NCBI GenBank assembly: GCA_002419385.1
Contig: DIFZ01000024.1
Span: forward strand, 749-64,748
Length of the DNA stretch: 64,000 nucleotides
From: Geobacter sp. UBA5735
GTDB lineage: Bacteria > Desulfobacterota > Desulfuromonadia > Geobacterales > Geobacteraceae
Direction of reading: 5' to 3'
Positions within the stretch are counted from its first letter, which is position 1, and each line of letters opens with the position of its first letter. The position numbers and the translations under genes are program-made. The notes under the pieces are model-generated. The model worked only from the letters and a program-made list of their open reading frames with translations, had not been told where the DNA came from and ran no database searches. Shown one piece after another: positions 1-64,000 of this stretch.

Positions 1-356
1 CGAAACCGCTCCAGCTGGCCAAAGGAGTTGAACACCAGGTGGTTGGATATCCGCAAAAGCTCCCTGACGTCGCTCTCCTTGAAGGCAGCTGCAAAACTGT
101 GCACCTCGCCGCCGAATTCCTCGAAACCCAGCCGCGCCTCCCATGGCGAACTGGCGCAGACGCCGTGCAACGTACGACGAATGATCGGGAAGACGCTCCA
201 CATGGCAAATGCCTTCAGCGCCATGAGGATCTTCGCCCCGCTCCGCTGCTGCACTTCGTCGAGGATGGCCAGGTTGTGGCGCAATCTCCCCAGGTCCACC
301 ACATAGGCGGGGGACGGCGCGAGACGCACTATTTTTTCGATGTCGATTCCGGTCAT
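1..356 (-). CDS. nspC: carboxynorspermidine decarboxylase, N-terminal ~118 codons (gene continues past the left window edge)
   Basis: Absent from the ORF track because no stop codon lies in the window. Hand translation of the minus strand from the ATG at 356-354 gives MTGIDIEKIVRLAPSPAYVVDLGRLRHNLAILDEVQQRSGAKILMALKAFAMWSVFPIIRRTLHGVCASSPWEARLGFEEFGGEVH... This is colinear with the N-terminus of NspC (PLP-dependent ornithine/DAP decarboxylase fold). There is a TAATG stop/start overlap with the upstream gene. Confidence 0.8.
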   Translation of the reverse strand, partial: MTGIDIEKIVRLAPSPAYVVDLGRLRHNLAILDEVQQRSGAKILMALKAFAMWSVFPIIRRTLHGVCASSPWEARLGFEEFGGEVHSFAAAFKESDVRELLRISNHLVFNSFGQLERF

Positions 357-1549
357 TACAATTCCGGCCATTCCCCTTCCACCACCACGTGCGGCAGGCC
401 CATCACCGACAGCCTCTCCAGGAACGGCTCCGGATCGAACTGCTCCATGTTGAACACTCCCTGGCCGCGCCACGTTCCGGTGAGCATCATGATGCCGCCA
501 ACCGCCGCCGGTACACCGGTGGTGTAGCTGATTGCCTGGGAATTGACCTCGCGGTAGCATTCTTCATGGTCGCAGATGTTGTAGATGTAGACCTGCTTCC
601 TCTGGCCATTCCTGATGCCGCGGGCAATGACGCCGATGCAGGTCTTGCCCTTGGTGAGCGGCCCCAGGCTGCCCGGGTCGGGGAGCACCGCTTTCAGGAA
701 CTGGAGCGGAATGATCTTCTGGCCGTTGTATTCCACCTCATCGATCCGCGTCATCCCAACGTTCTGCAGCACCTCCAGATGCTTCAGGTAATTGTCCGAG
801 AACGTCATCCAGAACTGTGCCTTTTTGATGGTCGGAATGTGCTTGACCAGCGACTCCATCTCCTCGTGGTACATGCGGTAAATGCTCATGGGCCCGATCC
901 CATCGGGGAAGTCGAAGGTCCGTTTGGTGGCCAGTGCAGCGGTCTCCACCCAGCCACCGTTTTCCCAATGGCGGCAGGGTGCCGTGACCTCGCGGATGTT
1001 GATCTCCGGGTTGAAGTTGGTGGCAAAGGGCTGGCCGTGGGAGCCGGCATTTGCGTCGATAATGTCCAGTTCGACGATCTCGTCCAGGTAGTTCTTTGCT
1101 GCCAGCGCGGTATAGACGTTGGTCACACCCGGATCGAATCCGCTGCCCAAGAGGGCCATAAGCCCCTTCTCGCGGAAACGGTCATGATAGGCCCACTGCC
1201 AGCTGTACTCAAATTTAGCCGTGTCGCGCGGCTCGTAATTGGCAGTGTCCAGGTAGTCAATTCCGGTCTCCAGGCAGGCATCCATGATGGTCAGGTCCTG
1301 GTACGGCAGCGCCACGTTGATGACCAGCTTCGGCTGTTCCCGCTTCAGCAGGTCGACCAGTTCCGGAACATTATCGGCATCTACCCTGGCGGTCTTGACC
1401 GGAAATGATATTTCCGCAGCAATTGCCCTGCATTTTGACTCGGTGCGGGACGCCAGGGTTATTTCCGTGAAAACGTTCGAAGCCTGGGCGCATTTGTGCG
1501 CCACAACACGGCCGACCCCACCTGCTCCAATGATAAGAATTTTGCTCAT
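356..1549 (-). CDS. carboxynorspermidine synthase (saccharopine dehydrogenase family)
   Basis: 397-aa ORF. It has an N-terminal Rossmann motif (ILIIGAGGVGRVVAHK). Blocks such as GFDPGVTNVY, FATNFNPEINIRE, LPDPGSLGP, ISYTTGVPA and GVFNMEQFDPEPFL are colinear with Vibrio carboxynorspermidine dehydrogenase as I remember it. It is directly coupled to nspC. Confidence 0.85.
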   Translation of the reverse strand: MSKILIIGAGGVGRVVAHKCAQASNVFTEITLASRTESKCRAIAAEISFPVKTARVDADNVPELVDLLKREQPKLVINVALPYQDLTIMDACLETGIDYLDTANYEPRDTAKFEYSWQWAYHDRFREKGLMALLGSGFDPGVTNVYTALAAKNYLDEIVELDIIDANAGSHGQPFATNFNPEINIREVTAPCRHWENGGWVETAALATKRTFDFPDGIGPMSIYRMYHEEMESLVKHIPTIKKAQFWMTFSDNYLKHLEVLQNVGMTRIDEVEYNGQKIIPLQFLKAVLPDPGSLGPLTKGKTCIGVIARGIRNGQRKQVYIYNICDHEECYREVNSQAISYTTGVPAAVGGIMMLTGTWRGQGVFNMEQFDPEPFLERLSVMGLPHVVVEGEWPEL

Positions 1550-1652
1550 TTCAGGCTCCCCTTCTTATGATTCCTTACCTGCAGCGGTACAGATGTGCAT
1601 ACTCTATTTCGATTCACTGCAACCCGTATCCGCTGATCATGGGCTTCATCAA

Positions 1653-2201
1653 TCAATAATCAAACGTCGGCGGTGTCACCACCCAGAGAATCCCGGCCTC
1701 GGTCTTACCGGGGTTTTTCACCGCATGCTTCCGGTCGGAACTGAAGTAGAAGCACTCGCCCTTCCTCACCGTGTAGCACTGATCGTCAAGGCACAACTGG
1801 ATACGACCCAGGAGGACGTAACCGAACTCTTCGCCCTCGTGGTATCCCTGTTCTTCCATCTGCTCGCCGGGCTTGATGGTAACCAGCACGGGATCCATTT
1901 CCCGGTTCTGGGCACCGGGGATCAGCAGCTCGACCTTTATGCCGTCGTTGTCGCCGGTGGACTGCACACGGGCGTCCGCCCCGAAAACAACGTCCTCATC
2001 CCGCGACTTTTCGGCGAAAAACTCTTCCATGGTGATGCCGAAAACATCAACGATGTCTTTCAACGTGGCAATGGACGGCGAAGTGGCATCGTTTTCCAGC
2101 TGGGAGATGTACCCCTTGGTCAGATCGGCCCTGCTCGCAAGCTCTTCCTGGGTCAGGGAGTTGACCATCCTCAGCCGCTTTAACCGTTCGCCGATCTTCA
2201 C
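1653..2201 (-). CDS. XRE-family HTH plus cupin transcriptional regulator
   Basis: Track ORF 1653..2213. It has an HTH_3 segment (LTQEELASRADLTKGYISQLENDATSPSIATLKDIV) and a C-terminal cupin barrel (GEEFGYVLLGRIQL...GECFYFSSDRKHAVKN). I moved the start to the GTG at 2201, which has GGAGGG 4-5 nt upstream. Confidence 0.8.
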   Translation of the reverse strand: MKIGERLKRLRMVNSLTQEELASRADLTKGYISQLENDATSPSIATLKDIVDVFGITMEEFFAEKSRDEDVVFGADARVQSTGDNDGIKVELLIPGAQNREMDPVLVTIKPGEQMEEQGYHEGEEFGYVLLGRIQLCLDDQCYTVRKGECFYFSSDRKHAVKNPGKTEAGILWVVTPPTFDY

Positions 2202-2211
2202 ACAGCCCTCC

Positions 2212-2232
2212 AAGTTTAGTAATGGTAAACTT
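2212..2232. promoter_or_regulatory. operator-like palindrome AAGTTTA-N7-TAAACTT (copy 1)
   Basis: Read directly: aagtttagtaatggtaaactt. It lies immediately upstream of the regulator start codon. Confidence 0.5.
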
Positions 2233-2243
2233 TTTGTTTAATG

Positions 2244-2268
2244 TAAAGTTTAGCATTTCTAAACTTTA
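2244..2268. promoter_or_regulatory. operator-like palindrome TAAAGTTTAG-N5-CTAAACTTTA (copy 2, same AAGTTTA-N7-TAAACTT core)
   Basis: Read directly: taaagtttagcatttctaaacttta. Its centre is 34 bp from copy 1. A third related perfect palindrome, atgtttaataaacat, follows at 2268..2282. Confidence 0.5.
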
Positions 2269-2439
2269 TGTTTAATAAACATGAAACAGGGAGCGGTTTA
2301 TACTACATATATTTTCGCTTGTCAACATCTTTTCCCCAGCATGTGCCATGAAAACACTCGGGAAAGCAGCTGAAAGGACGGAAAGGAATGGCGGTATCGG
2401 CAATGAAGGGCCGGACAGAAAACTCCGGATGCCATAAAG

Positions 2440-3129
2440 TCAGCTCGCCAGCTCCAGGCCGGCGCTGCGAAGGGGAGGGAAGACGTGCATTTTTTTCCTG
2501 CCCTGTTCCAGGAACAGTATTTCGTCGGCCAGCTTCTGCATCTCCCGGCGGCTGTGGGTCACCAGCACGAAGGGTATCTTCCACACCTGCTGCAACTGTT
2601 TCAGTTCGGCCTGGAGATTTATCCGGTTGCGATGGTCCAGCGCGGACAACGGTTCGTCCAGCAGCAGGAGATCCGGTTCCACCATCAGTGCTCGGGCCAG
2701 GGCGATGCGCTGTTTCTCGCCGCCGGAGAGCTGGCAGGGGTACCTATCCTGGAGATGGGCCACCTTCAGCATGTCCATCACATCCATGGCGCCGATGCGG
2801 AAGTTCTTGCCCTTCTTGCAGGAGCGCGGAATGCCGTACATGACATTCCCCTTGACGGTCAGGTGTGGAAAAAGCGCATAATCCTGAAAAACATAGCCGA
2901 TTCGCCGGTTCCTTGCCGGTGTGCTGATCCCGTCACCAGCGGAAAAGAACAGCCGGTCGTCCAGGGAAATTCTGCCCGTATCCGGCTGCTGGAGGCCGGC
3001 GATGCAGTTCAGGACAGTAGTTTTCCCCGATCCCGATGGCCCGAAGAGAACCAGGATGCCCCTGTCGAACTCGAATGCTATGTCGACGGTGAAACCGGGA
3101 TGTTTTTTAAGAATCTCCACTTTCAGCAT
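2440..3129 (-). CDS. modC: molybdate-type ABC transporter ATP-binding protein (short form, no C-terminal TOBE/Mop domain)
   Basis: 229 aa. It has Walker A (GPSGSGKTT), the signature LSGGEKQRIALARAL and Walker B (LLLLDEP). It overlaps the end of the ModB-like permease gene by 23 nt. Its length leaves no room for the regulatory TOBE domain of E. coli ModC. Confidence 0.7.
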   Translation of the reverse strand: MLKVEILKKHPGFTVDIAFEFDRGILVLFGPSGSGKTTVLNCIAGLQQPDTGRISLDDRLFFSAGDGISTPARNRRIGYVFQDYALFPHLTVKGNVMYGIPRSCKKGKNFRIGAMDVMDMLKVAHLQDRYPCQLSGGEKQRIALARALMVEPDLLLLDEPLSALDHRNRINLQAELKQLQQVWKIPFVLVTHSRREMQKLADEILFLEQGRKKMHVFPPLRSAGLELAS

Positions 3130-3817
3130 GGGCAGGACTCCCTTTCTTCCAGGAGTGTATCTTGTTCCTGGACCACCAGTTAAGCCAGAACACCGCAGCG
3201 AATGACAGGATCGTAATCACCACTACCAGGTTCCGGGCAGCAGTCGTATCACCCGATTCCACGGCAAAGTAGATCGCCAGCGGAATGGTCTGGGTCTTGC
3301 CGGGAATGTTTCCCGCAACCATGAGTGTGGCGCCGAATTCGCCCAGCGCGCGCGCGAAGGAAAGCACCAGTCCTGCCAGGATTCCCGGCCAGGCCAAGGG
3401 CAGGGTCACGGTCAGGAATATGCGCAGTTCCCGTGCCCCCAGGGTACGTGCCGCCTGTTCGAGAGACACGTCAACGGCGGCGAATGCCGCCTTGGCGCTC
3501 TGGTACATGAGCGGAAAGGACACGACCGCCGATGCTATGACCGCTGCCCACCACGTGAAGACCAGCTGCGTGTCAAAGATTTCCAACAGGAAAGAGCCGA
3601 CCGGCCCCCGCTTGCCGAGGAGGATCAACAGGCCATAGCCGAGCACCGTCGGCGGAAGCACCATGGGAAGGATGATAAGCGACTCCACCAGGTTCTTGCC
3701 CGTAAATTCCTTGCGGGCCATGGTGCGCGCAACTGCCAGGCCGATGACAAAATCCACCGCAACGGCGACCAGCGCAACTTTCAAAGACAGGATTACGGGA
3801 TCGAGCATGGTCTCCAT
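3107..3817 (-). CDS. modB: molybdate ABC transporter permease
   Basis: 236 aa, polytopic. It has ModB-like blocks (ILPMVLPPTVLGYGLLILLGKRGPVG) and the EAA loop (EQAARTLGARELRIFLTVTLPLAWPGILAG). An alternative ATG lies at 3808. Confidence 0.75.
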   Translation of the reverse strand: METMLDPVILSLKVALVAVAVDFVIGLAVARTMARKEFTGKNLVESLIILPMVLPPTVLGYGLLILLGKRGPVGSFLLEIFDTQLVFTWWAAVIASAVVSFPLMYQSAKAAFAAVDVSLEQAARTLGARELRIFLTVTLPLAWPGILAGLVLSFARALGEFGATLMVAGNIPGKTQTIPLAIYFAVESGDTTAARNLVVVITILSFAAVFWLNWWSRNKIHSWKKGSPAHAESGDS

Positions 3818-3931
3818 TCCAGGTTTATTGCTCTGTAGTCATTCATGAATTAATAAATTATCACGAGTACCCTCCCTTGCGGGGAGGCCCGGGATGAGAA
3901 GGAAACAGCACACCCCCCATGGTTTTCTGTA

Positions 3932-4582
3932 TCAAGACAGGGAGCAGCCGGGCAAGCAGTGAAACGGCCTGATGTTGACGGCATCCACCCGCAGCGATCC
4001 GTTCGCCCTGGCGAGAAGGTTGAGGCAACCGTACTCCTGGCCCAGCAGAAAAAGGTTTTTCAGCGGCATGCCCAGGACATGGCAAAGGATCACCCGGTTG
4101 ACCCCGGCATGACCGACCACCAGGATCGTTCCCTCTTCCCGCTCCGCGATGTCCCGTAGAACCGGGACAACCCGATTCTGAAGATCCGCGAAGCTTTCTC
4201 CTCCGGGTGGACGATGGTGCTCAGGGTTCAATCCCCTGTCTGCGTACTCCACCGGTTGACTGTCACATAAGTCCGCCATTGCCAGGCCTTCCCAGCTCCC
4301 CATGGAGAGCTCCCTCAGCCCTGGATGAGGGGTGATCAATGCCTCGCTCCCGACCATGACGATCCCTGCGGTTTCCAGCGAGCGCTTAAGGTCGCTGCAG
4401 AAAACATGGCTGAACCGGGTGGAGGAGAGTTTGGAGCGCCACCAGTCGGCCTGTTCCCTGCCCCGATCGTTGAGAGGGTCATCGGATTGCCCGATATACC
4501 TCTTCACTGTGTCCTTCCTGGAATCTCCGTGCCGCAGGAGGAAAATCGGCCCGGTTTGAGCTTTGCCAGGTACGATCTTCAT
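3932..4582 (-). CDS. histidine phosphatase family protein (PGAM/CobC-like)
   Basis: 216 aa. It has the catalytic RHG motif (FLLRHGDS) and a later ...VGHAGVNR... block. There is an ATGA start/stop overlap with the upstream gene. Confidence 0.75.
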   Translation of the reverse strand: MKIVPGKAQTGPIFLLRHGDSRKDTVKRYIGQSDDPLNDRGREQADWWRSKLSSTRFSHVFCSDLKRSLETAGIVMVGSEALITPHPGLRELSMGSWEGLAMADLCDSQPVEYADRGLNPEHHRPPGGESFADLQNRVVPVLRDIAEREEGTILVVGHAGVNRVILCHVLGMPLKNLFLLGQEYGCLNLLARANGSLRVDAVNIRPFHCLPGCSLS

Positions 4583-5730
4583 AGACAGCCGTTTTCCGGG
4601 CTGCCCAGCCCGTCTTCCACCATCACCTGGACGACGGGGCAGCCCAACCGGCGCTCGATGCGCCCGCGCACCGACAGGGCATTTTCAAGCCTTCCCCGGG
4701 CCGCCCTGCCCGCCTCGGCGTCGGACTCGAGGGAAAGGAGACGGGGTGCGAACCGTTGCTCTACGGTAACGTACCTGTCCCTCTGCGTCATCTTGTCCGC
4801 CAGATAGAGCACTTCGCTTTCGCCAATGGAAGCGCCGCTCTCCAATACGATATCCATATGGACAGCCACTACTTCGGCAACGGGGCCGTATCCGAGTCCA
4901 GCCAGAAGTTTTGCGCCTTCACGGGCATGATCCTTCCTGCCCCTGGCGGCATCGTGCAGCAGTGCCGCGGCAGCCAGAAGATCGAGGTCCAGGCTGCAGC
5001 CGACATGGTTCAGCCTGCGCGCCAGGGAAAGTGCGAGCCTGGACACGGCGCGGCTGTGCTTTAGCAGCGGCGCCTCCGCTGCAAACTTCTTCACCAGAAG
5101 GTCCTCGCATTCCCGTACCGATGGAATTCCACGCCTCCGCATGATGGCATTGAGGCGATCGTAGTCCTCAGGAGTGTCCATGTCGTGGAGAATGCCCTCG
5201 TCATCCGTCTCCAAATCGCAGGAATCGTCGTAGTTGCGTGCCAATACGGGCTTCAGCCCGCCTTCTCCACTCCATTCCAGGATCACGTCACGATAGCGCG
5301 CAGCTATTAGCGGCGGATGGCCGCGCTTACCCTTGCAGACAGGATACAGGATGCCGCAGGTACCGTTTCGAAAAGCCCGCACCAGGGTGGAAACGGTCTC
5401 GACCCTGACCAGCGGAATGTCCACCGGCAGCAGAAAAAACGCCTCCACATCATCATCGAGGCTTGCGACACCGGCAACAATGGAACTGAACATGCCCTCC
5501 CGGTAACGGTCATTCACCACCGGGCGAACCTGCATGCATTTCAGCACCGGCAGCAGGTCTTCCGCCCGGTGCCCGACAACGACACGGATATCGTCGATGC
5601 CGGCATCGCGAAACAGGTCAACCGCCCGTTCCATTACGGTCGAATCACCCAGGGAAAGGAGCGGCTTGAACTCCCTCATGCGGGAAGAGTAGCCAGCCGC
5701 GAGGATTATGGCCGAGATCCTTCCATCCAT
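4579..5730 (-). CDS. MobA/MocA-like nucleotidyltransferase fused to an HD phosphohydrolase domain
   Basis: 383 aa. The N-terminus SAIILAAGYSSRM...KPLL is typical of molybdenum cofactor cytidylyl/guanylyl-transferases. The C-terminal half carries HD motifs (ALLHDAARG...KDHAREGAKLL). From memory this fusion is annotated as a DVU_1551-type NTP transferase, which I could not verify. Confidence 0.75.
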   Translation of the reverse strand: MDGRISAIILAAGYSSRMREFKPLLSLGDSTVMERAVDLFRDAGIDDIRVVVGHRAEDLLPVLKCMQVRPVVNDRYREGMFSSIVAGVASLDDDVEAFFLLPVDIPLVRVETVSTLVRAFRNGTCGILYPVCKGKRGHPPLIAARYRDVILEWSGEGGLKPVLARNYDDSCDLETDDEGILHDMDTPEDYDRLNAIMRRRGIPSVRECEDLLVKKFAAEAPLLKHSRAVSRLALSLARRLNHVGCSLDLDLLAAAALLHDAARGRKDHAREGAKLLAGLGYGPVAEVVAVHMDIVLESGASIGESEVLYLADKMTQRDRYVTVEQRFAPRLLSLESDAEAGRAARGRLENALSVRGRIERRLGCPVVQVMVEDGLGSPENGCL

Positions 5731-5731
5731 C

Positions 5732-6784
5732 TCAAAAACCTATCTGAGATCTCACCAGGATAAGCTGGGCGACGATACTGACTGCGATTTCCTCGGGCGT
5801 TTCAGCATGGATATCAAGCCCGATGGGATTGTGCACCCGTTTCAGGTCATCTTCCGTGAAGCCTTTGCCAAGCAGTTCCTCATAAAGCAGATGCTGTTTC
5901 CGCTTGCTGCCGATCATGCCTATGTAGCCCGCCTTCGTGCGCAGTGCCTGCTCCAGCACGGTCTTGTCATGGAGATGCCCACGCGTGACGATAACCAGGT
6001 AACTGTCCCCTTCGATCTCGAGCCCGTCGAAGAGGTTTTCATAGGAAGGGATAACGATGATCTGGTCCGCTTTGGGAAAACGCTCCTTGTTGGCGAATTC
6101 CGCCCGGTCATCAAGAACCACGGTGCGGAAATCAACCGTGGACGCCAGGTCCGCAACCGGGCGTGACACATGTCCGGCTCCGAACAGATAGACCGTACCG
6201 GGCAGAAAAGTGGGCTCTACGAAAAATCTGTTCCCTTCCAGAGAAACGGTTACCGGGCTCTTCTTCAAAGCCGACTCCCCGGTCAGACGAGGAATCCAGG
6301 ATTCGGTCCCCGGGAAACTTCCCAGATCCAGCTTGTCTCTCCGCACCAGGCAGTATTCCATCCGGGACACGCTGTCCCCCTTGGTATCAAGGGACTTGAT
6401 GAGATAGCCCTTTTTCCCTTCCTGGAGGGATGTTACCAGCTTGCGGAACTCGCTTGCCCCCTCATGCGAAGCAGTCAGATATTCCACCAGGAACTCAAGG
6501 CGGCCGCCGCAGATCATCTGATCGGTGGTGGCTGCATCCTCACCGGTGAGATCGACGGTCACAATCCGCGCCTTCCGGCTGTCGAATATTTCACGGGCCA
6601 GCTTCTGCATCTCGAACTCCACCAGGCCGCCGCCGATGGTGCCGATGATCGAACCATCCCGGCGGGCGAACATCTTTGAACCTACGGAACGGGGGGTCGA
6701 ACCCGCATGCTTGATAATGGTGGCCTGGACCAGGTCTTCGCCGCCTTCCAGAATATGGCAAATCCCTTGCAGTTGCTTGAGCAT
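5732..6784 (-). CDS. XdhC/CoxI family molybdoenzyme maturation protein
   Basis: Track ORF 5732..6976. I trimmed it to the ATG at 6784 (MLKQLQGICHILEGGED...). The upstream 64 codons overlap the ligase gene and look non-coding. It has an XdhC_CoxI N-domain and a Rossmann-like C-domain (VYLFGAGHVSRPVADLA). Confidence 0.8.
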   Translation of the reverse strand: MLKQLQGICHILEGGEDLVQATIIKHAGSTPRSVGSKMFARRDGSIIGTIGGGLVEFEMQKLAREIFDSRKARIVTVDLTGEDAATTDQMICGGRLEFLVEYLTASHEGASEFRKLVTSLQEGKKGYLIKSLDTKGDSVSRMEYCLVRRDKLDLGSFPGTESWIPRLTGESALKKSPVTVSLEGNRFFVEPTFLPGTVYLFGAGHVSRPVADLASTVDFRTVVLDDRAEFANKERFPKADQIIVIPSYENLFDGLEIEGDSYLVIVTRGHLHDKTVLEQALRTKAGYIGMIGSKRKQHLLYEELLGKGFTEDDLKRVHNPIGLDIHAETPEEIAVSIVAQLILVRSQIGF

Positions 6785-6789
6785 AAGAT

Positions 6790-8124
6790 TTATCTCTCCT
6801 CTCGGCTGTCGATTATTTTTCTCTTGATACTGCCGGTCGATATCCAGTTCTCGGAACTGGCGCGAATGGGCGCGATGGCAAGGAACCCGTTGTCGATTGC
6901 CGTCCGGATGGCCGGGATCGCTTCCAGCTTTTTCGCAGCCTGACTGCAAAGGTTCTCCGCATGGATATCTGCGCAATAGAGGGTTACACGAATGATTTGC
7001 ACATCACTCTCGCTTGCCAGTTCGACCCGGAAATTGAGCAGGCCGGGCAGAGGAAACAGCGCCTCGTCAAGGTCAGCAACGGTCAGATTCGCTCCTCCGC
7101 CCAGCCCGACTCCTCCCTGCAATCGGCCTCTCACCCACTCCAAACGCTTCAGGACCGTACCGCAGGGACACGGTTCCGGAATGAACCGCGACAGGTCGCC
7201 GGTGCGGTAGCGTACCAGCGGCATGCCTTTGCGGGTCAGCGTGGTGAACACCACTTCGCCTGGTTCTCCGTCAGGAACGGGTCGGCCCGTGTCCGGGTCG
7301 ATCATCTCGAAAAAGAGATCGGCTTCCCTGATGTGATACCCGTGGAGTGCACTGCAGTCCACCGCAGCGCCAAGCCCCATTTCGGTCATGCCGTAGTGGT
7401 TGAAGACCATGCATCCCCATGCGCTCTCGATCTCCCTCACGATGGCCGCCGGGACATAATCAGCACTCAACAGGACACTCCTGATCATTCCCTTCGGTAT
7501 GGACACGGCGTCCCGGTGGCGAACCAGGCTCAGCACCTGGACCGGAATGCCGATGAGGCAGTCAACCTCATGCTCCACGATCCCGGCAATGGTCTTCCCG
7601 CTGTCCAGGACTATCCCGTGCGGAATACCCTGTACATCCATGCGCCGCAGCGCCTTGACCATCAGGTTTCCCACAGTGCCGTGCCGGTCTGCGGGCATGA
7701 GTATGAGCACCTTTCCGCCCGGCCGGACCAGGGCTTTCATGCCGTGGTGGAACAGGTCGGTGGTCAGTTCGAGATCTTCCTCAGTGAAATGGATCCGCTT
7801 GGCATGGGTGGTGGTGCCGGAAGTGTTCAATGTCACGATGCGGGAAATCTCGTCCCGTGAAACGCACAGGAAGCGGAGATCATTCTCCTGGATGTCTTCA
7901 GCGGCAGTGAAAGGAAGGGATGCGATGTCTGTGAGTCCCTTCAGGTCACAGCCATGCACTCCCGCGAAAAGTTGACGGTAAAAGGGGCTGCGTGTCCGGA
8001 CGTAGTCGACCGTTTCACGCAGCTTCCCCAACTGATGCAGATCGATTTCCTCCCGCAGTTCAGCTCCTGTGGCGGAAGTGCCCAGTTTTTCCCTTATCCA
8101 TGGCTCTAAAGGGGTTATTTCCAT
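6790..8124 (-). CDS. PaaK / coenzyme F390 synthetase-like AMP-dependent ligase
   Basis: About 444 aa. It has an adenylate-forming core (TSGTTTHAKRI, YGMTEMG, YRTGD). The start was set at the ATG at 8124 (AAAGG upstream); the track start at 8142 is a TTG. From memory it resembles the DVU_1553-type ligase family. Confidence 0.75.
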   Translation of the reverse strand: MEITPLEPWIREKLGTSATGAELREEIDLHQLGKLRETVDYVRTRSPFYRQLFAGVHGCDLKGLTDIASLPFTAAEDIQENDLRFLCVSRDEISRIVTLNTSGTTTHAKRIHFTEEDLELTTDLFHHGMKALVRPGGKVLILMPADRHGTVGNLMVKALRRMDVQGIPHGIVLDSGKTIAGIVEHEVDCLIGIPVQVLSLVRHRDAVSIPKGMIRSVLLSADYVPAAIVREIESAWGCMVFNHYGMTEMGLGAAVDCSALHGYHIREADLFFEMIDPDTGRPVPDGEPGEVVFTTLTRKGMPLVRYRTGDLSRFIPEPCPCGTVLKRLEWVRGRLQGGVGLGGGANLTVADLDEALFPLPGLLNFRVELASESDVQIIRVTLYCADIHAENLCSQAAKKLEAIPAIRTAIDNGFLAIAPIRASSENWISTGSIKRKIIDSREER

Positions 8125-8187
8125 TGCATTACCTTTATTCAACGTTGCCGATTGTCATACCGGCTTCTCATCAATCATCATAGGCCA

Positions 8188-8220
8188 AGACCTGCCAGGT
8201 TTTCAAAACCTGGCAGGTCT
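8188..8220. repeat. perfect 33-nt palindrome between two genes of the operon
   Basis: agacctgccaggtttt c aaaacctggcaggtct: 16-nt arms that are perfect reverse complements. It lies in the 113-nt gap between the radical SAM stop and the ligase start. No U-tract follows on the transcribed strand. Confidence 0.6.
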
Positions 8221-8237
8221 GCGTCAACGTTCACTCT

Positions 8238-9614
8238 TCACAACTTTTCCCGGTACAGCCTCTCTCCCTTTGCTGACGTCAGGTTATAGAGACAGAACGG
8301 TATCATCCTGCCATCCGGGGCCACAACATGGATGCAGCAGTCCTTCGTCCGCTCCAGGTCCAGGTTCCAGGCATCCTGGAATGCCATGCACGAAACCGAC
8401 AGCATGTTCGTCCTGACCCGCTCGAGGAATCCGTCAAGAGAATCCACACCCGGCGCATTGGCGGAGGATTCGCAGCAGCGACACTCCGACACTTTGGCCG
8501 CAGGTGGCGCTGACCACTGTCGGGCCGTGAAGGAGACAGCATGGGCATCGCCACTTTCCGCGTCACCGCAACAGCCGCCGCCATGCCCGGTAAGAGCCTG
8601 CAGTCCGCCGTCCGGCTTCGGGATAAAGGTGCCGTGAAATGAACAGAGGGTATTTTCCCACCCCGGGGGTGTGAAGTCCCCGACGCGCATCAGCCCGTCC
8701 GTCTGTTCCTCGATCGCCAGCATGATGTCGGGCAGGGTGAGTCGACGGCTGTTGTCGGGAGCGTCCGGACAGCGGCCGAAGTAACCCACCGGCTGGAAAT
8801 GCACCCCCCGCACGCCGGGAGACAGTTCCAGGGCCAGCCTGATCATGGCGCCGATATTGTGGTGATTGACACCGGGAACAATGGTCGGCACCAGTACCAC
8901 GCCGATGCCGTTCTCCACGCACCGCTCTATGGCACGCCGTTTTTCGCCATAGAAAGCGCGCCCTCTCAGCTTCCGGTAGATTTCGTCTTCCGTCCCGTCG
9001 AACTGGAGAAAGACTGAAGCGGCACCGGCCTGCCGCAGCGCGGAAGCGTAATCCTCTTCCAATGCAAGCCGTAAGCCGTTGGTATTCACCTGGATGAAGG
9101 GGAAACCCAGGGAGCGCCCCATCTCGATAATGGCCGGGAGATCGTCCCGAACCGTCGGCTCGCCCCCGGACAGCTGGATAATGATGTCGGAACCGTATGC
9201 CCGGAGCACCCGCCGATACCATTCGGCGATCTCCTCCAGCGGAGGATCGGAAGCAGCTTCCGAGCCGGCATCGGCAAAACAGACAGGACAGCGCAGGTTG
9301 CAACGGCAGGTAACCTCGAGAACGGCCGTACAGGCATTCTTGCGGTGCGTCGGACAGATCCCGCAGTCAAACGGGCAGCCCCGCTCCGCAAGCGTCTGGG
9401 ATTCGCTGGTCCGCATCACGTTGGGCTGTCTTTTCCACCCTTGGAACTGCGGCCCGCCACGCCAGATGATGGTGCGGAACTCACCGTGCTCGGAGCACTT
9501 CTTTACCAGGTAAACATCATCACCATTGGCCTCCCTGACAGCAGGAATCCGCGCAAGACAGTGAGGGCAAAGGCTCTCGGTTCGAAAAGCCCCCCCGCAA
9601 TCGCAACCACCCAT
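8238..9614 (-). CDS. radical SAM protein with N-terminal zinc-ribbon
   Basis: 458 aa. It has the CxxxCxxC motif (CNLRCPVCFA), preceded by CPHC...C...H and CPFDCGIC Cys clusters. There is a TAATG overlap with the upstream gene. Confidence 0.8.
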   Translation of the reverse strand: MGGCDCGGAFRTESLCPHCLARIPAVREANGDDVYLVKKCSEHGEFRTIIWRGGPQFQGWKRQPNVMRTSESQTLAERGCPFDCGICPTHRKNACTAVLEVTCRCNLRCPVCFADAGSEAASDPPLEEIAEWYRRVLRAYGSDIIIQLSGGEPTVRDDLPAIIEMGRSLGFPFIQVNTNGLRLALEEDYASALRQAGAASVFLQFDGTEDEIYRKLRGRAFYGEKRRAIERCVENGIGVVLVPTIVPGVNHHNIGAMIRLALELSPGVRGVHFQPVGYFGRCPDAPDNSRRLTLPDIMLAIEEQTDGLMRVGDFTPPGWENTLCSFHGTFIPKPDGGLQALTGHGGGCCGDAESGDAHAVSFTARQWSAPPAAKVSECRCCESSANAPGVDSLDGFLERVRTNMLSVSCMAFQDAWNLDLERTKDCCIHVVAPDGRMIPFCLYNLTSAKGERLYREKL

Positions 9615-10051
9615 TACCTGCCCTCGAACAGGTTGAATTCGTTTTCCATCAGAATTTCCATGACCTTCCGGTAGGTCGCGGCAACCACACCGCCGCAGCG
9701 CTCGTTCCGGAGCGCACCCTCCTCTGATATGGCATCGCAGCTGATTCCGCCGTACTGTCCCGAATAGGTTGCCCGGAACCAGTCGCCCAATTCATGGAGC
9801 ATACCCATGAGACGGCAATGCTCTTCCTCATCATTCGTACCCTTTCCCGCATAAAGCGACAGGATGCAGGCGCCGCCCGTCAGAGCGCCGCAGACATCAC
9901 CGATTCCGACGCCGAAGGCCAGTCCGGCCATGGCACGAACGAGGTCGGGGTTGGTCTTTTCCTGGCTCTCCAGGGTAAGGAGCATCATGATCTGGCTGCA
10001 GTAATATCCCTTGGCTTTCAAATCCATCATGCGAAACATCAAATCATCCAT
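9614..10051 (-). CDS. C_GCAxxG_C_C family protein
   Basis: It carries the signature CSQ...GDVCGALTGGACIL...CRL...CD..C. The start was set at the ATG at 10051, which has AAGGGGGAG upstream and forms ATGGATGA with the methyltransferase stop. Confidence 0.75.
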   Translation of the reverse strand: MDDLMFRMMDLKAKGYYCSQIMMLLTLESQEKTNPDLVRAMAGLAFGVGIGDVCGALTGGACILSLYAGKGTNDEEEHCRLMGMLHELGDWFRATYSGQYGGISCDAISEEGALRNERCGGVVAATYRKVMEILMENEFNLFEGR

Positions 10052-10814
10052 TGAGACGCTCCCCCTTTTTCGAATTTCGTGCAACCAGCAAAAAATAACC
10101 GGGTGAAAACAGCCTGGAACCGGGCAAGCTGCCGCACCATGAATTCAAGATAGTGCGATATTCATGGATTTCAGTATGGGGTTCACTGCTGAGAATCAGT
10201 TGCGCCGCCAGTTCCTTGAGGTACCGTGTATGATCTTCCCACACCAGCAACTCGAACCCGGAATCTCCCAGAAGCTTTTCAATGAAAGTCCGTGTCTGAA
10301 GCATGGAAGAACATCCGCAGTACATCACCGGTTCCCTTGAACCGCCACAGTCCGGCTGGCGGTCATATATGTCGCTCAAAATCAGGACACCGTCGGCGCG
10401 AAGAACACGCAAAAACTCTCTTAGAGCCCGTTGAGGTTCCGTTACCAGTGAAAGCACACACTCGCACAGGATTACGTCGCAGCAGCAATCAGCAAAAGGA
10501 AGCTCTTCGGCCCGCGCCAAAGCCAGGGGAAGCGATTCAGCGCTCCCGGATTCGCGGAACAGGCATCCAGACACATCGACACCGAAAGCCCTGAAGCGGA
10601 GCTTGTTCCGCAAGTACTCGACCGTAGCTCCGGTCCCGCACCCCACATCGAGGACCCGAACCCCAGGGCTGAATCCACCAAGGGCAAGCCCCCTTTCAGT
10701 CAGCCGGAAACCTCCGGGCCTGAGCGCCGGGCCGGTCACCGCACGCAAGGAAGCCGATTCATGCAGTGCTGAGAGCGCCTGAATCGGCGTCTTGCCTTCC
10801 CTACTTGTCTTCAA
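10044..10814 (-). CDS. class I SAM-dependent methyltransferase
   Basis: It has the motif VLDVGCGTGATVEYL and a post-I acidic residue. The track start at 10970 adds a W/R-rich N-terminus that overlaps the Zn-ribbon gene in another frame. I placed the start tentatively at the TTG at 10814; the exact start is uncertain. Confidence 0.65.
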   Translation of the reverse strand: MKTSREGKTPIQALSALHESASLRAVTGPALRPGGFRLTERGLALGGFSPGVRVLDVGCGTGATVEYLRNKLRFRAFGVDVSGCLFRESGSAESLPLALARAEELPFADCCCDVILCECVLSLVTEPQRALREFLRVLRADGVLILSDIYDRQPDCGGSREPVMYCGCSSMLQTRTFIEKLLGDSGFELLVWEDHTRYLKELAAQLILSSEPHTEIHEYRTILNSWCGSLPGSRLFSPGYFLLVARNSKKGERLNG

Positions 10815-11004
10815 GGATTCGTTCTGCTTCCGCCATCCTCCCCAGAGCCAGGCTCTCCGGGACCAGGACGAGATCGCACGCCGGGCAGGCGGGCAGGTCC
10901 ACCTCGAAATTCCCTTTTTCGTATGAAAAGAATACCTTGGTGAGTTGAAGCTTTCCTCCGCAGGATGCACAGGTCCAGGCTTCGGCCTCTTGAGAGAAAT
11001 TCAT
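10801..11004 (-). CDS. small zinc-ribbon protein (CxxC...CxxC)
   Basis: 67 aa: MNFSQEAEAWTCASCGGKLQ...DLPACPACDLVLV. There is an ATGA overlap with the upstream oxidoreductase stop. From memory it matches a small 'redox protein' family named after DVU_1557. Confidence 0.6.
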   Translation of the reverse strand: MNFSQEAEAWTCASCGGKLQLTKVFFSYEKGNFEVDLPACPACDLVLVPESLALGRMAEAERILEDK

Positions 11005-13331
11005 TTCTTGATCCCCACGATTTTCATTCTGTGACAGTATGCATTCAGTACCGTGAAGCCATCGCCCTCAAGCTGATACTCCACCCAGAACGTCACGTTC
11101 GCCGGTTGCAGATATGCCAGGAAATTGCCGCTTTCACTGCACTGCATCCTCATGCCGCTCGATTCGGCATGCAAAATCACTTTCCTGATATCTTCCTCGA
11201 GGATCCTGCGCTCGTCGACGCGTTTGCGCACCTCGGGCGACATGACCAGCGCCAGCTTTTCGTAGTGCTCCAACTGAGGCTCCTTCCCCTCGCCAAGTTC
11301 AGCAAGGACAGATTCCTTGACGCGTACGCGGCCATCGCGGCGCTCCGACCAGGATATCCAGCCGCGGGCGGCGGGATCGGCGCCCGCGACAACGGGGAAA
11401 AGATGCTCGATGATATGGGATATGCGTTTCCCGACAAAGGCGAAGTTGTCCCTGCACATTGCGCAATACGCCAGGTAGTCGTTATCGCTCGCCGTTGTCC
11501 TCCTGGCAACCACGTCCCGTGCCAGGGTCGGGTTCGCGTTGTACATGAGCCCCCCGTAGCCGCAGCATTCCGGCTTCTCTCCGCTCAGTGGAAGCTCCTC
11601 GATGCCCATGCCGAGGGATTCGAGAATCCTGCGGATGCCCTGCTGCTCCTCCTGTTTCTGGCGGGACGCACAGGGATCGACAACCGATACGGTGACTTCC
11701 CCGGCCCCGGACACCCGTACCGAAACGGGCAACCCTGCATCAAGGATGGTACTCCAGAGAGAAACCGGTTCCGTTTCCGGCAGGTGTTCCTGGAACATAT
11801 TCAGGCAGGTAGTGCAGGCAGTGATGATCCGGGGTTTGCCCATCTTCTCCCAGCAACCCCGTATTTCGTTCAGCGCCTGACTGAACAGGTCTTCCCGTCC
11901 TGCCCAGAAAGCGGGGGCACCGCAGCAGTGGAGCAGGATGCCCACACCGCCGGTCAGCTTCTCCCTCAGGTAATGGTAGGAGGACAGGACCTCGCCAGGC
12001 GCGGATCCGCACAGCTGACAGCTGGGGAAATAGAGCCAGGCGCTCTCGCTTTTCCCAGGTTCACGGCGGCACAGGCTGAAAAGATCGCTGTTGCTGAATG
12101 CCATGTCGTCAAGGGCGAATTCGTGGAAGGAAGCCGGCATGATTTTCTGCTTCAGCAGGGTGCGGCGCGCCTCAAGACACATGTCGGCCATGCTGAAATC
12201 GTTCGGGCAGATGGTCTCGCACAGGCCGCAGGTGCTGCAGGAATTCGTGAAAACGTTGTACTGGTGGGCAGCACCCAGGAGGATACGTTCATTATTGAAG
12301 ATCTCCCGTGCGTATTTCTTCGGATACGCCTTGTAGCGTTCCAAAAAGAGGCATTTTTTCACGCACTCCCTGCATTCGCACTGAATGCAGCGCTTCGCCT
12401 CCATGTGCGCCTCTTCTTCCGAATAACCCTTTACGGAATCAGCAGGCACGACCCTCGGCAGCGGATCGATTCCTTCAAGGCTGGTGAAAAGCCGGGAACT
12501 GCATGGGCCCTCGTTTTCCCTGCCGAATTCCAAACCGACCTTCTGCATCAGGCGTTCTATGGAGAGGGCCGGCTTTCTTCCTTCCAATGTCTCCATGACC
12601 GGCGAAAAACCGCCTCGGAAGCGGGTACCGCCACCGGCGAACACCCCATCCCTGCCTGTGGCTCCCGTTGAAGGTGTAACAGCGATGAGGCCGTCGCCAT
12701 CCAGTTCGAGAGGAAGAGCACACCCATGGAATGAATCACGATCCAGAATCACGGCTGCGTATTCTTCACAAACCTGTTCAAAAAATGCCTTGTCAAGCCG
12801 GACTCCAAGGTGGATGTCCGCCATCATACTTTCAAGGACCAAGAGTTCCTCGGCGAGAATTTCCCGTGGCAGTATCCGCTCCGGAAGATCCCAAAGCGGC
12901 CCGCCAAGCCGCTCGCCCGATTCAAAAACGGAAACTACAAACCCTTTCTTGAGAAGATCCCAGGCGGCGGTTACACCGGCCAGACCCGCCCCGAGAACAG
13001 CGATGCGGTGGTTTTTGCGAGGCAGCAGCTGGACACGCTTTTTCCCGGCAAACTTCTCAACGCAGAGCCGTTCCAATGATCCGATGGCCAGGGGACCACC
13101 CACGGGGCCCCGCTTGCACCGCTCCTCGCAAGGATGGTCGCAGATGCGCCCCAGGATGCCGGGAAAAGGCATGGTCTTGTTCAGGACCTTATAGGCAGCG
13201 TCCCAGTCACCCTTGCGGATCTCCTTCAGAAAAAGCCTGGCATCGACATGGAGCGGACAGGCCGACGTACATTCGGGAGATTCCTCCTGGATGCATTTGT
13301 TTTCCCATGCAATGAGTTCGTTCTTTTCCAT
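11001..13331 (-). CDS. multidomain flavo/FeS oxidoreductase: GltD-like N-terminus, NAD(P)/FAD Rossmann, 2x[4Fe-4S], HdrD-type CCG domains
   Basis: Track ORF to 13409; I set the start at the ATG at 13331 (GAAGG upstream). Domains read in order:
- CPLHVDARLFLKEI...ICDHPCEERC, a glutamate-synthase small-subunit-like FeS domain.
- IAVLGAGLAGVTAAWDL, a dinucleotide-binding motif.
- CIQCECRECVKKC and CSTCGLCETICP, ferredoxin-type clusters.
- Two Cys-rich CCG-like regions (LHCCGAP, PECCGYGG). Confidence 0.75.
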   Translation of the reverse strand: MEKNELIAWENKCIQEESPECTSACPLHVDARLFLKEIRKGDWDAAYKVLNKTMPFPGILGRICDHPCEERCKRGPVGGPLAIGSLERLCVEKFAGKKRVQLLPRKNHRIAVLGAGLAGVTAAWDLLKKGFVVSVFESGERLGGPLWDLPERILPREILAEELLVLESMMADIHLGVRLDKAFFEQVCEEYAAVILDRDSFHGCALPLELDGDGLIAVTPSTGATGRDGVFAGGGTRFRGGFSPVMETLEGRKPALSIERLMQKVGLEFGRENEGPCSSRLFTSLEGIDPLPRVVPADSVKGYSEEEAHMEAKRCIQCECRECVKKCLFLERYKAYPKKYAREIFNNERILLGAAHQYNVFTNSCSTCGLCETICPNDFSMADMCLEARRTLLKQKIMPASFHEFALDDMAFSNSDLFSLCRREPGKSESAWLYFPSCQLCGSAPGEVLSSYHYLREKLTGGVGILLHCCGAPAFWAGREDLFSQALNEIRGCWEKMGKPRIITACTTCLNMFQEHLPETEPVSLWSTILDAGLPVSVRVSGAGEVTVSVVDPCASRQKQEEQQGIRRILESLGMGIEELPLSGEKPECCGYGGLMYNANPTLARDVVARRTTASDNDYLAYCAMCRDNFAFVGKRISHIIEHLFPVVAGADPAARGWISWSERRDGRVRVKESVLAELGEGKEPQLEHYEKLALVMSPEVRKRVDERRILEEDIRKVILHAESSGMRMQCSESGNFLAYLQPANVTFWVEYQLEGDGFTVLNAYCHRMKIVGIKK

Positions 13332-13380
13332 CGGGACCTTCTTTCGTCGGGAATCATGGAGAATGACAACAGAAAACGAT

Positions 13381-13407
13381 GGAGAGCCGGTGATGCGGTG
13401 ACTCTCC
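13381..13407 (-). promoter_or_regulatory. 5'-proximal stem-loop of the accessory-operon mRNA
   Basis: The minus-strand RNA GGAGAGUC-ACCGCAUCACC-GGCUCUCC forms an 8-bp stem including one G.U pair. That pair would be a C/A mismatch on the other strand. It is followed by AUCGUUUUCUGUUGU and lies between the ModE box and the start codon. Confidence 0.4.
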
Positions 13408-13435
13408 ATCGTTATAACATAAAATACATTACGAT
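13408..13435 (-). promoter_or_regulatory. ModE-type operator (box 1)
   Basis: The minus strand reads ATCGTAATGTA-TTTTAT-GTTATAACGAT. This is an 11-6-11 palindrome of the ATCGnTATATA-N6-TATATAnCGAT type. It sits about 75 nt upstream of the oxidoreductase start. Confidence 0.7.
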
Positions 13436-13499
13436 TAAAGTGTTATGGAGCCGGCCGGGTCATGCACCGGCTCCAAGAGCTTGAAACAGCCACTTTCTG

Positions 13500-16304
13500 C
13501 TATTTTTTCGGTGGCGCGGAGTTTACATCCTGGCATACATAACCCTGGGCCAGAGCGTCGGACACGTCGAAAGCCTTCTTCGGCGACTTGAGCGCCGCGA
13601 GGATCTTCTCGGGGTATGCCGGCAGGTGACGGATGCGTGCGCCGCATGCGTTGTCGATGGCGTTGATGACGGCGCAGTGAGGAGCGGACAGCGGAAGTTC
13701 GCCGACGCCGCCGGCGCCGAAGGCGCCCAGTTCACGAGGCTTGGTCACATAGATGATTTCGAGATCGTCGGTGATGTCCTTGCAGAACGGGAAGCCCGCG
13801 CCGATCATGTTGGAGTGCGCCTTGATCATCTCGAAGTCTTCGGTAAGGGCCAGTCCGATACCCTGGGCCAAACCGCCGTAGATCTGGCCGTCAACGACCA
13901 GTTGGTTGGTGATGGTGCCGACGTCGGCCACATGGGTCATCTTGTAGCAATGAGCCTTGCCGGTGGTAATGTCGACTTCGACTTCCGCCAGGAACAGACC
14001 GTACATGTAAATACAGAACGGTTCGCCCTTGCCGGTCTCGACGTCGCACGGCGTGCACGGCGTGGTCCATTTGCCGTATACCTGGGTTTCGATTCCTTCC
14101 TTCACCATTTCGTCATAGGTGCGATAGGTGCCGTCAGCTTTCCTCATGGCCGCAAGCAGGTTCTCGCAGGAAACCCTGATGGCGTTGCCGGTGACGACGT
14201 TGTTGCGGCTGCCGCCGGACGGGCCGCTGTTCGGGGTCAGACTGGTGTCGTTCAGGCAGAGGTGGATCTGGGACGGTTTCAGCCCGAGGGGCTTGAGGGT
14301 TTCATGGGCGAATGCAAGGGTGCCCATATCGGAACCCTGGCCGTGATCCTGCCAGCTGTTGCCCATCATCACTTCGTTGTTGGGCAGGAGTTTAGCCCAG
14401 CTTTCGGATGTGTCGGGGCCGTCGAGGCCGCAACCGTAGATGCCGAGGGAAACGCCGACGCCGCACTTCACGGTGTCGGTGCTTCTCAGTTTTGCGTTTG
14501 CAACGGCTCGCTCGTATTTCGGACGGAGCGCTTCGAACTGCTCAGGGAATACGAACACTTCCGGAGTCTGCTGAGTCGGGGTGGTTGCGCCGGGGCGGTA
14601 GCAGTTGATTTCGCGGAGTTCGAACGGGTCTTTCCCCATTTTCTTGGCCAGCTCGTCGATAAGGGACTCGGAGGCGAAGAAGGCCTGCGGAGAACCGTAT
14701 GCGCGGAAAGGGGCGCCCCAGCAGTGGTTGGTGCAGACTGTCCGGCCTTCACCGCGCATGTTCGGGATGTCGTAGCCTGCGAAGGCGTACTGTAAACCAC
14801 GAACGGTGAGGAGGTCGCCGAACTCGGAGTAGGGACCGTGGTCGACGGACCAGTCGGTTTCCGTGGCGAGGAATTTGCCGTCTTTGTCAGCGGCAATCCT
14901 GGCCTTGAACCAGAACGGAGAGCGCTTGCCGGTGTAGAACTGCAGTTGAGCCCAAGAGCAGGAAAGGTGAACCGGTTTGCCGCCGACCGCCATGGTGGCA
15001 ACCGCGAGCAGGGCTTCGTTGGAAGGACAGAATTTGTAACCGAAGGAGCTGCCGCAGGGGTTCTGTACGATGACCAGGTTTTCCAGTTCGACGCCGACAC
15101 CCGGGGCGATCATTGCCTGGTGCAATTGCAGACAAATGGACTTGGAATGGACGACCACCTTGCCTTCATCATTGATGTACGCGAATCCGACGTCCGGCTC
15201 GACGGGCATCTGGGGTTGACGGCCGAGATAGTACTCGCCTTCCACAACATAGGCGGCTTTTTCCATGATCGGCTTGGTGTCCTCACCCTTGACCAGATTC
15301 TGGGTGAAGTAGACGTTCGGGGTGCCGGGGTGAATTTCAATTGCGTCCGGAGCCATGGCTGCCGGCGCGTTCATGTAGTGCGGCAGCACTTCCAGGTCGA
15401 ACTTAACCAGCTTCGCAGCGGCATCGGCATGCGCTTTTGTGTCGGCAATTACGAGAGCAATGGCGTCCCCATACTGGAAGACCTTCTGGTCGTTGAGAAT
15501 CGGGCGGTCCCATCCGTCACCCTTATTGGTGGGGAAGGTAATCAGACCGGTGATGCGGTTCTTGCCCTTGACGTCCTTGTGGGTTACAACCTTGACCACG
15601 CCCGGCGCCTTCTCTGCTGCGGAGGTGTCGATCCCCTTGATGTTTGCATGGGCCACATCGGCGTACGCGATGGCGGCATGGAGGGTGTCTTCGGGGAGCT
15701 GGTCGGCCTTATCGTTGCCGAAATCCCAGAGTCCGCAGACCTTGGCAACGGATGTGGGACGCGGATACCGTGTTCCGTAAACCCTGCCGTCCTCAGGGGC
15801 CTTGTAATCAAATACGGATGCGGACATTTCGCCGCGCAGAACCTTGGCGGCGTCCATCACTGCGTCAACGATGGAGATGTAACCGGTGCAGCGGCAGGCA
15901 TTCTTGTACTGGTGGAACCAGTCACGCACTTCTTCACGGGTCGGGTTCGGGTTGGAATCGAGGAGCGCCTTGGCGGAGACTATGAAACCAGGGGTACAGA
16001 AACCGCACTGAAGTGCGCCGTGGTGGATGAAAGCCTTCTGGAGGGGGTGGAGGTTAATCGGTGTACCGATCCCCTCGGTGGTGGTAATCGTCGACCAGTT
16101 TTCGACCCGCTTCATCTTCATGGTGCAGGTGCGAACGAGCTTGCCGTTCAGGATGACATTGCAGGCGCCGCATGTGCCGGTCGCGCATCCGACCTTGACA
16201 CTGGTCAGGTGTAACTGTTTCCGCAGAACATCGGACAGGAGAGCTTCCTGGTCAACGATCAGCGTCCTCTCGACACCATTTACTTTGAGAACCTTTTTAA
16301 TCAT
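13500..16304 (-). CDS. mop: aldehyde oxidoreductase, xanthine-oxidase family, MOP type (2x[2Fe-2S] plus molybdopterin domains in one chain)
   Basis: Start set at MIKKVLKVNG (AAAGGAGGAGG upstream). The N-terminus KVNGVERTLIVDQEALLSDVLRKQLHLTSVKVGCATGTCGACNVILNGKLVRTCTMKMKRV is near-colinear with Desulfovibrio gigas MOP as I remember it. The second 2Fe-2S motif is CGFCTPGF, followed by about 750 aa of molybdopterin-binding domains. Confidence 0.9.
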   Translation of the reverse strand: MIKKVLKVNGVERTLIVDQEALLSDVLRKQLHLTSVKVGCATGTCGACNVILNGKLVRTCTMKMKRVENWSTITTTEGIGTPINLHPLQKAFIHHGALQCGFCTPGFIVSAKALLDSNPNPTREEVRDWFHQYKNACRCTGYISIVDAVMDAAKVLRGEMSASVFDYKAPEDGRVYGTRYPRPTSVAKVCGLWDFGNDKADQLPEDTLHAAIAYADVAHANIKGIDTSAAEKAPGVVKVVTHKDVKGKNRITGLITFPTNKGDGWDRPILNDQKVFQYGDAIALVIADTKAHADAAAKLVKFDLEVLPHYMNAPAAMAPDAIEIHPGTPNVYFTQNLVKGEDTKPIMEKAAYVVEGEYYLGRQPQMPVEPDVGFAYINDEGKVVVHSKSICLQLHQAMIAPGVGVELENLVIVQNPCGSSFGYKFCPSNEALLAVATMAVGGKPVHLSCSWAQLQFYTGKRSPFWFKARIAADKDGKFLATETDWSVDHGPYSEFGDLLTVRGLQYAFAGYDIPNMRGEGRTVCTNHCWGAPFRAYGSPQAFFASESLIDELAKKMGKDPFELREINCYRPGATTPTQQTPEVFVFPEQFEALRPKYERAVANAKLRSTDTVKCGVGVSLGIYGCGLDGPDTSESWAKLLPNNEVMMGNSWQDHGQGSDMGTLAFAHETLKPLGLKPSQIHLCLNDTSLTPNSGPSGGSRNNVVTGNAIRVSCENLLAAMRKADGTYRTYDEMVKEGIETQVYGKWTTPCTPCDVETGKGEPFCIYMYGLFLAEVEVDITTGKAHCYKMTHVADVGTITNQLVVDGQIYGGLAQGIGLALTEDFEMIKAHSNMIGAGFPFCKDITDDLEIIYVTKPRELGAFGAGGVGELPLSAPHCAVINAIDNACGARIRHLPAYPEKILAALKSPKKAFDVSDALAQGYVCQDVNSAPPKK

Positions 16305-16511
16305 ACTTCCTCCTCCTTTGGGTTTTATGTAACCGGGCAATGCCCGGCTACGAGGGATGAAACAAACCCTTCATCGCTCCTGTGGAGAGGATGGCGCTGA
16401 AGGACGGCGAACCAACAAGAATGCCGATAACAGTTCATTCAGACCCACTACCCTGCCTGTGGATGAGACAGGGGTGCTAAAAAAAAGACATGCCGAAAGT
16501 TGTCCATACCT

Positions 16512-16557
16512 GAAAAAAGGCCCCTCACTCCGCCAGTGGAGGAGACAGGAGTGAGGG
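16512..16557 (-). terminator. intrinsic terminator after the MoeA-like gene
   Basis: Minus-strand RNA: CCCUCACUCC-(16 nt)-GGAGUGAGGG followed by GCCUUUUUUC. Confidence 0.65.
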
Positions 16558-16581
16558 AAGGTGGAATGACAAACTTTCTTT

Positions 16582-17607
16582 CTACCCCTTGCCGAAACTG
16601 CAGGCGGGGTAGCGGCACGCTTCACAGTCGAGACAGTAGCCGCCATGACCCAGTGCGACTATGTCTGCGCGACTTACGCGCTCACCTGCAAGTATTCTCG
16701 GTACGATCAGTTCAACTATCGTTGCCTTGTGATACATGGCGCATCCGGGAACGCCGATGATCGGCACATCGCCGATGTAGGCAAGCATGAACATGGACCC
16801 CGGAAAAGTGGGCGCCCCGTACGTGACGACGTCAGCTCCACTAGCCTTGATTGAAGCGGGGGTGCGGTCATCAGGGTCAACCGACATCCCGCCGCTTGCA
16901 ACGATCATTTCTGCACCTTCTGCCAGGAGCTGCCGGATGGACGCAACAATCACCGACGGGTCATCGGGGGTGAATATCTGCCGCATGACGGTGCTGCCTA
17001 CCTCGGCAAACTTGGCACGCAGGACCGGGCCGAACCGGTCTTCGATCCTGCCGTGGAACACTTCGTTCCCGGTCGTGACGAGGCCGACTTTCAGGGAACG
17101 GAACGGTTTTATTTTGACAACAGGCCCGTATTCCCCGCAGATCCTTTCAACGGCGAGGATCCGGTCGTTGTCGGTATAAAGGGGTATGATGCGTGTACCT
17201 GCGACCGGCATGTCAGCTGAGACCTGCTGATCGGAATGAAGGGTTGCAAGGACGATCTGCTCTATGGAATTAATTTCCTGGAGGGCGGCTGAGTTGACTT
17301 TGATGAGACCATTACGGGCAGAGACCAGCTTGACCTTTCCTTCGGACGGCTCAGAAAAAACGATGCCCTCCCCCGCAGCCGCCCGCGCTATCCGGAGTGC
17401 GGCGTCATTTTCATGCACGAAACCTTCCTTGAGATCAAGGACATATATGTTGTCTTTGCCCAGCTTCAGCAGTTTCGGGACATCTTCTTCCTTTATGACG
17501 TGCCCCTTTTTGAACGCACGCCCCTTGAATTCTCCCGGGACGATGCGGGTTATGTCATGGGAAAGAACCCTGCCGACTGCTTCCTGGACGGGGATGGATT
17601 TCATCAT
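16582..17607 (-). CDS. MoeA-like molybdopterin-binding protein (MoeA N-domain plus MoCF_biosynth domain, Cys-rich tail, no MoeA_C)
   Basis: Start set at the ATGATG at 17607 (AGGAG upstream). It has IPVQEAVGRVLSHDI (MoeA-like) and LKVGLVTTGNEV...ASGGMSVDPDDRTP (MoCF domain). The C-terminal tail is GHGGYCLDCEACRYPACSFGKG. Confidence 0.7.
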   Translation of the reverse strand: MMKSIPVQEAVGRVLSHDITRIVPGEFKGRAFKKGHVIKEEDVPKLLKLGKDNIYVLDLKEGFVHENDAALRIARAAAGEGIVFSEPSEGKVKLVSARNGLIKVNSAALQEINSIEQIVLATLHSDQQVSADMPVAGTRIIPLYTDNDRILAVERICGEYGPVVKIKPFRSLKVGLVTTGNEVFHGRIEDRFGPVLRAKFAEVGSTVMRQIFTPDDPSVIVASIRQLLAEGAEMIVASGGMSVDPDDRTPASIKASGADVVTYGAPTFPGSMFMLAYIGDVPIIGVPGCAMYHKATIVELIVPRILAGERVSRADIVALGHGGYCLDCEACRYPACSFGKG

Positions 17608-17715
17608 CCTCGGATTTCTCCTTTTGATTTTAAGCTTTTTTCCGCGGTAGCGCGGCTCCAGCCGGCTGGTTTTCCCGCACAGTCTGCACAGAGGGAGACC
17701 GGTTTCTTCTCCAGA

Positions 17716-17761
17716 ATGAAAAACCCGCATCAATACTGAATTCATTCAGTATCAATGCGGG
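17716..17761 (-). terminator. intrinsic terminator/attenuator inside the MoeA-like leader
   Basis: Minus-strand RNA: CCCGCAUUGAUACUGAAU-GA-AUUCAGUAUUGAUGCGGG then UUUUUCAUUC. The arms are 18 nt and contain two G.U pairs. Those would be C/A mismatches on the plus strand, so the hairpin is strand-specific. It sits about 110 nt upstream of the start codon and about 150 nt downstream of the predicted promoter. Confidence 0.7.
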
Positions 17762-17802
17762 TTTCGTTAGGTCCGCACGGTGCGGAGGACGAAATCGGCG
17801 CT
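17757..17802 (-). promoter_or_regulatory. conserved structured leader motif, copy A
   Basis: Minus-strand RNA: AGCGCCGAUUUCGUCCUCCGCACCGUGCGGACCUAACGAAACCCGC. It has an outer helix UUUCGU/ACGAAA and an inner hairpin UCCGCA/UGCGGA. Its 3' CCCGC is the first part of the terminator stem. A second copy lies at 22185..22229. Confidence 0.6.
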
Positions 17803-17914
17803 TTGATCTATCCGGCTAGCTTCAACAGGTGTCGAGATGTTTCATCGGATCGCTTGTCGTGAGGTTCCCTGTTTCCGGTGAAGCATGGCATATCGGGTAC
17901 AACGCTGCAGAGGT

Positions 17915-17948
17915 ATCGTTATTTATCATGTTATATAACCATATGCAA
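17915..17948 (-). promoter_or_regulatory. ModE-type operator (box 2) overlapping a sigma-70-like promoter
   Basis: The plus strand reads ATCGTTATTTA-TCATGT-TATATAACCAT (17915..17942), with 2 mismatches to the ATCGnTATATA-N6-TATATAnCGAT pattern. On the minus strand, TTGCAT (17948..17943) is followed by a 17-nt spacer and then TAAATA (17925..17920). The box therefore covers the spacer and the -10. Confidence 0.75.
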
Positions 17949-18202
17949 GAAATTTTTTCCTCATCGAAACGTGGCCGAAAAAAGATATTTTTCTTGCAAA
18001 GCGAAAAAAAAGCTGTCTCCCGGTCAAAAACCTCGCCGACGAATACATGAAGCTCGTGCACCATATCCCCGCTGCCTGTATTCCGTCATTCCGACGACAA
18101 CCCGAATCCTGTAATTTCAATTATATGCGGAAGTACCTCACCCCGATTTCCAACGGGTGAAGATTTTTTCGAACCGACACGGTGAGTAAGTAAACTTTTT
18201 TC

Positions 18203-18236
18203 TTGCATTTCGTTATTTAATTTGTTACATAACGAG
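18203..18236 (+). promoter_or_regulatory. ModE-type operator (box 3) overlapping the promoter of the modE-like gene
   Basis: TTGCAT (18203..18208) is immediately followed by TTCGTTATTTA-ATTTGT-TACATAACGAG (18209..18236). TACATA sits 17 nt after the -35. The geometry is the same as for box 2. Confidence 0.7.
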
Positions 18237-18346
18237 TGGATATTCTCCCATATCCATTCTTTCCTTGGCCCCATGTTGCCCAGCATGGGGCCTCCCTTTA
18301 ACACCTTTCAGAAACTTCGGCAGTATACGGAAAAAGGATTCCTCAC

Positions 18347-18703
18347 ATGGACAACAAAAGAATAGACATGTCCGGCAAAATCTACCTCCACCTGAAAGAC
18401 TGCAAACCCCTTGATATGGAAAGCATAGCGCTTCTAGAAAAGGTCGACATCCACGGGTCGATAGCCCGCACTGCGAGAGAGATCGGCATCAGCTATCCGA
18501 AGGTATGGCATACTATCGACACGTTGAACAGACTGTCATCCAAGCCCCTGGTGGTAAAACTGGCCGGTGGCAAAGGCGGCGGCGGCGGCACATTCCTCAC
18601 TGAAGAGGGCAGAAAGTTCATCAAACGTTTCAAGTCAATACAGCGGACCCACGAAAGGTTCATCCGGCAGCTCGAAGACAAATGGCACGGGAGCCGCAGG
18701 TAA
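18347..18703 (+). CDS. modE: ModE N-terminal-domain-only winged-helix regulator (no molybdate-binding Mop domains)
   Basis: 118 aa. The block LLEKVDIHGSIARTAREIGISYPKVWHTIDTLNRLSSKPLVVKLAGGKGGGGGTFLTEEGRKFI is the ModE/LysR-type HTH with the characteristic Gly-rich loop. The ORF ends where the di-Mop domain of full-length ModE would begin. Confidence 0.8.
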   Translation: MDNKRIDMSGKIYLHLKDCKPLDMESIALLEKVDIHGSIARTAREIGISYPKVWHTIDTLNRLSSKPLVVKLAGGKGGGGGTFLTEEGRKFIKRFKSIQRTHERFIRQLEDKWHGSRR

Positions 18704-18834
18704 GGGCCTCGCGGGAGGAAAACTCCGGCTGCCCTTCACCCTAGCTCCTCTGCCTGCTCCATGCAGCGGGAGTACACAGCCCGTCCACCAATCGGCAATA
18801 CCCGCGGACAGGCCGTTAATCACTGGTCCCCAGC

Positions 18835-19242
18835 TCAATCCAGGTCATCATGGGAGTGATCGCACCCGCCGCTGCCATCCCCGCAACGGCCTGCCTCTGC
18901 ACTGCATTGCTTTTTCACTTCCGGCAGCTCCTGCCTGCCGAACAGTTCCGCATTTTCCCTGACGCTTTCCGATTGCGCCTCGTAGACCATGAATCCCATC
19001 ATGTTCAACAGTTCCAGGAGGTTGTCGCCTATTCCGCCGACGACCACTCCGTCCAGTTCGCTGCCGGCCAGGGCTTTGAACGGATTGCACCCAGCCTCAG
19101 GGGCGGACCTGTCTTGGTTGGGGACGGCCGATGTTGCTTCGGTTTCGGTATCAACCAACAAAAAGTGGGGCGCTGAAGCGAAGTGGCCGTAAATACGGCT
19201 TTCCATCCCCTCATCCTCGATTACGGGAAAACATACTTTCAT
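18835..19242 (-). CDS. NifB/NifX-type (dinitrogenase FeMo-cofactor-binding domain) protein, orange-protein-like, with Cys/His-rich tail
   Basis: Start set at MKVCFPV. The blocks HFASAPHFLLVD...DGVVVGGIGDNLLELLNMMGFMVYEA fit the Nitro_FeMo-Co fold. The tail is CSAEAGRCGDGSGGCDHSHDD. Confidence 0.7.
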   Translation of the reverse strand: MKVCFPVIEDEGMESRIYGHFASAPHFLLVDTETEATSAVPNQDRSAPEAGCNPFKALAGSELDGVVVGGIGDNLLELLNMMGFMVYEAQSESVRENAELFGRQELPEVKKQCSAEAGRCGDGSGGCDHSHDDLD

Positions 19243-19330
19243 ATCCAAAAACCTCCAATGAGATAACGGGCAGTCCATGCCCGGACAAAAACTGAATGCC
19301 TGCCGTCAAGCCGGCTGACACCGCCAGTAC

Positions 19331-20680
19331 CTACGGAGCTTTCATTTCTTCCATGACCAATGCCTTGCCCACCAGGTCCATCACGCCGCCGCACACCGTA
19401 GCCCCCATGCCGTAATGCTTCAGGACAAGGGGGAGTTGTGCTTTGCAGCTGGCACAGGGCGCAGCGACATAATCCAGCGGCTGAAGCGCTTGTATCTGCC
19501 GAGCTTTCATTTTTCCGAACTGCATGCGCAAATCGTGCATTTCGTCCATGAGCAGACCGGAACCGCCCCCGCAGCAGAAATTGCGCTCCCGGTTGGGGGA
19601 CATTTCGACGAATTCTTCTACGCAGGCCTTGACGATCTGCCTCGGCGAATCCAAAAGTCCTGTCCCTCTGCCATAGTTGCAGGAGTCGTGGAGCGTTGCC
19701 CTCAGGGGCAGCCGGGTGAGATTCAGCTCCGGGAGCCGTTTCGCCACGTAATCCAGGACATGTTCCAGATGAAAAGGAACGGGGCCGTTCGCACCTTCGG
19801 CATACATCCGGGCTGCACGCCAGCCATGGCCGCACTCTCCCAGAATCACATGCCTGGCACCGACCGCCGCCGCAGCCGTCCGCATACGTCGGTCATGCTT
19901 TTTAAGAATCTCCACATCGAAGTGAAGGCCGTAGTTCGCAGCCTCAAGCATGACCGAAGAGAGAGTCCAGTCGACTCCCAGTATGTGGAAGACCTTGGCT
20001 GCCCCCAGCAGTGTCTCCACATTGGTAAAGAGTTCTGATGATGACGGCAGGAACAGGACTTCGGTGTGCGGTTTGTCAACCGGAATCCTGATGTCGATGC
20101 CGGTTTCATCGCGCAATTCGTCTTCCAGAAAGGAGCAGCTGTCGATGATGGCCGGCTTGAGAATTCCGCTGTTGTTTCCCGTCTGGAGTTCATTGCGGCC
20201 GATAGTGACCAGAAAGCTCGGTGCAATCCCCATCCGGAGCAGGATGTTGCGCCCGGCAAGGACGATTTCTCCCGTGTCGATACCGCAGGGGCAATAAACG
20301 GCACAGCGGCGGCACACGGTGCACTGGTAAAAGTAGCTCGCCCACGTGTCGAGAGTATCGGCATCGAACTCCCGTGCGCCGGCAAAACCGCGGAACAGTC
20401 TGCCGGACCAGGTGAAATACCTCGCGAATATGCTGCGCAGCAGACCGGCCCGTGCTGCGGGCAGGTTATTGAAATCGTCCGTCCCCAGGTAACTGTGGCA
20501 GGCTTTGGCACACGCCCCGCACCTGGTGCAGGTTTCCAGCATGACCGAAAACGACCTGGCAAATTTCCTGAACTCATCCAGCAGGTCGAGAGTCCGTTCC
20601 TTCATGGAAGACTCGTCGACCTGTTCGATGCCGAGATGGTGCAAATCCTCCTTTTTCGCCGGATGATAGGGCAGGTTCAC
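19331..20680 (-). CDS. dsrK: DsrK/HmeD-like FeS protein with CCG domains
   Basis: 449 aa. It has CTRCGACAKACH...LLRSIF and CTVCRRCAVYCPCGID (2x[4Fe-4S]), plus C-terminal CCG motifs (HDSCNYGRG, NFCCGGGSG). There is a GTGA overlap with the DsrM-like stop. Confidence 0.75.
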   Translation of the reverse strand: MNLPYHPAKKEDLHHLGIEQVDESSMKERTLDLLDEFRKFARSFSVMLETCTRCGACAKACHSYLGTDDFNNLPAARAGLLRSIFARYFTWSGRLFRGFAGAREFDADTLDTWASYFYQCTVCRRCAVYCPCGIDTGEIVLAGRNILLRMGIAPSFLVTIGRNELQTGNNSGILKPAIIDSCSFLEDELRDETGIDIRIPVDKPHTEVLFLPSSSELFTNVETLLGAAKVFHILGVDWTLSSVMLEAANYGLHFDVEILKKHDRRMRTAAAAVGARHVILGECGHGWRAARMYAEGANGPVPFHLEHVLDYVAKRLPELNLTRLPLRATLHDSCNYGRGTGLLDSPRQIVKACVEEFVEMSPNRERNFCCGGGSGLLMDEMHDLRMQFGKMKARQIQALQPLDYVAAPCASCKAQLPLVLKHYGMGATVCGGVMDLVGKALVMEEMKAP

Positions 20681-21498
20681 GTCTGCCCTCCCCTATCCAC
20701 CGGTCCCTGTGCAGCTGCGTGAAGGGCAGCATGAACCCTGCGTGCCGCAAAGCGCGACCGGGGAGCGGCGCCTTCCGCGGTCGGACTGGCCGGGGGAGCT
20801 TCCATGAGCATCGCCCGGTTGACGATGGAACCGGCAGCGTGGAGCAGGCGTGAAAAGGGGAAATACAGCAACAGGATGTTCGCCAGCAGAAAATGGCTGA
20901 CGAACATCGGGCTGTCGGGCAGCGCCGCGGAACGGAACATGATGAGATCGCTCATGTAAGCCCTGACGGCGGGGAGATCCGCTTGAAAACCGGGCAGGTA
21001 CATCATGATTCCCGAGACGGCAAGCGCCATGAGCAGCAGCAGGTTGAAAAAATCTTCCGCCACGGAAAGCTTCCTGACCTCCGGATTGACGATTCTGCCG
21101 ATGAGAAGCGCGTAAAGCGAGAGCACCATCACGCCACCCGACAGCCCTCCCAGCAATTTTGACATGAATCGGCTCGTTCCAGGGCTCACGCCGACAAGGG
21201 TAAACTGGTCACGAAGACAGTATATCCCGACCACATGGCCTGCGATAACCAGCCCCAGAGACAGGTGGAACAGCCAGACCCGAAGCCAGAGTGCCTTGTC
21301 TTCGCGGAAAATGCGGCCGCAGAAAAAAAACTCCCCTGCGAGAGCCGCGACCTTTCCCATCGTGTTCCGTGGTGCGGGAAAAAGCGTGATGTGGAACGGG
21401 ACAGGCTTTTTCAACCATCCCGCGATCTTCATAACCGTTCCGGAGATGAAGACAGCACAAGCCGTATAGGGAAGAAGTGCTCCCAGCAGAAACTCCAT
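20677..21498 (-). CDS. dsrM: DsrM/NarI-like membrane cytochrome b
   Basis: 273 aa, about 5 TM helices. The start resembles nitrate reductase gamma subunit family proteins (LLPYTACAVFISGTVMKIAGWLKKPVPF). Conserved His residues lie in the helices. Confidence 0.7.
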   Translation of the reverse strand: MEFLLGALLPYTACAVFISGTVMKIAGWLKKPVPFHITLFPAPRNTMGKVAALAGEFFFCGRIFREDKALWLRVWLFHLSLGLVIAGHVVGIYCLRDQFTLVGVSPGTSRFMSKLLGGLSGGVMVLSLYALLIGRIVNPEVRKLSVAEDFFNLLLLMALAVSGIMMYLPGFQADLPAVRAYMSDLIMFRSAALPDSPMFVSHFLLANILLLYFPFSRLLHAAGSIVNRAMLMEAPPASPTAEGAAPRSRFAARRVHAALHAAAQGPVDRGGQT

Positions 21499-21520
21499 GC
21501 ATCATCCTTGCTGCATCGTG

Positions 21521-21838
21521 TTACAGGCAACCTGCCGGCTTGGGAAGGCCTGCCACTTTGCAGGCTCCTTTCGCGGGACCGGGTGGGAACAGATCCTCGA
21601 TCTCCTTCAAGGCCAGCCCGGTATCCTTGCAGAGCTTCCGGATCATCGGAGCAATGCGGAACCGCTCATAATAATCACGCAGGTAGTAGATCACCCGCCA
21701 GTGATTGTCCGTAAACTCTGCAATGTTCACCAGTGCCCCGTATGCCCTGGCCACATCCTCGCTCCATTCTTCCGGATGCACGAGAAAACCATCTTCGTTG
21801 AGTTCAACAAGTTTTCCGTTAACCTTGAGATACGCCAT
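21521..21838 (-). CDS. dsrC: DsrC-type sulfur carrier (TusE/DsrC/DsvC family) with both C-terminal cysteines
   Basis: 105 aa. It ends ...GPAKGACKVAGLPKPAGCL, which has the penultimate Cys plus a second Cys 10 residues upstream. This is nearly identical to the Desulfovibrio DsrC tail as I remember it. Confidence 0.85.
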   Translation of the reverse strand: MAYLKVNGKLVELNEDGFLVHPEEWSEDVARAYGALVNIAEFTDNHWRVIYYLRDYYERFRIAPMIRKLCKDTGLALKEIEDLFPPGPAKGACKVAGLPKPAGCL

Positions 21839-21947
21839 GACATTACAGCCCTGAATTCACGTTGTCCCAGTGAACTAGTTTATGGTAAAAGTCTTGCGCG
21901 GTGTTCCCGTCGCGGGGCAGGAGGCTGCCAACCGGTTGCGTCCAGGT

Positions 21948-22118
21948 TCAGCTGCCGTATATATTGCTCAGGGTATAGGTAAGACACTTGGTGCATTGCC
22001 ATTTGTATTGGCCCAAATGATCATGGCAGAACCATGCACCACATTTCGAACATTTCTTGTTCAGGTAGTACTCGGTATCTATCTCTTTGTTGCATGTGGC
22101 ACATTTTTCAATCGACAT
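21948..22118 (-). CDS. small Cys-rich zinc-ribbon protein (hypothetical)
   Basis: This is the internal ATG of the track ORF 21948..22256. Sequence: MSIEKCATCNKEIDTEYYLNKKCSKCGAWFCHDHLGQYKWQCTKCL. AAGGG lies 7 nt upstream. It sits right after the leader motif and terminator (copy B). Confidence 0.4.
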   Translation of the reverse strand: MSIEKCATCNKEIDTEYYLNKKCSKCGAWFCHDHLGQYKWQCTKCLTYTLSNIYGS

Positions 22119-22140
22119 GGGTATCCCTTTCAGATTCCGG

Positions 22141-22188
22141 AAAAATAAACGCACCCCTGAAATGCCGGTATAAGCGGCTCTGGTGCGG
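22141..22188 (-). terminator. terminator-like hairpin plus U-run after leader motif copy B
   Basis: Minus-strand RNA: CGCACC-(26 nt with an inner GCCG/CGGC stem)-GGUGCG followed by UUUAUUUUUCC. It is weaker than copy A. Confidence 0.45.
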
Positions 22189-22229
22189 GTTTCGTTGGGT
22201 CTGCTGAAGCAGAGGACGAAATGTGCGCT
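22185..22229 (-). promoter_or_regulatory. conserved structured leader motif, copy B
   Basis: Minus-strand RNA: AGCGCACAUUUCGUCCUCUGCUUCAGCAGACCCAACGAAACCCGC. The outer helix and flanks are the same as in copy A. The inner hairpin is UCUGC/GCAGA, with a compensatory C:G to U:A change relative to copy A. Confidence 0.6.
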
Positions 22230-22302
22230 CTGGCTGTTGTGTGGAATGGCCGACAAAAGGATCGGAGTGCACGGAGATTGCCTTGCAGCGATGGAACATA
22301 AC

Positions 22303-22476
22303 CTACTTGAATGTTTCGGTTTTCTCTATATAGCTGACCCCTCCGTCCTTGAAGGAAATGACCACTTTCCCGGAAAAATTGTCCGGAATTATGTTCAACT
22401 CCGAAAGAGTGTCGGAAACTTTCCTCTTCCAGACCGAATTCGGCACCCTTATGTCTGTGACGACTTGCCTTCGCAT
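22303..22476 (-). CDS. YezD/DUF2292-like small protein
   Basis: This is the internal ATG of the track ORF 22303..22545. The C-terminus GKVVISFKDGGVSYIEKTETFK matches the remembered DUF2292 pattern (G-x-V-x-I-x-x-x-D-G-x-V-x-x-I-E-K-T-E). Confidence 0.5.
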   Translation of the reverse strand: MRRQVVTDIRVPNSVWKRKVSDTLSELNIIPDNFSGKVVISFKDGGVSYIEKTETFK

Positions 22477-22719
22477 GAAATTTTTCGATGCCCCCCCGAA
22501 AGCCCATGGCCATGGAAATTCCGTACCAGCACCGGCATTTTCCATGCGAAGCCTCCGCTTCCCGTTTCCTCTTGGAATGTACTCAGTGAATGAATTGCTG
22601 CGTGGTGTTCAGGCATTGCGGCTTAGTGGCAAACAGAGCCAGGCCTGAGGTTTTCAATCGACAACGCAGTTCAACCAGTCAGAAAAAAAAGCTGTTTCCG
22701 GATGGAAATCACCTATCGT

Positions 22720-22761
22720 TTGCACCATTCGTTATATATATTATTAAACAACGGAGTGCAA
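22720..22761. promoter_or_regulatory. ModE-type operator (box 4) bracketed by inverted -35-like hexamers
   Basis: TTGCAC (22720..22725), then ca, then TTCGTTATATA-TATTAT-TAAACAACGGA (22728..22755), then GTGCAA (22756..22761). The left half-site is near perfect and the right half has 4 mismatches. It lies in the divergent region between the yezD-like gene and the MOT1-type transporter gene. Confidence 0.6.
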
Positions 22762-22958
22762 GAGAATTTTTCTGCCCGGCACCCATGGTCATCCCGCAAA
22801 TCCCGTAAACATTCTTGACGATGCGCGACCGAACGGGTAACCTTGCACATCGGCGTGATGGTCACTTACCGCGGACGGCCATGCTCCCGCGAACCTCCAG
22901 AAAAGATTCAAACGAGCAAATCGCCCCGGCCGACATTACAACCTGGATATTGAAATAC

Positions 22959-24119
22959 ATGAGAATCGGTTCATTCGAATTCAACCTTCGCGAGCTTTCC
23001 GGATCTCTCGGCGACATGGGCACCTTCGTGCCGCTGGCAGTCGGGTACATCGCGGTCTGTGGCATGGAGCCCGCAGGGATCCTGCTGATGATGGGCCTGG
23101 CGAATATTGCCACCGGCCTGTACTACCGGCTGCCAATTCCCATCGAACCGATGAAAGTCATCGCCGCCGCGGCAATTGCGCAGCAGTGGCCGCCGTCGAT
23201 GATCCTGGCATCAGGATTCTCCATGGGCATCATCTGGATGCTCATTGCCGCTACAGGGGCGGCCTCCCGTGTAGCGAACCTGACTCCTTCTGCGGTTGTT
23301 CGCGGCATCCAGGTAGCGTTGGGAATTCTTCTGGCAATTGAGGCCGGAAAACTGCTTTCCACCTCCTGGCTTCTGGGCGGACTGGGCCTTGCGATCGGCA
23401 TCGGCTTTCGGAAATGCCGCCATGCGCCGGCGGCCGTTGTGCTGGTTCTGCTGGGAGTCGCGATCATGATGATCAACGGCACGTTCAGCCAGGTCATGAG
23501 CCCGGAGATTACCCTTCCTCACCTTGCCACCTTCAGCCTCGGGGAAGTCTGGCAATCCCTGGTCCAGGCGGGATTTGCCCAGATACCGCTCACCGTGACC
23601 AATGCCACCATCGCCACATCGTGTCTCATTTCCTCCTACTGGCCCGAACGACAGGTCAGTCCGCAGCGGCTTTCCGTCAGCCAGGGGATTATGAACCTGT
23701 TTTCTCCTTTTTTCGGCGGCATGCCCATGTGCCACGGTGCGGGCGGCTTGGCCGGCCAGTACTATTTCGGAGCACGGACCGGCGGCACGAACATAATCGA
23801 AGGAATTATCGAAATCATTCTCGGACTCTTCTTCGCCGCTTCGGTGGCTGGGCTGTTTGCTTCTTTTCCCCAGGCCGTGACCGGAACCATGCTGATGCTC
23901 GTGGGATTTGAGCTCATAAAGTTTGCCCGTGACGTGCGTGGCTCGCGGGACACACTTGCCATGGCAATGACCGTTGCGGTATCCCTGGCGTCAAATATGG
24001 CATTCGGCTTCCTTGCAGGCTTGCTGGTAAACCGAATGCTGCCGTATATGAACACTGAAAAACAGCATCCGAAGAAACCCCGTCAATCTCCCCAAAGATC
24101 ATCCGGGAACGGAGAGTGA
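22959..24119 (+). CDS. MOT1-family (sulfate/molybdate transporter-like) membrane protein
   Basis: Start set at MRIGSFEFNLRELSGSLGDMGTFVPL (the track start at 22815 adds a non-membrane R-rich leader). It is polytopic. The GD(M/L)GT and ...MPMCHGAGGLAGQYYFGARTGG blocks are typical of the putative molybdate transporter family as I remember it. Confidence 0.7.
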   Translation: MRIGSFEFNLRELSGSLGDMGTFVPLAVGYIAVCGMEPAGILLMMGLANIATGLYYRLPIPIEPMKVIAAAAIAQQWPPSMILASGFSMGIIWMLIAATGAASRVANLTPSAVVRGIQVALGILLAIEAGKLLSTSWLLGGLGLAIGIGFRKCRHAPAAVVLVLLGVAIMMINGTFSQVMSPEITLPHLATFSLGEVWQSLVQAGFAQIPLTVTNATIATSCLISSYWPERQVSPQRLSVSQGIMNLFSPFFGGMPMCHGAGGLAGQYYFGARTGGTNIIEGIIEIILGLFFAASVAGLFASFPQAVTGTMLMLVGFELIKFARDVRGSRDTLAMAMTVAVSLASNMAFGFLAGLLVNRMLPYMNTEKQHPKKPRQSPQRSSGNGE

Positions 24120-24258
24120 TGCATCCGGAAAAACGCGGGCAGGCAAAGCCCCGCCCCTCGTTCTCACGTCGTCACTAACAGGCTGTCACTGTTGGAAAAA
24201 ATATGATAGAAAAGAAACAGAAAATACAGATCCTGCACCAAAACCGGAGGGAATTTAC

Positions 24259-25071
24259 ATGCTGAAGGGAAAGAAAATCGGCTTTATCGGCGGCGGCAAC
24301 ATGGCCGAAGCAATCGTAAAAGGCCTGCTTGCCGGGGGAGTTGCCACACACGACATAACCCTCGCCGAACCGGTTGCGCAACGCCGGGACTACCTGCTGG
24401 CCAGCTATGGGGTCACTGCGGTCGACGACAATGGCAGCGCCCTTCAGGCGGCCGACATCGTCATCCTGGCAGTAAAGCCCCAGGTCTGCATGACTGCGCT
24501 CCGATCACTGCCGGGCGATGCGTGTTCAGGAAAGCTCTTCATCTCCATCATGGCCGGAGTAACGACCCAGGCGATTGAAAACGCCCTGGCAAAGGGGGTG
24601 CGCGTGATCCGGGTTATGCCCAACACACCCGCCCTGGTTCTTCAGGCGGCATCAGCCATTGCCCCTGGCACCAGCGCAACCGCCGGTGACCTGTCCCTGG
24701 CTCTTGAAATATTCAATCTGCTGGGCACCGCCTGCACCGTGGAAGAGAAACTTCTGGACGCAGTGACAGGCCTTTCCGGAAGCGGCCCCGCCTATGTGTT
24801 CACGTTCATAGAAGCGCTCTCGGACGCAGGGGTCAAAAACGGCCTTCCGCGGGACAAGGCAACCCTGCTGGCAGCCCAGACCGTGCTGGGTTCCGCCAAA
24901 ATGGTGCTTGATACGGCTGAACATACGGGAGTCCTGAGGGACCGGGTGACCTCGCCGGGGGGAACGACCATCGCCGGCCTGCACGCCCTTGAGCAGGCGG
25001 CTTTCAGGGGCGCGATCATGAATGCCGTTGACATGGCGACAAAGAGATCGGAAGAACTGGGCAAATCCTGA
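24259..25071 (+). CDS. proC: pyrroline-5-carboxylate reductase
   Basis: 270 aa. It has IGFIGGGNMAEAIVKGL and the C-terminal dimerisation block VTSPGGTTIAGL. Confidence 0.9.
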   Translation: MLKGKKIGFIGGGNMAEAIVKGLLAGGVATHDITLAEPVAQRRDYLLASYGVTAVDDNGSALQAADIVILAVKPQVCMTALRSLPGDACSGKLFISIMAGVTTQAIENALAKGVRVIRVMPNTPALVLQAASAIAPGTSATAGDLSLALEIFNLLGTACTVEEKLLDAVTGLSGSGPAYVFTFIEALSDAGVKNGLPRDKATLLAAQTVLGSAKMVLDTAEHTGVLRDRVTSPGGTTIAGLHALEQAAFRGAIMNAVDMATKRSEELGKS

Positions 25072-25078
25072 CAGGCTG

Positions 25079-25927
25079 CTAAAACATGAGACCGTATTCC
25101 CGCTCCAGGTACTGGAACGCCCTCTTGATCCGGGTTTTCAGCGTCACCTCGTTGACCGGCTTGAAAATGCAATCGAAGAAACCCTTGCCAAGCGCTTTGG
25201 CCTCTTCCTCTGTTTCGTTGCTGCCGGCCATCAGAATGAACGGAATATACCGCATTTCCGGCAGATTCCGCAGAGCATCGAACAGGCTGTATGCGTCAAG
25301 CTTCGGCACCATCTTTTCAGTCACGATAACCTGTGGCATCTCGGATATTGCGGTCTTGTAGGCCTCCATCCCATCAGCGGCAACCTTGACCCGATAACCT
25401 TCCTTGACAAGTATCTGATTCCACATCGTTGCCAGCAGGCTGTCTTCCCCGACGAGCAGAAGCGTTTTCTCCTGCTGGAAAGAAGGTTCCTTGCCCAGGT
25501 AGTGCCTGCAGATCGCCTCAGTTATTTCCTTTCTGGTGCCGATAAAGGGGATCACCTTCAGTCCATGATTGGCTGCGATATTGGACACGATTCTGGTCTC
25601 CGTCGGGTCCGCCATTGCCAGAGCAAGTCTGCCATTCTCGATTTTCAGGGGAAACAGCATGTTCTGCATCGCCACGTCCGCAGGAATGATGGCGAGCAAT
25701 TCGGCTGAGAAACTGTGCCGGGCGAAACTTCCGACCACCTTGTAGCCGTACTGTTCCGCAAGAGCCGCGGCAAGCTCTTCGCCGGTTATCAGTTCCGTCT
25801 CTTCAAGCAGGGCGCCCAACCGTTTCTTCAGCCTCTTGGATCGTGCAAGAGTCCTGAGCATGGTCTTTTCCGTAATGAGCCCCTGTTCAATGAATATCTC
25901 ACCCAGCAGCTTTCTCTTCGCCATCAT
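25079..25927 (-). CDS. MshEN (T2SSE_N-type) domain fused to a response-regulator receiver
   Basis: The N-terminus LLGEIFIEQGLITEKTMLRTLARSK...RLGALLEETELITGEELAAALAEQ resembles the tandem MshEN motif. The C-terminal half has LLVGEDS...D...KPV receiver features. Confidence 0.7.
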   Translation of the reverse strand: MMAKRKLLGEIFIEQGLITEKTMLRTLARSKRLKKRLGALLEETELITGEELAAALAEQYGYKVVGSFARHSFSAELLAIIPADVAMQNMLFPLKIENGRLALAMADPTETRIVSNIAANHGLKVIPFIGTRKEITEAICRHYLGKEPSFQQEKTLLLVGEDSLLATMWNQILVKEGYRVKVAADGMEAYKTAISEMPQVIVTEKMVPKLDAYSLFDALRNLPEMRYIPFILMAGSNETEEEAKALGKGFFDCIFKPVNEVTLKTRIKRAFQYLEREYGLMF

Positions 25928-26228
25928 CTCTCCCCGTTGCACGAATCTGTCTATTTCTCATCTTAGTTGCGTATTGTAACCCGAACAGGCCAACAAATCC
26001 ACCAGCAATGAATTCGCAGGCACCTCGACCGCCGCACAAAGTGCGCGTTCCATCCAGCGCATCCAGGAACCTCATCCATGACCTGCTGCAAACGCACAGG
26101 TCATTCCTGCCCGTGCTCTTTGGGGCCCGTCAATGCCAATCCGCAAAGAGTACTGATCGGCCGGACCGCAAAAAACTTTACCGCATTCGGTCAGAGCCCG
26201 TTTCTTGCCGACGACGCATCGGCCGCGG

Positions 26229-26408
26229 TTACCCGCTGTCCCGCGGCTTGTTGCATGACTCGTACAACTCGATCTGTTCCCTGAGCGAAAGCTTGCGCTT
26301 GCGGCAACAAGAATTCCCGCTGCGGAGACACATCCGGCACCTTGCGTCACTGCACCACTGGCAGGACCGGCAATCGGGACACGGGTGTTTTTTGACTTCG
26401 TCACTCAT
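26229..26408 (-). CDS. small cysteine-rich protein (hypothetical)
   Basis: MSDEVKKHPCPDCRSCQWCSDARCRMCLRSGNSCCRKRKLSLREQIELYESCNKPRDSG, with 10 Cys in 59 aa. Its ATG is embedded in the kinase stop (ATGAGTGA). Confidence 0.45.
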   Translation of the reverse strand: MSDEVKKHPCPDCRSCQWCSDARCRMCLRSGNSCCRKRKLSLREQIELYESCNKPRDSG

Positions 26409-28449
26409 CCGCCGATGCCTCCTCCGCTGCATTCACCCCGGCAGCTCCCCCAGTACGTTCGGACTGAGGCGGAGTGTCAAGCGCAGCCCTCACTGCCATC
26501 AAGAGTTCGCCAGGCTTAACCGGTTTCGACAAGAGCGGGACATCCCCTGCATCACACCCATGGGCAGACAGGATGTCACGAGTGTGCCCGCTCATAAAGA
26601 TGATCTTGACTTCCGGCCTGATCTTCCTGATTTCGCACATGATCCGGGCACCGTTCATCTTCGGCATGACAACGTCGCAGAGCAGCAGCCGGATATCGTC
26701 GGCATGTTCCCGGAATTTTTCCAGCACATCCTCTCCATCAGCAGCATCGATCACCTGGTACCCGTACTTTGTCAGGATATGCTTTGTCAGCATGCGGACG
26801 AACCGGTCATCCTCGGCAACAAGTACGGTCTCCCGGTTCCCTGCGGGAAGAAACAGGTTTTCATCCTTTTTACGCTCGATCGTGCCATCGATCAACGGCA
26901 GGTAAACAGAAAAAACCGTTCCTTTTCCCGTCTCGCTCTCAACCTCGATATATCCCTTGTGCTGGGTCACTATACCGAATGCCATCGACAGACCCAGGCC
27001 GGTCCCTTTACCGACTTCCTTGGTGGTAAAGAAAGGGTCGAATATCCTTTCCCTGGTATCCGGATCGATGCCGACGCCCGTATCTGCAACCGAAAGCCTG
27101 GCATACACGCCCGGGCAGTTTTTTTGCGTCTCATCCCCAGGGGAGGGAGAAACTTCGACCATTTCCGTCGTCATGGACAACCGCCCGCCCTGGGGCATCG
27201 CATCCCTGGCATTTGTCACAAGGTTGATGATTATCTGGTCGATCTGCAGCTCATCGGCCATGATGACCAGGTCATCAGTCGACAGCGCGATGCGAAAATC
27301 GATATTCTCCCCCACAAGCCTTTTCAGCAACAGACTGATGTCGCTGACGACAGAATTGAGGTTAACTGCCTTGGGATTCAGGATCTGGCTCCTGCTGAAG
27401 GCAAGCAGCCGCTTTGTCAGCTCCCCTGCCCTGCCCGCAGCTGCGATGATCTGCTCGACATAACTGCGGATGGAACTCTTGGCCTTGATACGACCTTGAA
27501 GCAGCTCTGCGCAATTTTCGATTACGGAAAGGATATTGTTGAAATCATGGGCCACCCCTCCCGCCAGCGTACCAACTGCTTCCATCTTGTGCGCCTGCCG
27601 CAGCTGATGCTCCAGGCGTTCCTGTTCCCTGTCCCTGATCTGGAGCGAATCCGTCATGGTATTGAACGCAGTAGCAAGCTTGCCGATTTCATCCCCAGTC
27701 TCCACCGGCACCTTTTCAAGGGTCGCCCCCGTTCCCATCATCCTGACTCTTTCCGTCAGCCTGTTGAGGGGCCGGGTTATCCCCTTGACGACAAAAAAGA
27801 CGATTACGGTCGCGGCAAGCAGGAAGAAGAGGCCGATGAGGCTGCTGTTCACAATCAGCTTGCCAAGAGATCGATTGAGGATGTTCTTGTCAAACACTAT
27901 CCGGACAAAACCTATCGTCCGATCCCTGTTGCCGAACATGCGGTCAGAGAAAAACAACGCCTCGTCTGTCGTCGTGTCCGGACCGGCCATCACGGGCGCC
28001 CAGAAGTCCACCATGTCCCTTTTTCGATCAATGGACAGGAATTGCCCCACCCTCCTCAGCCGGTTCAACGTTTCCCGTCTTTCCTGTTCAGGAATAGTAA
28101 ACTCCGTCTTCTTGCCTGAAATCCTCTGTTTGGTGTTTTCCGCCAGCACGACGCCTTCCTGGTTGTAGATGGAGACATACAATACTTCCTTGCCCTGCAG
28201 GACGCTGTCGACCGGACCCTTCAGCATGTCAGGGTTCTCCGCGAAGACACCCAGCCGAGCCGTGTCGGCAAGCAGTCTCGTCAGCACTTCGCCCTGCCAG
28301 TCCAGGTATTCCGTCTGTGACCGCCACTCCCTGAAAACAAAGTATCCGGTCAAGGACATGGAGAGAACTACAATGGATACTATGCTCACCAGGAATATCT
28401 TGGCAGCAAATGTTTCACTCAGCATCTTTGGCAAGTTTCTCATATTCAT
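26401..28449 (-). CDS. hybrid sensor histidine kinase/response regulator (2 TM, periplasmic domain, HAMP, HisKA, HATPase_c, REC)
   Basis: 682 aa. It has an H-box (VAHDFNNIL), N/G boxes (NLVTNARDAM, DTGVGI, GTGLGLS) and a C-terminal receiver (VLVAEDD...DVVMPKMNG...KP). Confidence 0.9.
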   Translation of the reverse strand: MNMRNLPKMLSETFAAKIFLVSIVSIVVLSMSLTGYFVFREWRSQTEYLDWQGEVLTRLLADTARLGVFAENPDMLKGPVDSVLQGKEVLYVSIYNQEGVVLAENTKQRISGKKTEFTIPEQERRETLNRLRRVGQFLSIDRKRDMVDFWAPVMAGPDTTTDEALFFSDRMFGNRDRTIGFVRIVFDKNILNRSLGKLIVNSSLIGLFFLLAATVIVFFVVKGITRPLNRLTERVRMMGTGATLEKVPVETGDEIGKLATAFNTMTDSLQIRDREQERLEHQLRQAHKMEAVGTLAGGVAHDFNNILSVIENCAELLQGRIKAKSSIRSYVEQIIAAAGRAGELTKRLLAFSRSQILNPKAVNLNSVVSDISLLLKRLVGENIDFRIALSTDDLVIMADELQIDQIIINLVTNARDAMPQGGRLSMTTEMVEVSPSPGDETQKNCPGVYARLSVADTGVGIDPDTRERIFDPFFTTKEVGKGTGLGLSMAFGIVTQHKGYIEVESETGKGTVFSVYLPLIDGTIERKKDENLFLPAGNRETVLVAEDDRFVRMLTKHILTKYGYQVIDAADGEDVLEKFREHADDIRLLLCDVVMPKMNGARIMCEIRKIRPEVKIIFMSGHTRDILSAHGCDAGDVPLLSKPVKPGELLMAVRAALDTPPQSERTGGAAGVNAAEEASADE

Positions 28450-28461
28450 GGTCGTGTTCCG

Positions 28462-29415
28462 TTACCTGACAATTCGTGCCCTGGCCCTCACATCATCGCT
28501 CATTTTGAGCCGCAGTTTTTTCGAGACTGTTTCATTGACGGTCAAGACCGTATGCTCAGCCTCAGCTGCCTGCAAATCAGCCGTCTTTGCGCCGGACAAA
28601 ATTCTGGCAGCCATTTCTCCCGCCTGGCGCCCCATATCAAAGGGGCTCGCATCAACCGACATCAAGGCGCCGACACCAACGTACTTGGCGGAAAACGCGC
28701 ATACCGGAATGCCGTTTCTCATGGAAAAAAGCATCATTGTCTCAACCGTATCAGGAGTTATCGCCGTTGTGTCCGGAATCATCCAGATTGCATCGACCGT
28801 CCCTTTCATGGCATGCAAAGATTGGGGAACCTCTCGCGGATTGGTCACTTCCTTTGTGCGGATCTCCATCCTGAGCGCCCTGGCCGATACAACGGCCCTT
28901 CTTACGAATTCTCCCGATTTGTCCGGATCATAAACAACACCGATTCTGCGGGCATCAGGCAGCACTCTCCTCATGGCGGACAACTGCTTTTCCGGGGAAA
29001 CCACCATGCTGACGCCGGCAACATTTCTTTCATGAGATAGAATCGAATGCGGATTCAGGACCATGAGGTAGACGAGGGGAATATGATGGTATTTCTTCAC
29101 CTTCCGCAGAGCTTCGGCCCCAACAGCCAGGATCAGGTCCGGCTTGCGCTCCCTGATGGCCTGATCCGCTTCATTGACCCCGAGGACCGCATAAACGGCT
29201 CCCCGGCCATTGCCCTCAAGGGCGGTCCTGAACCCTGCGACAGCCTCGTTGTAAGGGGTGATTCCCATACTCTGTACAACCAGCAGGTATGGATGGTGAG
29301 CCCTGGAATTAACACTGGGAATAATGAGAAAGAAAAGTATGAAGACAATAATACGAAGCATAATCCGGTTCGTATGGACAAATGAGATACGTTTTGATAC
29401 GTTACCTTGCATCAA
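28462..29415 (-). CDS. ABC_sub_bind-type periplasmic substrate-binding protein (sensor partner)
   Basis: 317 aa with a signal peptide (an alternative start MLRIIVF lies at 29361). The fold pattern resembles the putative ABC substrate-binding family that is often found beside sensor kinases. Confidence 0.6.
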   Translation of the reverse strand: MMQGNVSKRISFVHTNRIMLRIIVFILFFLIIPSVNSRAHHPYLLVVQSMGITPYNEAVAGFRTALEGNGRGAVYAVLGVNEADQAIRERKPDLILAVGAEALRKVKKYHHIPLVYLMVLNPHSILSHERNVAGVSMVVSPEKQLSAMRRVLPDARRIGVVYDPDKSGEFVRRAVVSARALRMEIRTKEVTNPREVPQSLHAMKGTVDAIWMIPDTTAITPDTVETMMLFSMRNGIPVCAFSAKYVGVGALMSVDASPFDMGRQAGEMAARILSGAKTADLQAAEAEHTVLTVNETVSKKLRLKMSDDVRARARIVR

Positions 29416-29551
29416 GCCGCAACCCGATTGTTTCAGGTCAAGAGAAATTGTGCCGGCGTCAGGAGAATCTGAGCAGGCATGATTACCGGTCCGGGTTCCC
29501 TATTCGAAACATGGCACATCCGAACGCGCTTTTGAGGTATAGAAATTCATT

Positions 29552-31438
29552 ATGCACAGCTTTGCATTAAAAACAAGCCTGGTTTTGGCATGCCTTGCAC
29601 TCGGTCTTTTTCTGCGGGTCGGAAATTTGCACGCGGCCGAAGGCGACGAAATGGGTGTTCTCGAATTGTTTTATGACGAGAAAAATCTTGTGGTTACACC
29701 AACGAGGACTGCAAAATCCATTTCGCAAATCGCAGAAAACATCACTGTAATTACCGCTGAAGAAATCAAGGGCATGAACGCTCACTCTGTTGCCGAAGTA
29801 GTGAACAATGTCACCGGGATTCAGCTGTTGAATGCCTACGGCCCCGGAAGCAGCCCGGAAGTCCTCGTCCAGGGTGCGGAATCCCGTCATGTGCTCGTGC
29901 TCATCGATGGAGCAAGCCAGAACAATCTCAGCGACGGTTTCCCGGATATCGGCACAATGCGCGTTCAGCATATCGAACGCATCGAAATCGTGAAGGGGCC
30001 GGCATCCTCTTCCTGGGGATCATCGCTTGGAGGAGTGATCAACATCATCACCAAATCCCCTGATGACACCGGAAAGTTCGGCGGAACGCTCGTAACGTCC
30101 ATAGGAGAGCGAAACACCGGCGACTACCGGGGAGAGGCTTCCGGAACGATCGGATCCTTCGGTTACTATCTTTCAGGCGGCGGATTCCTGACCGACGGGC
30201 TGCAATCGAACACCGACCTGCGAAGCGGCAACATCTATTCGAAACTCGAATGGAGACCGTTGAATGACACCGTTTTTACCTTGACAGTGGGATACGATAC
30301 GGGATCCCGGGGTATCGGTGTTCTATCGCTCCCGTATGACAGCATTCTATTCCGAAATCGTTACGACAATTTTTTCTCGTCCCTGTCGCTGAACCAGAGG
30401 ATCAGCGACAGTCTCAGCCTGGATGTTGCCTTCCGCAGCTCGTATCGAAAAATCGCATTGACAATGAAAGAAGCACAAACAGGCATTGCAAGCGAGTATT
30501 CCAGCGGCAAAGACGTAACCCTCGGCGGAAATGCCCGCCTCAGCTGGGAAAAGGGACGAAACAACCTGGCACTCGGAACGGACTTCGATTTCGGTACCCT
30601 GGATTCGCCCAATATCGCCGACGGTCATCAAAGACTGGACAAATGGGCAATCTACTCCAATGACACCATCAGGCTGGGGAGATTCTCCCTGACTCCCGGT
30701 CTTCGATACGATTACACCAGCACTAACGGCGATTTCATAAGTCCGAGCATCGGCGCCACCTGCACCATTGCCGACTCCACGATAATCAGGGGATACATTG
30801 CCAGGGGATTCAACACTCCACCACTCGGTTACACTTTCGGCAGCACGTTGTTCATGGTGCCGAATCCGGATCTGAAAATGGAAAAAGTCTGGTCCTACTC
30901 TGCCGGTTTCGAATCGGCGGCTATCTCCCACCTCTGGGTCAAGGCCACCTTCTTCCATCACGATGTTTCTGATGCCCTGGCGACGAGCATCTTGGCGAGT
31001 GGGTACGCCATCACGGTCAATGCGGGCAAACAGACGAGGGAAGGCGTGGAAGTCGAACTGAAGACGACGCCGGTATTTCACCTGTCGCTGACGGGAGGTT
31101 TCACTTTCATCAATACCAAAGACCGGGCCACCGACGAAGTTCTAAAGAACGTTCCCCGCTATGTCTATGACGTGGGAATTCAGTACGACGACAGCAGGTT
31201 TCTGCGGGCGCTCCTGAAAGGACGGTATATCGACTATAACACCGATCCCGGCAATAACGGCAAATACTCAGCCATGATCTGGGACCTCAATCTGTCGAAG
31301 GAATTCCAGGTCAGCCGAGGGATGACTGCTGAGGCGTTTTTCACCGCACACAATCTGTTCAATGGCGACCAGTATTTCCTGGATGTCTACAAGAACCCCC
31401 GGCGCTGGTTCGAAGGCGGCCTGCGCTTTTCTTTCTGA
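29552..31438 (+). CDS. TonB-dependent outer-membrane receptor
   Basis: 628 aa. It has a signal peptide, a plug (ENITVITAEEIKGMNAHSVAEVVNNVTGI, IEIVKGPASSSWG) and ends in an aromatic residue (...LRFSF). Confidence 0.9.
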   Translation: MHSFALKTSLVLACLALGLFLRVGNLHAAEGDEMGVLELFYDEKNLVVTPTRTAKSISQIAENITVITAEEIKGMNAHSVAEVVNNVTGIQLLNAYGPGSSPEVLVQGAESRHVLVLIDGASQNNLSDGFPDIGTMRVQHIERIEIVKGPASSSWGSSLGGVINIITKSPDDTGKFGGTLVTSIGERNTGDYRGEASGTIGSFGYYLSGGGFLTDGLQSNTDLRSGNIYSKLEWRPLNDTVFTLTVGYDTGSRGIGVLSLPYDSILFRNRYDNFFSSLSLNQRISDSLSLDVAFRSSYRKIALTMKEAQTGIASEYSSGKDVTLGGNARLSWEKGRNNLALGTDFDFGTLDSPNIADGHQRLDKWAIYSNDTIRLGRFSLTPGLRYDYTSTNGDFISPSIGATCTIADSTIIRGYIARGFNTPPLGYTFGSTLFMVPNPDLKMEKVWSYSAGFESAAISHLWVKATFFHHDVSDALATSILASGYAITVNAGKQTREGVEVELKTTPVFHLSLTGGFTFINTKDRATDEVLKNVPRYVYDVGIQYDDSRFLRALLKGRYIDYNTDPGNNGKYSAMIWDLNLSKEFQVSRGMTAEAFFTAHNLFNGDQYFLDVYKNPRRWFEGGLRFSF

Positions 31439-31507
31439 AAAACAGAAAAGCCTTCAGGCGATTCCAGGAGTGAAGCACCATGAAGACACCCTGACCGGAA
31501 AGCTACT

Positions 31508-32608
31508 GTGCCGAAACATACCCTAACAACCGGGTTCTGCTCTTCCAACGATCCCGTGCTCCGTTTCACGCCGACCTGTGATCCTCTCGCGACACATGTT
31601 CATCTGTACAACCTCCTGACCCCCGGGGTTATCCGGGACCGATGCCTTCAACGACATATCGAACGCCTGCGCCACCGTTTCCGGAACTACGCTGCGTGCT
31701 ACCCCTACGGGCTTTGGGCGCCAAGGCTCGTGGTGAACGATGAGATGAGATCGTTAACGGAAACCTATCTGCCCCTGGAGGAAATGGATTCGGCCTTCCG
31801 ACGCCTGTTTGAGCTGGCTCTCAGATATCGTCCGACACCGCTGGCAACGATAGCCGTCTCAGCCACAGACTGGCTCGATTTCCTTACGCAGCACCGGTCA
31901 ACCGTTTCATCAGCCAACCCGGCACACCTGCTGCAGAGCCTTTGCGACAATGAAACGTTCCGCGTCAGCTTCCTGTTCGAGCATTTCCTGCCACGGCGCA
32001 ATGGCGGCGGATTCAACCGCTATCCCCGCCAGTTGGGGTTTCTGAAATGCCATCTCGAACAGAAATTCCGCGGTGACGGAGATGTAATCCGCTGCCTGGA
32101 CGCCGCCTGCGGGACCGGCGAAGGGACTTACGATCTCGCCGGGCTGCTCAGGGACTGCGGGATTCCCGTCGCACGGCAGGGTATCAACGGCTCAACCATC
32201 GAACCTCTGGAGCTCTTCGCCGCAGCCCACGGTTTTTTTCCCCATGACCCGGCAAGGCAATCGAACTTCAGGAGCGTCATGCGATCGCTTATGGATGATA
32301 ATGTGCTTGAAGGAGTGGGGTTTCAGCTTGAGGACATAGCGCTCCCGGGCGGAAAAGACGCAAGCGCCTACGACGTCATCGTGTGCAACGGCCTGCTGGG
32401 AGGCCCGGCCCTTCACGTGGAGGACGATGTGATGCGGACGGTTGCCGCTCTTGCAGGACGGCTTCGGCCCGGCGGCATTTTCCTGGCCGCTGACCGCTTC
32501 CACGGCGGCTGGAAGAAAACCATGCCACCTGCGTGCCTGATGGAAATGGTGTCGCAATGCGGGTTGAATGCAATCATTGCCGGAGAGGGGATCGCTGCCG
32601 TGAAATGA
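31508..32608 (+). CDS. SAM-dependent methyltransferase with an unknown ~180-aa N-terminal domain
   Basis: It has motif I (IRCLDAACGTGEGTYDL) and VIVCNGLLGG. The start is a GTG and is uncertain. Confidence 0.6.
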   Translation: MPKHTLTTGFCSSNDPVLRFTPTCDPLATHVHLYNLLTPGVIRDRCLQRHIERLRHRFRNYAACYPYGLWAPRLVVNDEMRSLTETYLPLEEMDSAFRRLFELALRYRPTPLATIAVSATDWLDFLTQHRSTVSSANPAHLLQSLCDNETFRVSFLFEHFLPRRNGGGFNRYPRQLGFLKCHLEQKFRGDGDVIRCLDAACGTGEGTYDLAGLLRDCGIPVARQGINGSTIEPLELFAAAHGFFPHDPARQSNFRSVMRSLMDDNVLEGVGFQLEDIALPGGKDASAYDVIVCNGLLGGPALHVEDDVMRTVAALAGRLRPGGIFLAADRFHGGWKKTMPPACLMEMVSQCGLNAIIAGEGIAAVK

Positions 32609-32642
32609 ACGCCGAAGCGTTCACACGCCGCGGATTCAGGAA

Positions 32643-34574
32643 TTACTTCAGGCAGATCCTGCGAATTTCGTGGATGTCGGTCAGGTGCTGAAAAACCTTC
32701 AGGATGCCGTCCTGTTTCAGGGTGGTCATGCCGCAGCCGACGGCAAGGTCCCTGATCTCCGCGGTCTCGGGCTTTTTCTTGATCAGGCTCTTCATGGCAT
32801 CGTTGCAATCCAGCAACTCATGTATGCCGAGGCGGCCATGGTAACCGGTATTGTCGCACAAATCGCACCCCACCGGTTCGGCAATGGTGATATCTTCCTT
32901 CGACAGGCCGGTTTCCTGGAACGCAGCGCTGCCGTATTCATCGATTATTTCATCAAGTTCACGCTCTGTCGGCTTGTAGACCCTTTTGCACCCCTTGCAC
33001 AATCTCCGTGCAAGCCTCTGGGCAAGGATGCAGATGAGCGAATCCGAAAAGCTGAAGGGGTCGAGCCCCATCTCAAGCAGCCTCGTGACCGTTTCCGCTG
33101 CACTGTTGGTATGCAGCGTGGACAGCACCAGGTGACCGGTCAGGGATGCCTCGATGGCAATGGACGCTGTTTCCTCGTCCCGCATTTCGCCGACCATGAT
33201 CACATCCGGATCCAGGCGCAGAAACGAGCGCAGCGTTGCGGCAAAAGTCAGCCCGATCCGCGGGTTGACCTGCACCTGGCGCAATCCCCGCTGGGTGATT
33301 TCAACCGGGTCCTCGGCAGTCCAGATCTTCGTTTCAGGAAGATTTATCTTGGTTATGGCCGAGTGGAGCGTGGTGGTCTTGCCCGAACCGGTCGGTCCGA
33401 CCACAAGGATGAGGCCGTACGGCTTCAATACGGCACGCTGGAACACTTCCATGTTCCTTGGAGCAATGCCCAGATCGTCGAACGCAATGGGATCACCGGT
33501 ATGGAGCAGACGGATGACGACATCCTCCAGGTGTCCCACTGTCGGCATCGTCGCGACCCGCAACTCAACATCAATGGGGCCGAAGCGCCTGAAATTGATC
33601 TTGCCGTCCTGCGGCTTCCGGCGCTCGGCTATATCCAGCTCAGACATTATTTTGATGCGTGAAGGTATGGCATACTTGTATTTGTAGGGGATTTTCTGAT
33701 ACACCTTGCAGCGTCCGTCGACGCGCATCCTCACGATGACGTCCCGTTTGCCCGGATACGGCTCGATATGTATGTCCGATGCCCGGTTCTGGTAGGCATC
33801 ATAGATGATCTTGTTGACCAGCTTGACGATGACGCTGTCCCGCTCGGTGACTTTCTTGACTTCGTCTTCAATTTCCGGCTCTTCCGAGAAGTCCACCCTG
33901 GTCAGAATCTCAGCAATGCTGTCCGGAATATTCAGCTCTTCTTCTTCGTCCCTCTGGCTGACAGGATGAATGCCGTTACGGTACAGCCGCTGCTGGGCAG
34001 CCAGGATTTCCGATTCCTTCGCAATGACCGGTATTACCTTGAGACGCGTCGCGGCCTCAAGCTCCATCAACTCGTGAAGCTTCACCGGAGAGGCCATGGC
34101 GAGGGTCATGGTGCTCCCGATCTTGGAAATGGGGACCACCCGCTGCCTGCGCGCATAACTGGCGTTGAGTACACGGGCAAGCGAGGAATCGATCGTCAGG
34201 TTGTCCAGGGAAGCGAAGGGCAGATCGTACTGGATGGAAATGGCCCTGGCTATCTGGTTCTCAGACAGAAACGACAATTTGAGAAGCGACTTTTCAAGCG
34301 GAATCCCGTCCTTCCGGCTCAGCACGCGGGCCTCTTCGAGACGTTTTTCGTCCAGCTGGTATTCATACTGCAGGATATCCACCAGCTTTTTCCGCTTGCC
34401 CGACTGCTCGAGAACATAGTTGAGGTCCGATTCCCGCAGAAACCCGAGCCTGCACAACAGCCTGCCCACTGTCTCGCCCGGAGAGGTTTCCTGCAGCTTG
34501 AGAGCCTCGGCAAGCTGCTGCTCGTTGATGAGCTTGTTTTCAATAAGGATTTCGCCAAGTCTTTTTTTCGACAT
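32643..34574 (-). CDS. GspE/PilB/MshE-family secretion ATPase with N-terminal MshEN-type domain
   Basis: 643 aa. It has Walker A (GPTGSGKTTT), Walker B (IMVGEMRD), a His box (TGHLVLSTLHTN) and a tetra-Cys motif (CKGC...CDLC). The N-terminus is RLGEILIENKLINEQQLAEALKLQ...LGFLRESDLNYVLEQ. Confidence 0.9.
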   Translation of the reverse strand: MSKKRLGEILIENKLINEQQLAEALKLQETSPGETVGRLLCRLGFLRESDLNYVLEQSGKRKKLVDILQYEYQLDEKRLEEARVLSRKDGIPLEKSLLKLSFLSENQIARAISIQYDLPFASLDNLTIDSSLARVLNASYARRQRVVPISKIGSTMTLAMASPVKLHELMELEAATRLKVIPVIAKESEILAAQQRLYRNGIHPVSQRDEEEELNIPDSIAEILTRVDFSEEPEIEDEVKKVTERDSVIVKLVNKIIYDAYQNRASDIHIEPYPGKRDVIVRMRVDGRCKVYQKIPYKYKYAIPSRIKIMSELDIAERRKPQDGKINFRRFGPIDVELRVATMPTVGHLEDVVIRLLHTGDPIAFDDLGIAPRNMEVFQRAVLKPYGLILVVGPTGSGKTTTLHSAITKINLPETKIWTAEDPVEITQRGLRQVQVNPRIGLTFAATLRSFLRLDPDVIMVGEMRDEETASIAIEASLTGHLVLSTLHTNSAAETVTRLLEMGLDPFSFSDSLICILAQRLARRLCKGCKRVYKPTERELDEIIDEYGSAAFQETGLSKEDITIAEPVGCDLCDNTGYHGRLGIHELLDCNDAMKSLIKKKPETAEIRDLAVGCGMTTLKQDGILKVFQHLTDIHEIRRICLK

Positions 34575-34655
34575 GAAACACTTCCGCCTACCTGATTAGT
34601 GCATCCGGGCAACCGACATCGTCAGCAGTCGGTAAAAAAGGCCCACGAGCAAAAG

Positions 34656-36152
34656 CTATCTGCCGAGCACATCATACCCCATGAAACCCAGGAGATCCCT
34701 GGTCAGGGGATCGATTCCGACATCGGTCACGAAGACGGCGCCCCCTTTTCGCCCGGCGGCAGCTATCTCCACACCCGACATCCGCATGGCAAACGGCGCG
34801 TTTTTCGGGCTCCACAGATCATGGGAGCCATAGCGGGCAGGCTTTTTCAAGACCGGCGACAGCTTCCCGGAAATCGTTCTGAGGCTGTCTGACGGAAGAA
34901 TGCTGACAACACTGTATCCGCGCTGCTGCAGGAGCTTCAGCAGCCCATGCCGGACCGGGTCCTGCTGCGAGAAGGACACGACGACCTTTTTTCCGCTTTC
35001 CCGGAAATAACGGTCCGCCCTGACTGCCAGGACGACACCGCTCTTCGAACCGTCATCGAGCTGTATGTCCCGATCCTTTTCGAACTCCACCGATGCCGCG
35101 GTCAAGAGAGAATCCACCGTTTCCCGCTGATCCGAACCCTTGACGCTGTAGAGCCGGTTGATCCTTCCCATCGGCCGGCCCGGGTCAGTGGGCACGGCAT
35201 CGATCACCTTGAAACCCTCCCGATCGAGCAGCGAGCAGAGCGCCGAAGGCAATCCCATCAAGTGGTCCGACACATTGAGCAGCACGATATCATGGTTCAG
35301 GAGGCTGTCTGCTTTTTTTTCAACCTTGAAGTCGGCGTTGACCGTAACGACCGGATCCAAACCAAAGGAAAAACGGAATCCCTCCTCCACGGAATAGAAT
35401 CGTGCAGAATCCAGCAAGGCGGCATAGAAACGCCGCGGATCGGCTGGATCAGCTGTCACGATATGTACCGTGGAATCGTTTTCCTCGATGATGGACTTCA
35501 CCTGTGGAGAAAGGGCGCCCCTGGAATCGACAACTATCCTGCCGCCCTCACTGTCGTGGAATACCGGATAGACAGCCGGGTCGAGTGAAAGGGAAAAACT
35601 CCGGTCCCGCAGCGCAAGTCCGTCGTCCTTCTCCGTTTCGCCGGAAACCATCTTCTCCCAGACATCCCTTGCCTGCAGCAGTCTTTCACCGCGGTCGACG
35701 TTGGTCGTTACCGGCATTCTGAAAGAAAGGCTCAAAGACCGCGAACCGCTCAGGCTGGCCCCAACGGGAGACCTGCGCCGAGCATACTTTGGCGTCCTTT
35801 TCCTCGTGCCATGCCGGGCGCTTTTGACTGTCCGGCCCATACGGTGTCGAGCTTTACCCCTGCCGGAAGATGCAGTGACCCGCCGGCCAGACGTGCGCTT
35901 CGATACTGCAGCAGACGTTGCGGATTTTTTTCCCGTGGCGGGAGCAGTCGCGGCAGCCCCTGCAGACGGCAGGCGCTGTTTGCTGTCCCCGGAATCCCGG
36001 TCGTTCCCGTGCGTCTTTTTCCCTCCCGGTCGAAGCTGCTTGAGGTCGATGTCATACGTGGGATCGATGGCAAGGGTCACGTCGGCATGACCGGCCAGAA
36101 ATCCAAAAAGAATGCCGAAGACTGAATAGCGGATCCATGGAGCGAGCTTCAT
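34656..36152 (-). CDS. hypothetical membrane-anchored/exported protein with a Lys/Arg/Ser/Ala-rich basic tract
   Basis: 498 aa. It has an N-terminal hydrophobic segment (SVFGILFGFLAGHADV), then about 100 aa of low-complexity basic sequence (KKSATSAAVSKRTSGRRVTASSGRGKARHRMGRTVKSARHGTRKRTPKYARRR), then about 350 aa with no motif I recognise. Confidence 0.6.
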   Translation of the reverse strand: MKLAPWIRYSVFGILFGFLAGHADVTLAIDPTYDIDLKQLRPGGKKTHGNDRDSGDSKQRLPSAGAAATAPATGKKSATSAAVSKRTSGRRVTASSGRGKARHRMGRTVKSARHGTRKRTPKYARRRSPVGASLSGSRSLSLSFRMPVTTNVDRGERLLQARDVWEKMVSGETEKDDGLALRDRSFSLSLDPAVYPVFHDSEGGRIVVDSRGALSPQVKSIIEENDSTVHIVTADPADPRRFYAALLDSARFYSVEEGFRFSFGLDPVVTVNADFKVEKKADSLLNHDIVLLNVSDHLMGLPSALCSLLDREGFKVIDAVPTDPGRPMGRINRLYSVKGSDQRETVDSLLTAASVEFEKDRDIQLDDGSKSGVVLAVRADRYFRESGKKVVVSFSQQDPVRHGLLKLLQQRGYSVVSILPSDSLRTISGKLSPVLKKPARYGSHDLWSPKNAPFAMRMSGVEIAAAGRKGGAVFVTDVGIDPLTRDLLGFMGYDVLGR

Positions 36153-36253
36153 GGAAATCCCTCCTTGATAGGTTTAAACGCCAGCCACGTTCGCACTCGC
36201 GCCAGCACTGGGGGGCTGCCGGCCAGAGAGCCGGAATGATGCAACGGCACGTT

Positions 36254-37444
36254 TCAGGGAAATACAATGACAACGGCACGAATCGTACGGCTGTCGCTCT
36301 CCCTGTAGGTGACCGTTTCGGCAGATCCTTCAAGCACGCCTTTTTCCATGAGGAACCCATCCCTGGGGAGCGCTTGTCCAGCCCGCGCGGGAACCGGATA
36401 CCCAAGCGCTCTGAAGACGGACGCCAGGTACGGCTCCGAAAGCGACTGGCCTTCCGGCGCAAGGATCTGAAGGGCCTTCATCGTGCCGCCGTTCCTGAAG
36501 AGCCGGAAGTCCGCCTGTGCAGACACATACCGCTCCCACCCCGGATGCCGGGAGGAATAGGCCTGATCACGCCATTCGGAGTGGATGAACGACGGCAGCC
36601 CTTCTCTCACCGTGCGGCGGAACAGCTCGCGGTCCGCCTGCGCGGCCGGGAGGGCCGTCTGTGCCGTTTCCCTGCCAGGTGCTGACGGCAATGATACCCT
36701 GTTTTCCCTGATCAGCAAGACATAAACCGATCCGGCAACCGCTCCCGCAAGGGCGAGCAGCAGCAGCGCCCTTCTCAACCTGCCTGTTCCGCGTCTCCCG
36801 CTCTCTGCTCCATCGGCCGGAAAAGCAACCTCAAGGTCCGTGCCATATGATGCGGATACAACTCCCTGGCCATCCGGGCCCTGGACGGGCACTGCGGCCA
36901 TCTCTGGCTGTGCGGGTTGCCCCGCCTCTTCCCGAAGGGGGTCGTCACCAGCATCGGGCAGCCGCCTTATCGATTCTCCACCGCCGGCGCCTGCAATCAG
37001 CGCAGGAGCAGCATTCGCGAGATCCCCGACAGTATCGGACTTCTCCCAAACCGTTTCTTTGATATCCTCCAGCCAGTCGTCAGGATACAGCCGAGCGACA
37101 AGATCGGCGAATTCATCCTGAAACTGCTGCTGGGAAACGGGCATGCGCATCCATTCATCGCACCAGGCCGCGTTTTTCCTGAGTTTCGGCCCGGTCTCGT
37201 CCAGGTAGACGATCTTCGGGGAAGCCGAGCCGAGAAGCGACTTGATATGACGGGCGGCCGTCTCACCGGAAACCGAATGTATCGAGTTCTGGATGAAAAC
37301 CAGGGCAGGCCGATTCTCGAAAACCTCCTTCAGTCCGTGATCGAAGTTGTCAGCCCAGCGGATCTTCGACCTGAAACGAGGTTGGAAATACTCAATGAGC
37401 CGCGCCACCCTGACGTCATTGGAAATGAAAAAGATATTGAGCAT
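36254..37444 (-). CDS. hypothetical single-pass membrane protein with receiver-like N-terminal domain
   Basis: 396 aa. The N-terminus MLNIFFISND...ALVFIQNSI...KIVYLDE looks CheY-like but lacks the phospho-acceptor Asp (my reading). It continues with a Pro/Ala-rich linker, a TM helix (ALLLLALAGAVAGSVYVLLI) and a C-terminal domain of about 150 aa. Confidence 0.55.
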   Translation of the reverse strand: MLNIFFISNDVRVARLIEYFQPRFRSKIRWADNFDHGLKEVFENRPALVFIQNSIHSVSGETAARHIKSLLGSASPKIVYLDETGPKLRKNAAWCDEWMRMPVSQQQFQDEFADLVARLYPDDWLEDIKETVWEKSDTVGDLANAAPALIAGAGGGESIRRLPDAGDDPLREEAGQPAQPEMAAVPVQGPDGQGVVSASYGTDLEVAFPADGAESGRRGTGRLRRALLLLALAGAVAGSVYVLLIRENRVSLPSAPGRETAQTALPAAQADRELFRRTVREGLPSFIHSEWRDQAYSSRHPGWERYVSAQADFRLFRNGGTMKALQILAPEGQSLSEPYLASVFRALGYPVPARAGQALPRDGFLMEKGVLEGSAETVTYRESDSRTIRAVVIVFP

Positions 37445-37590
37445 ATGACCCCTCTTCAGCCGCGTATCATCACATGCAAGACTCTATATTGTCAATAGTT
37501 TTCGCCGGGGAGCACTACCTGGACCATGCCTTGCCGAAAACAGTGCAAGCAACCGGTCACCGTATATGTTCAAGAATGGCATGAGGGGTC

Positions 37591-37614
37591 AATGTGCTGC
37601 ACTGCCAGCACATT
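37591..37614. promoter_or_regulatory. 9-bp inverted repeat AATGTGCTG-N6-CAGCACATT
   Basis: Read directly. It lies about 150 nt upstream of the 396-aa gene start. No U-run follows, so it looks more like an operator than a terminator. Confidence 0.3.
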
Positions 37615-37720
37615 CGGGCACGTTTGGAAAGGGGCCTGATGGAGCGCGGAAATCAGGCAGACAGCTTCTCAGCAGCGCACACGCTGCCAATTGCCGCGAA
37701 TTGAAAGAGCTTCGGAACAG

Positions 37721-38539
37721 TCAGATTCGTGAGGATGCTTCGGCTTGGGCCAATATATCAAGCATATCCCGGTGAATCAGCCCATTGCTGGCCACTATGC
37801 GATGATCATCCAGGTGGTGGGGACTACCTGCAAAGTTGCTCACGCCCCCCCCGGCCTCCTCGACCAGGAGCTTGCCGGCGGCCACATCCCATGGGTTCAG
37901 CTTGCATTCCCAGAAACCGTCAAGCCGGCCGGCAGCCACGTATGCCAGGTCCAGAGCTGCGGCGCCGGCACGCCGCACTCCCCGTGCCGCCAGCTGAAAG
38001 CGGATGAAATGGTCGAAATTGTTCTCGTTGCTACACGTCCTGTCGTACGGGAAGCCGGTCGCCAGCAGGCATGACGCGAGGGGGGTGCGGCTGGAAACGC
38101 AGATCCGTTTTTCGCCAAGCCACGCCCCTCCGCCCCGGACCGCATGGAAAACCTCGTCCATCATCGGGTGATAGATAACTGCCAGTTCAAGGGCACCAGC
38201 TCTTTCCAGCGCGATGGAGACGGCAAACCAGGGGAAACCGTGGGCATAATTGGTCGTGCCGTCGAGAGGGTCGATAATCCAGCGGAGCGGTGAGCCGGAA
38301 TACACGGCACCTCTTTCCTCAGCGAGGAAATCGCAGCCCGGGCAGGCCGCAGCCAGCAGATCGATGATGATCTGCTCTGAGGAACGATCCACGTCGGTCA
38401 CGATATTGCGCTCACCTTTGAAATCGAATCCGCAGACGCTCCACAATTTTTCCCGTTGCATGCTGCCGGCAGCCCTTGCCGCCCGAACAGCCGCATCCAG
38501 ACAGTCCCTTCTGTTCATGCCGACGGCTCCCATTGTCAC
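37721..38539 (-). CDS. inositol monophosphatase family protein (SuhB-like)
   Basis: It has the motifs FLAEE, WIIDPLDGTTNY and AAGAAALDLAYVAAGRLDGFWE. Confidence 0.85.
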   Translation of the reverse strand: MTMGAVGMNRRDCLDAAVRAARAAGSMQREKLWSVCGFDFKGERNIVTDVDRSSEQIIIDLLAAACPGCDFLAEERGAVYSGSPLRWIIDPLDGTTNYAHGFPWFAVSIALERAGALELAVIYHPMMDEVFHAVRGGGAWLGEKRICVSSRTPLASCLLATGFPYDRTCSNENNFDHFIRFQLAARGVRRAGAAALDLAYVAAGRLDGFWECKLNPWDVAAGKLLVEEAGGGVSNFAGSPHHLDDHRIVASNGLIHRDMLDILAQAEASSRI

Positions 38540-38572
38540 TTCACCCTGCGGCGCCCCCCGAAGGCCTGCCTG

Positions 38573-39067
38573 TCAAAGCTCCCTGAGATTGCTGAACTCT
38601 GCCCATGCCAGGAAATACTCCGGCTTGGAAGCGAAGTCATAAAGGTTTTCCACGACGTTGTAATGCTTTTTCTCCTCGCCAAGAATCTTCAGCAGGACCT
38701 TCCGTGATGCGGCATCGTTTTCGACTGCTGCAAGCTTCTCATAGTAGCGCAAGCTCTCATCCTCCATCGCGAGGGCAAGCCGGTATCCATCCAGGTCGTT
38801 CCTGAGCGAGCCGGCCACATCCTCGTCACCAACGAAACTGGCGACCATTTCTCGTGCAGTCTCAAGCACTGTCGAATCCGTCAGGAGTTCGGGGTACGTG
38901 CCGCTCTTCAGTGCCAGCACCATTTCGTAATGCTTTTCCTCATCCCGCGCCAGAAGCGAAAAAATGGTGCGGATACCGACCAGTGAGCTTTCCCTGGCAA
39001 TCTTTTCATAACAGGATTTCATCTCAAGCTCTTTGGATGCGGCAACATCGAGAACATTCATAACCAT
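38573..39067 (-). CDS. ferritin-like / rubrerythrin-family di-iron domain protein
   Basis: Start set at MVMNVLD. It has two E-x-x-H pairs (ARDEEKHYEMV, LGEEKKHYNVV). Confidence 0.65.
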   Translation of the reverse strand: MVMNVLDVAASKELEMKSCYEKIARESSLVGIRTIFSLLARDEEKHYEMVLALKSGTYPELLTDSTVLETAREMVASFVGDEDVAGSLRNDLDGYRLALAMEDESLRYYEKLAAVENDAASRKVLLKILGEEKKHYNVVENLYDFASKPEYFLAWAEFSNLREL

Positions 39068-39331
39068 CCCTCCTTCCTCGTTGCTGACATGAGTCCTCTG
39101 GACAGGCCCGGACGTGCCGGACACAGGGGCTCTCCCGCTCCCTGCCAGCAATCCCTGCCTGCAGCCTGCCACTCGAAACAAGGCATATCGCGCGATTACT
39201 ATCAAATCGTATCAGATAACCCGTAACCCGCAACGTGTGCGTCTTTTACAGAGGACAAGAGCTGAATGAGCCAGGAAATGCCGATCTCCGCTCCGGAAGG
39301 AATGTTTTCTGTGTGAAGCAGGATTGATGAG

Positions 39332-40069
39332 CTACTGGTGAGCGCTCTTGGGAAACAAAAGGATAAAGCTGGTGCCTTTGCCCAGTTCGCTCGTCACCTC
39401 GATCCTGCCTCCGAACCGCTCGACATGGGTCTTCGTGACGAACAGTCCGAGTCCCGTCCCTTCCCCCGGATCTTTCGTCGTGAAAAAGGGATCGAATATC
39501 TTTCCCCTGATTTCCTCGGGGATGCCCGATCCCGTGTCCCTGAATACTATTCTGACCAGCCCGTCCACAGAAGAAGAAGCGGCGATGGCAAGCTTCCCAC
39601 CCTGTTCCATGGCCTGGAGCGCATTGACGACAAGGTTGATGAATACCTGTTTCAGATGATTTGGATTGGCCGCGATGAGAGGGAGACACGATTCCAACTC
39701 CTCCACGACCTGCACGGAGCGCCTCCGGATCTCATACTTGAGCAAAAGCAGCACATCCCGTAGTACCATGGAAACGGCTGTGTCCTCAACAGATGAGTCC
39801 TCGTGCCGGGAAAAGACGAGGATGCTCCTGGTGAGCTGGGAAAGCCGATGGACCTCCTGATAGATCCGTTCCGCCATTTCGGCGACCTGGTCGGAAAGGC
39901 CATTTTCGTTCAGTATCATCTGCGAAGCAGCCGCTATGACCGACAGAGGAGTATTTATTTCATGGACGATACCCGTCGACAGCCTCCCCAGTTCCGCCAT
40001 CTTCTCGTTTCCGGCCAACAGCTTCAGCAATCTCTCAGCTTCATCGGCCTTGTACGGCAGGCGTTCCAC
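39332..40069 (-). CDS. soluble histidine kinase core (HisKA plus HATPase_c only, no sensor domain)
   Basis: 245 aa. It has an H-box (IVHEINTPLSVI) and N/G boxes (NLVVNALQAM, DTGSGI, GTGLGL). There is no TM or sensor domain. It lies directly downstream of amt. Confidence 0.85.
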   Translation of the reverse strand: MERLPYKADEAERLLKLLAGNEKMAELGRLSTGIVHEINTPLSVIAAASQMILNENGLSDQVAEMAERIYQEVHRLSQLTRSILVFSRHEDSSVEDTAVSMVLRDVLLLLKYEIRRRSVQVVEELESCLPLIAANPNHLKQVFINLVVNALQAMEQGGKLAIAASSSVDGLVRIVFRDTGSGIPEEIRGKIFDPFFTTKDPGEGTGLGLFVTKTHVERFGGRIEVTSELGKGTSFILLFPKSAHQ

Positions 40070-40204
40070 TAGTGGTCTCTCCTTGTCGTGTCACGGTGAA
40101 AGAAGCGCGGCTGCCCGTCGGCACGCGGGAAGCCACCCGTGCCGGGCGGCTTCCCGTTTCTGCCCGTTATTCGGATTGGTGTTTTTTCCGGGTCACCTCG
40201 CCAT

Positions 40205-41584
40205 TCAGAACAGGTTGTAGCCAGATTCCGAGTGCTGCGTCTGGTCGAGGCCCATGATCTCGTCTTCCTTCTCGACACGCAGGCCGACGGTCTTGTCCAG
40301 TATGAACGCCAGAATGCAGGTGACGATGAAGGCATAGGCACCGGCCGCGCCAACCGCAACCAGCTGGGTCATGAACTGGCCAGTGTTGCCGGCAATCAGG
40401 CCGGTCGCGCCGACCGTTGCAAATGCTCCGGTTGCAATGGCGCCGAAGGTACCGCCCACGCCATGGACACCGAAGGCATCCAGGGAGTCATCATATTTGA
40501 ACTTGGCCTTCACCAGGATTGCGCAGTAGCAGACCAGACCTGCACCCACACCGATAACCAGTGCCCAGGCCGGTGTCACAAACCCGGCTGCGGGGGTAAT
40601 GCCGACCAGGCCGGCAACGACTCCGGAGGCGAATCCGAGGGCGCTCGGCTTGCCTGAATGGATCCACTCGGCAAACATCCAGGTAAGGCCGGCGGCAGCC
40701 GGAGCTATGGTGGTTGTCGTGAAGGCAAGAGCAGCAAGGCCGCCGGCAGCATCGGAAGTATTCACACCGACGATAGCGCTGCCGGCATTGAATCCGTACC
40801 AGCCGAACCAGAGCAGGCCTGTCCCGATGAGCGTCAGCGGCAGCGAATGTGGTGCCATCCTTTCATGGGGGAAACCGTGCCGCTTGCCGAGAAAGATAAT
40901 CAGTGCCAGGGCGGAGATACCCGATGACAGGTGAACTACCGTGCCGCCGGCAAAGTCGAGAGCCCCTTTCTTGAACAGCCAACCGTCCACCATCCAGACC
41001 CAATGTGCCAGAGGATCATAAACCAGGGTCGTCCAGAGGAGGACGAACAGACAGAAAGCCGAGAACTTGATCCGTTCAGCGACCGCACCGGAAATGAGGG
41101 CTACGGTAATCATGGCGAACATGCACTGGAACATGGCGAAAACATACTCCGGCACTGCTCCCGGCTCGGTAGCCACGTTCTGGAACAGCGTGTAGACGGG
41201 GGTACCATCCTTGATCGCGATCAGGCCGTCCATCATTGCCTTGCCCATCCCGCCCAAGAAGCCGCCGCCGATGTCAGCCCCGAATGACAGGGAGTATCCG
41301 ACGACAAGCCACTGGACCGCGACGATTCCCATGGCGACAAAGGAATGCATCATGGTCGACAGGACGTTCTTGGAGCGCACCATGCCGCCGTAGAAGAGCG
41401 CCAATCCGGGCAGCATCAGGAGCACCAGGGCAGAAGAGATGAGCATCCATGCCGTATCTCCGGTGTTGAGCACCGGATCAACCGGCGCAGGAGCCTTGGA
41501 AACTTCCTCTGCCAAGGCGACAAGTGGCGTCATAATTGCCGCCGTACAGCCCATGACTATTGTCACGAAAGCTTTGAACCTCAT
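40205..41584 (-). CDS. amtB: ammonium transporter
   Basis: Start set at MRFKAFV (GGAGG upstream). It has a signal peptide and then Amt blocks (DTAWMLISSALVLLM, FAGGTVVHLSSG, GVHGVGGTFG). Confidence 0.9.
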   Translation of the reverse strand: MRFKAFVTIVMGCTAAIMTPLVALAEEVSKAPAPVDPVLNTGDTAWMLISSALVLLMLPGLALFYGGMVRSKNVLSTMMHSFVAMGIVAVQWLVVGYSLSFGADIGGGFLGGMGKAMMDGLIAIKDGTPVYTLFQNVATEPGAVPEYVFAMFQCMFAMITVALISGAVAERIKFSAFCLFVLLWTTLVYDPLAHWVWMVDGWLFKKGALDFAGGTVVHLSSGISALALIIFLGKRHGFPHERMAPHSLPLTLIGTGLLWFGWYGFNAGSAIVGVNTSDAAGGLAALAFTTTTIAPAAAGLTWMFAEWIHSGKPSALGFASGVVAGLVGITPAAGFVTPAWALVIGVGAGLVCYCAILVKAKFKYDDSLDAFGVHGVGGTFGAIATGAFATVGATGLIAGNTGQFMTQLVAVGAAGAYAFIVTCILAFILDKTVGLRVEKEDEIMGLDQTQHSESGYNLF

Positions 41585-41656
41585 ACCTACCTCCATTGTC
41601 GTGCTGCTTTTTTGGTGTATTTGCCTTTCAGTCCTCAGCTCAGGAACAGGGTCCGC

Positions 41657-42409
41657 CTAGAAAATGAATGCAGCCTTGAAACCGAAGAGACTTTCGTCGT
41701 TTATGCCGAGGCCTGCACCTCCCAACTGACGCGCCTTGTGGCTGATCGCGTTGGAGTAGGTATAGGAAGCAGAAAGTTTGACATTGTCATTCACTGAATA
41801 ATCCAGGCCTGCACTTAACTCATAGTTGTTCCAGTTGCTGAAGTCTTCGCTCACTGAAAAGTTCTGCTGGTTATAGCTGACGAGAGCGCCGAGATTCAGG
41901 CCGAGTCCCTTCACCAGTTCAAAGGTATGGCCAAGCGAAAACGTGTAGAAGAGCCCTGTCTCTTCCGACTGATCCCAGTCCCAGTAGAGTGACAAGGTAG
42001 GTGACAGAAGGGTATTGAGGGTTGTTTTCAGATAAATTTCGTTCGTGTCCTCAGCATTTTCCAGAGAGTAAAAGGTGTTGCCGAGATTGAATGTCAGCAA
42101 CTTTACGGGCGTAAAACTGTAGTTCAGGGTGACATCAGTTTCGCTGATGTCACCTGAGTCGAATGCGGTACCTGCAATGTCGTGGGTAAGAAGATTGCTC
42201 CAGTAGCTCAGAGTAAAGCCCTTGTAGCTGAGATCCGCACCGAACTGGGAAACCCACTTGTTGTCGCTCAGGTCTATGCCGCGAAAAAGATACTTGCTGT
42301 ACATACCCGCGTAAACGTCACCGGAAACCTTGACTTCTGCCCTCGCTGCGGAAACCGTGTAGCCGAGACAGAGGGAAATGACAATAGCCAGCAATACCGA
42401 TTTTTTCAT
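41657..42409 (-). CDS. outer-membrane beta-barrel protein (TorF/Gcw_chp-like putative porin)
   Basis: 250 aa. It has a signal peptide, alternating beta-strand pattern, SKYLFRGIDLSDN near the N-terminus and a terminal F. Confidence 0.6.
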   Translation of the reverse strand: MKKSVLLAIVISLCLGYTVSAARAEVKVSGDVYAGMYSKYLFRGIDLSDNKWVSQFGADLSYKGFTLSYWSNLLTHDIAGTAFDSGDISETDVTLNYSFTPVKLLTFNLGNTFYSLENAEDTNEIYLKTTLNTLLSPTLSLYWDWDQSEETGLFYTFSLGHTFELVKGLGLNLGALVSYNQQNFSVSEDFSNWNNYELSAGLDYSVNDNVKLSASYTYSNAISHKARQLGGAGLGINDESLFGFKAAFIF

Positions 42410-42441
42410 TACGCACTCCTTTTCAGTTCAATAGAATTTTC

Positions 42442-42783
<342 letters not shown>

Positions 42784-42903
42784 TTATCCCCCTTTTCTGT
42801 AATCCCTGTTCCGGGCCGGCCCGGAACAGCCTGCCGAGGTTGTCATATACGACGATGCATGCCCTGCAGTGCATGATCGTTTCACTCATATGTCAGGTAA
42901 TGA

Positions 42904-42918
42904 GCATCAGTTGTGCCA
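42904..42918 (-). promoter_or_regulatory. sigma-54 promoter (-24/-12)
   Basis: The minus strand reads TGGCACAACTGATGC. GG and GC are at the canonical spacing, about 120 nt upstream of the glnK start. Confidence 0.65.
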
Positions 42919-43366
42919 ACAGTCGCAATTAGTTTTACAAACAAGTCATATCAACTACTTAGTCGCCACATGCCACCACAGAAGCAGTAAATTTCCGCAA
43001 CTGCTGTTTTTCATGCCCACTATTTAGGCATTTGCATGATCTACGGGTAAAGAACCATAGCTCGTTCCGGATTGAAAACTGCAGACGTGTCGATCCGGAC
43101 TTTCCGGATGGGAAGCAGCTATCAGGATCTTCATGGATTCGTGGTCAAGGTGAGCTGACGGGTGTCGCTTCCGGCCCCGGCAGAGTGGCTTCAGCTGCGC
43201 TGGTTGCTCCACGGTTCATGCCGGAGACGCGAGACAGACGGGAGGAAGATGCAGGGAAGTGACCTGGGCACAGTGGACAAGCAGCAATGAACACTATTCA
43301 TCCATGCACCTCTCCACTGAGTTGATCAGCCGTGACAGTGCTGCTGCCCGGCATGCAGCGGGAAGG

Positions 43367-44095
43367 CTATCGCCCGCCGAAGGGGACCGTGAGGAATTGG
43401 GAGATCGAGGTGAGGTAGTTGGTGAAAATCAATACGCCGACGACAATGAGAAACATTCCGGTGATGATCTCAAAGATCCTGATGGCCTTTTTGAAGCGGT
43501 TGAAGATATCGAGGAATTTGTGCAGAGCCAGGGAAGCCATGAAAAAAGGTGTTCCCAGTCCCAGGGAGTAGGCAAGGAGAAGAGCCATGCCTTTGTACAC
43601 CGTGTCTTCGGCTGCGGCGATCATGAGGATAGATGCGAGGATCGGGCCTATGCACGGTGTCCAGCCGGCCGCGAACGCAAGGCCCACCATGAAGCTGCCC
43701 GCGTAGCCGGCGGGTTTCCTGTGGACTTTCACGCGCCGTTCCCCCAGCAGCAAAGCGAGCGGTACGAGACCCGTTACATGGATCCCGAAAATGACAACCA
43801 GTATTCCGCCGATCTTGCGAAGCACTCCCATGTACTCCTGGAGAAATGTCCCGACAATTGTGGCGGAAGCCCCGAGAAAGATGAAAACCGCGGTGAAACC
43901 CGCAATGAAAAGCAGCGAGTGGGCCATGGTCTTGCGTCGGACCGCATGGGAAGGATGTTCTTCACGCAGGTCGGCAAAGGAAAGCCCGGTAATGAACGTG
44001 ATATAGGAAGGTATGAGAGGCAGAACACAAGGGGACAGGAAGGAAAGCAGCCCTGCCAGAAATGCGCCTGCAAAGGTTATGTGGGAAGATTCCAT
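43367..44095 (-). CDS. ccdA: cytochrome c biogenesis thiol-disulfide transporter (CcdA/DsbD family)
   Basis: 242 aa, polytopic. It has LSPCVLPLIPSY and a second Cys in WTPCIGP. Confidence 0.85.
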   Translation of the reverse strand: MESSHITFAGAFLAGLLSFLSPCVLPLIPSYITFITGLSFADLREEHPSHAVRRKTMAHSLLFIAGFTAVFIFLGASATIVGTFLQEYMGVLRKIGGILVVIFGIHVTGLVPLALLLGERRVKVHRKPAGYAGSFMVGLAFAAGWTPCIGPILASILMIAAAEDTVYKGMALLLAYSLGLGTPFFMASLALHKFLDIFNRFKKAIRIFEIITGMFLIVVGVLIFTNYLTSISQFLTVPFGGR

Positions 44096-44146
44096 AGTTC
44101 CGGGTCCTAGCGTTTCCCCTCGTCAGGCGGCACAGCAGACACCGTA

Positions 44147-45115
44147 CTACCGGTGTCGCGTGACGACATAATCAGCCAGTTCGAGCAAGGCACGCTTCTC
44201 GGGAGAGTCCTGGAACGGTTCCAGGCGTGCTTTTCCCCGCTCCACATACGTGCGCGCCTTATCAACGGCATACTCTATGCCACCGTACGCACGGACAAGA
44301 GAGATCACTGTCTGGAAATCCTCTACCATCAGCGTATCACTCATGATAACGTCAGAAATGGCTTTTCTCTCGGCCGGGCTGCAGCACCGCAAGGTGTGGA
44401 TGAGCGGGAGGGTGATCTTTCCTTCCTCGAGATCATGGCCGATGTGTTTGCCGAACTGCTCCTCGCTGGACACATAATCGAGCGTATCATCGATGAGCTG
44501 GAACGCAATGCCCAGGTCCATGCCGAATTCGCGCAGGGACTCCTCCATCTCTCCTGCCGCCTTGCCCAGAATTGCCCCTGCCTGACAGGCCGTGGCGAGG
44601 AGGATCGCCGTCTTGCTCTTCACCACATCGACATATCTTTCCTCGGAAACGTCCAGGTCGCTCATGCAGACCAGCTGGACAACCTCCCCTTCCGCTATCA
44701 TGGTAGTTGCCGCGGAGATGACGCGCAGGATATCCAGGTCCCCGTCCTGCACCATGATGGAAAAGGATTTCGAGAACAGATAATCGCCGACCAGCACCGA
44801 AGCCTGGTTCCCCCACAGCGTATTGGCGGAGGCTATGCCGCGTCGCAGCGACGCGTTATCCACCACATCGTCATGCAGCAGCGTAGCGGTGTGAATAAAC
44901 TCGATAACACTGGCCAGCGAAACGTGACGACTCCCCCGGTATCCGCACATCCTGGCAGACAGAAGCAGCAGCGCCGGACGGATCCTCTTGCCGCCGCTGG
45001 AGAGTACGTATTCACCCACCTTGCGGATGAGAGGCACCTCAGAGTGCAGATCATTCCTGAACTGCTGCTCTACGCTTTTCAGTTCCGTCTCGATGAGTGA
45101 TAAAGCAGATTCCAT
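44147..45115 (-). CDS. ispB: polyprenyl diphosphate synthase (octaprenyl-type)
   Basis: It has DDVVD (first Asp-rich motif) and DDTLD (second). Start set at MESALSL. Confidence 0.8.
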   Translation of the reverse strand: MESALSLIETELKSVEQQFRNDLHSEVPLIRKVGEYVLSSGGKRIRPALLLLSARMCGYRGSRHVSLASVIEFIHTATLLHDDVVDNASLRRGIASANTLWGNQASVLVGDYLFSKSFSIMVQDGDLDILRVISAATTMIAEGEVVQLVCMSDLDVSEERYVDVVKSKTAILLATACQAGAILGKAAGEMEESLREFGMDLGIAFQLIDDTLDYVSSEEQFGKHIGHDLEEGKITLPLIHTLRCCSPAERKAISDVIMSDTLMVEDFQTVISLVRAYGGIEYAVDKARTYVERGKARLEPFQDSPEKRALLELADYVVTRHR

Positions 45116-45182
45116 GCGGAAACCTCGGTCGAATTCACGGGGCAATAGTAAAGGAACGGTTTCTGATTTGTCAAAGCATTTG

Positions 45183-45902
45183 TCAAGAGTACTTTATCAG
45201 ATCCACCATATCCCGGACAGCGCGGTCCAGACCGACGAGGACCGCCCTGGATATGATAGCGTGCCCGATGTTGAATTCCTCGACCCCGCCCAACGCGGCG
45301 ACTTTTTTGATATTGCCGTAATTGAGACCATGGCCCGCGTTGACCCCAAGTCCGATCTTTGCGGCGAGCCGTATTCCGTTCTCTATCTTGATGATCTCGC
45401 GATCTTCGGCCTTCTGGCCGGCTGCATCGGCAAAAGCCCCGGTGTGGATCTCGATGCAGTCGGCGCCGATCCGATGGGCGGCCTTTATCTGGTCCGGATC
45501 CGGATCAATGAAGAGACTCACCGCGAGCCCGCCGTCCTGGAGCCGCGAGATGGCCTTTTCGAGAGCCTGTGCGTGCAGCCTGACGTCCAGCCCTCCCTCC
45601 GTGGTCAGTTCCTGGCGTTTTTCAGGGACGAGGGTGCACATGTCCGGTTTCACCGCCAGGGCAATGAAAACCATTTCGTCGGTAGCGGCCATCTCGAGGT
45701 TGAGCTTGGTCCTGACCGTCTGGCGCAGGAGCTTGAGATCCCGATCCTGGATGTGGCGCCGGTCTTCCCGCAGGTGGATGGTGATGCCGTCGGCGCCGGC
45801 CAGTTCGGCAATGGCCGCTGCCGCAACGGGATCGGGCTCTGCGCCCCCGCGCGCCTGGCGAATGGTTGCAACGTGATCGATATTGACTCCCAACCTGGCC
45901 AT
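45183..45902 (-). CDS. pdxJ: pyridoxine 5'-phosphate synthase
   Basis: [19 protein letters not shown]...HLREDRRHI...[12 protein letters not shown]. Confidence 0.95.
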
Positions 45903-45906
45903 CCCG

Positions 45907-47265
45907 TTACCCTCCGATCCGCTTCCGCACCAGGTCCGCGATTTCTTCGGACCACGATTCGATCACACCCCTGTCCCTGCCTTCCAGCATGATCCGGAGC
46001 AGGGGCTCGGTACCTGAATAGCGGATGAGTACCCTCCCCTCATCCTTCATCTTTTCATCGATGGTCGACAGGAGCGAGGCGACCTCCGGAAACGCTGCTA
46101 TATCCTTCCTCTTCTTGACCCGCACGTTGACCAGCACCTGGGGCAGCGGTTCCATTATCCCGGCAAGCTCCGAAAGGGGGCGCTGCCGGCGCCGCATGAC
46201 GGCAAGGACCTGCAGGGCGGACTGGATCCCGTCACCGGTCGTGTTGTAATCGAGAAAGATCAGGTGTCCGGATTGCTCGCCGCCGAAATTGTATCCGCCG
46301 CGCATCATCTCCTCGACAACGTAACGGTCACCTACCGCGGTCTTGACAATCCTTCCGCCGGCCTTCCTGATGGCTATGTCCAACCCCATGTTGCTCATGA
46401 CAGTAGCCACAAGGGTATTCTTGCGGAGTTTCCTTCTTTTCAGCATGTCCGTGGCACAAATGGCCATGATACGGTCACCGTCCACCTGGTTGCCATACTC
46501 GTCGACAAAGATGACCCGGTCGGCGTCACCGTCAAGAGCAATGCCCAGGTGAGCGCCATGGCTCCTGACCGCCTCACTGACGACCTCGGGGTGGAGTGAC
46601 CCGCAACCTGCATTGATGTTGGAGCCGTTCGGCTTGACCGACAGCGGAATGACTTCGGCGCCGAGCTCTTCGAAGACCGCCGGAGCAACCTTGTAGGCTG
46701 CCCCGTTTGCGCAGTCCAGGGCTATCTTGAGCCCCGAAAGGTCAAGTTCCTTGGGGAAGGTGCTCTTGAGGAACACCACATACCTGCCGACAGCGTCGTC
46801 GATCCTGAACGCCTTGCCGACTTCAGTGGCTATGGGACGGAGAGAGTCTATACCCTTGGAGAAAATCAAATCTTCGATGGTGAGTTCAACGGCATCGGGA
46901 AGCTTCACCCCGTCACGGGAAAAGAACTTGATGCCATTGTCCTGGAAGGGATTGTGGGATGCCGAGATGACCACGCCGGCATCGGCGCGCATGGACGAGG
47001 TGATATTGGCAATGCCCGGCGTGGGCAGGGGGCCCACCAGCAGCACATCTACACCCATCGAACAAATCCCGGCCGCGAGCGCGTTCTCTATCATGTAGCC
47101 CGAAAGCCGGGTGTCCTTGCCGATGACTATGCGGTGTCTCCGCGTGTCTCCATCCTTCTTGAAGATATAGGCAGCGGCCCGTCCGATCTGCATGGCCATT
47201 TCAGTGGTCATGGGATAGACATTGGCTACGCCCCGCACTCCATCGGTTCCAAAGAGTTTTTTCAT
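45907..47265 (-). CDS. glmM: phosphoglucosamine mutase
   Basis: Start set at [12 protein letters not shown]. The active-site block is ISASHNP, followed by GDGDADR. Confidence 0.95.
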
Positions 47266-47383
47266 ATCAAGCGTTCCTCGTGTTGGTTGAATTGATTGTG
47301 GTGAAGCACCCTGAAATTCCGGAAGCATGCCGACCCGGGCGGGATGGGATGAAACAGTAAAAACCGCCTGGCTTCAAACGACT

Positions 47384-47764
47384 TCACTGCCGCGCAAGTG
47401 TCAGCTTGATGGTCGCCGGATAGACTCTGAGGACGCTGATTTCCGGCGGAAGCGCCAGACGCTTCTCCATGCCGCTGAAGACAACGGTCCCCTCACCCAG
47501 TTGTGCGGCATCAAGCTCCAGGGAAAGCCGTTCCGGATGGAATCCGACAAACCTGATCCGCGAACCCGCAACGCTGACCATGATGCTTGCGGGAAGTTTC
47601 CCGCGGACCACCAGCCCGCCGGAGACATTCCGCAACGTGAGGGGCACCGTTATGTCCATCTCCACGGTGGTGAATCCCTTGGCCAGCATCCAGAGGGCCA
47701 CCGCAAGAAGCAGGGCCAGCAACTTGATGGCCAGATTGCCGGATAAAAGGCGCCACGCTATCAC
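47384..47764 (-). CDS. cdaR: YbbR-domain protein (CdaA regulator-like), short
   Basis: The GTG start forms GTGA with the cdaA stop, and GAGGTGG lies upstream. It has a TM helix and then a single YbbR-like repeat. Confidence 0.6.
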   Translation of the reverse strand: MIAWRLLSGNLAIKLLALLLAVALWMLAKGFTTVEMDITVPLTLRNVSGGLVVRGKLPASIMVSVAGSRIRFVGFHPERLSLELDAAQLGEGTVVFSGMEKRLALPPEISVLRVYPATIKLTLARQ

Positions 47765-48540
47765 AGGAACCACCTCTTCTGTTTCAGATGGATGAGACGC
47801 TTCAGCATCTTGCGCAAGGCATTCTGGTCGACTCCCCGCGTTATCCTGCCCCTGTGGGCCAGTGAAATCGCCCCTGTTTCCTCCGAAACCACCAGGACTA
47901 CGGCATCCGTCACCTCTGACAGGCCTATCGCCGCCCTGTGCCTGGTCCCGAGAGTCTTGCTCAGTTCCGGATTGCGGGAAAGCGGCAGGAAACATCCCGC
48001 CTTGGTGAGCTTGCCGTTCTGGATTATCACTGCCCCGTCGTGAATGGGCGAATAGGGGAGGAAGATCGACATGATGATTTCGCTGGAAACCTTCGCGTCG
48101 ATCTCCGTTCCGACCTCCAGGAAATTCTCCACTTCCACGTCACGCTCGAGCACGATCAGTGCGCCGATCTTCCTTCCGGAAAGGAGTTCGGCAGAGGTGA
48201 CCAGTTCTTCCACCAGCGTTGATACGCCATCAGCCTGTTCCCGGAAGAAACCGCTCCGGCCCATCGCGGACAGGGCGCGCCGGATATCGTGCTGGAAAAC
48301 CACGATCAGAATGAGGATGATGCCGTTGAAAAACCCGCTCAGAATCCAGTCGAGCGTGCGCAGGCCGTAGAGGTGGGAAAGGAAATAGACGCAGGAGAGC
48401 CCCACGAGACCGATCAGCAGGCGAATGGCGATGGCCCCTTTAATGAGAAGCATGAACTGGTAGAGGAATACTGCGACAAGTATGATGTCGAGCAGGTCCA
48501 GCCAACCAACTGTTCCCAAAGGAGTCATCATCGAAAGCAC
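47761..48540 (-). CDS. cdaA: diadenylate cyclase
   Basis: 259 aa. It has three N-terminal TM helices and a DisA_N domain (GALIVLERD, HDGAVII, GTRHRAA). Confidence 0.9.
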   Translation of the reverse strand: MLSMMTPLGTVGWLDLLDIILVAVFLYQFMLLIKGAIAIRLLIGLVGLSCVYFLSHLYGLRTLDWILSGFFNGIILILIVVFQHDIRRALSAMGRSGFFREQADGVSTLVEELVTSAELLSGRKIGALIVLERDVEVENFLEVGTEIDAKVSSEIIMSIFLPYSPIHDGAVIIQNGKLTKAGCFLPLSRNPELSKTLGTRHRAAIGLSEVTDAVVLVVSEETGAISLAHRGRITRGVDQNALRKMLKRLIHLKQKRWFL

Positions 48541-48597
48541 CAGGAAATCCCCGGGAGGGGATTGATGGGATATTCGGCATGCTGCCGGAACCAGGAG

Positions 48598-49569
48598 CTA
48601 TCCACCCCCACCCGAAGGAGCAGGGGAGCAGGGGAGAGCAGTATCCTGACCATTCCGGCCACTTCCTATGGCATGGGCCATCAGAGCCGCGTCACGCATC
48701 TCGCGCACATCATGCACTCTCACGACAGCAGCGCCGTTTGCGACAGCCACGGCAACAGTCGCCGCTGTTCCGAAGAGCCTGTCACCCGCAGCGCGGCCCA
48801 GAACACTGCCGATGAAGGATTTCCGCGAAGTGCCGACGAGGACGGGACGGCCGAGGGCGGCAAACTCTCTGAGACGTCGCAGAATTTCAAGATTTCCCGC
48901 AAGGTTCTTGCCGAAACCGATCCCCGGGTCGGCCACGATGCGGGACGGCGGGATACCGGACGACACCAGGCTGGCAATCCTGTCCCGGAGGAATGCTATG
49001 ATCTCCGGTACAAGAGCCTGGTAAGAGGTTTCGTTCTGCATCCGGTCAGGTCTGTTCCGTGTATGCATCACAACAAGGCCGGCCCCAGCCTCAGCCACAA
49101 CCTCCGGCATTGCCGGATCGAAGGTGCAACCGCTAATATCGTTCACGATGCAGGCACCGGCATTGAGCGCCTCGCGAGCCACGACAGACTTGTATGTGTC
49201 TATTGAAACAGGGACATTAAGCCTGCCGGAAAGGCGCTCGATAACGGGCACAACCCTCTTCAACTCTTCGGCGGCGTCAACCGGAGCGGCATAGGGGCGG
49301 GTGCTTTCCCCTCCGATGTCAACGATGTCCGCTCCCTCTTCCTGCATTTCCAGCGCCCGGTCCACGGCACGCTCAGGATCGAGGAAAAGTGCCCCGTCGG
49401 AAAAAGAATCCGGGGTGACATTCAGCACTCCCATGATATGGGGGCGAAGCGACAGGTCGATGACGTTTCCGCCAACCCGCCAGATGCAGGTTTCGAAGAG
49501 CGGCGTTCCGGCCGCTCCCCGCGTATCCGTTGATGAATGGTTGTGCATGGGCGTTTGCGGCTTGATCAT
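48598..49569 (-). CDS. folP: dihydropteroate synthase
   Basis: [24 protein letters not shown] and GFGK blocks. There is an ATGA overlap with the ftsH stop. Confidence 0.9.
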
Positions 49570-51401
49570 TCCCCCGTCAAATCATCGGGCTGAAGGGAAC
49601 AGGAAGGAGTTTCAGCACTGCAACTGACGATTTCATCAACCTCGGCGCCGCTCAGGTTTTCTTTTTCGATGAGCAGCAGGGAGAGTTTGTGCAGTGTTTC
49701 AAGGTTGTCCACAAGCAGTGTCCGGGCACGCTGGTAGTTTTCCTCGACGATACGGCGGATTTCCTCGTCGATCTCCACGGCAGTCGACTCACTGTAGTTC
49801 TTGGACACCGACATTTCGCGGCCGAGGAAAATCTGCTCGTCTTTCTTGCCGAATGTCACCGGTCCGAGGCGGTCGCTCATGCCCCATTCGCAAATCATCT
49901 TGCGGGCAATTTCCGTGGCATGCTCGATGTCGTTGCCGGCGCCGGTGGTCATGGTGCCGAAGACGATTTCCTCGGCAGCCCGCCCGCCCATGAGCACGGC
50001 GATCCGGGCGAAGAGCACTTCCTTGGAATAGGAATGCTTGTCTTCGATGGGAAGCTGCATGGTGATGCCCAGCGCCCGTCCGCGCGGGATGATGGACACC
50101 TTGTGAATCGGGTCGGTGCCGGGAATGAGCTTCGCCACCAGGGTATGACCGGCCTCGTGGTAGGCAGTGTTGCGCTTCTCCTCTTCCGAGATGACCATGC
50201 TGCGCCGCTCAACGCCCATGAGGACCTTGTCCTTGGCGTCGTCAAGGTCCTGCATCTCGACGAAATTCTTGTCTTTGCGGGCCGCCAGAAGCGCCGCTTC
50301 GTTGACCACGTTGGCAAGGTCGGCGCCGGAGAAGCCGGGTGTGCCGCGGGCGACCAGGGAAAGATCCACGCTGGGCGCCAGTGGAGTCTGGCGGGAATGC
50401 ACCTTGAGAATCGCCTCCCTCCCCTTCACATCCGGCCTGGGTACGACCACCTGCCGATCGAAGCGGCCGGGGCGCAACAGAGCCGGGTCGAGCACATCCG
50501 GGCGGTTGGTCGCGGAGATCAGGATGACCCCTTCGTTTGATTCGAAGCCGTCCATTTCCACCAGGAGCTGGTTGAGCGTCTGCTCCCGCTCGTCATGTCC
50601 GCCGCCGAGACCGGCTCCGCGATGACGGCCGACAGCATCTATCTCATCGATAAAGATTATGCACGGAGCATTCTTCTTGCCCTGCACGAACAGGTCGCGC
50701 ACCCGGCTGGCCCCCACACCCACAAACATTTCCACGAAATCGGAACCGGAAATGGAGAAGAAGGGAACGCCCGCCTCGCCGGCTATGGCCCGGGCCAGCA
50801 GGGTCTTGCCGGTACCGGGAGGGCCGACCAAAAGCACGCCTTTCGGCAGCCGACCGCCCAGCTTGGTAAACTTCTTCGGATCCTTGAGAAAGGAGATGAT
50901 CTCTGCCAGTTCTTCCTTGGCCTCGTCCACGCCCGCGACATCCTCGAAAGTTATTCTCCCCTGAGCTTCGGTCAGAAGCTTCGCCCGGCTCTTGCCGAAG
51001 GCCATGGCCTTGCCGCCGCCGGACTGCATCTGGCGCATGATGAATATCCAGACGCCCACCAGCAGAATGAGGGGGAACCAGGTGAGGAACATGGAAAGCC
51101 AGGAGATCTTTTCCTCGGCAGGCTTTGCGTCGACTGCCACGTTCTTTTCGAGGAGCTTCTGCGTCAGCCCCGGATCTTCGGGCTTGTAGCTCCTGAAAGA
51201 CTTTTTGTCGGTGTACTTGCCGATGATATCGTCGCCCTGCAGTGTCACCGAGGCTATCTTGCCCGCTTCGAGAGCGGCAATGAATTCGGTGTAGGTGGTC
51301 TTGACTTCCGTGGTTTTGGACTTGCCCAGGATGTTGATCAGCAATATTGCCATAAGGCTGATGACCAGCCAGAGCGCGAGATTCTTATAAAACTGGTTCA
51401 A
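49566..51401 (-). CDS. ftsH: ATP-dependent zinc metalloprotease FtsH
   Basis: 611 aa. It has Walker A (GPPGTGKT), an SRH region and HEAGH. Confidence 0.97.
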
Positions 51402-51509
51402 TTCTACCCCCGGATAAACGGCGGGCGGTGGTGACCAACGCCCATAAGTGCTGAAAATGGTGCGACATCATTAACGAAATACCACACGGGTGACTCTTTT
51501 ACAAGTAAT

Positions 51510-52916
51510 TTAAGACGTCGTTCCCCGAATTTCAACTTCCAGAGCTTCCCGGCTCCCGGGCCGCACACGGGCTTCCTCGGCCAGCCGCAGGCCGCCGACC
51601 CAGAGAAGAGTCCCCCCGGAGAACAGGAGCGGAAGGCATCGGCGCTCACCGGCCGGAATCTTTTCATCGATGAACAGATCTTTGACTTTTTTCGACCCTG
51701 TCATGCCAAGGGGCCTGAAACGGTCACCGGCACGGAATGTCCTGACCAGCAGGGGAAACGCAGCTGCCACCGGGTCAAGGTATGCCCTCGTGGCCGGCGC
51801 CGATCCCAGGTTCACCGGCGGAGGGCCCACCGAAAGCGACAGCGAGGAACCGTCAGGCAGGAGATAGCATCCCGGCCCCTCCAGCAGCATCTCCCATCTG
51901 CCCGGATCAGACGCCTCCCCGGGCGGAGAAAAGAAAAGCTGGTCATAGCGCCTGAGCACTTCGAGCCCTCCGGGCAGGCAAAGCTTCCCGTTAACGCGAC
52001 CGGAACGGGACAGGTCCTCGATCTGCCGCAGGTGAACCAGGGCAATCCTGGCCAGGCTGCCGCTCGCGTCCATCAGGGCGCGACGGTACAGGCGGAAGCG
52101 GATGCCGGAATGGTGCTGCAGAACCTTGCTGATTGCCAGGACGACCCCATCAGGGCCGGTAGCGGCAACATCATGGAACACCCCCTCCACCACGGAATCC
52201 AGGACCTCCTCGTCAGCGGCCAGGATCTCGGCGGCATCGCCCAGCCGCCGGGAAATTGCCGGGTTGTAGGTCCTGAGCTGGGGAAGGAGTTCATGCCGGA
52301 TGCGGTTGCGGAGAAACAAGGTGTCATCGTTGCTGGTGTCATTGCGGAAAGGAAGCCCCTTCTCCCGGAGGTAGGCCGTTATAGCGGCGCGGTCAACGCA
52401 CAGGAGCGGCCTGGCGTACCTGCCGACCGCAAGGGGGCGCATACCGGCAAGCCCCGTTGTACCGGCACCCCGCAACAGCCGCATCAGAACCGTTTCCGCC
52501 TGATCGTCCCCATGATGGCCCACGGCGATTCTGGCCGCCCCATGTTTTTTCGCCACTGAATCCAGCCAACGATAGCGGGCAGTGCGTCCAGCCTCCTCCA
52601 GGGACATGCCCCATTCCCGGCTGAGAGCCCTGACATCCGCTGCGCCAAGCTCGAAAGGCACTCCGTAGCGACCGGCCAGGTCTGCAACGAAAGCTGCATC
52701 GGCGTCAGACTCGGCGCCGCGGAGGTTATGGTTCAGGTGGGCAACGACCAGTTCCAGCGCAAGGCCTGCCAGGATATCCAGCAGCGCCACCGAGTCGGCT
52801 CCGCCGGAAACGGCCACCACCACCTTTTCCCCATTGCGGAACATGCGATGCTCTTCGATGAATGCGGCTATCCTTTTCAACAATGGTTTCGTGGCTTCCG
52901 GCTCCTTCAGGGTCAT
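51510..52916 (-). CDS. tilS: tRNA(Ile)-lysidine synthetase
   Basis: It has a PP-loop (VAVSGGADS), and the TilS substrate-binding and C-terminal domain lengths fit. Confidence 0.9.
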   Translation of the reverse strand: MTLKEPEATKPLLKRIAAFIEEHRMFRNGEKVVVAVSGGADSVALLDILAGLALELVVAHLNHNLRGAESDADAAFVADLAGRYGVPFELGAADVRALSREWGMSLEEAGRTARYRWLDSVAKKHGAARIAVGHHGDDQAETVLMRLLRGAGTTGLAGMRPLAVGRYARPLLCVDRAAITAYLREKGLPFRNDTSNDDTLFLRNRIRHELLPQLRTYNPAISRRLGDAAEILAADEEVLDSVVEGVFHDVAATGPDGVVLAISKVLQHHSGIRFRLYRRALMDASGSLARIALVHLRQIEDLSRSGRVNGKLCLPGGLEVLRRYDQLFFSPPGEASDPGRWEMLLEGPGCYLLPDGSSLSLSVGPPPVNLGSAPATRAYLDPVAAAFPLLVRTFRAGDRFRPLGMTGSKKVKDLFIDEKIPAGERRCLPLLFSGGTLLWVGGLRLAEEARVRPGSREALEVEIRGTTS

Positions 52917-52975
52917 TCCACCTGATACCCGTCTTCACGGACATGACGATGGTTATGCGAATGCAGCTGCCTGCA

Positions 52976-53013
52976 TGAAAACAAAAACCCCTCGTTTCCG
53001 AAGAAAGAGGGGG
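52976..53013 (-). terminator. intrinsic terminator ending the RND operon
   Basis: Minus-strand RNA: CCCCUCUUUC-UUCG-GAAACGAGGGG (UUCG tetraloop, one bulge) followed by UUUUUGUUUUC. Confidence 0.75.
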
Positions 53014-53136
53014 ATCGTGCACAAAATATGCGCTCGATGATTACCTCTGTGCTGTCGGATCACTATAGCTTATTTCATCGGAAAAGTATAGCGGCTCACA
53101 GCACCCCAGACATATCACTTGGATAAGCACGCGCCC

Positions 53137-53601
53137 CTATTTCACGACATACCAGAACTTGCTGCTCCTCACCTTGCCGTCCTTGACCTTGAACTTGCAC
53201 ATCACTCCGTACTTTCCTCGCTTCGCCATGACAATATCGGCGCCGAAATGCCCTTCCATGCCCATCAGGTCTTTGGTCTGTTCCGATTTGTCCGGGTTGA
53301 CCATTTTCACCTTCACCTCGCCTTCGGTCAGCGGCTTGCCGGATCCGGCGTCGGCAAACTCGGCCATGAGATGGTGGGTCTCCTTAATCCCCGCGGGCAT
53401 TCCCATGCCCTTCATATCCATGATCCTGAACGTGACCTTCACGCCATCGACCACCTGCTGGTGGACAACCTTGCCCATCTGTGCCATCTGGCTGCCATGA
53501 CCTTCGTGCATGGACCCGTGATCGTGTTCAGCCGCCGTTACCGCCAGAGGCGCAGCCATTGTCATCATCAGTACCGCTATCAGTGCTGCCGTTTTCTTCA
53601 T
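53137..53601 (-). CDS. periplasmic His/Met-rich putative metal-binding protein
   Basis: 154 aa. It has a signal peptide, then AEHDHGSMHEGHGSQMAQMG and MDMKGMGMP...HHLM...MGMEGH. It is the last gene of the RND operon. Confidence 0.6.
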   Translation of the reverse strand: MKKTAALIAVLMMTMAAPLAVTAAEHDHGSMHEGHGSQMAQMGKVVHQQVVDGVKVTFRIMDMKGMGMPAGIKETHHLMAEFADAGSGKPLTEGEVKVKMVNPDKSEQTKDLMGMEGHFGADIVMAKRGKYGVMCKFKVKDGKVRSSKFWYVVK

Positions 53602-53635
53602 TCCGTATTCTCCCTTTTGTGGTTTTCCCTCCGCA

Positions 53636-56600
53636 TCAATGCTTCATTCCCGAGTATTTCAGTTTCCCCTTCTTCAGGTCATGCTTCTTCATCAGTACGA
53701 AAATTACCGGTGTCATGATCAGAACATGGATCGCCGACGAAATCATCCCGCCGATCATGGGCGCGGCAATGGGTTTCATCACGTCCGCGCCCGTTCCGCT
53801 GGACCACATGATGGGCACCAGGCCCAGGAGCGCCACCGCCACGGTCATGAGCTTGGGACGGAGCCTGAGCACGGCGCCCTCGAATGTGGCGTCATAGATG
53901 TCCTGCTCGGACACCGGCCCGGCAATCAGTTTTTTGTCCAACGCTTCATGAAGGTAGATGACCATGACAACCCCGGTCTCCACTGCCACGCCGTACAGGG
54001 CGATGAATCCCACCCAGACCGCAACGGAAATGTTGTAGTTCAGAAGCCAGACCAGGTAGACGCCGCCCACCAGGGCAAAGGGGACAGACAGCATGACCAT
54101 GCTCGCCTCCAGTGCTGAATGGAACGTGAAGAAGAGGAGGATGAAGATGATCAGGATACCCAGCGGAACCAGCAGTTGCAGGCGTTTCTTGGCCCGGATC
54201 TGGTTTTCCCACTGACCAGACCAGGCGACATAGTACCCGGCAGGCAGCTTCAGCTGCTTTTCCAGCACCTGCTTGGCATCGTTGACGAAGCCGCCCATGT
54301 CGCGGCCGCGCACGTTGAGGAATACCAGGGAGCGGAGCAGCCCTCCCTCGCTGCTGATCTCCGGAGCGCCGGTCGACACGCTGAGCTTCGTCACCTGCGA
54401 CAAGGGGATCTGCACGCCGTTCATGCCCGAGACGAGCATCTTCCGGATTTCGGGAATGTTGTCACGGTAGTCGCGCAGGTAACGGATGCGGATTGGGAAC
54501 CGGCCCCGTCCCTGGACAGCCGTGGTCACCGTTTCGCCTCCCAGGGCCGTTTCGATCACCTCCTGCACGTCTCCCACCTGGATGCCGTAACGGGCAGCGG
54601 CTTCCTTGTCCACGTCGATGTCGATGTAGTTGCCGCCGGTGACGCGCTCCGCCACCACGTCAGCAGCCCCCTTTACGGTCTTGAGAATACCCTCGGCCTG
54701 CACCGCCAGATCCTTGAGCGTGTTCAGGTCGCTGCCGAAAATCTTCACTCCCAGGTCGGTGCGGACACCGGTGGAAAGCATGTTGATACGGTTGATGATC
54801 GGCTGGGTCCAGCCGTTGCGCACCCCAGGGATCTGCAACTTGCCGTCCAACTCGGCCACAATGTCCCCCTTGGTGATGCCCGGCCGCCACTGGTCCTTCG
54901 GCTTGAGGATAATGATGGTCTCGAACATGGAGACCGGCGCCGGGTCGGTTGCGGTTTCGGCGCGGCCGACCTTGCCCAGGACATGCTCGACTTCGGGCAC
55001 GTTCTTGATGATCGCGTCCTGCACCTGAATCAGCCGTTTGGCTTCGGAGATGGACACGTTGGGCAGGGTGACCGGCATGTAGAGCAGCGAACCCTCGTCC
55101 AGGGGTGGCATGAACTCGCTGCCCATGGTGATGAACATGGGAATGGCAATGGCCAGTGCGATGATGTTCAGCGCTATGGTGGTCTTCTTCCATTTCAGTA
55201 CCCAGCGTATGACCGGGGAATAGAGCCTGATGAAAAACCCCGATAGGGGGTTCGAACTTTCCGGCGGCATCGTGCCCCGCATGAAGAAGTACATGAGCAC
55301 AGGCACCAGCGTAATGGCGATCACCGTCGAGCCCACCATGGCGAAGGTCTTGGTGAAGGCCAGGGGATGGAACAGCTTCCCTTCCTGCCCCTCAAGGAGG
55401 AAGACCGGCACGAAGGAAAGGATTATGATCGCAAGCGAGAAAAAAATGGCCCGCCCCACCTGCTTGGCGGATGAGATGATTACCTCCAGACGCTTTTCCT
55501 TCCGCTCCTCCGCAGGCAACTCGGAAAGGTGGCGGTAGCAGTTCTCCACCATGATGACCCCGGCGTCCACCAGCACCCCGATGGCGATGGCGATCCCGCC
55601 CAGGGACATGATGTTGGAGGTCACGCCCAAGAGCTTCATGGAGATGAAGGAAAACAGCACCGCGATGGGCAGTGTGAAAACGATGACCAGGGCACTCTGG
55701 AAGTGGAGGAGGAACAGAAGCACCACCAGGGAGACGATCACGGATTCCTCGGCGAGGGTCCGTTTCAGGGTGTCGATGGCGCGTTCGATCAGCTCGGAAC
55801 GGTCGTAGGAGGTCATGATCTTCACGCCGGGAGGAAGGCCCTTTTCGAGCGCCGCGATCTTTTCCTTCACCCGGTCGATGACGTCCTTGGCGTTTTCGCC
55901 GTAGCGCATGACGATGATGCCGCCCACCGCCTCGCCTTCGCCGTTCATGTCCAGGAGCCCCCGGCGGATGGCGCCGCCCAGCTGCACAGTCCCCAGGTTT
56001 TTCAGGTAAACCGGCGTGCCGCGCATATCTGCGCCGACAGCAATCTCCTCAAGGTCCTTGACGGACTTCACGTACCCCTGGCCGCGGATCAGGTACTCCG
56101 CATCGGCCTGTTCCATGAGCCTGCCGCCTACGTCCCTGTTGGACCTCCGCAGCGCCTCCATCACCTGGCCGACCTTGATATTGTAGGACCAGAGCTTCGC
56201 CGGGTCCAGGTCGACCTGGTACTCCCGAACGAAACCGCCTATGGAAGCGACCTCCGCAACGCCCGGAACGGTGTTCAGCTGGTAGCGCACGAACCAGTCC
56301 TGCAGGGTGCGCAGCTGCTCCAGGTCATACCCCTTGCCCTGGATGGTGTACCAGAACACGTGGCCGACGCCGGTGCCGTCCGGCCCCAGGGTCGGGCTCA
56401 CGCCCGTCGGGAGCAGGGATGCAGCGTAGTTGAGCCGTTCCAGGACGCGGGTCCGTGCCCAGTAGATATCCGCCCTGTCATCGAAGATGACGTAGATCAT
56501 GGAGAAGCCGAAGGCGCTGGAGTCGCGCACGGCCTTCACGCGGGGCAGCCCCTGCAGGTTGACCGCCAGGGGATAGGTTATCTGGTCCTCCACCACCTGC

Positions 56601-56773
56601 GGAGAACGGCCCGGATACTCGGTCAGAACGATCACCTGGTTGTCGGACAGGTCCGGGATCGCATCCACGGGTGTCCGGTAGACCGCCCAGATCCCCCAGG
56701 CGATGACCAGGGCGAACAGCGCCAGGATGATGGTACGGTTTTTCGCTGAATATTCGATGATGCGCTCTATCAT
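53636..56773 (-). CDS. CusA/CzcA-family heavy-metal efflux RND transporter
   Basis: Start set at MIERIIEYSAKNR. It is about 1045 aa with 12 TM topology. HME-RND blocks are present throughout. Confidence 0.9.
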   Translation of the reverse strand: MIERIIEYSAKNRTIILALFALVIAWGIWAVYRTPVDAIPDLSDNQVIVLTEYPGRSPQVVEDQITYPLAVNLQGLPRVKAVRDSSAFGFSMIYVIFDDRADIYWARTRVLERLNYAASLLPTGVSPTLGPDGTGVGHVFWYTIQGKGYDLEQLRTLQDWFVRYQLNTVPGVAEVASIGGFVREYQVDLDPAKLWSYNIKVGQVMEALRRSNRDVGGRLMEQADAEYLIRGQGYVKSVKDLEEIAVGADMRGTPVYLKNLGTVQLGGAIRRGLLDMNGEGEAVGGIIVMRYGENAKDVIDRVKEKIAALEKGLPPGVKIMTSYDRSELIERAIDTLKRTLAEESVIVSLVVLLFLLHFQSALVIVFTLPIAVLFSFISMKLLGVTSNIMSLGGIAIAIGVLVDAGVIMVENCYRHLSELPAEERKEKRLEVIISSAKQVGRAIFFSLAIIILSFVPVFLLEGQEGKLFHPLAFTKTFAMVGSTVIAITLVPVLMYFFMRGTMPPESSNPLSGFFIRLYSPVIRWVLKWKKTTIALNIIALAIAIPMFITMGSEFMPPLDEGSLLYMPVTLPNVSISEAKRLIQVQDAIIKNVPEVEHVLGKVGRAETATDPAPVSMFETIIILKPKDQWRPGITKGDIVAELDGKLQIPGVRNGWTQPIINRINMLSTGVRTDLGVKIFGSDLNTLKDLAVQAEGILKTVKGAADVVAERVTGGNYIDIDVDKEAAARYGIQVGDVQEVIETALGGETVTTAVQGRGRFPIRIRYLRDYRDNIPEIRKMLVSGMNGVQIPLSQVTKLSVSTGAPEISSEGGLLRSLVFLNVRGRDMGGFVNDAKQVLEKQLKLPAGYYVAWSGQWENQIRAKKRLQLLVPLGILIIFILLFFTFHSALEASMVMLSVPFALVGGVYLVWLLNYNISVAVWVGFIALYGVAVETGVVMVIYLHEALDKKLIAGPVSEQDIYDATFEGAVLRLRPKLMTVAVALLGLVPIMWSSGTGADVMKPIAAPMIGGMISSAIHVLIMTPVIFVLMKKHDLKKGKLKYSGMKH

Positions 56774-56873
56774 GATAACCCCGGGCACAAGGAAAAACCC
56801 TGACGATGTGCACCTTTTCAATATAAACTACTTTTACAAGGGAGACACGAACTTATCGGCGCTTTCATCTCGC

Positions 56874-56930
56874 GCCTGCTTGTCTTTCAGCCTTTCCCTG
56901 TGCCTCGTGCCCCGCGCCTTGTGCCTGCCG
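56874..56930 (-). repeat. intercistronic purine-rich (on mRNA) element, copy 1
   Basis: It starts right after the adaptor-gene stop. mRNA sense: CGGCAGGCACAAGGCGCGGGGCACGAGGCACAGGGAAAGGCUGAAAGACAAGCAGGC, with three GGCAC(A/G)(A/G)GG units. Confidence 0.6.
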
Positions 56931-58307
56931 TTATTCCATTTTCATGTCATCCATGCTCATGTCGTCTTTCTTCGGGGAAACCGGCGCCGCTCCGCCAACC
57001 GGCCTCTTCTTCGAAGACACCCCGCCGTGCCCGGCGTGCCCGCCGCCGGAAACGCCTTTGAGCTGGGCCTCGGAGTCGATCAGGTAGCCGCCCGACGCAG
57101 CGACCTTGTCGCCGCGCACCAGCCCCGAAAGTATCTGCAGCCGGTCGCCGACCCTGGCCCCCACCCGGACGTCGCGGGGCTCGAACATCCCCGGTTCGGT
57201 TTCCACCCAGGCCACCTTGTTCCTGCCCGTGTCCATCACGGCGGTAACCGGCACCACCAGCGCCTCGCCCAGCGACGCCTTCAGGGAGACATTGACGAAC
57301 ATATCAGGCTTGAGCCTCAGGCCGGGGTTGGCGATCTGGACGCGCACCTTGACCGTCCTGGTTTTCGGGTCGAGGAAGGGGTAGACGAACGAAACCTTGC
57401 CGGAGAAGGTCTTGCCCGGATAGGACTGGGAGAAAATCTCCGCTTTCTGGCCGATTTTTACGGAGGGGAAATCGGCCTCGTACACCTCGGCCTCCACCCA
57501 GACACTGGACAGGTCGGCTATGTTGAAGAGCGGATCCCCCACATTGACATATTGTCCCTGCAAAGCGATTTTCTCTATGACGACCCCGGACAGGGGTGTG
57601 TAGATGGAAAGGAGGATGGTGGGCTGGCCCGATCTCTCCAGTGCCCGTATCTGGGAATCCCTGACTCCCAGCAGCTTCAGCCGCTGGCGCGCCGACGACA
57701 CCAGTCCGTCGCCTCCCTGGGAAATGGCCTGGATCGGGGAGTCCCTGAACTGCTCGCGGCTTTTGAGGGCCAGGAGATATTCCTGCTGCGCAGAGACGAG
57801 ATCGGGGGAATAGACCTCGGCCACCGGTCTTCCCCGGGAAACATGGGCTCCGACAGTATCGACATACAACCTGTCGATGCGGCCCGCCACCCAGGCAGTC
57901 ACCCGAGCCTGCCGCGACTGGTCGTACTGGACGATGCCCACAGCGCTGATCTCCTTGTCAAGCAACGCGCTGTCCACTGTCACCGTGGCGACGTTGGCCA
58001 TGACCATCTGGCTCGGCGAGAGCGAGACATGCTCCGGCATTTCAGGCGACTGTTCTCCAGCCCGACCGGAACCGGCCTGTTTCACCGGCACCAGGGACAT
58101 GCCGCAGATGGGGCAGGCCCCCGGCTTGTCCTTCATGATGAAGGGGTGCATTGGGCAGGTGTACTGCGTCGCTCCCTGTGCCTCCTTCTCATCATGCCCA
58201 TGGCCGCCGGGATGGAAATGTCCGTACCACCAGAAACCGCCTCCGGCAGCAGCGATGAGGACCAGTGCAGCGGAAACGATAATCAATGTTTTTCTCGAAA
58301 ATTTCAT
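56931..58307 (-). CDS. efflux RND periplasmic adaptor (CusB/CzcB type) with N-terminal heavy-metal-binding CPMHP domain
   Basis: 458 aa. It has YTCPMHPFIMKDKPGACPICGMSL followed by an HlyD-like barrel-sandwich/beta-barrel region. Confidence 0.9.
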   Translation of the reverse strand: MKFSRKTLIIVSAALVLIAAAGGGFWWYGHFHPGGHGHDEKEAQGATQYTCPMHPFIMKDKPGACPICGMSLVPVKQAGSGRAGEQSPEMPEHVSLSPSQMVMANVATVTVDSALLDKEISAVGIVQYDQSRQARVTAWVAGRIDRLYVDTVGAHVSRGRPVAEVYSPDLVSAQQEYLLALKSREQFRDSPIQAISQGGDGLVSSARQRLKLLGVRDSQIRALERSGQPTILLSIYTPLSGVVIEKIALQGQYVNVGDPLFNIADLSSVWVEAEVYEADFPSVKIGQKAEIFSQSYPGKTFSGKVSFVYPFLDPKTRTVKVRVQIANPGLRLKPDMFVNVSLKASLGEALVVPVTAVMDTGRNKVAWVETEPGMFEPRDVRVGARVGDRLQILSGLVRGDKVAASGGYLIDSEAQLKGVSGGGHAGHGGVSSKKRPVGGAAPVSPKKDDMSMDDMKME

Positions 58308-58367
58308 GGCACTATCCTGACTATGCAGTTTTTTCTTCAGCCCTCTACCTTGTGCCCTTTGCCTTTT

Positions 58368-58425
58368 GCCCGCTTGCCTTTCAGCTTTTCTCTTGTGCCT
58401 TGCGCCCAGTGCCTTGTGCCTGCCT
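58368..58425 (-). repeat. intercistronic purine-rich element, copy 2
   Basis: It starts right after the outer-membrane-factor stop. By hand alignment, 48 of 58 columns are identical to copy 1. Confidence 0.6.
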
Positions 58426-59694
58426 TTACAATTCCTTCCCCACCAGCGCTTCCAGTTGCGCTTTCTTCATCTGGTAATCAGCGATGGAATCGAAATATTC
58501 CCGATCGTAGTTGAACAGGGTGACACTGCTGTCCAGCAGGGCCAGGAAGTCGATCCTGTTGACCCGGTAACCGATCGTCGCGGACTCAAGCGACTGCCGG
58601 GCCTGGGGCAGTATGCCGGTCCTGTAGAGGTCAGTCAGTTTCCGGCGCCGCTCCAGTTGGGCCAGGAGGTCCGCGATCCCCGCCCTTATGGTATTTCGCT
58701 GGATGTTCAGCTCCTCTACAGCCATCCTGACCTCGGCGTTGGACTCCGCAACCGCTGCCTGCCGTCGCGACCTCTGCACCGGCAGGTTGAAGGTGAGGCC
58801 CAGCGAATACATATCGGAACCGTCACTGCCCATGGCCGGGTCACGCTGCATGTACTCGAACGCCACGTTGAAGTCGGGGAGATACTCTTTCTTCGCCAGC
58901 TTCAGCCCGGCGTCCGCTTTTTCCACAAGAGCCCGGCTGCCTCTCAGCAAGGGGCTGTTGTCGTCGGCAATGGCGGCAAGCTCCTCCGCTGTTGCCGAAA
59001 AGGGTTGAATCTCGACATCCGCTATGCTGCCTACCGGTGTGCCGGCCGGCCTGTTCAGAAGAGCATTGAGGGCAGCTTCCTGCGATTTGCGCTGCTGCTC
59101 CAAGGTAATGCGCATATCCAGCAATTTGGATCGTTCCACCTGGGCCTTGAAGACGTCCTGTTGCAAACCCTGTCCGACAGCGTACTTGGTCTGGGCAAGA
59201 GTGATGAAATCATCGAATATCCTTATGCTCCGGTCCACTATGGCACGCGACCGGTCGACATAGAAAATCTGAAAAAATGATTCCTTGACCATGCGCGCCA
59301 GTTCCAGCTTGCGCTCTTCCAACGCCCATTTGTACGATTCCGCCTCTTTCTCCGCCACCTCGCCCTTCAGCACCCGTTTCCCCCAGAAAGGAATCTGCTG
59401 GCTTATGCCGATCACCTTCTGGGTCATGGAGTCCTTGCTGAAACTGAACGGCTCCCTGACCAGACCGTTCTGGATCTTCAGCATCAGCATCGGGTCTTCA
59501 AATGCCTGCGCCTGTTCGACCTTGTTCCGAAACATTTCCCAACGAGCCTGCGAAGCCTTCAGTTCAGGGTTGTTTTGGAGGGCGAGCGAAACCATACCTG
59601 CGAGATCCTCGAAGGACGGTGATTCAGCAGCCACTGGGGAATTCGTAAAGAAAGCCAACCCCGACACCATTACACCGACTAACCATTTTCTCAT
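58426..59694 (-). CDS. TolC-family outer-membrane efflux protein (CusC/CzcC type)
   Basis: 422 aa. It has a signal peptide and two OEP repeats. Confidence 0.85.
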   Translation of the reverse strand: MRKWLVGVMVSGLAFFTNSPVAAESPSFEDLAGMVSLALQNNPELKASQARWEMFRNKVEQAQAFEDPMLMLKIQNGLVREPFSFSKDSMTQKVIGISQQIPFWGKRVLKGEVAEKEAESYKWALEERKLELARMVKESFFQIFYVDRSRAIVDRSIRIFDDFITLAQTKYAVGQGLQQDVFKAQVERSKLLDMRITLEQQRKSQEAALNALLNRPAGTPVGSIADVEIQPFSATAEELAAIADDNSPLLRGSRALVEKADAGLKLAKKEYLPDFNVAFEYMQRDPAMGSDGSDMYSLGLTFNLPVQRSRRQAAVAESNAEVRMAVEELNIQRNTIRAGIADLLAQLERRRKLTDLYRTGILPQARQSLESATIGYRVNRIDFLALLDSSVTLFNYDREYFDSIADYQMKKAQLEALVGKEL

Positions 59695-60018
59695 AAGTCA
59701 CTCCCGAAACATCAGACAAGCTAAAAACGCACGCATCATGCCATGTCCACAACGTACTGATTCAACCTCACAAGCTGATTGAAACCTATTGAAAAGACTG
59801 GTTTCCGGCTTTGCGCCACCGCTAAAGCTCCGGCGACACGCGGTCGCCGGAATGACGGATTAACGTTGTATTGGACTTTTTGCGAGAGGATCAATGTTGT
59901 TTGTCAGTTGTTGATTTTACCACGATTTTTTGTTCTGTAATGTGGCGGTCATTCGTCAATCGCTGAATATTTTTTTCTTTTCGCATTATCCCCTGAGCAT
60001 CGAAAACAGCTTCAGCAT

Positions 60019-60074
60019 AAAAAAAACCCCTTTCCGGTGTGCGCAATGTGTGCGCAGTCCCGAAAAGGGGTTTT
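60019..60074 (-). terminator. intrinsic terminator after the tRNA
   Basis: Minus-strand RNA: AAACCCCUUUUCGGG...CCGGAAAGGGGUUUUUUUU. Confidence 0.7.
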
Positions 60075-60119
60075 CAGCTGCTCAGCCAAACAGTTGACGT
60101 GTTGGCCGTTATGGAAGAT

Positions 60120-60196
60120 TGGTGGCGGTGCAGGGACTTGAACCCCGGACACTGCGGATATGAGCCGCATGCTCTAACCGGCTGAGCTACACCGCC
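60120..60196 (-). tRNA. tRNA with CAT anticodon (elongator Met by default; lysidine-modified Ile2 not excluded)
   Basis: The reverse complement GGCGGTGTAGCTCAGCCGGTTAGAGCATGCGGCTCATATCCGCAGTGTCCGGGGTTCAAGTCCCTGCACCGCCACCA folds as a cloverleaf. It has a 7-bp acceptor stem, a GCTC/GAGC D-stem, a TGCGG/CCGCA anticodon stem, a CTCATAT loop, a TTCAAGT T-loop and an encoded CCA. It is not initiator-like: G1-C72 is paired and the anticodon stem has no GGG/CCC. Confidence 0.9.
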
Positions 60197-60505
60197 TTGA
60201 ACGATTACTTGAATACTGCACGGTAAAAAATGCCTCCATGGCAATACCAAAGAGGCGAGATTCTTCCTGAGGACACCGCCGGTTTCCAGGAATCAGCCTG
60301 CTGAGTTTTCTGTCGGAAACAGACAGCCTCACGTGCCCGTTTCTTATATAGCACAATTCTCCCGAAGTCAAGCGAAAAGGAGGAACAGCGTTGCGCAGTC
60401 CCCGCACCCGAGCCTGCCGTCGCGGCATGTCCGGGAGAGCTGCGTGCCGTGCGACACACTTACCGCAGCCTCACACACTTTTTCAACAACACGCCCGTTC
60501 TGCTG

Positions 60506-60796
60506 CTACCCGTCAACTGCCGGGGATTGCCCGGCATTCTCCCGGTCGATCCGGACATACTCCTCACCCCGCTTCTGGTGGCACTCCTCCGGGAGAAGCC
60601 CTGCTTCGGCCAGAGCACTCTCCACATCATGCCGGATCGCTTCGGCATAACGAATGGCAAGGCCGCAATCGGAACTGAGGACGCGGGGAGCCGGAATCAG
60701 GATAATTTCCAGCCGACGCTCTTTCAGAAGTTTTTCCGCCTTCATGACCCGGTGAATGCTATTGAAAACCGCGACCAGATCCCCATCGCGAACCAT
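60506..60796 (-). CDS. DUF3343-like small protein (putative S/Se carrier-like fold)
   Basis: Start set at MVRDGDLVAVFNSIHRVMKAEKLLKERRLEIILIPAPRVLSSDCGLAIRY, which matches the remembered DUF3343 pattern. AGAGGGG lies upstream. Confidence 0.6.
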   Translation of the reverse strand: MVRDGDLVAVFNSIHRVMKAEKLLKERRLEIILIPAPRVLSSDCGLAIRYAEAIRHDVESALAEAGLLPEECHQKRGEEYVRIDRENAGQSPAVDG

Positions 60797-61116
60797 GCAG
60801 CCCCTCTTTCCCCGGCAAATTACCCTTATTCTACACAGCGCGACCCAGCTTTTCAACAAGTATGAGCTTCCGAACATTCATGAGGGGAAATCACCCCACT
60901 ACCGCGATGTGGAAACCACCCCTCTCCCCCAGGATTGGCCTGATAACATGAAAACAACAATCTTTTCTTTTTTTGTTCTTATTATTTTGTTAAACTGTTT
61001 TTCATCGTTCACATTAATTTTCTGATATCTGCCCCAGTCGCACCGGGTTTTTCAATGGAATCCTTGCACACTGCTCATGGACCACAGGCGACCGGTACCG
61101 GCACAAGGAGAAATAA

Positions 61117-63297
61117 TTGGACACTGCACACTCCAGCAGAATCGATTCCGGGCAACTATCCGACATCATTCACGAGCTGAACATTTCCCGTAATCATGTT
61201 TCAGCATACCCGAAAGGACATCCGGTCATAGCATCATCCTGCGAAAGGCTGGCCCTGCGGTTCCGCCCATTGCTGGCTCTGCATGAAGAGATTGCAGTGG
61301 GTATTACTAAGGATTCGCTGATCGTTCAGGACTTCCCCGCGGGGCGCAACAGTTTCGCCTTGAAAGAGTTTGCCGCAACCCTTTTCCGTCATGGAGTAGC
61401 CGTAATCACATTCCGCCAGGGATTGACACCGGATGAAATCGTCAGATTCAACGAGGTGCTGCTGGAAAAACGCGAGCACATCCGGGAAAAGGGCGGAATC
61501 GAACAGGCTATCACACTGAGCGGAATACAAGGGATCAGAATTTCTCAAGTACGGTATGATGAATTTCAACTGACTGAGCAGGAAGCGCTCTCACCTCCGA
61601 CAAGATGGGATCCGGCATCATCCCCGTGGGACATCTTCGTGACCAGGCTTTTGACGCCGGTTGCCGATACGTGCAAAGATGTTGGCTGCGGAACCGATCC
61701 CGGAATTCTCGCGGAGAAGATAAACAAACTGTATGATACGTCTTCATTCAGGAAAGGCACACCCCTGTCCGCTTCCCTCGAAACATTCCTTGCCGAACTT
61801 GCCGCCGCCGATCTTTCTTTCGCAGCCCAAACGGATTTTTTCAGGAAAATCGGAGAATTCGCCGGGCATCTGCAACCGGAACTGCTGCACCAGTTCATCG
61901 TGACGGCAATCAAGGCATTCGGCACAAAACAGCGTGACTGTAGCGACGGCAGCCAATCCCCTCCAGATGAAAGTACCAGGCCGCAGACAAGGTATGACAT
62001 CATCGGCAACGCTGCCCTGCCGCCACTGGTCATGAACCTGGTCGACACCCTGGCAAAACATGCTGCGGCAGAAAGCGATCCGGCCAGCACTCCCATCATC
62101 AATCAGTCGGAACTGCGGGAACTGGCGCCGAAGCTTACGCTCCTGTTCCGGGAGGACAGAACCGATGATTTCGTGCCGCCGCAATACCTCAAAGCCTTGA
62201 GCATGATCGTCAACTCGGATTCTTTCCTGGAAGGAAACCGGGAAGACCTGCATGACCTGTCCGCTGCCCTGGACAATGACTGCCTCGATTATGCCGTGGG
62301 CGAAATAATCATTGAAATCGTGGATTCGGGAATGATCGAGAACCCGGATAAAATCAGGGAAACACTGCTCGAGATATTCAGGTATTGCCTTCAGACAGGG
62401 GATTACGCATCGCTGATCAAACTGATCGAGCGGACCGTGCAGCACGACAGATCGGCAACTGACAAGGCAGGGCACATCAGAAGCGAACTTATTGCCTTCT
62501 TCGAAAGTGACGACTTTGTCGAGGAAATCATAATCGGCCTCGACACGTGGGGAAAGGACAAATACCACGATATCGGCCTGATCATCCGCAAAGTCGGGAA
62601 AGCATTCATTGAGCCGCTGCTGGACAGGCTGGCGGATGAGCAGAACCTTTCACGGAGACGCTACTACCTTTCTCACCTTATCGAACTCGCACAAGAAGCG
62701 AAAGAGCCTGCCATCAGGAGACTCGGGGACTCGCGCTGGTATGTGCTGCGGAATCTGGTACAGATCCTGCGCAGATCCGGCGACGCCACTGTCATGCGGC
62801 ACCTGAAGAGGCTCGCCGACCACCCGCACCCCAAGGTCCGGCAGAATGTCCTTGAAACGCACCTCCATTTTAATTCTCCTGACAGCGTTCGTCTGCTGCT
62901 GCGGGAAATGAATGATTCTGATCCGGAAACGCGCATCAACGCGATCCAGCTTGCAGGCAAGAGCACCAGTCACGAAATAGTTTCCAGTCTCCTCTGTCTT
63001 CTGCAGCGCAGGAGGATTGCGCCAAGCCATCTGGCCGCCCGAAAAGCAGCCGTCGTGGCGCTGGCCGATATTGGAAACAGCACGGCCATTCCGGTGCTTG
63101 ATGCCATCATGTCAAAAAGAAAGAACCTGTTCCGACCCGGGCTTGTCCAACTGCAGGTCGACATCATTACTACACTTGACCGCTATCCTTGCCACGCCGC
63201 CCGTTTGCTCCTGGAGAAGACCGCCCGTTCCGGAAATGCAGTGCTTGCAAAAACAGCAACGGAAAAGCTTCAATCAATGGAGGGCAGAGGAGCGTGA
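61117..63297 (+). CDS. HEAT-repeat protein with an unknown N-terminal region
   Basis: 726 aa. It has a TTG start with AAGGAG 6 nt upstream. The C-terminal third has HEAT/PBS-lyase-like repeats (DSRWYVLRNLVQIL, HPHPKVRQNVLETH, DSDPETRINAIQLAG, ARKAAVVALADIG). Confidence 0.7.
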   Translation: MDTAHSSRIDSGQLSDIIHELNISRNHVSAYPKGHPVIASSCERLALRFRPLLALHEEIAVGITKDSLIVQDFPAGRNSFALKEFAATLFRHGVAVITFRQGLTPDEIVRFNEVLLEKREHIREKGGIEQAITLSGIQGIRISQVRYDEFQLTEQEALSPPTRWDPASSPWDIFVTRLLTPVADTCKDVGCGTDPGILAEKINKLYDTSSFRKGTPLSASLETFLAELAAADLSFAAQTDFFRKIGEFAGHLQPELLHQFIVTAIKAFGTKQRDCSDGSQSPPDESTRPQTRYDIIGNAALPPLVMNLVDTLAKHAAAESDPASTPIINQSELRELAPKLTLLFREDRTDDFVPPQYLKALSMIVNSDSFLEGNREDLHDLSAALDNDCLDYAVGEIIIEIVDSGMIENPDKIRETLLEIFRYCLQTGDYASLIKLIERTVQHDRSATDKAGHIRSELIAFFESDDFVEEIIIGLDTWGKDKYHDIGLIIRKVGKAFIEPLLDRLADEQNLSRRRYYLSHLIELAQEAKEPAIRRLGDSRWYVLRNLVQILRRSGDATVMRHLKRLADHPHPKVRQNVLETHLHFNSPDSVRLLLREMNDSDPETRINAIQLAGKSTSHEIVSSLLCLLQRRRIAPSHLAARKAAVVALADIGNSTAIPVLDAIMSKRKNLFRPGLVQLQVDIITTLDRYPCHAARLLLEKTARSGNAVLAKTATEKLQSMEGRGA

Positions 63298-63308
63298 TAT
63301 CGGACAGA

Positions 63309-64000
63309 ATGAGACGAATACACGATTTTACCCGCAACATGGTCTCGGCCATTGCAAACGTGTCGCTCTACGCACCCGATCACCGTCAGGTCCACCGACT
63401 GTGCTCGAAAGCACACGAAAACCTGCACGATGCCATGGCTGGCGAAAAGGAACTGTTTTTTCTGCGGATCGAAGACGAACTGATATTCAACAACACCCCT
63501 TTGGAAAGCAGCATGTCTCTGGGCAAATTCAACCAGATACTGGCTTCCCGCGGAATCGGACACATCAAGTTCCTGTGCGATGTCTCCCCGCAGGAAATCC
63601 GAACCCTCGCGGTCAGTCTTTCGGGACGGATAGCTTTCAGCGACGGGGTGCGGTCAACGGAGCACATCCGACTCGGGAAAATCGACATCCCGTCTTCCAA
63701 TGACGATGACGACCTGAATGAACAGGAAGATCGGCTAAGAATTGCGCTCGAAGATATCCCGATGTATGAAGTCAAAGCATTCGCCGACATGCATGAAAGC
63801 ATCAGGAAGAATGAAAAGATTTCGGTCAACGGAATAAGCAGCATCGTCGATTCTTTGATCGGACACTTCCGCCAGACGGCAATGCCGCTTCTCGCCATAG
63901 CTCCGCTGCGCCTGCTCGACGAATACACCTATACCCATTCCACCAATGTCTGCATACTCAACATTGCCCAGGCCATGTCGTTCGGCGTCAGAGGCTCCCT
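63309..64000 (+). CDS. HD-GYP-type phosphohydrolase, N-terminal ~230 codons (continues past the right window edge)
   Basis: Absent from the ORF track because no stop lies in the window. Hand translation from the ATG at 63309 gives MRRIHDFTRNMVSAIANVSLYAPDHRQVHRL...LLDEYTYTHSTNVCILNIAQAM. The last block is the typical entry into the HD motif region. Confidence 0.65.
   Translation, partial: MRRIHDFTRNMVSAIANVSLYAPDHRQVHRLCSKAHENLHDAMAGEKELFFLRIEDELIFNNTPLESSMSLGKFNQILASRGIGHIKFLCDVSPQEIRTLAVSLSGRIAFSDGVRSTEHIRLGKIDIPSSNDDDDLNEQEDRLRIALEDIPMYEVKAFADMHESIRKNEKISVNGISSIVDSLIGHFRQTAMPLLAIAPLRLLDEYTYTHSTNVCILNIAQAMSFGVRGS

Follow-up and report, generated by a model that had tools for sequence, protein, structure and literature searches.

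The MOP enzyme of the locus analysed here is a molybdenum aldehyde oxidoreductase (AOR) of the Desulfovibrio type. The structure of a close orthologue at 1.28 Å holds an ordinary MCD cofactor; the Desulfovibrio gigas AOR has no flavin domain, its partner is described merely as "putative", and it is an accepted oddity, with its sulfido ligand absent and unusual activation behaviour (PMC10223205). In Pelobacter carbinolicus, the Mo-dependent isoenzyme Pcar_0220 takes over from tungsten AORs on molybdate alone (PMC4275255). Among radical SAM enzymes, GDGT-MAS acts via a carbon-cluster-sulfur intermediate (PMC9433317), and the name TrsS comes from a 2025 paper (Haft & Tolstoy, mSystems).

Our analysis of one window, a 64,000-nucleotide stretch from Geobacter sp. 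UBA5735, confirms a nine-gene operon 3' of a MOP-type aldehyde oxidoreductase, in an arrangement far from chance. The family assignments, the linkage and fusions of the genes, the conserved motifs and the Mo-responsive control elements were all observed directly. We propose that the locus represents the conserved DVU_1551-DVU_1559 neighbourhood in a Geobacteraceae-like form and is a three-module accessory operon serving the Mo-MCD aldehyde oxidoreductase of Desulfovibrio type, a reading that we consider about as likely as not. The set is not new as an entity: NCBI models already cover the whole neighbourhood. What is added here is the LEDK tail, the DUF7479 fusions, the metal sites and insert of TrsS, and the ArsM cysteines in the methyltransferase.

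Operon architecture

13500..16304, minus strand: MOP-type molybdopterin (MCD) aldehyde oxidoreductase, 934 aa (NF045668, 1568 bits, cutoff 1100)
11001..13334, minus strand: FAD/FeS/CCG oxidoreductase, 777 aa (NF045663, 996 bits, cutoff 530)
10801..11004, minus strand: DVU_1557/DUF7479 Zn-ribbon protein, 67 aa (NF045645, 88.6 bits, cutoff 60)
10044..10814, minus strand: DVU_1556 SAM methyltransferase, ArsM-like core, 256 aa, TTG start (NF045667, 221 bits, cutoff 155)
9614..10051, minus strand: DVU_1555 C_GCAxxG_C_C protein, 145 aa (NF045669, 166 bits, cutoff 103)
8238..9614, minus strand: TrsS, GDGT-MAS-like radical SAM enzyme, 458 aa (NF045646, 656 bits, cutoff 490)
8189-8219, minus strand: perfect 15+1+15 palindrome, inside the TrsS-ligase spacer
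6790..8124, minus strand: DVU_1553 PaaK-like adenylate-forming ligase, 444 aa (NF045666, 465 bits, cutoff 300)
5732..6784, minus strand: XdhC-family aldehyde oxidoreductase maturation factor, 350 aa (NF045664, 432 bits, cutoff 350)
4579..5730, minus strand: MocA-like cytidylyltransferase-HD phosphohydrolase fusion, 383 aa (NF045665, 437 bits, cutoff 315)
3932..4582, minus strand: histidine phosphatase, CobC-like, 216 aa (TIGR03162, 155.3 bits, just under the cutoff of 162.9)

All nine ORFs are present on the minus strand (3932-13334). The overlaps and gaps listed by an earlier, sequence-only reading are exactly as read: ATGA joins the FAD/FeS/CCG and Zn-ribbon genes (11004-11001), ATGGATGA the methyltransferase and C_GCAxxG_C_C genes (10051-10044), TAATG the C_GCAxxG_C_C and trsS genes (9616-9612) and ATGA the MocA-HD and phosphatase genes (4582-4579), with gaps of 5 nt between ligase and XdhC (6785-6789) and 1 nt between XdhC and MocA-HD (5731). 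Its picture of chained genes stands at these six junctions, and the four overlaps among them gain a fifth coupled junction, a 14-nt overlap between the Zn-ribbon and methyltransferase genes, the latter lacking an ATG start and using TTG 10814 within the L64-E65 codons of the former. The picture breaks at the TrsS-ligase spacer, which at 113 nt (8125-8237) is not tight; among 69 other loci, 51 have at most 10 nt here. The spacer palindrome is kept in L001, L008 and L033, the last of which shows a compensatory change. For the FAD/FeS/CCG gene the likeliest start is ATG 13334: it is served by a GAAAGAAGG ribosome-binding site and agrees with the NF045663 profile start and the starts in relatives; a start at 13409, a position within a hairpin, was rejected.

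Conservation and linkage

Dedicated NCBIfam models (NF045645/6, NF045663-9) match eight of the nine operon proteins, and MOP, far above cutoffs. As first read, the set is uncharacterised and its families are named after DVU_1551-DVU_1557. Of 61 informative genomes, which span three or more phyla, ~92% share the order MOP-FAD/FeS/CCG-DUF7479-methyltransferase-C_GCAxxG-TrsS-ligase, and gene order is shared in 80 loci of Thermodesulfobacteriota, Bacillota and Chloroflexota. Across TrsS-anchored loci with enough flank, TrsS is linked to DUF7479 in 71/74, C_GCAxxG in 73/76, the ligase in 73/75, the methyltransferase in 67/74, FAD/FeS/CCG in 62/68 and MOP in 56/61; linkage falls to ~60% for XdhC (43/71), MocA-HD (39/69) and the phosphatase (38/67). 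DUF7479, C_GCAxxG, TrsS and the ligase therefore form the tightest unit and the cofactor genes the loosest. Conservation of the set with mop, as predicted, is thus borne out, but the stricter expectation of "always with mop, never without" fails both ways: five of the 61 TrsS loci lack an adjacent MOP, and among MOP-anchored look-ups, which found the set in six loci, L086 has an intact MOP followed by a GltD-like flavoprotein only. Because L086 keeps that flavoprotein alone, the flavin module may be a partner of MOP in its own right.

Recurrent neighbours of the set, namely alcohol dehydrogenases, sigma-54 activators and tungsten AORs (the last in or near L045, L085, L091 and L092), point to ethanol/aldehyde catabolism. 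The operon might itself be a plain catabolic route, in which MOP would turn an aldehyde into an acid, from which the PaaK-like ligase would make an acyl-CoA, and the remaining genes would process that substrate. Phenylacetate-CoA ligases are indeed the ligase's closest relatives (PaaK 4R1L, 9e-40; the amide-forming PaaK-like ligases 6WUQ and 6SIW also match), and Fe-alcohol dehydrogenase genes lie near 10 loci and sigma-54 activators near 19. We nevertheless judge this route very improbable: the PaaK model score is far under cutoff (167 vs 700), beta-oxidation, ring-reduction and thiolase genes are not conserved, and such a route has no use for a radical SAM enzyme resembling GDGT-MAS, a methyltransferase resembling ArsM or two small Cys proteins. 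In the MOP-less loci L041 and L060, moreover, the ligase remains with TrsS and DUF7479. Its residues C257, C319 and C321 are invariant.

A putative electron-exit module

MOP contains two [2Fe-2S] domains and no FAD domain, and matches PDB 1DGJ (1325 bits) and 1SIJ (1296 bits) over its full length. The next gene encodes, in order, an NfnB/GltD-like 2x[4Fe-4S]+FAD module, a 2x[4Fe-4S] dicluster, two CCG motifs and a conserved C-terminal domain (Pfam Fer4_20, NAD_binding_8, Fer4_17, CCG), with 29 Cys invariant in 60 sequences. Residues 9-198 match NfnB (4YLF_B, 3e-28); this alignment is restricted to the first ~200 residues, so the NAD(P)H site is only putative. All 73 DUF7479 homologues end in ...LEDK-COOH followed by a stop, as do 108 of 150 DUF7479 representatives, the domain always lying at the extreme C-terminus. 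The AF2 model gives a core pLDDT of 83-88 and a tail of ~46, though the tail is the best-conserved part of the protein. DUF7479 is fused C-terminally to Fer4_20-FAD-Fer4_17-CCG proteins in L040 and at least 12 cluster representatives (P0423, P0447, P0458 and others).

The sequence-only reading had left most members without an assigned reaction and favoured small-molecule or cofactor tailoring. That is modified here for at least the large protein and the 67-aa protein, which, from their NfnB/GltD and HdrD modules and the fusions, look like an electron-transfer partner rather than tailoring enzymes. The flavin-less MOP would be served by the FAD-2[4Fe-4S] module, the HdrD-like dicluster and the two CCG motifs, with DUF7479 as a terminal domain or subunit whose tail is flexible. 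In the direction of flow that we infer, aldehyde-derived electrons would exit via this protein, with NAD(P)/ferredoxin and/or a thiol-disulfide couple as acceptor. Some enzymes with CCG domains lack a disulfide substrate, which counts against our preferred reading.

TrsS and a putative tailoring module

TrsS matches PDB 7TOL at 1.5e-87 (Foldseek TM-score 0.75), and its metal motifs (C16X2C19X20C40X2H43, C80/C84/C87/H90, C105X3C109X2C112) equal those of GDGT-MAS. This fold, with Tes as second-best NCBIfam match (349.5 bits), would suit a bacterial synthase of tetraether, membrane-spanning lipids lying beside MOP incidentally. Such a role is hardly credible, given that the score misses the Tes cutoff (450), that residues 317-397 do not align with the lipid-binding segment and form a Cys/Sec-rich stretch instead, that different phyla share one fixed gene order with MOP and that lipid-synthesis genes are not conserved nearby. 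At TrsS column 319 four loci (L020, L052, L058, L062) have an in-frame TGA; where most homologues have Cys and some Sec, the window's TrsS has Trp (TGG, 8658-8660), so this position is dispensable in its lineage, a point against our preferred reading. Loss of the Cys accompanies loss of methyltransferase C143 (9/13 vs 3/43; Fisher p = 1.6e-5 without phylogenetic correction). In the methyltransferase C94 is found in 62/62 sequences and C143 in 49/62. The C_GCAxxG_C_C protein has four Cys invariant in 77 sequences, and a sequence search found no PDB relative.

Organoarsenical pathways have as their hallmark a radical SAM enzyme paired with ArsM. TrsS, the methyltransferase and the ligase could accordingly make or detoxify a small organo-arsenic, -selenium or -sulfur compound (cf. 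arsinothricin, arsenosugar), with MOP and its redox partner oxidising an aldehyde intermediate. ArsM models are the methyltransferase's best non-family matches and both As-binding cysteine equivalents are present; TrsS is a selenoprotein in some lineages, and an ArsM-like-DUF2703 fusion lies 3.5 kb upstream in L041. However, the ArsM N-terminal cysteine domain is missing and the ArsM score is far under cutoff (54.6 vs 263), transporter, ars and selenium genes are not conserved among the 80 loci, regulation is by Mo signals (ModE boxes, Moco-II RNA) and neighbours point to ethanol/aldehyde catabolism; we consider such a pathway improbable.

In the three-module arrangement that we prefer, the ligase, TrsS, the ArsM-core methyltransferase and the C_GCAxxG_C_C protein would jointly modify a thiophilic sulfur/selenium group. 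The target we favour, by inference, is the DUF7479 tail, which might carry a ligase-attached arm, radically thiolated, methylated and serviced by the CCG site. This carrier arm is proposed by analogy only: Foldseek found no LysW or lipoyl-domain likeness of DUF7479 (best match, the MqsA Zn ribbon, E = 0.077), and no LysX- or LplA-type partner is present.

Molybdenum control and proposed cofactor supply

18347..18703, plus strand: ModE N-terminal-domain-only regulator, 118 aa (TIGR00637 ModE_repress, 83.5 bits, below the cutoff of 98.5; Pfam HTH_1)
18209-18236: second ModE box, 4 mismatches to consensus
17915..17942, no strand: ModE-type operator, 2 mismatches to consensus
17757..17802, minus strand: Moco-II RNA motif (Rfam RF01713, 53.6 bits, gathering score 35)
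16582..17607, minus strand: MoCF_biosynth molybdopterin-binding protein, directly 5' of MOP (PF00994)
13367..13474, minus strand: MOP-to-operon spacer with, 5'-to-3', hairpin 1 (13447-13474), ModE box (13408-13435) and hairpin 2 + UUUUCU (13367-13412)
3107-3817, minus strand: modB, molybdate ABC transporter permease (Pfam BPD_transp_1)
2440-3129, minus strand: modC, molybdate ABC transporter ATPase (Pfam ABC_tran)

The transcription unit of the moeA-like gene and MOP is headed by the Moco-II RNA, whose 3' end (AAACCCGC) makes up the left arm of a terminator-like hairpin (17721-17764; 20 pairs, then a T-run), and the 17915-17942 operator sits between this unit and the divergent regulator gene, homologous to genes in nine related loci. 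The ModE box claimed for the operon head holds up, matching 16/20 positions of ATCGNTATATA-N6-TATATANCGAT (consensus from PMC545781) and kept in L002, L003 and L008; the window scan gave three sites with at most 4 mismatches and 0 in 30 shuffles. The spacer RNA folds with a z-score of -4.05, ModE box and hairpin 2 are kept in L002, L005, L007 and L012 with stem changes that stay complementary, and the gap from MOP to the next gene is at least 50 nt in 50/51 loci. The MoCF_biosynth gene lies 5' of MOP in 31 related loci and also in L084, L085, L090 and L092; modBC begins 114 nt downstream of the phosphatase gene, a position matched in L002, L003, L005, L007, L008, L014 and L033.

XdhC (XdhC_CoxI, XdhC_C) and MocA (NTP_transf_3, with HD) are, as first read, the only members with an established role. 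The phosphatase gene follows MocA-HD in 38/39 loci and is fused to it in L048 and L084, suggesting that the two are functionally tied; the one ligase-XdhC "fusion", in L083, seems to be a frameshift artefact. MocA-HD and the CobC-like phosphatase would make or trim the cytosine dinucleotide and XdhC would bind the cofactor, then insert it, with MoCF_biosynth upstream and modBC downstream. With the operon's own conserved ModE box, XdhC, MocA-HD and sometimes a cysteine desulfurase (L060, L063, L037) inside one tightly packed unit, cofactor maturation fits equally well; the desulfurase, as a sulfur source, also counts for our preferred reading. The whole set might thus mature the MOP Mo site or cofactor, for instance by adding a labile ligand that bears sulfur, selenium or methyl and is lost when the enzyme is purified in air, or by repairing the site, with the FAD/FeS/CCG protein feeding electrons. 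Other members of the xanthine-oxidase family, such as CO dehydrogenase, require several genes for the assembly of their active site. The NCBI label of the XdhC member, the D. gigas oddity (PMC10223205) and L045, where a tungsten AOR and a MopB-family enzyme, pterin enzymes as well, adjoin the set, argue likewise. Against it, crystals of close orthologues, air-purified and with the set unconfirmed in the D. gigas genome, hold plain MCD without an extra ligand; XdhC and MocA are the loosest-linked members (57-61%), in L086 the set is missing although MOP is intact, and DUF7479 fusions involve a redox protein, not XdhC or MOP. We regard such maturation as a serious but rather less likely rival to the three-module reading. 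The modified pterin once suggested is unlikely, since close MOP orthologues carry ordinary MCD; the only pterin hint was the Pfam name "HMPTM", and the MJ0619 annotation behind it was rejected by the GDGT-MAS structure paper (PMC9433317).

Comparison with known systems

The operon probably holds MOP's missing flavin/iron-sulfur partner together with the builders of a sulfur- or selenium-based group. The window's MOP has close orthologues in known structures (~1300 bits to 1DGJ and 1SIJ/1VLB), and in the FAD/FeS/CCG protein an NfnB/GltD-like module is joined to an HdrD-like one. Methyltransferase C94 and C143 align with the cysteines that bind As(III) in CmArsM, C174 and C224. TrsS keeps all four GDGT-MAS metal sites (rubredoxin, [4Fe4S]N, radical SAM and C-terminal cluster), whereas the lipid pocket of GDGT-MAS is replaced by the Cys/Sec-rich insert.

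A catalogued gene set and its conservation

By family-model matches and shared gene order, the nine-gene operon behind the Desulfovibrio-type molybdenum aldehyde oxidoreductase (MOP) is a member of the catalogued DVU_1551-DVU_1559 neighbourhood, which is real, conserved and already known as an entity; what the window adds to the catalogued set is a member whose radical SAM enzyme, TrsS, is a tryptophan variant. Eight of the nine operon proteins, together with MOP, match dedicated, consecutive NCBIfam equivalog models far over cutoff (DVU_1551, XdhC_rel_AOR, DVU_1553, TrsS, DVU_1555, DVU_1556, DVU_1557, 'diclust_near_Sec' and 'pterin_aldehy'), while the histidine phosphatase is without a dedicated model. 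The sequence-only reading stated that several of these families are named after DVU locus tags, and the models confirm this (DVU_1551, 1553 and 1555-1557). Our literature search for DVU1551-1559 returned passing mentions only, and a 2026 review (PMC13188914) lists TrsS as a selenoprotein, citing Haft & Tolstoy 2025, mSystems 10:e0141724.

Features of the locus, with NCBIfam model, score (cutoff) and presence among those TrsS loci that have enough flanking sequence
17802-17757, minus strand: Moco-II RNA motif
17607-16582, minus strand: MoCF_biosynth gene
16304-13500, minus strand: MOP-type aldehyde oxidoreductase; NF045668, 1568 bits (1100); 56/61
13499-13335, minus strand: spacer, 165 nt
13334-11001, minus strand: FAD/FeS/CCG protein; NF045663, 996 bits (530); 62/68
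11004-10801, minus strand: 67-aa Zn-ribbon protein (DUF7479, DVU_1557); NF045645, 88.6 bits (60); 71/74
10814-10044, minus strand: methyltransferase; NF045667, 221 bits (155); 67/74
10051-9614, minus strand: C_GCAxxG_C_C protein; NF045669, 166 bits (103); 73/76
9614-8238, minus strand: radical SAM enzyme TrsS; NF045646, 656 bits (490)
8124-6790, minus strand: PaaK-like ligase; NF045666, 465 bits (300); 73/75
6784-5732, minus strand: XdhC; NF045664, 432 bits (350); 43/71
5730-4579, minus strand: MocA-HD; NF045665, 437 bits (315); 39/69
4582-3932, minus strand: histidine phosphatase; 38/67
3817-2440, minus strand: modB, modC

An alignment scan with TrsS, at one genome per species, turned up at least 584 relatives. 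The 80 loci retained belong to Geobacteraceae, Desulfobacterales, Desulfovibrionales, Syntrophobacterales, Desulfosporosinus, Sporomusa, Clostridium and Anaerolineae. Across these loci the order of genes is near-invariant, and the co-linear order in the window matches most of them. The expectation that the set is conserved with mop stands in large part, with MOP in 56 of the 61 TrsS loci that have enough flanking sequence, but MOP is absent from the other five, and L086, an intact MOP locus, has a GltD-like flavoprotein alone after MOP in place of the set. The MOP-anchored look-up that returned L086 found the set in six loci (L083, L084, L085, L089, L090, L091); of its remaining loci, two are degenerate and three are cut off by a contig edge.

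Tungsten-type aldehyde oxidoreductase (AOR) genes lie in or beside four loci (L045:2402-8643; L085:19639-21537; L091:711-2618; L092:2768-4526). In the Thermincola locus L045, a tungsten AOR and a MopB-family enzyme replace MOP upstream of a truncated FAD/FeS gene, and in L085 the tungsten AOR is inserted between ligase and XdhC. Further recurrent neighbours are sigma-54 activators (19 loci), Fe-alcohol dehydrogenases (10), ModE-N regulators (9), NifX-like proteins (7) and cysteine desulfurases (5, three of them operon-internal). These neighbours match the physiology reported for Pelobacter carbinolicus, in which a Mo-dependent isoenzyme, Pcar_0220, takes over from the tungsten AORs in ethanol oxidation without tungsten (PMC4275255). 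The operon-internal genes encode class-V aminotransferases of the cysteine desulfurase/selenocysteine lyase type (L060:8373-9497; L063:8520-9653; L037:3296-4561), and the one in L060 occupies the usual methyltransferase position.

In Sporomusa sp. KB1 (L041:1417-4151), a MOP-less FAD/FeS-DUF7479-C_GCAxxG-TrsS-ligase set lies 3.5 kb downstream of an ArsM-like/DUF2703 fusion and adjoins a plasmid Rep3 initiator gene, a neighbour that hints at mobility. Three apparent gene fusions were set aside: that of ligase and XdhC in L083 is a probable frameshift in a long-read MAG, and those in L033 and L037 are false, with stop codons present.

The gene junctions originally quoted for the operon all read in the sequence exactly as given. 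Three points of that description changed: the large FAD/FeS/CCG protein, thought to start at 13409, starts at ATG 13334; the tight chaining of genes breaks at the TrsS/ligase junction, where 113 nt with a conserved palindrome lie between them; and the methyltransferase starts at a TTG within the final Zn-ribbon codons (overlap 14 nt; in other lineages the overlap is ATGA). The DUF7479 codons for its terminal LEDK and stop, CTT GAA GAC AAG TAG (window 10801-10815), hold this TTG in the +1 frame, so that the conserved tail limits how the downstream start codon can change, and the start codon limits the tail.

The perfect palindrome, GACCTGCCAGGTTTT-G-AAAACCTGGCAGGTC at 8189-8219, stands shortly after the TrsS stop codon. 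It is kept in L001, L008 and L033 (in L033 with a compensatory change), half-deleted in L003 and missing in most other lineages, where TrsS and ligase abut. It may act as a hairpin that stabilises the mRNA or as a binding site for a protein; a reading as a SECIS element was rejected, since the TrsS model ends at the stop codon and the family's selenocysteine site is alignment column 319.

Probable molybdenum-responsive control

Behind MOP, the accessory genes are probably a separate unit that responds to Mo, because predicted ModE boxes, leader hairpins, a Moco-II motif and a wide gap after MOP coincide here. Against the E. coli/Geobacter-type ModE consensus (PMC545781), ATCGNTATATA-N6-TATATANCGAT, the box at 13408-13435 matches at 16/20 and that at 17915-17942 at 18/20; shuffled sequence gave 0 ModE-type sites. 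The predicted site at 13408 is kept in the three closest genomes (L002, L003, L008) and is flanked by two strong hairpins, with a U-tract after the second. Further predicted boxes, the one at 17915-17942 and another at 18209-18236, lie in the region that separates the MOP unit from a divergent ModE-N-domain gene. Moco-II RNA motifs (Rfam RF01713; 53.6 and 53.4 bits, gathering 35) occur at 17757-17802 and 22185-22229, and the former supplies, with its 3' end, the left arm of a terminator-like hairpin. In 50 of 51 loci, 50 nt or more separate MOP from the next gene; for most other junctions the distance is no more than 10 nt.

The U-tract after the second leader hairpin, UUUUCU (13370-13375), can pair with the Shine-Dalgarno sequence of the FAD/FeS gene, AGAAGG (13340-13346), in 7/7 aligned relatives. 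This pairing may be chance, because covariation is absent: RNAalifold on the operon leader gave weak U-tract/Shine-Dalgarno pairing only.

The second Moco-II motif (22185-22229, minus strand) precedes a three-protein operon (genes 18835-21498, minus strand) encoding a DsrM/NarI-like membrane protein, a DsrK-like CCG protein (381 bits, just below the cutoff of 400) and a NifX-like protein with a FeMo-cofactor-binding domain. This puts a putative menaquinol-linked complex of thiol/disulfide type under Moco control 5 kb from the MOP operon.

Proposed modules for cofactor supply and electron exit

We favour a reading of the set as three modules, one for cofactor supply, one for electron exit and one for tailoring, and give it about an even chance. 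XdhC, MocA-HD and the phosphatase would make up the first and show the loosest linkage in the set. Pfam places NTP_transf_3 in MocA-HD, and XdhC_CoxI plus XdhC_C in XdhC; MocA-HD scores 134.6 against TIGR03310, under the cutoff of 186, and is therefore a MocA relative and not an equivalog. The CobC-like histidine phosphatase would belong with the dinucleotide step, because 38 of 39 loci have it next after MocA-HD, and in L048 and L084 the two are fused.

Over its full length, MOP is orthologous to the enzymes of D. desulfuricans and D. gigas, and the D. gigas-type aldehyde oxidoreductase was the first solved structure in the xanthine oxidase family. Enzymes of this type carry molybdopterin cytosine dinucleotide (MCD) and two [2Fe-2S] clusters with flavin absent, their partner is described only as a 'putative' flavodoxin, and their sulfido-free active site is still regarded as an exception (PMC10223205). 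Among the genes that almost always follow MOP there are thus specific candidates, open to testing, for the flavin subunit that these enzymes lack. That the genome of the crystallised D. gigas enzyme carries the set is putative, based on the DVU locus-tag names and a Maridesulfovibrio locus (L074). A word-indexed protein search with D. gigas MOP residues 1-463, rebuilt from a PDB alignment, returned truncated products only (fragments of 377-808 aa, at most 79% identity) and not the full-length 907-aa entry; many of these fragments sit on long-read MAG contigs with all operon genes frameshift-split (L083, L089, L091). The MOP of the window (934 aa) has a C-terminal extension of ~27 aa, ...KKAFDVSDALAQGYVCQDVNSAPPKK (13500-13583), beyond the 907-aa crystallised enzymes, and different Lys/Ala-rich extensions occur in L005 and L007.

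The electron-exit module would comprise the FAD/FeS/CCG protein and DUF7479. The FAD/FeS/CCG protein consists, from N to C terminus, of an NfnB/GltD-like 2[4Fe-4S]-FAD unit, a dicluster domain and two complete CCG motifs (Pfam CCG, Fer4_17), whose cysteines (C439, C470, C471, C507, C510, C555, C590, C591, C624, C627) are invariant in 60 sequences. Its stop codon is overlapped by the gene for DUF7479, a protein with four invariant Cys and, in 73/73 homologues in the loci, a terminal LEDK followed by the stop. When 1.8 billion representatives were searched, all those listed had the DUF7479 domain at the extreme C-terminus; of the best 150, 108 terminate in LEDK and most of the remainder in [LMIF]E[DEGSQ]K. 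At least 12 of them are 780-895 aa long, and Pfam gives Fer4_20-FAD-Fer4_17-CCG-DUF7479 as the domain order in the three of these that were scanned (P0423, P0447, P0458). The same FAD/FeS/CCG-DUF7479 fusion occurs in L040, an Illumina MAG. AlphaFold2 predicts the Zn-ribbon core with confidence and the tail with low confidence, though the tail is the most conserved part. From the fusions, the stop-codon overlap and this conserved low-confidence tail, we infer that DUF7479 belongs to the oxidoreductase as a subunit or domain and that its flexible tail is critical for function.

The whole set may instead serve maturation of the Mo site: XdhC, the cysteine desulfurase and the ModE box would fit such a role, as would the unusual lack of a sulfido ligand in the D. 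gigas enzyme. Such a role, however, explains poorly that the cofactor genes are the loosest members, that DUF7479 is fused to a redox protein and that the L086 MOP locus has the flavin module alone; we favour the three-module reading for these reasons.

TrsS and the proposed tailoring genes

TrsS, the ligase, the methyltransferase and the C_GCAxxG_C_C protein would form the tailoring module. TrsS resembles GDGT-MAS (PDB 7TOL; 1.5e-87, TM-score 0.75), with rubredoxin (C16/C19/C40/H43), [4Fe4S]N (C80/C84/C87/H90) and radical SAM (C105/C109/C112) motifs and a C-terminal cluster whose residues M410, C426, C427 and C441 are all conserved. Its score against the Tes model NF045702 is 349.5 bits, under the cutoff of 450, and residues 317-397, which are Cys-rich and of low pLDDT, do not align to 7TOL. 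In the window, codon 319 is TGG (Trp; 8658-8660), one base from TGA, and selenocysteine is absent. Across the 80 loci, this column holds Cys in 57, Sec in four and Trp in five (six with the window). The TGA codons are in four Desulfobacteraceae loci (L020, L052, L058, L062), all without the CC348/349 pair, and Trp is common to the window's closest relatives (L001-L003, L033) and L029. Selenocysteine is thus optional in the TrsS family, which is related to tetraether synthase and a selenoprotein in some species.

A modified pterin, put forward in the sequence-only reading, is unlikely: orthologue structures at 1.28 Å contain ordinary MCD (PMC10223205), and the TrsS family has lost its earlier annotation as pterin methylase (PMC9433317). 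A pterin link by way of the Pfam name 'HMPTM' was also dropped, the GDGT-MAS structure paper having failed to reproduce pterin methylase activity (PMC9433317).

Methyltransferase residues C94 and C143 align with the As(III)-binding C174 and C224 of CmArsM and occur in 62/62 and 49/62 sequences, respectively. At 256 aa the protein is without the N-terminal Cys domain and scores 54.6 bits against the ArsM model NF008823 (cutoff 263). The window's copy keeps C143 (10386-10388) but has Gly21 where 48/62 homologues have Cys. Loci with Sec-type TrsS have methyltransferases without the Cys equivalent to ArsM C224, as do most Trp-type loci. This joint loss of TrsS-319 Cys and C143 (Fisher p = 1.6e-5 with phylogeny ignored; roughly four independent events) hints that the two enzymes act on the same group. 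The PaaK-like ligase has three invariant Cys and also resembles amide-forming PaaK-like ligases; the C_GCAxxG_C_C protein has no solved relative by sequence. Together with the operon-embedded cysteine desulfurases, the features of TrsS, methyltransferase and ligase point to a tailoring set that would work on a thiophilic sulfur- or selenium-bearing group.

Discussion

We propose, as a mechanism that is improbable when taken whole, that DUF7479 is a carrier, or else the terminal domain of the Hdr/Nfn-like oxidoreductase, and that its invariant C-terminal Lys bears a prosthetic arm of a kind not known before. Attachment of the arm would fall to the PaaK-like ligase, its thiolation or selenolation to TrsS and its methylation to the ArsM-like enzyme. 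The CCG site would cycle it between oxidised and reduced forms, and MOP's low-potential oxidation of aldehydes would in this way be coupled to chemistry of the thiol/disulfide type. A LysW-like fold for DUF7479 was rejected, as Foldseek gave no LysW match, and lipoyl domains are likewise unlike it in sequence and fold. No ATP-grasp (LysX-type) gene was found in the 80 loci. The set points to chemistry so far unseen for radical SAM enzymes of the GDGT-MAS type, and its presence in the genetically tractable D. vulgaris Hildenborough makes tests feasible.

Comparison with known systems

The window shares with XdhC/MocA (PaoD/MocA) maturation of MCD enzymes a MocA-type domain and a two-domain XdhC beside the structural gene. 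Its MocA differs in being HD-fused and paired, sometimes fused, with a CobC-like phosphatase, and MCD maturation in E. coli and Rhodobacter is without counterparts of the six further conserved genes. Radical SAM-ArsM pairs that make organoarsenicals (arsinothricin ArsL/ArsM, arsenosugar ArsS/ArsM) likewise set a radical SAM enzyme beside a methyltransferase with the two ArsM substrate Cys; however, TrsS is from a different radical SAM family, the window methyltransferase is without the ArsM N-terminal domain, and regulation and neighbours indicate molybdenum and aldehydes. GDGT-MAS/Tes (PMC9433317) has the four metallocofactor motifs of TrsS at identical spacing, but its hydrophobic lipid-pocket segment is replaced in TrsS by a Cys-rich PPG[C/U/W]ExxLCSFH...CC, and TrsS stands beside a Mo enzyme and not lipid synthesis.

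Among arm and carrier systems, DUF7479 may resemble LysW in being a small Zn-ribbon protein whose acidic C-terminal tail is invariant; that tail, of low pLDDT, ends in Lys, however, and not in Glu. Lipoyl-lysine assembly (LplA, LipA) likewise employs an adenylate-forming ligase and a radical SAM enzyme with auxiliary clusters, here in the same operon, and a flavin/disulfide-type reductase adjoins as in such systems; the window ligase is of PaaK type, unlike the ATP-grasp and LplA enzymes. With HdrD/HdrB and DsrK-DsrC the window shares a dicluster domain joined to two CCG motifs, in which every Cys is invariant, and a small partner whose flexible C-terminal arm is conserved (in DsrC, DsrK acts on the arm); a DsrMK-like pair also lies 6 kb upstream. 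The DUF7479 arm differs from that of DsrC in its Glu-Asp-Lys end and absent cysteines, and the CCG unit differs from Hdr-type systems in its fusion to an NfnB/GltD-like flavin module. With the DVU_1551-1559 neighbourhood catalogued in NCBIfam, the window has in common a gene order found in 50+ genomes; it differs in the 113-nt palindrome spacer that divides the operon and in a TrsS with Trp at the family's Cys/Sec position.

Follow-up and report, generated by a model that had tools for sequence, protein, structure and literature searches.

Conserved ModE-type sites at promoters within a Geobacteraceae molybdenum gene island encoding a ModE protein that lacks a molybdate-binding domain

How a ModE regulator without a molybdate-binding domain might serve a molybdenum gene island is the question raised by four 28-nt palindromes in this Geobacteraceae DNA. 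The window (the whole 64-kb stretch analysed) was compared with 23 related Geobacteraceae loci, 14 from genomes and 9 from metagenomes, giving a set of 373.6 kb in total. All four sites were found with the sequences and at the positions that an earlier note had given (Table 1). The TTGCAT or TTGCAC hexamers it had placed within 0 to 2 nt of three of them were also confirmed, at 0 nt from sites 2 and 3 and, at site 4, as plus-strand TTGCAC at 2 nt and GTGCAA at 0 nt; none adjoins site 1. The consensus CGTTATATA-N6-TATATAACG, with up to three mismatches, gave three matches in the window versus 0.00 expected (100 shuffles). A palindromic weight matrix derived from all four sites gave them 35–41 bits, and the next best window position 6.8 bits. 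As this matrix was trained on the sites themselves, the independent test was the E. coli modA operator, taken from NC_000913. Its 12-base core (CGTTAT-N12-ATAACG, at most one mismatch) matched the four sites and no other position in 64 kb, with 0.01 matches expected and a largest shuffle count of 1. The earlier note had proposed checks against chance frequency and for conservation in relatives; four matches are well above chance, and the motif recurred at the same syntenic positions in the 23 loci. Over the 373.6 kb, 68 of 68 core matches fell at these positions, within flanking intergenic DNA that could not be aligned. Where loci were aligned, information content was highest on CGTTAT, ATAACG and TTGCA and the flanks were random. 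Half-sites and spacing are identical to those of the E. coli modA operator. Judged by sequence, the four conserved sites are ModE-type and lie on promoters of a molybdenum gene island, around a modE-like gene and ahead of molybdenum-related units, much as the earlier note had proposed.

Table 1. Positions of the sites, promoter elements, RNA elements and genes in the window
Feature	Position	Strand	Remarks
Accessory operon	2440..13334	-	Downstream of site 1
Site 1, ModE-type operator	13408..13435	-	74 nt upstream of the real accessory-operon start (13334)
Molybdopterin aldehyde oxidoreductase (AOR; MCD-type, xanthine-oxidase family)	13500..16340	-	NF045668, 1568 bits
MoeA-like/MoCF_biosynth gene	16582..17690	-	True start uncertain
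Intrinsic terminator	17721..17764	-	moeA-like/AOR leader; 20-bp stem, then T run
Moco-II RNA (RF01713)	17757..17802	-	moeA-like/AOR leader; 53.6 bits (gathering score 35)
Site 2, ModE-type operator	17915..17942	-	Covers spacer and -10 TAAATA (preceded by TGA) of moeA-like/AOR promoter
-35-like TTGCAT	17943..17948	-	A/T tract before it; TTGCA in 14/15 sequences
-35-like TTGCAT	18203..18208	+	TTGCA in 15/15 sequences
Site 3, ModE-type operator	18209..18236	+	Covers spacer and extended -10 (TGT TACATA)
63-nt hairpin-plus-terminator element	18237..18299	+	Begins at predicted transcription start of site 3 promoter
modE-N	18347..18703	+	118 aa; ModE N-terminal winged-helix domain only
Remaining site 4 operon	18835..22118	-	
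Nitro_FeMo-Co/NifX-like gene	18835..19278	-	Site 4 operon
DsrK-like gene	19331..20680	-	Site 4 operon
DsrM-like gene	20677..21498	-	Site 4 operon
DsrC gene	21521..21838	-	Site 4 operon
Zn-ribbon ORF	21948..22118	-	Site 4 operon
Second Moco-II RNA	22185..22229	-	Between 57-aa and Zn-ribbon ORFs; then hairpin and TTTATTTTT
57-aa ORF	22303..22476	-	First gene of site 4 operon; conserved
TTGCAC	22720..22725	+	Earlier taken as MOT1 -35; not conserved
Site 4, ModE-type operator	22728..22755	-	Covers spacer and -10 TATATA of 57-aa-ORF operon promoter
-35-like TTGCAC (plus strand GTGCAA)	22756..22761	-	Conserved in 9/13 sequences; TTGAAC shifted 2 nt in three others
Candidate MOT1 promoter, TTGACG-17 bp-TAACCT	22815..22843	+	-35 22815–22820, -10 22838–22843; no overlap with site 4
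MFS_MOT1-type putative molybdate transporter	22959..24119	+	Real start is ATG at 22959

Sites 2 and 3 and, on the minus strand, site 4 share a layout conserved across 15 loci, in which an A/T tract and TTGCA(Y) are followed, after 17 bp, by a -10 that falls within the promoter-proximal half-site. At site 1 an extended -10 (TGnTATAAC) is conserved and a -35 hexamer is missing. A simple promoter scanner called none of these promoters in the window, because TTGCAT agrees with TTGACA at only three of six positions; the -35 assignment is accordingly taken solely from conservation and spacing. The operators would be built into the core of sigma-70-type promoters, with the promoter-proximal half-site supplying the -10 (often TGn-TAnAnA) and, at three sites, the TTGCA(Y) -35 and upstream A/T tract abutting the distal edge. 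Occupancy of an operator so placed would exclude RNA polymerase, which argues for repression; the repression geometry proposed in the earlier note is thus borne out as a conserved arrangement over spacer and -10. Could the palindromes be AT-rich promoter cores, symmetric by chance, rather than protein operators? The promoter-proximal half-site does coincide with the -10, and the central TG is accounted for by the extended -10, not by a regulator. However, the distal half-site CGTTAT, which lies in the spacer, and the outer CG at either end are conserved to the same degree as the -10, and the sequence of a promoter spacer is not normally conserved. The rarity of modA operator matches (0.01 expected per window) and the location of all motif matches beside a ModE-domain gene and molybdenum genes leave this reading close to refuted.

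Site 1, present in every locus covering the region (12 genome loci, L016 and L019), would repress the operon of AOR accessory genes, XdhC, MocA and modBC. Encoded here are a diclust_near_Sec oxidoreductase, a methyltransferase, a DVU1555-type GCAxxG protein, a TrsS radical SAM protein, a DVU1553-type AMP ligase, XdhC_rel_AOR, a DVU1551-type MocA-HD protein, a CobC-like phosphatase, ModB, and a ModC of 229 aa without a TOBE domain. Strand and spacing only suggest that these genes form one transcript. The hairpin ending the AOR gene is immediately upstream of site 1. The modBC, XdhC and MocA genes were absent from the earlier note.

The moeA-like/AOR operon would be the second repressed unit. 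Site 2 was kept in 14 loci and had decayed to 17 bits in L014, where the AOR island is lost. The leader contains a Moco-II RNA, conserved in all loci, whose conserved 3' tail ACGAAACCCGC overlaps the 5' arm of an intrinsic terminator. The ATG at 17745, at which the listed MoeA-like ORF begins, lies inside this terminator hairpin and is for that reason not the real start; homology begins at about residue 26–46 of that ORF. Including the copy in the site 4 operon, two Moco-II matches were found at 53 bits, each with a terminator overlapping its own 3' tail. Both RNAs had been overlooked in the earlier note. Like the motif as described (RF01713; Weinberg et al. 2010, PMC2864571), they lie 5' of cofactor-related genes, and both are full-length matches above the gathering score; unlike it, they stand downstream of a ModE-box promoter and are fused to a terminator sharing the 3' tail. 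In a limited literature search on the motif, no description of a ModE-box promoter combined with Moco-II and a fused terminator was found.

All 24 sequences have site 3, among them L014 (29 bits) and the stand-alone copy in L024. The earlier note had it preceding the modE-like gene; it is indeed upstream of modE-N, but a 63-nt element, which that note overlooked, comes first. This element is invariant at 53 of 63 columns in aligned loci and consists of a 5' hairpin (TGGATAT-TCTCCC-ATATCCA), a U/C-rich linker, a GC hairpin (GGCCCCATG...CATGGGGCC) and TCCCTTT. An Rfam search gave no match, and the element occurs once as a stand-alone unit, in L024. It could serve as an attenuating leader or be a small RNA. 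Repression at site 3 would act on this element and, by read-through, on modE-N, amounting to autoregulation, with the terminator-containing leader setting the amount of ModE-N made.

The fourth repressed unit would comprise the 57-aa ORF, the Zn-ribbon ORF, dsrC-dsrM-dsrK in some genomes, and the nifX-like gene. The dsrC-M-K genes are absent in L009 and L011–L013, and fragments remain in L010. Substitutions in the 57-aa ORF number 24, 25 and 262 at codon positions 1, 2 and 3, a pattern clearly pointing to a real gene. Its earlier "yezD-like" label found no backing, as neither Pfam nor NCBIfam returned a family match. Site 4 had decayed to 15 bits in L014, which is without this operon. The earlier note's picture of two face-to-face promoters sharing site 4 did not hold up, since only the minus-strand TTGCAC is conserved and MOT1 has its own promoter. 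After GTGCAA, the plus strand continues with conserved GAGAATTTTT; read on the minus strand, this forms an A/T tract upstream of the -35-like hexamer. The plus-strand TTGCAC was rejected as a MOT1 -35; it is specific to the window, with TTTACA in three loci and neither in the rest. The candidate MOT1 promoter lies ~60 nt downstream of site 4, and its TTGAC is kept in the window, L001–L003, L010–L012 and L014. MOT1 would therefore escape repression by occlusion. Of the target units named earlier, the accessory operon, the moeA-like unit, modE and the 57-aa-ORF operon remain as predicted targets and MOT1 drops out.

Site 4, ~100 nt upstream of the predicted MOT1 transcription start, invites another reading, in which ModE-N binds the boxes as an activator or dual regulator and site 4 is an activating position for the conserved TTGAC promoter. 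E. coli ModE acts as activator or dual regulator at moaA, dmsA and napF. Co-induction of a molybdenum enzyme and the genes for its maturation would make physiological sense, and E. coli ModE is annotated as a dual regulator (PMC12327845). We consider this improbable, as sites 1–3 and minus-strand site 4 cover the -10 and spacer at the optimal 17-bp spacing, which is not an activating position and is also unlike the 19–20 bp of the MerR type. Nor is the separation of site 4 from MOT1 constant, ranging between loci from about 165 to 580 nt, which speaks against a fixed activating geometry.

Repression by a ModE-family protein leaves the identity of the binder to be considered. ModE-N matches TIGR00637 (ModE_repress, E 8.7e-24) and aligns with 1B9M across residues 14–106 (E 5e-13); its best Foldseek matches are 1B9M, 1O7L and 2IJL (TMq 0.67), and its recognition helix ISYPKVW resembles ISYKSAW of E. 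coli. It has no Mop/TOBE molybdate-binding domain, and TOBE is also absent from the two closest 50%-identity clusters; the next relatives, at 45–48% identity, carry TOBE. A tblastn search of the window and the 14 genome loci found no Mop-like ORF. The local molybdenum regulon proposed earlier fits the target genes (MCD-type aldehyde oxidoreductase, MoeA-like protein, XdhC, MocA, modBC and the regulator itself), but with a regulator of this kind the term is drawn from gene content, not from a sensor. Of 24 sequences, 23 have both modE-N and the sites. L014 has kept ModE-N although most local targets are gone, so the protein must serve further targets or a different role.

The E. coli ModE N-domain is homologous to ModE-N (30% identity, TMq 0.67), and the full protein has 262 aa with two molybdate-binding Mop domains, whereas ModE-N ends after the N-domain. 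The same operator core and spacing, CGTTATAT-N8-ACATAACG, stands directly upstream of modA in NC_000913, and in both species a unit with molybdate transport genes has the operator overlapping its promoter. Unlike at modA, the same repressing geometry here extends to a molybdoenzyme operon and the promoter of the regulator itself, with TTGCAY as the -35 elements. Single-domain ModE proteins of Desulfovibrio and Desulfotalea, with a Mo-sensing mechanism termed "not clear", were described by Rodionov et al. (2004; PMC545781). As here, those deltaproteobacterial genes encode the DNA-binding domain only; the single-domain protein here is instead surrounded by four canonical E. coli-type boxes. The repeat associated with the former was reportedly later attributed to TunR by Kazakov et al. 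in 2013. The ModE of Methanosarcina acetivorans shares the motif architecture (RTTATGT-N8-RCATAAY), has a sensor module cut to one Mop domain and binds DNA in vitro without responding to molybdate (PMC12327845); it differs in being archaeal, retaining that domain and regulating alternative nitrogenases. A putative ModE of Agrobacterium tumefaciens (PDB 2IJL; E 9.4e-10, TMq 0.66) is also short and N-domain-only, with a solved structure; it is just 23% identical to ModE-N and, to our knowledge, has no described operator or function.

Within the family, the G. sulfurreducens modDABC site has the same consensus as those here (ATCGnTATATA-N6-TATATAnCGAT; PMC545781), with a full-length, Mop-bearing regulator and a single reported site, at the ABC transporter. 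Full-length modE genes occur in G. sulfurreducens and G. bemidjiensis, and the former carries a site of E. coli type at modDABC (PMC545781, PMC2996986), so the binder here could be a protein of that kind. The boxes would then be operators of a canonical di-Mop ModE encoded elsewhere, conferring a molybdate response that ModE-N, as competitor or heterodimer partner, tunes or blunts. This would explain a sensor-less protein in a Mo-responsive circuit, the four-site motif is indistinguishable from the canonical one, and the nearest ModE-N relatives outside its own clade, 45–48% identical in the DNA-binding domain, bear TOBE. We nevertheless think it unlikely, if less so than activation. The window has no full-length ModE or Mop ORF, nor do the 10 kb around modE-N on either side in 14 genomes, and strict co-inheritance of modE-N with the sites, with the autoregulatory site in 24 of 24 sequences, points to ModE-N as a direct binder.

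We favour, as reasonably probable, a reading in which a ModE-family winged-helix dimer, most likely ModE-N, would bind the four sites and repress the four units. More weakly, we infer that DNA binding by ModE-N would itself be independent of molybdate and that molybdenum or cofactor status would instead enter through RNA, at the Moco-II attenuators of units 2 and 4 and at the terminator-containing leader of modE-N. The island offers a concrete system for asking how sensor-less ModE regulators work. Joint repression of a molybdoenzyme, its maturation genes and modBC would differ from E. coli logic, where ModE represses uptake and activates cofactor and enzyme genes.

The four 28-nt sites that the earlier note had named as ModE operators were recovered with the same positions and sequences, as were the TTGCAT/TTGCAC hexamers lying 0 to 2 nt from sites 2–4. 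All four sites contain the inverted repeat CGnTAT...ATAnCG over 24 nt that defines a Mo-box (consensus ATCGnTATATA-N6-TATATAnCGAT), and their targets are typical of molybdenum-gene promoters: modBC, XdhC, MocA, the MoeA-like gene and the Mo aldehyde oxidoreductase (AOR). A palindromic matrix trained on the sites scored them at 35–41 bits, versus 6.8 bits for the next position in the window. This matrix gave no score to the E. coli modA operator (CGTTATAT-TGTCGCCT-ACATAACG, as read from the E. coli K-12 sequence), owing to the GC-rich centre of this operator. Its outer core, CGTTAT-N12-ATAACG, was therefore chosen for a test independent of the window's own sites, using the K-12 modE–modA region. 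With at most one mismatch, the core matched the four sites only in the 64-kb window (shuffle expectation 0.01), each site lying within 0–1 mismatch of it. No further site was seen in the rest of the window (24–64 kb), which holds housekeeping genes.

Fourteen related genome loci in which the gene order is preserved were collected through alignment of homologues of ModE-N, the 118-aa ModE-like protein encoded beside site 3. Identity to ModE-N ranged from 93% down to 71%, and the source contigs were all labelled Geobacteraceae, Geobacter or delta proteobacterium. Inspection of these orthologous regions, which the earlier note had proposed, showed the sites recurring at the four syntenic places. 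The modA core gave 68 matches over 373.6 kb in all, 68/68 at syntenic positions, and a chance origin of the palindromes is much less likely than a regulatory one. Site-anchored ungapped stacks were rich in information at CGTTAT, ATAACG and the adjacent TTGCA and close to zero in the flanks. The same pattern was found in nine additional metagenomic copies. From one genome, L014, the entire AOR island and the operon of a 57-aa ORF have been lost; here decay has brought sites 2 and 4 down to 17 and 15 bits, and site 3, before modE-N, is retained at 29 bits. ModE-N probably has targets beyond this island, since L014 keeps modE-N after the island's loss.

A shared layout was apparent at sites 2 and 4 (both minus strand) and at site 3 (plus strand): an A/T tract, a TTGCA(Y) directly adjoining the operator, 17 bp, and TAnAnA within the promoter-proximal half-site. 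At sites 2 and 3 TAnAnA is preceded by TGn (extended -10), and site 1 has a conserved TGnTATAAC without a -35. The operator appears to cover the spacer and -10 at all four sites, a repressing position, and conservation and spacing support the repression geometry that had been read from the window. None of the four promoters was called by a simple promoter scan, because TTGCAT shares 3/6 positions with TTGACA; their assignment therefore draws on conservation, with spacing and the extended -10 in agreement. A sigma-54 promoter with TTGCA as its -12 (TGGCAC-N5-TTGCW, GG 11–12 nt upstream of GC) was ruled out: an A/T tract, and no GG, lies upstream of each TTGCA. Activation instead of repression is much less likely. 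A MerR-type spacer operator, activating by DNA distortion, was excluded by the 17-bp spacer at sites 2, 3 and 4 (minus strand), versus 19–20 bp. Two face-to-face promoters, suggested previously for site 4 from its inverted flanking hexamers, were not upheld, as the plus-strand TTGCAC is peculiar to the window and the gene of the MOT1-family transporter has its own candidate promoter. Depending on the locus, MOT1 lies about 165 to 580 nt from site 4.

Coordinates of operators, promoter elements, RNAs and genes in the window
Feature	Position	Strand	Remark
Site 1	13408-13435	-	Mo-box
Site 2	17915-17942	-	Mo-box
Site 3	18209-18236	+	Mo-box
Site 4	22728-22755	-	Mo-box
TTGCAT hexamer	17943-17948	-	0 nt from site 2
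TTGCAT hexamer	18203-18208	+	0 nt from site 3
TTGCAC hexamer	22720-22725	+	2 nt from site 4
GTGCAA hexamer	22756-22761		plus-strand reading; 0 nt from site 4
MOT1 candidate promoter	22815-22820 (TTGACG), 22838-22843 (TAACCT)	+	17 bp spacing; TTGAC conserved in most loci
Site 1 leader	13381-13407	-	conserved GGAGAG...CTCTCC hairpin, then ATCGTTTTCTGTT; hairpin begins at predicted transcript start
Moco-II RNA, first copy	17757-17802	-	between site 2 and moeA-like gene
Intrinsic terminator of first copy	17721-17764	-
Moco-II RNA, second copy	22185-22229	-	between 57-aa ORF and Zn-ribbon ORF; intergenic, not operon 5' end
63-nt element	18237-18299	+
modE-N	18347-18703	+
Site 1 operon	2440-13334	-
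AOR gene	13500-16340	-	MCD-type
dsrC, dsrM-like, dsrK-like	19331-21838	-
57-aa ORF	22303-22476	-
CusCBA-type operon	53636-59694	-

ModE and its operator are textbook knowledge. The operators found here and their placement are of the known ModE kind, whereas the protein differs from ModE in having no Mop domains. ModE-N matched TIGR00637 (ModE repressor domain) at E 8.7e-24 with 83.5 bits, under the curated cut-off of 98.5, and aligned with residues 10–103 of E. coli ModE (1B9M, E 5e-13) as well as with the short A. tumefaciens protein 2IJL. Its AlphaFold model (pLDDT 76) returned 1B9M first in Foldseek (TMq 0.67), with 1O7L and 2IJL also in the top five. By TIGR00637, 1B9M and Foldseek alike, the N-terminal domain is that of the ModE family. 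The protein ends at residue 118 and gave no TOBE/Mop match, so the di-Mop part of the family is missing, and no TOBE was found in its two closest 50%-identity clusters (P0031, P0032). More distant relatives (clusters P0033–P0042, the nearest at 45–48% identity) carry TOBE. ModE-N is thus a ModE-N-only protein and is not classed as a canonical ModE, because the defining Mop domains are absent. Such domain-only genes are common: about one third of the best 150 cluster representatives are ≤160 aa. The clade of ModE-N itself comprises just two 50%-identity clusters among 1.8 billion representatives, its signature being ISYPKVWH in the recognition helix, where ISYKxAWD is canonical, plus an added glycine in the GGKGGGGG loop.

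The main rival to regulation by ModE-N itself is that a full-length ModE encoded elsewhere uses these same canonical boxes, with ModE-N as its competitor or heterodimer partner. With whole E. coli ModE as query, tblastn detected nothing Mop-like in the window or, in the 14 genomes, within 10 kb of modE-N; the sole weak match (6793–6930, E 0.66) overlaps opposite-strand genes and was dismissed. Membership of the TunR family was also ruled out, ModE-N being a ModE/LysR-type HTH protein with neither an integrase nor a Mop domain, and the operator sequence differs. TunR, as reportedly described by Kazakov in 2013, fuses a XerC/XerD-like DNA-binding domain to Mop domains, responds to tungstate in sulfate reducers and binds the operator CGGTCACG-N14-CGTGACCG. 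For our comparison the operator was set against Table 6 of PMC545781. Rodionov et al. (PMC545781) described ModE genes consisting of a single domain in Desulfovibrio and Desulfotalea, found no sites of the E. coli type in these and regarded the mechanism of sensing as unclear; both the sites and the molybdenum sensing of domain-only ModE proteins have been unclear since at least 2004. PMC12327845 reports that E. coli ModE without its C-terminal Mop domain binds DNA independently of Mo, and that M. acetivorans ModE, which has one Mop domain, was unresponsive to molybdate in vitro.

Rfam searches revealed two full-length Moco-II RNAs (RF01713; 53.6 and 53.4 bits against a gathering threshold of 35) that the earlier note had missed; they lie in two of the operons headed by a Mo-box promoter. 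Both are kept in every locus possessing the region, and in the inner stem a C-G pair of one copy is replaced by U-A in the other, a compensatory change. Behind each copy lies an intrinsic terminator that takes the conserved 3' tail of the motif, ACGAAACCCGC, into its 5' arm, and this sharing suggests a riboswitch-like attenuator with the terminator as expression platform. A listed ORF start at 17745 is wrong, because it falls inside the loop of the Moco-II terminator. The region around the second copy folded no better than shuffles (z -0.49). The same was true of the site 1 leader (z -0.58), the sequence of which is conserved across loci.

A further RNA element of 63 nt begins at the predicted transcription start directly 3' of site 3. 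Across 15 loci, 53 of its 63 columns are invariant, and the other 50–260 nt of the leader cannot be aligned. The predicted fold opens with a 5' hairpin whose loop reads UCUCCC; a U/C-rich linker, a GC hairpin and a U-rich tail follow. Neither this element nor the site 1 leader matched an Rfam family at gathering score or at E up to 5, and the element varies too little between loci to inform on covariation. A metagenome scan yielded nine more copies, with a Mo-box immediately upstream in 9/9 and modE-N following in eight; in total the element is present in 24 sequences, always with a Mo-box upstream. In the metagenomic locus L024 the copy stands alone (element 1642–1710; 1614–1710 with the unit), having a T7 tail, the next ORF on the other strand and no modE-N. 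The site 3 promoter is predicted to yield a short terminated RNA first. In the window, modE-N is most likely expressed by read-through, because the ~50 nt between it and the element leave no space for a separate promoter. The element is a candidate for a small RNA or an attenuating leader. UCUCCC and CCUCCC, the two C-rich segments that it leaves single-stranded, resemble anti-Shine-Dalgarno sequences and could base-pair with Shine-Dalgarno sequences.

Best supported is repression of the four promoters, that of modE-N included, by a ModE-N dimer that would occlude them. With modest confidence, we propose that ModE-N may bind constitutively, the molybdenum input being supplied by the Moco-II attenuators and the leader. 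A full scheme of split protein/RNA molybdenum homeostasis can be offered as a speculative model, and one rather unlikely to hold in its entirety: a ModE consisting of the DNA-binding domain alone would occupy canonical Mo-boxes irrespective of molybdate, and the two Moco-II attenuators in the target operons, along with the invariant 63-nt RNA from a Mo-box promoter, would sense the status of metal or cofactor. That RNA would serve as the leader that attenuates modE-N and, in one genome context or more, as a free-standing small RNA. Our literature search (ModE, TunR, aldehyde oxidoreductase, Geobacter) found no description of a sensor-less ModE with four canonical boxes, of Mo-boxes layered with Moco-II attenuators, or of an invariant RNA from a Mo-box promoter. 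Combining one ModE that lacks a sensor, four promoters each with a canonical operator, two terminator-fused Moco-II RNAs and an invariant leader or small RNA, the island is a compact test bed conserved in more than 20 genomes. Constitutive binding, need for a partner and RNA sensors can be tested against one another in it for proteins of this type.

Genomic context ties a bacterial MOT1-type transporter and a DVU1551–1559-type aldehyde-oxidoreductase maturation cassette to molybdenum control. The accessory operon below site 1 (minus strand) starts with a diclust_near_Sec FAD/FeS oxidoreductase (real start 13334), continuing with a methyltransferase, a DVU1555-type GCAxxG protein, radical-SAM TrsS, a DVU1553-type AMP ligase, an AOR-specific XdhC maturation factor and a DVU1551-type MocA-like cytidylyltransferase with an HD domain; a CobC-like phosphatase, modB and a short modC without a TOBE domain close it. 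This operon corresponds to the D. vulgaris cassette extended by the CobC-like phosphatase and modB/modC. No modA was found in the window. A MoeA-like gene and the AOR gene (NF045668, 1568 bits) are likewise on the minus strand, upstream of site 1.

The site 4 operon (minus strand), convergent with modE-N, comprises the 57-aa ORF, a Zn-ribbon ORF, DsrC, DsrM-like, DsrK-like and Nitro_FeMo-Co (NifX-like) genes, and the MOT1 gene lies past site 4 on the plus strand. The dsr genes, which share their operon with the 57-aa ORF and the nifX-like gene, are missing in four relatives (L009, L011–L013) and present as fragments only in L010; they are a variable insert in a molybdenum-linked operon, given this absence and fragmentation. 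Over 9197–10947 of L014, modE-N, site 3, the 63-nt element and MOT1 are kept, and site 2, Moco-II and site 4 persist as decayed remnants. A 5' UTR of ~250 nt separates the site 4 promoter from the start codon of the 57-aa ORF, which encodes the region's most conserved protein (87–98% identity; 24/25/262 substitutions at codon positions 1/2/3). This ORF had been called yezD-like, and its C-terminal GKVVISFKDGGVSYIEKTE resembles YezD; the name was not borne out, as no Pfam or NCBIfam match (YezD/DUF2292) appeared even at E up to 10. Elsewhere in the window, a CusCBA-type heavy-metal RND efflux operon, unrelated to the Mo-boxes, encodes an outer membrane factor, an HlyD/CusB protein with a heavy-metal-binding domain and an AcrB family protein.

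Follow-up and report, generated by a model that had tools for sequence, protein, structure and literature searches.

The structured element that precedes a MoeA-like gene in the 64,000-nucleotide stretch of Geobacter sp. UBA5735 DNA analysed here (the window) is a genuine copy of an RNA family that is already known, the Moco-II RNA. A covariance-model search matched positions 17757-17802 of the minus strand to Rfam RF01713 (Moco-II RNA) with 53.6 bits (gathering score 35; E = 8.8e-07 over the whole window), far above chance level. This match spans model positions 1-46 of 46, and its coordinates are identical to those of a helix-in-helix motif singled out in a preliminary description of this DNA. 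The search, of a kind that that description had proposed, matched RF01713 a second time at 22185-22229 on the same strand (53.4 bits, model positions 1-46 of 46), while the classical Moco RNA, RF01055, had no match at E ≤ 1 between 16500 and 23500 and none in the whole window at its gathering score. This rules out a classical Moco/Tuco riboswitch, one of two identities put forward in the preliminary description; the other, a new ligand-sensing element, is not borne out as regards newness, as the motif is catalogued. When scored with our own model R1, built from 101 homologues, copies 1 and 2 reached 64.1 bits (E = 3e-12) and 64.6 bits, respectively, and a search with filters off found no third copy in the window, the next match scoring 11.5 bits.

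Moco-II was described in 2010 from eight sequences (Weinberg et al. 2010, Genome Biol 11:R31, PMC2864571) and has been an orphan regulatory RNA since then; in the library that we searched for later work, the 2010 paper alone contains the term. Its discoverers had already linked the motif to MoeA-domain genes and pointed to the terminator beside it as 'a possible expression platform' (PMC2864571, Additional file 1). Because that description already had the motif with an adjacent terminator, the present element is a rediscovery. The same authors doubted that Moco-II is a riboswitch on account of its simple fold, and Moco is an unstable compound (PMC2864571). We found no difference between the window element and the published family (PMC2864571): it shares the full-length match, the tails, the internal loop, the variable inner helix and the adjacent terminator, the position upstream of a gene for a MoeA/MoCF_biosynth-domain protein, and an origin among relatives of Geobacter and Pelobacter. 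Both window copies lie upstream of molybdenum-cofactor-related genes in a delta-proteobacterium, and the closest named relative is Geobacter sp. GAC1, with 92-94% protein identity.

We then surveyed the family more widely and gathered, from metagenomes and from the genomes of Geobacter, Pelobacter and Desulfuromonas, a set of at least about 120 distinct copies; 120 genomic contexts were scored, structure statistics refer to 101 homologues, and 48 copies form a set collected free of any terminator constraint. Cultivable carriers of the motif include Syntrophotalea (Pelobacter) carbinolica DSM 2380, Pelobacter propionicus DSM 2379 and Geotalea uraniireducens Rf4. Three kinds of match were discarded: a 30.7-bit hit outside Desulfuromonadota that is a chance match to a protease-gene terminator with no P2; eight matches in Thermodesulfobacteriota and Dadabacteria that represent one conserved, probably coding, sequence; and the remaining genome-pattern matches, which are random. 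Compared with the 2010 description, the survey extends the family from 8 sequences to more than 100 distinct copies, points to a MOP-type molybdenum aldehyde oxidoreductase and its maturation genes as the main target, reveals that many copies are joined to a promoter with a ModE-type operator or preceded by a small uncharacterised gene, and leads us to propose a 3-bp closing helix that competes with the terminator.

In copy 1, which is 46 nt long, a 5' tail (AGCGCCGA) and a 3' tail (CCCGC) flank an outer helix P1 (UUUCGU/ACGAAA), an internal loop (CC / CCUA) and an inner helix P2 (UCCGCA/UGCGGA) with a CCG loop. The motif is a single hairpin, and its loop varies from 3 to 9 nt across the family. 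It carries the flanks expected of Moco-II, (U)GCGCYNA before the hairpin and AAACCCGC after it, and the 5' flank is conserved even though our genome search pattern left it free. Covariation among homologues, which had been proposed as a check on this leader, is seen in the inner helix: P2 is paired in 98% of the 101 homologues, with compensatory changes at four of its five pairs and, in matches found by the model only, a change from U-A to C-G at the fifth. Its covariation score was 0.219, compared with 0.140 after shuffling (none of 500 shuffles was as high), and slid-helix controls were paired in only 22-48% of sequences. A mutual-information scan of all column pairs returned P2 alone, with no extra pairing or pseudoknot.

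The outer helix and both tails, on the other hand, are almost invariant. P1 was left free in the metagenome pattern and is nevertheless nearly invariant, varying only by U.G wobbles and at one mixed position (14:36), and 17 of the 101 sequences leave its fourth pair open. An attempt to prove P1 by covariation failed for this reason; since its core does not vary, P1 is neither supported nor contradicted by such an analysis. Sense-strand U.G wobbles argue that the element works as RNA. Altogether about 25 nt in the tails and internal loops are invariant, although many of these 'invariant' columns were fixed by the search patterns. The closing helix that we propose, P0, would join the two tails of copy 1 through three pairs (GCG/CGC; G17801-C17757, C17800-G17758 and G17799-C17759). 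It is predicted in the minimum-energy fold of 100 of the 101 isolated motifs, as part of a P0+P1+P2 structure, and it would be kept as wobble pairs in two copies in which C46 is replaced by U and in one in which C3 is replaced by U. Changes in P0 are one-sided only, and one copy has A2 opposite C46.

The 3' tail of the motif also forms part of an intrinsic terminator. The terminator of copy 1 (17764..17719, minus strand) reads AAACCCGCAUUGAUACUGAA-UGAA-UUCAGUAUUGAUGCGGGUUU plus UU and shares ACCCGC with the motif, so that the continuity between the motif and the 5' arm of the terminator noted in the preliminary description stands. The hairpin at 17764-17721, with 20 pairs, a 4-nt loop and a U-run behind it, ranked first among terminator-like sites when 11 kb were scanned and has a predicted folding energy of -32 kcal/mol. 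As read from the sequence, it holds one U.G and one G.U pair that become A.C mismatches on the opposite strand, which bears out its earlier description as a minus-strand RNA signal; and, as also claimed, there is no gene upstream for it to terminate, the neighbour at 18347-18703 lying on the plus strand and no same-strand gene being directly upstream. The terminator of copy 2 (22141..22187, minus strand) has the form CGCACC...GGUGCG followed by UUUAUUUUU, uses the last CGC of the motif and folds with -18.8 kcal/mol (RNAfold). Both window copies therefore have the adjacent intrinsic terminator that Moco-II is said to have 'typically' (PMC2864571). Within the unconstrained set of 48 assessable copies, a terminator begins at ACCCGC in 46, and among orthologues the stem covaries, with ACUGA/UCAGU in some and ACCGG/UCGGU in others. 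For copy 1, the terminator state (-38.4 kcal/mol) and a state in which P0 is enforced (-25.6 kcal/mol) are predicted to be mutually exclusive, the CGC being common to both.

Upstream of the motif, the promoter reported in the preliminary description, TTGCAT-17-TAAATA overlapped by a ModE box, was found again: a -35-like TTGCAT lies at 17948..17943 and, after a 17-nt spacer, a -10-like TAAATA at 17925..17920 (both minus strand), the latter inside the right half of the palindrome and about 310 nt upstream of the MoeA-like start codon. A consensus scan missed this pair, because TTGCAT/TAAATA scores below its cut-off. The promoter call rests instead on conservation: in about 30 related loci the palindrome is preceded, at a distance of 3-5 nt, by a putative -35 sequence, cTTGCa, which is invariant in ten orthologous leaders. 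In these ten leaders the conserved islands are confined to the promoter/operator, the motif with its terminator and the gene start, and the same islands are kept in related loci; conservation in relatives, which had been set as a test for the leader, thus holds for these parts. The upstream part of the leader (17803..17912, minus strand, about 110 nt) is conserved neither in sequence nor in length across the ten leaders. Its downstream part (17608..17718, minus strand) is poorly conserved, carries a Shine-Dalgarno-like GGAG at 17621-17618 and gave no promoter-like site in the consensus scan. The layout described earlier, in which a promoter with a ModE-type operator is followed by a long leader, a structured element, a sense-strand terminator and the MoeA-like gene, accordingly holds throughout.

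The palindrome is one of three ModE-type sites in the window, each with two mismatches to CGTTATATA-N6-TATATAACG; 100 shuffled sequences contained no such site. Box 1 (17917..17940; GGTTATATA-acatga-TAAATAACG) overlaps the spacer and the -10 sequence; box 2 (18211..18234), with CTTGCA on the plus strand, lies 113 nt upstream of a modE-like gene; and box 3 (22730..22753) is located between the operon of a small gene that we call ORF80 and the divergent gene for a MOT1-type molybdate transporter (22815-24119, plus strand). The three sites fit the core of the consensus derived from E. coli and G. sulfurreducens, ATCGNTATATA-N6-TATATANCGAT (PMC545781), with two mismatches each. Taking the family as a whole, a ModE-type site precedes the motif in 30 of 120 contexts, with a half-site in 18 more. 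Besides an inverted repeat that occurs above chance and is conserved in relatives, a ModE homologue is present: the gene at 18347..18703 (plus strand) encodes a 118-aa protein that consists of a ModE DNA-binding domain only (TIGR00637 ModE_repress, E = 8.7e-24; 83.5 bits, below the cut-off of 98.5; PF00126 HTH_1) and in which no Mop/TOBE domain was detected. This protein is a candidate regulator of the three boxes. As in known ModE systems, a gene for a ModE DNA-binding domain adjoins the sites and a molybdate transporter gene is among the targets. The arrangement differs from those systems in that the local regulator lacks molybdate-binding (Mop) domains, and in that the operator sits between the -35 and -10 sequences of a molybdenum-enzyme operon, where repression by molybdate is unexpected. 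Since the operator covers the spacer and -10, its position suggests repression by molybdate-ModE, a sign that we infer from position and that is hard to reconcile with a switch that is on when cofactor is present.

With a promoter at one end, a strong terminator at the other and a conserved core between them, the leader contains a complete small transcription unit, and its conserved stretches rich in C and U (UCCUC, for example) might base-pair with ribosome-binding sites. One might therefore read the ~195-nt terminated transcript, from the promoter to the U-tract, as a ModE-controlled small RNA that acts in trans with its single-stranded tails as seed. We consider this very improbable: all copies examined immediately precede functionally related genes and share their strand, many copies are found between cistrons and lack a separate promoter, and conservation does not extend to the 5' part of the supposed small RNA.

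A further view is that the element senses nothing and, as a constitutive partial terminator or through an effect on RNA stability or processing, keeps short and long transcripts in a constant proportion, all regulation being left to the ModE-type operator. That the terminator is thermodynamically dominant, that no effector is known and that the operator would already make many copies responsive to molybdenum would all suit this explanation. It is nevertheless improbable in our judgement, because a plain terminator does not need the ~25 invariant nucleotides upstream of it, which are kept across more than 100 copies and at paralogous sites within one genome while the P2 loop, the spacers and most of the terminator stem vary. 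In addition, 38 copies are found inside operons after ORF80 and others behind unrelated promoters, which argues that the motif is selected independently of the ModE box.

The genes that follow the motif are consistent with a role in molybdenum-cofactor metabolism. The first gene downstream of copy 1 (16582..17607, minus strand) encodes a 341-aa MoCF_biosynth-domain ('MoeA-like') protein (PF00994, E = 1.1e-21; all NCBIfam matches below their cut-offs), whose ATG is placed by the reading frame at 17607 rather than 17606. It is followed by the gene for a MOP-type molybdopterin-dependent aldehyde oxidoreductase of the xanthine-oxidase family (13500..16340, minus strand), identified by its Pfam domains and by the equivalog model NF045668 (1567.8 bits, cut-off 1100), and then by that for an Fe-S/flavin protein with GltD-like and CCG domains (11001..13409, minus strand), in an order conserved in related loci. 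Copy 2 precedes genes, all on the minus strand, for a 56-aa Cys-rich protein (21948-22118), a DsrC-like protein (21521-21838), a NarI/DsrM-like protein (20677-21498), a DsrK-like CCG protein (19331-20680) and a NifX-like protein (18835-19278), a series that also follows the motif in related loci. Across the survey, the controlled genes centre on the MOP-type molybdenum aldehyde oxidoreductase and on cofactor maturation, and a MoCF_biosynth gene comes first downstream in 39 of 120 contexts. The first downstream genes are non-homologous and comprise, besides MoCF_biosynth, those for the MOP-type oxidoreductase, XdhC, class-V aminotransferases (cysteine-desulfurase-like), MoaE-like and NifX-like proteins, NuoE/F-like diaphorase subunits and a TonB receptor with a binding protein; all of them are tied to the molybdenum cofactor.

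Putting these elements together, we propose a model in which Moco-II is a conditional terminator. Transcription would start at the promoter whose spacer and -10 are covered by the ModE-type operator, and about 110 nt further on polymerase would make the 46-nt motif. Before the 3' arm of the terminator exists, the motif could fold as a closed three-helix hairpin, in which P0 (5' GCG / 3' CGC) would sequester part of the invariant tail ACCCGC. If this closed form is not stabilised, the tail would pair with GCGGGU about 30 nt downstream, the terminator would form and a ~195-nt transcript would be released; an effector that locks the closed form would block nucleation of the terminator and allow read-through into the operon. 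The competition between a 3-bp P0 and the terminator hence suggests termination by default and effector-dependent read-through. In the version that we favour, to which we give somewhat less than an even chance, the RNA would itself bind a small molecule from the molybdenum-cofactor pathway as its effector, making Moco-II an ON-type riboswitch. The ~25 invariant nucleotides in tails and internal loops and the tandem copies, which lie 74 nt apart at two loci, are riboswitch-like traits that speak for such a switch; that P0 has only 3 bp and that the terminator is predicted to be ~13 kcal/mol more stable speak against it.

The metabolite model finds a parallel in RF01055, a candidate molybdenum/tungsten-cofactor riboswitch (Regulski et al. 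2008, PMC2408646), which likewise occurs near genes for cofactor biosynthesis and cofactor-dependent enzymes, has terminators in some members and appears in tandem or multiple copies (PMC2408646). At E. coli moaA, Moco RNA is combined with ModE control in the same two-layer logic (PMC2408646), and the comparison drawn with that gene in the preliminary description is apt. The two RNAs share no similarity in sequence or structure, however, RF01055 being a multi-stem element of ~130-140 nt as opposed to the 46-nt hairpin seen here, and while the E. coli RNA is an OFF switch that acts on translation, the layout in the window suggests antitermination of an ON type.

Multiple copies per cluster and a small gene upstream are at least as typical of protein-dependent antitermination as of metabolite sensing, by analogy with known systems. 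In a rival explanation with the same architecture the effector would be a protein, a trans-acting RNA-binding antiterminator that recognises the hairpin with its tails and keeps the terminator from forming, as BglG/LicT, HutP or ANTAR proteins do. At RAT sites (BglG-LicT-SacY), HutP sites and ANTAR sites, too, the sequence 3' of a short conserved hairpin doubles as the 5' arm of a terminator; such sites may occur several times per cluster and may have a small gene directly upstream. The simplicity of the hairpin and its very high share of invariant positions would suit sequence-specific recognition by a protein. Here the specific candidate is the ORF80 family, represented in the window by a gene of probably 57 aa (22303..22476, minus strand) that ends 73 nt upstream of copy 2 and whose product might respond to the supply of molybdate or cofactor. 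Such a gene directly precedes the motif in 38 of 120 contexts, with 2-140 nt between its stop codon and the motif. Six clusters have the order motif - ORF80 - motif - MoCF_biosynth - oxidoreductase, an arrangement like that of the E. coli bgl operon, in which two regulated terminators flank the gene for the antiterminator; and single clusters carry up to three motif copies, much as eut loci carry multiple ANTAR sites. ORF80 is also a real conserved gene, with 62 clusters of homologues (none of which has a name or a Pfam domain), a confident AlphaFold2 model of pLDDT 84 and a basic N-terminus (RRQVVTDIRVPNSVWKRK).

Set against this, ORF80 has no recognisable RNA-binding domain or fold: it gave no relevant match in Pfam at E ≤ 10 or in NCBIfam at E ≤ 1, and Foldseek matched its model to nothing in the PDB at better than E = 0.45. 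An assignment to DUF2292/YezD, guessed by eye from a C-terminal motif, was dropped when Pfam and NCBIfam returned nothing relevant. Nor is the link obligatory, as about 80 contexts have no ORF80 upstream. In a genome with three copies of the motif, one ORF80 paralogue (P0051) has no copy behind it, and another homologue (P0059) lies behind a ModE-type box and before cydAB with no motif; the two refute a strict linkage between ORF80 and the motif, and the second case implies that ORF80 tracks the ModE regulon rather than the RNA. Finally, the neighbouring genes scanned include no CAT/PRD, ANTAR or HutP-type gene, the candidate ORF80 has no known fold, and the RNA itself departs from the known sites, in having one hairpin with a variable loop in place of the two tandem hexaloop hairpins of ANTAR targets and in lacking the UAG repeats of HutP sites. 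We regard a protein effector as rather unlikely, though less so than the non-sensing and small-RNA readings, and ORF80 as a weak candidate partner of the motif; that ORF80 is a new small antiterminator that targets the Moco-II hairpin, the pair reporting molybdenum or cofactor status, seems to us a long shot.

The window thus holds a complete control unit, comprising an operator-bearing promoter, the motif, its terminator, the enzyme operon, a second copy of the motif, and genes for a ModE-like protein and a molybdate transporter. The enlarged family, for its part, provides a testable model of switching between the 3-bp helix and the terminator, a defined gene set and a candidate protein partner. 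In Pelobacter carbinolicus, a seed organism of Moco-II, tungsten aldehyde oxidoreductases are predicted to be under classical Moco-type riboswitches (PMC3543383, PMC2408646); if Moco-II controls the molybdenum-type aldehyde oxidoreductase, the choice of isoenzyme could follow the metal cofactor that is available. As to the 'nitrate reductase' of the 2010 description, this is probably the NarI-family DsrM-like gene seen here.

Three matches exceeded their gathering scores when the whole window was scanned against Rfam 15: one tRNA and two copies of RF01713, the Moco-II RNA. Copy 1 (17757-17802, minus strand; 53.6 bits, E = 8.8e-07) lies in the leader of the MoCF_biosynth gene and copy 2 (22185-22229, minus strand) scores 53.4 bits; both are full-length, with a gathering score of 35. 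The preliminary description had proposed either a Moco/Tuco-type riboswitch or a new element here. Neither proposal survived the covariance search of the leader, which returned the already catalogued RF01713, while the classical Moco riboswitch, RF01055, gave no match at 16500-23500 even at E <= 1, nor in the whole window at its gathering score. Moco-II was described by Weinberg et al. in 2010 from eight sequences: four from Pelobacter carbinolicus, two from P. propionicus, one from Geobacter uraniireducens and a diverged one from Thiobacillus denitrificans (PMC2864571). Our literature search for Moco-II found no paper naming the motif beyond that one. The leader element is a rediscovery of a catalogued, functionally orphan RNA; it is real, acts as RNA, is cis-regulatory and belongs to a known family. 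The tRNA gene (60123-60196, minus strand; RF00005, 66.4 bits) is the sole other Rfam match in the window, whose nearest named relative, among the matches listed, is Geobacter sp. GAC1.

Read from the sequence, the minus-strand region 17948-17608 carries a -35-like TTGCAT (17948-17943) and, after a 17-nt spacer, a -10-like TAAATA (17925-17920). Immediately behind the 46-nt copy 1 (17802-17757) come a hairpin with about 20 pairs (17764-17721) and a U-run; the hairpin ranked first among terminator-like sites in an 11-kb scan and has a folding energy of about -32 kcal/mol. One U.G and one G.U pair in its stem would become A.C mismatches on the opposite strand, marking the hairpin as a sense-strand RNA signal. 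The gene downstream starts at an ATG (17607, minus strand) and encodes a 341-aa protein, identified by domain search as a MoCF_biosynth-domain protein. No same-strand gene ends just upstream of the leader, the neighbour at 18347-18703 being on the plus strand. Promoter, hairpin and absent upstream gene were thus all correctly described beforehand between 17948 and 17608, as was a 'helix-in-helix' at 17757..17802, exactly the coordinates of the RF01713 match.

The promoter had also been called ModE-controlled, and the sequence evidence supports this well. The ModE consensus in E. coli and G. sulfurreducens is ATCGNTATATA-N6-TATATANCGAT (PMC545781). Sites of the form CGTTATATA-N6-TATATAACG, with two mismatches each, occur three times in the window and in none of 100 shuffles, and CTTGCA stands 3-5 nt upstream of each. 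They lie before the oxidoreductase operon (17917-17940), before a modE-like gene (18211-18234), and between the operon of a small gene, ORF80, and a divergent MOT1-type molybdate transporter gene (22730-22753). The modE-like gene (18347-18703, plus strand) encodes a 118-aa homologue consisting of the DNA-binding domain only (TIGR00637, E = 8.7e-24), in which no molybdate-binding Mop domains were found. In 30 related contexts the promoter/operator module is kept 125-185 nt before the motif, and 18 more hold a half-site. The predicted operator overlies the spacer and -10 element, a position that would normally imply repression; for the operon of a molybdenum enzyme, repression by molybdate-ModE would be unexpected. 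Together the boxes appear to mark a small local regulon of the oxidoreductase operon, the modE-like gene, which probably regulates itself, and the ORF80 operon with the divergent transporter.

To enlarge the family, genomes were scanned with a pattern that fixed the outer helix (P1) and 3' tail and left the inner helix (P2), 5' tail and everything downstream free, and metagenomes with one that left P1 and P2 free and required a terminator. Each scan yielded at least 64 loci, and R1, a covariance model built from 101 distinct sequences, found further copies within them, giving at least 134 copies in at least 120 distinct contexts. Their source labels, on MAGs and contigs, are Geobacter, Pelobacter/Syntrophotalea, Desulfuromonas or 'delta proteobacterium'. 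The covariation analysis of the 101 sequences gave a clear signal in P2, which pairs in 98% of cells with compensatory changes at four of five pairs; its score exceeded all 500 shuffles, and slid partners paired in only 22-48%. The fifth pair changes from U-A to C-G in copies detected by the model alone. P1 has an invariant UCG/CGA core, one pair that is U-A or U.G, and a fourth pair that is open in 17 of the 101 sequences; its near-invariance holds also where the pattern left it free. A mutual-information scan of the columns revealed no covariation besides P2. Around this variable helix stand about 25 nucleotides that hardly vary, an invariance that is partly built in, since the search patterns fixed several of these columns.

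The remaining pattern matches were due to chance or to one unrelated conserved sequence, TTTCGCCCAKATAATTCGGGCACGAGACAAAGCGAAACCCGC, which is probably coding and was rejected; the genome pattern picked it up in Thermodesulfobacteriota and Dadabacteria MAGs (L001, L011, L021, L025, L039, L047, L057 and L064) without motif flanks or terminator. Three loci, L032, L041 (titled 'Pedobacter sp.') and L129 (a 'Syntrophus sp.' bin), carry gene clusters and motifs of the kind expected in Pelobacter or Geobacter, and their labels may be naming or binning errors. In two loci, L003 (3293-3412, plus strand) and L041 (4260-4379, minus strand), tandem motifs 74 nt apart precede methyltransferase, TonB-dependent receptor and periplasmic binding protein genes; a terminator follows the second motif only, and in the first the loop reads UC instead of CC.

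Of 120 contexts, 39 have a gene for a MoCF_biosynth protein as the first one downstream. In 19 it is the gene of a 56-aa Cys-rich protein, behind which DsrC-like, NarI/DsrM-like, DsrK-like and NifX-like genes usually come; 12 contexts start directly with the oxidoreductase, six with an ORF80-family gene and three with a DsrC-like gene; 29 are unclassified and 12 have too little downstream sequence. With 1568 bits for NF045668, whose cut-off is 1100, the oxidoreductase is identified as a molybdopterin-dependent aldehyde oxidoreductase from the xanthine-oxidase family. Further first genes encode class-V aminotransferases (cysteine-desulfurase-like), XdhC, NuoE/NuoF-like subunits, TylF-type and other methyltransferases, and a TonB-dependent receptor with a periplasmic binding protein; one cluster has a MoaE-like gene at a greater distance downstream. 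These genes are mutually non-homologous, yet share a molybdenum-cofactor theme. The argument from this theme to a cis-regulatory role originates with the motif's discoverers (PMC2864571) and now has a much broader base. In the window, copy 2 sits between ORF80 and the 56-aa gene, behind which come DsrC-like, DsrM/NarI-like, DsrK-like and NifX-like genes. What the 2010 description called a 'nitrate reductase' is probably the NarI-family DsrM-like gene. The 56-aa protein (21948-22118, minus strand) has four Cys pairs and is zinc-ribbon-like; the models of RNA polymerase subunit P and of Nop10 match it only weakly, below threshold.

Motif and terminator are coupled. Among 48 assessable copies collected without downstream constraint, 46 have a hairpin and U-run whose 5' arm starts at the motif's ACCCGC; copy 2, which together with its own terminator spans 22141-22229 (minus strand), has CGCACC...GGUGCG and then UUUAUUUUU. 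Conservation of the leader in relatives was one of the checks that the preliminary description set. In ten orthologous leaders of the MoCF_biosynth gene this holds for three islands (promoter/operator, motif with terminator, and start of the coding sequence), the upper terminator stem showing compensatory changes, and fails for both spacers between them. Folded in isolation, representing the state before the terminator's 3' arm exists, 100 of 101 motifs formed P2, P1 with 6 bp and, closing the motif, a helix of 3 bp, P0 (G2-C46, C3-G45, G4-C44), which is absent from the Rfam structure. Rare variants, three retaining P0 as wobble pairs and one disrupting it, lend it weak support. P0 and the terminator need the same CGC, and for copy 1 the terminator state has -38.4 kcal/mol against -25.6 kcal/mol for the P0-enforced state. 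Termination would then be the default outcome, and an effector locking the closed motif would permit read-through, an ON logic. A conserved antiterminator outside the motif is not possible, because upstream contexts differ completely between copies.

The element is most likely a conditional terminator reading molybdenum-cofactor status. Its effector may well be a metabolite sensed directly by the RNA, although we hold this tentatively; a protein seems a less probable effector, a non-sensing element is doubtful, and a trans-acting small RNA very improbable. Tandem and multiple copies are known for classical Moco RNAs (PMC2408646) and occur in protein systems alike, and so do not discriminate between effector types. 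Tungsten aldehyde oxidoreductases of P. carbinolicus are predicted to be controlled by classical Moco-type riboswitches (PMC3543383); a Moco-II switch on the molybdenum-type enzyme could give metal-dependent choice of isoenzyme. The family is already known; the remaining interest lies in its orphan status, a testable model and a candidate partner.

That partner would be ORF80. A conserved small gene of the ORF80 family has its stop codon 2-140 nt before the motif in 38 of 120 contexts; the window member (22303-22476, minus strand; probably 57 aa) is upstream of copy 2. The protein (RRQVVTDIRVPNSVWKK...GKVVISFKDGGVSYIEKTETFK, about 57 aa) also occurs in L012, L014, L030-L032, L036, L081, L103 and other loci. 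Pelobacter-like genomes have two subtypes per cluster, six clusters show the order motif, ORF80, motif, MoCF_biosynth gene, oxidoreductase, and some have three motif copies. The family accounts for 62 clusters of the protein collection, none of which has a name; it gave no Pfam or NCBIfam match, and its confident AlphaFold2 model, beta-alpha-beta-beta, found no fold match in the PDB. In the hutP and bglG systems, the gene for the antiterminator stands before the terminators it acts on, or between them. The ORF80-motif arrangement resembles this layout, which is the basis for considering a protein effector. However, one ORF80 homologue stands without a motif behind a ModE-type box before cydAB, and a paralogue lacks a motif after it in a genome holding three copies; ORF80 therefore follows the ModE regulon more closely than the RNA, and we consider it an unlikely effector. 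At the cydAB locus (L133-L136), where no Moco-II motif was found, the homologue (L133 4001-4177) is preceded by a promoter with a ModE-type box, TTGCGC-gc-CGTTATATT-N5-TATACAACG, and sits immediately before the cytochrome bd oxidase genes. Finding cydAB linked to a molybdenum-type operator is unexpected.
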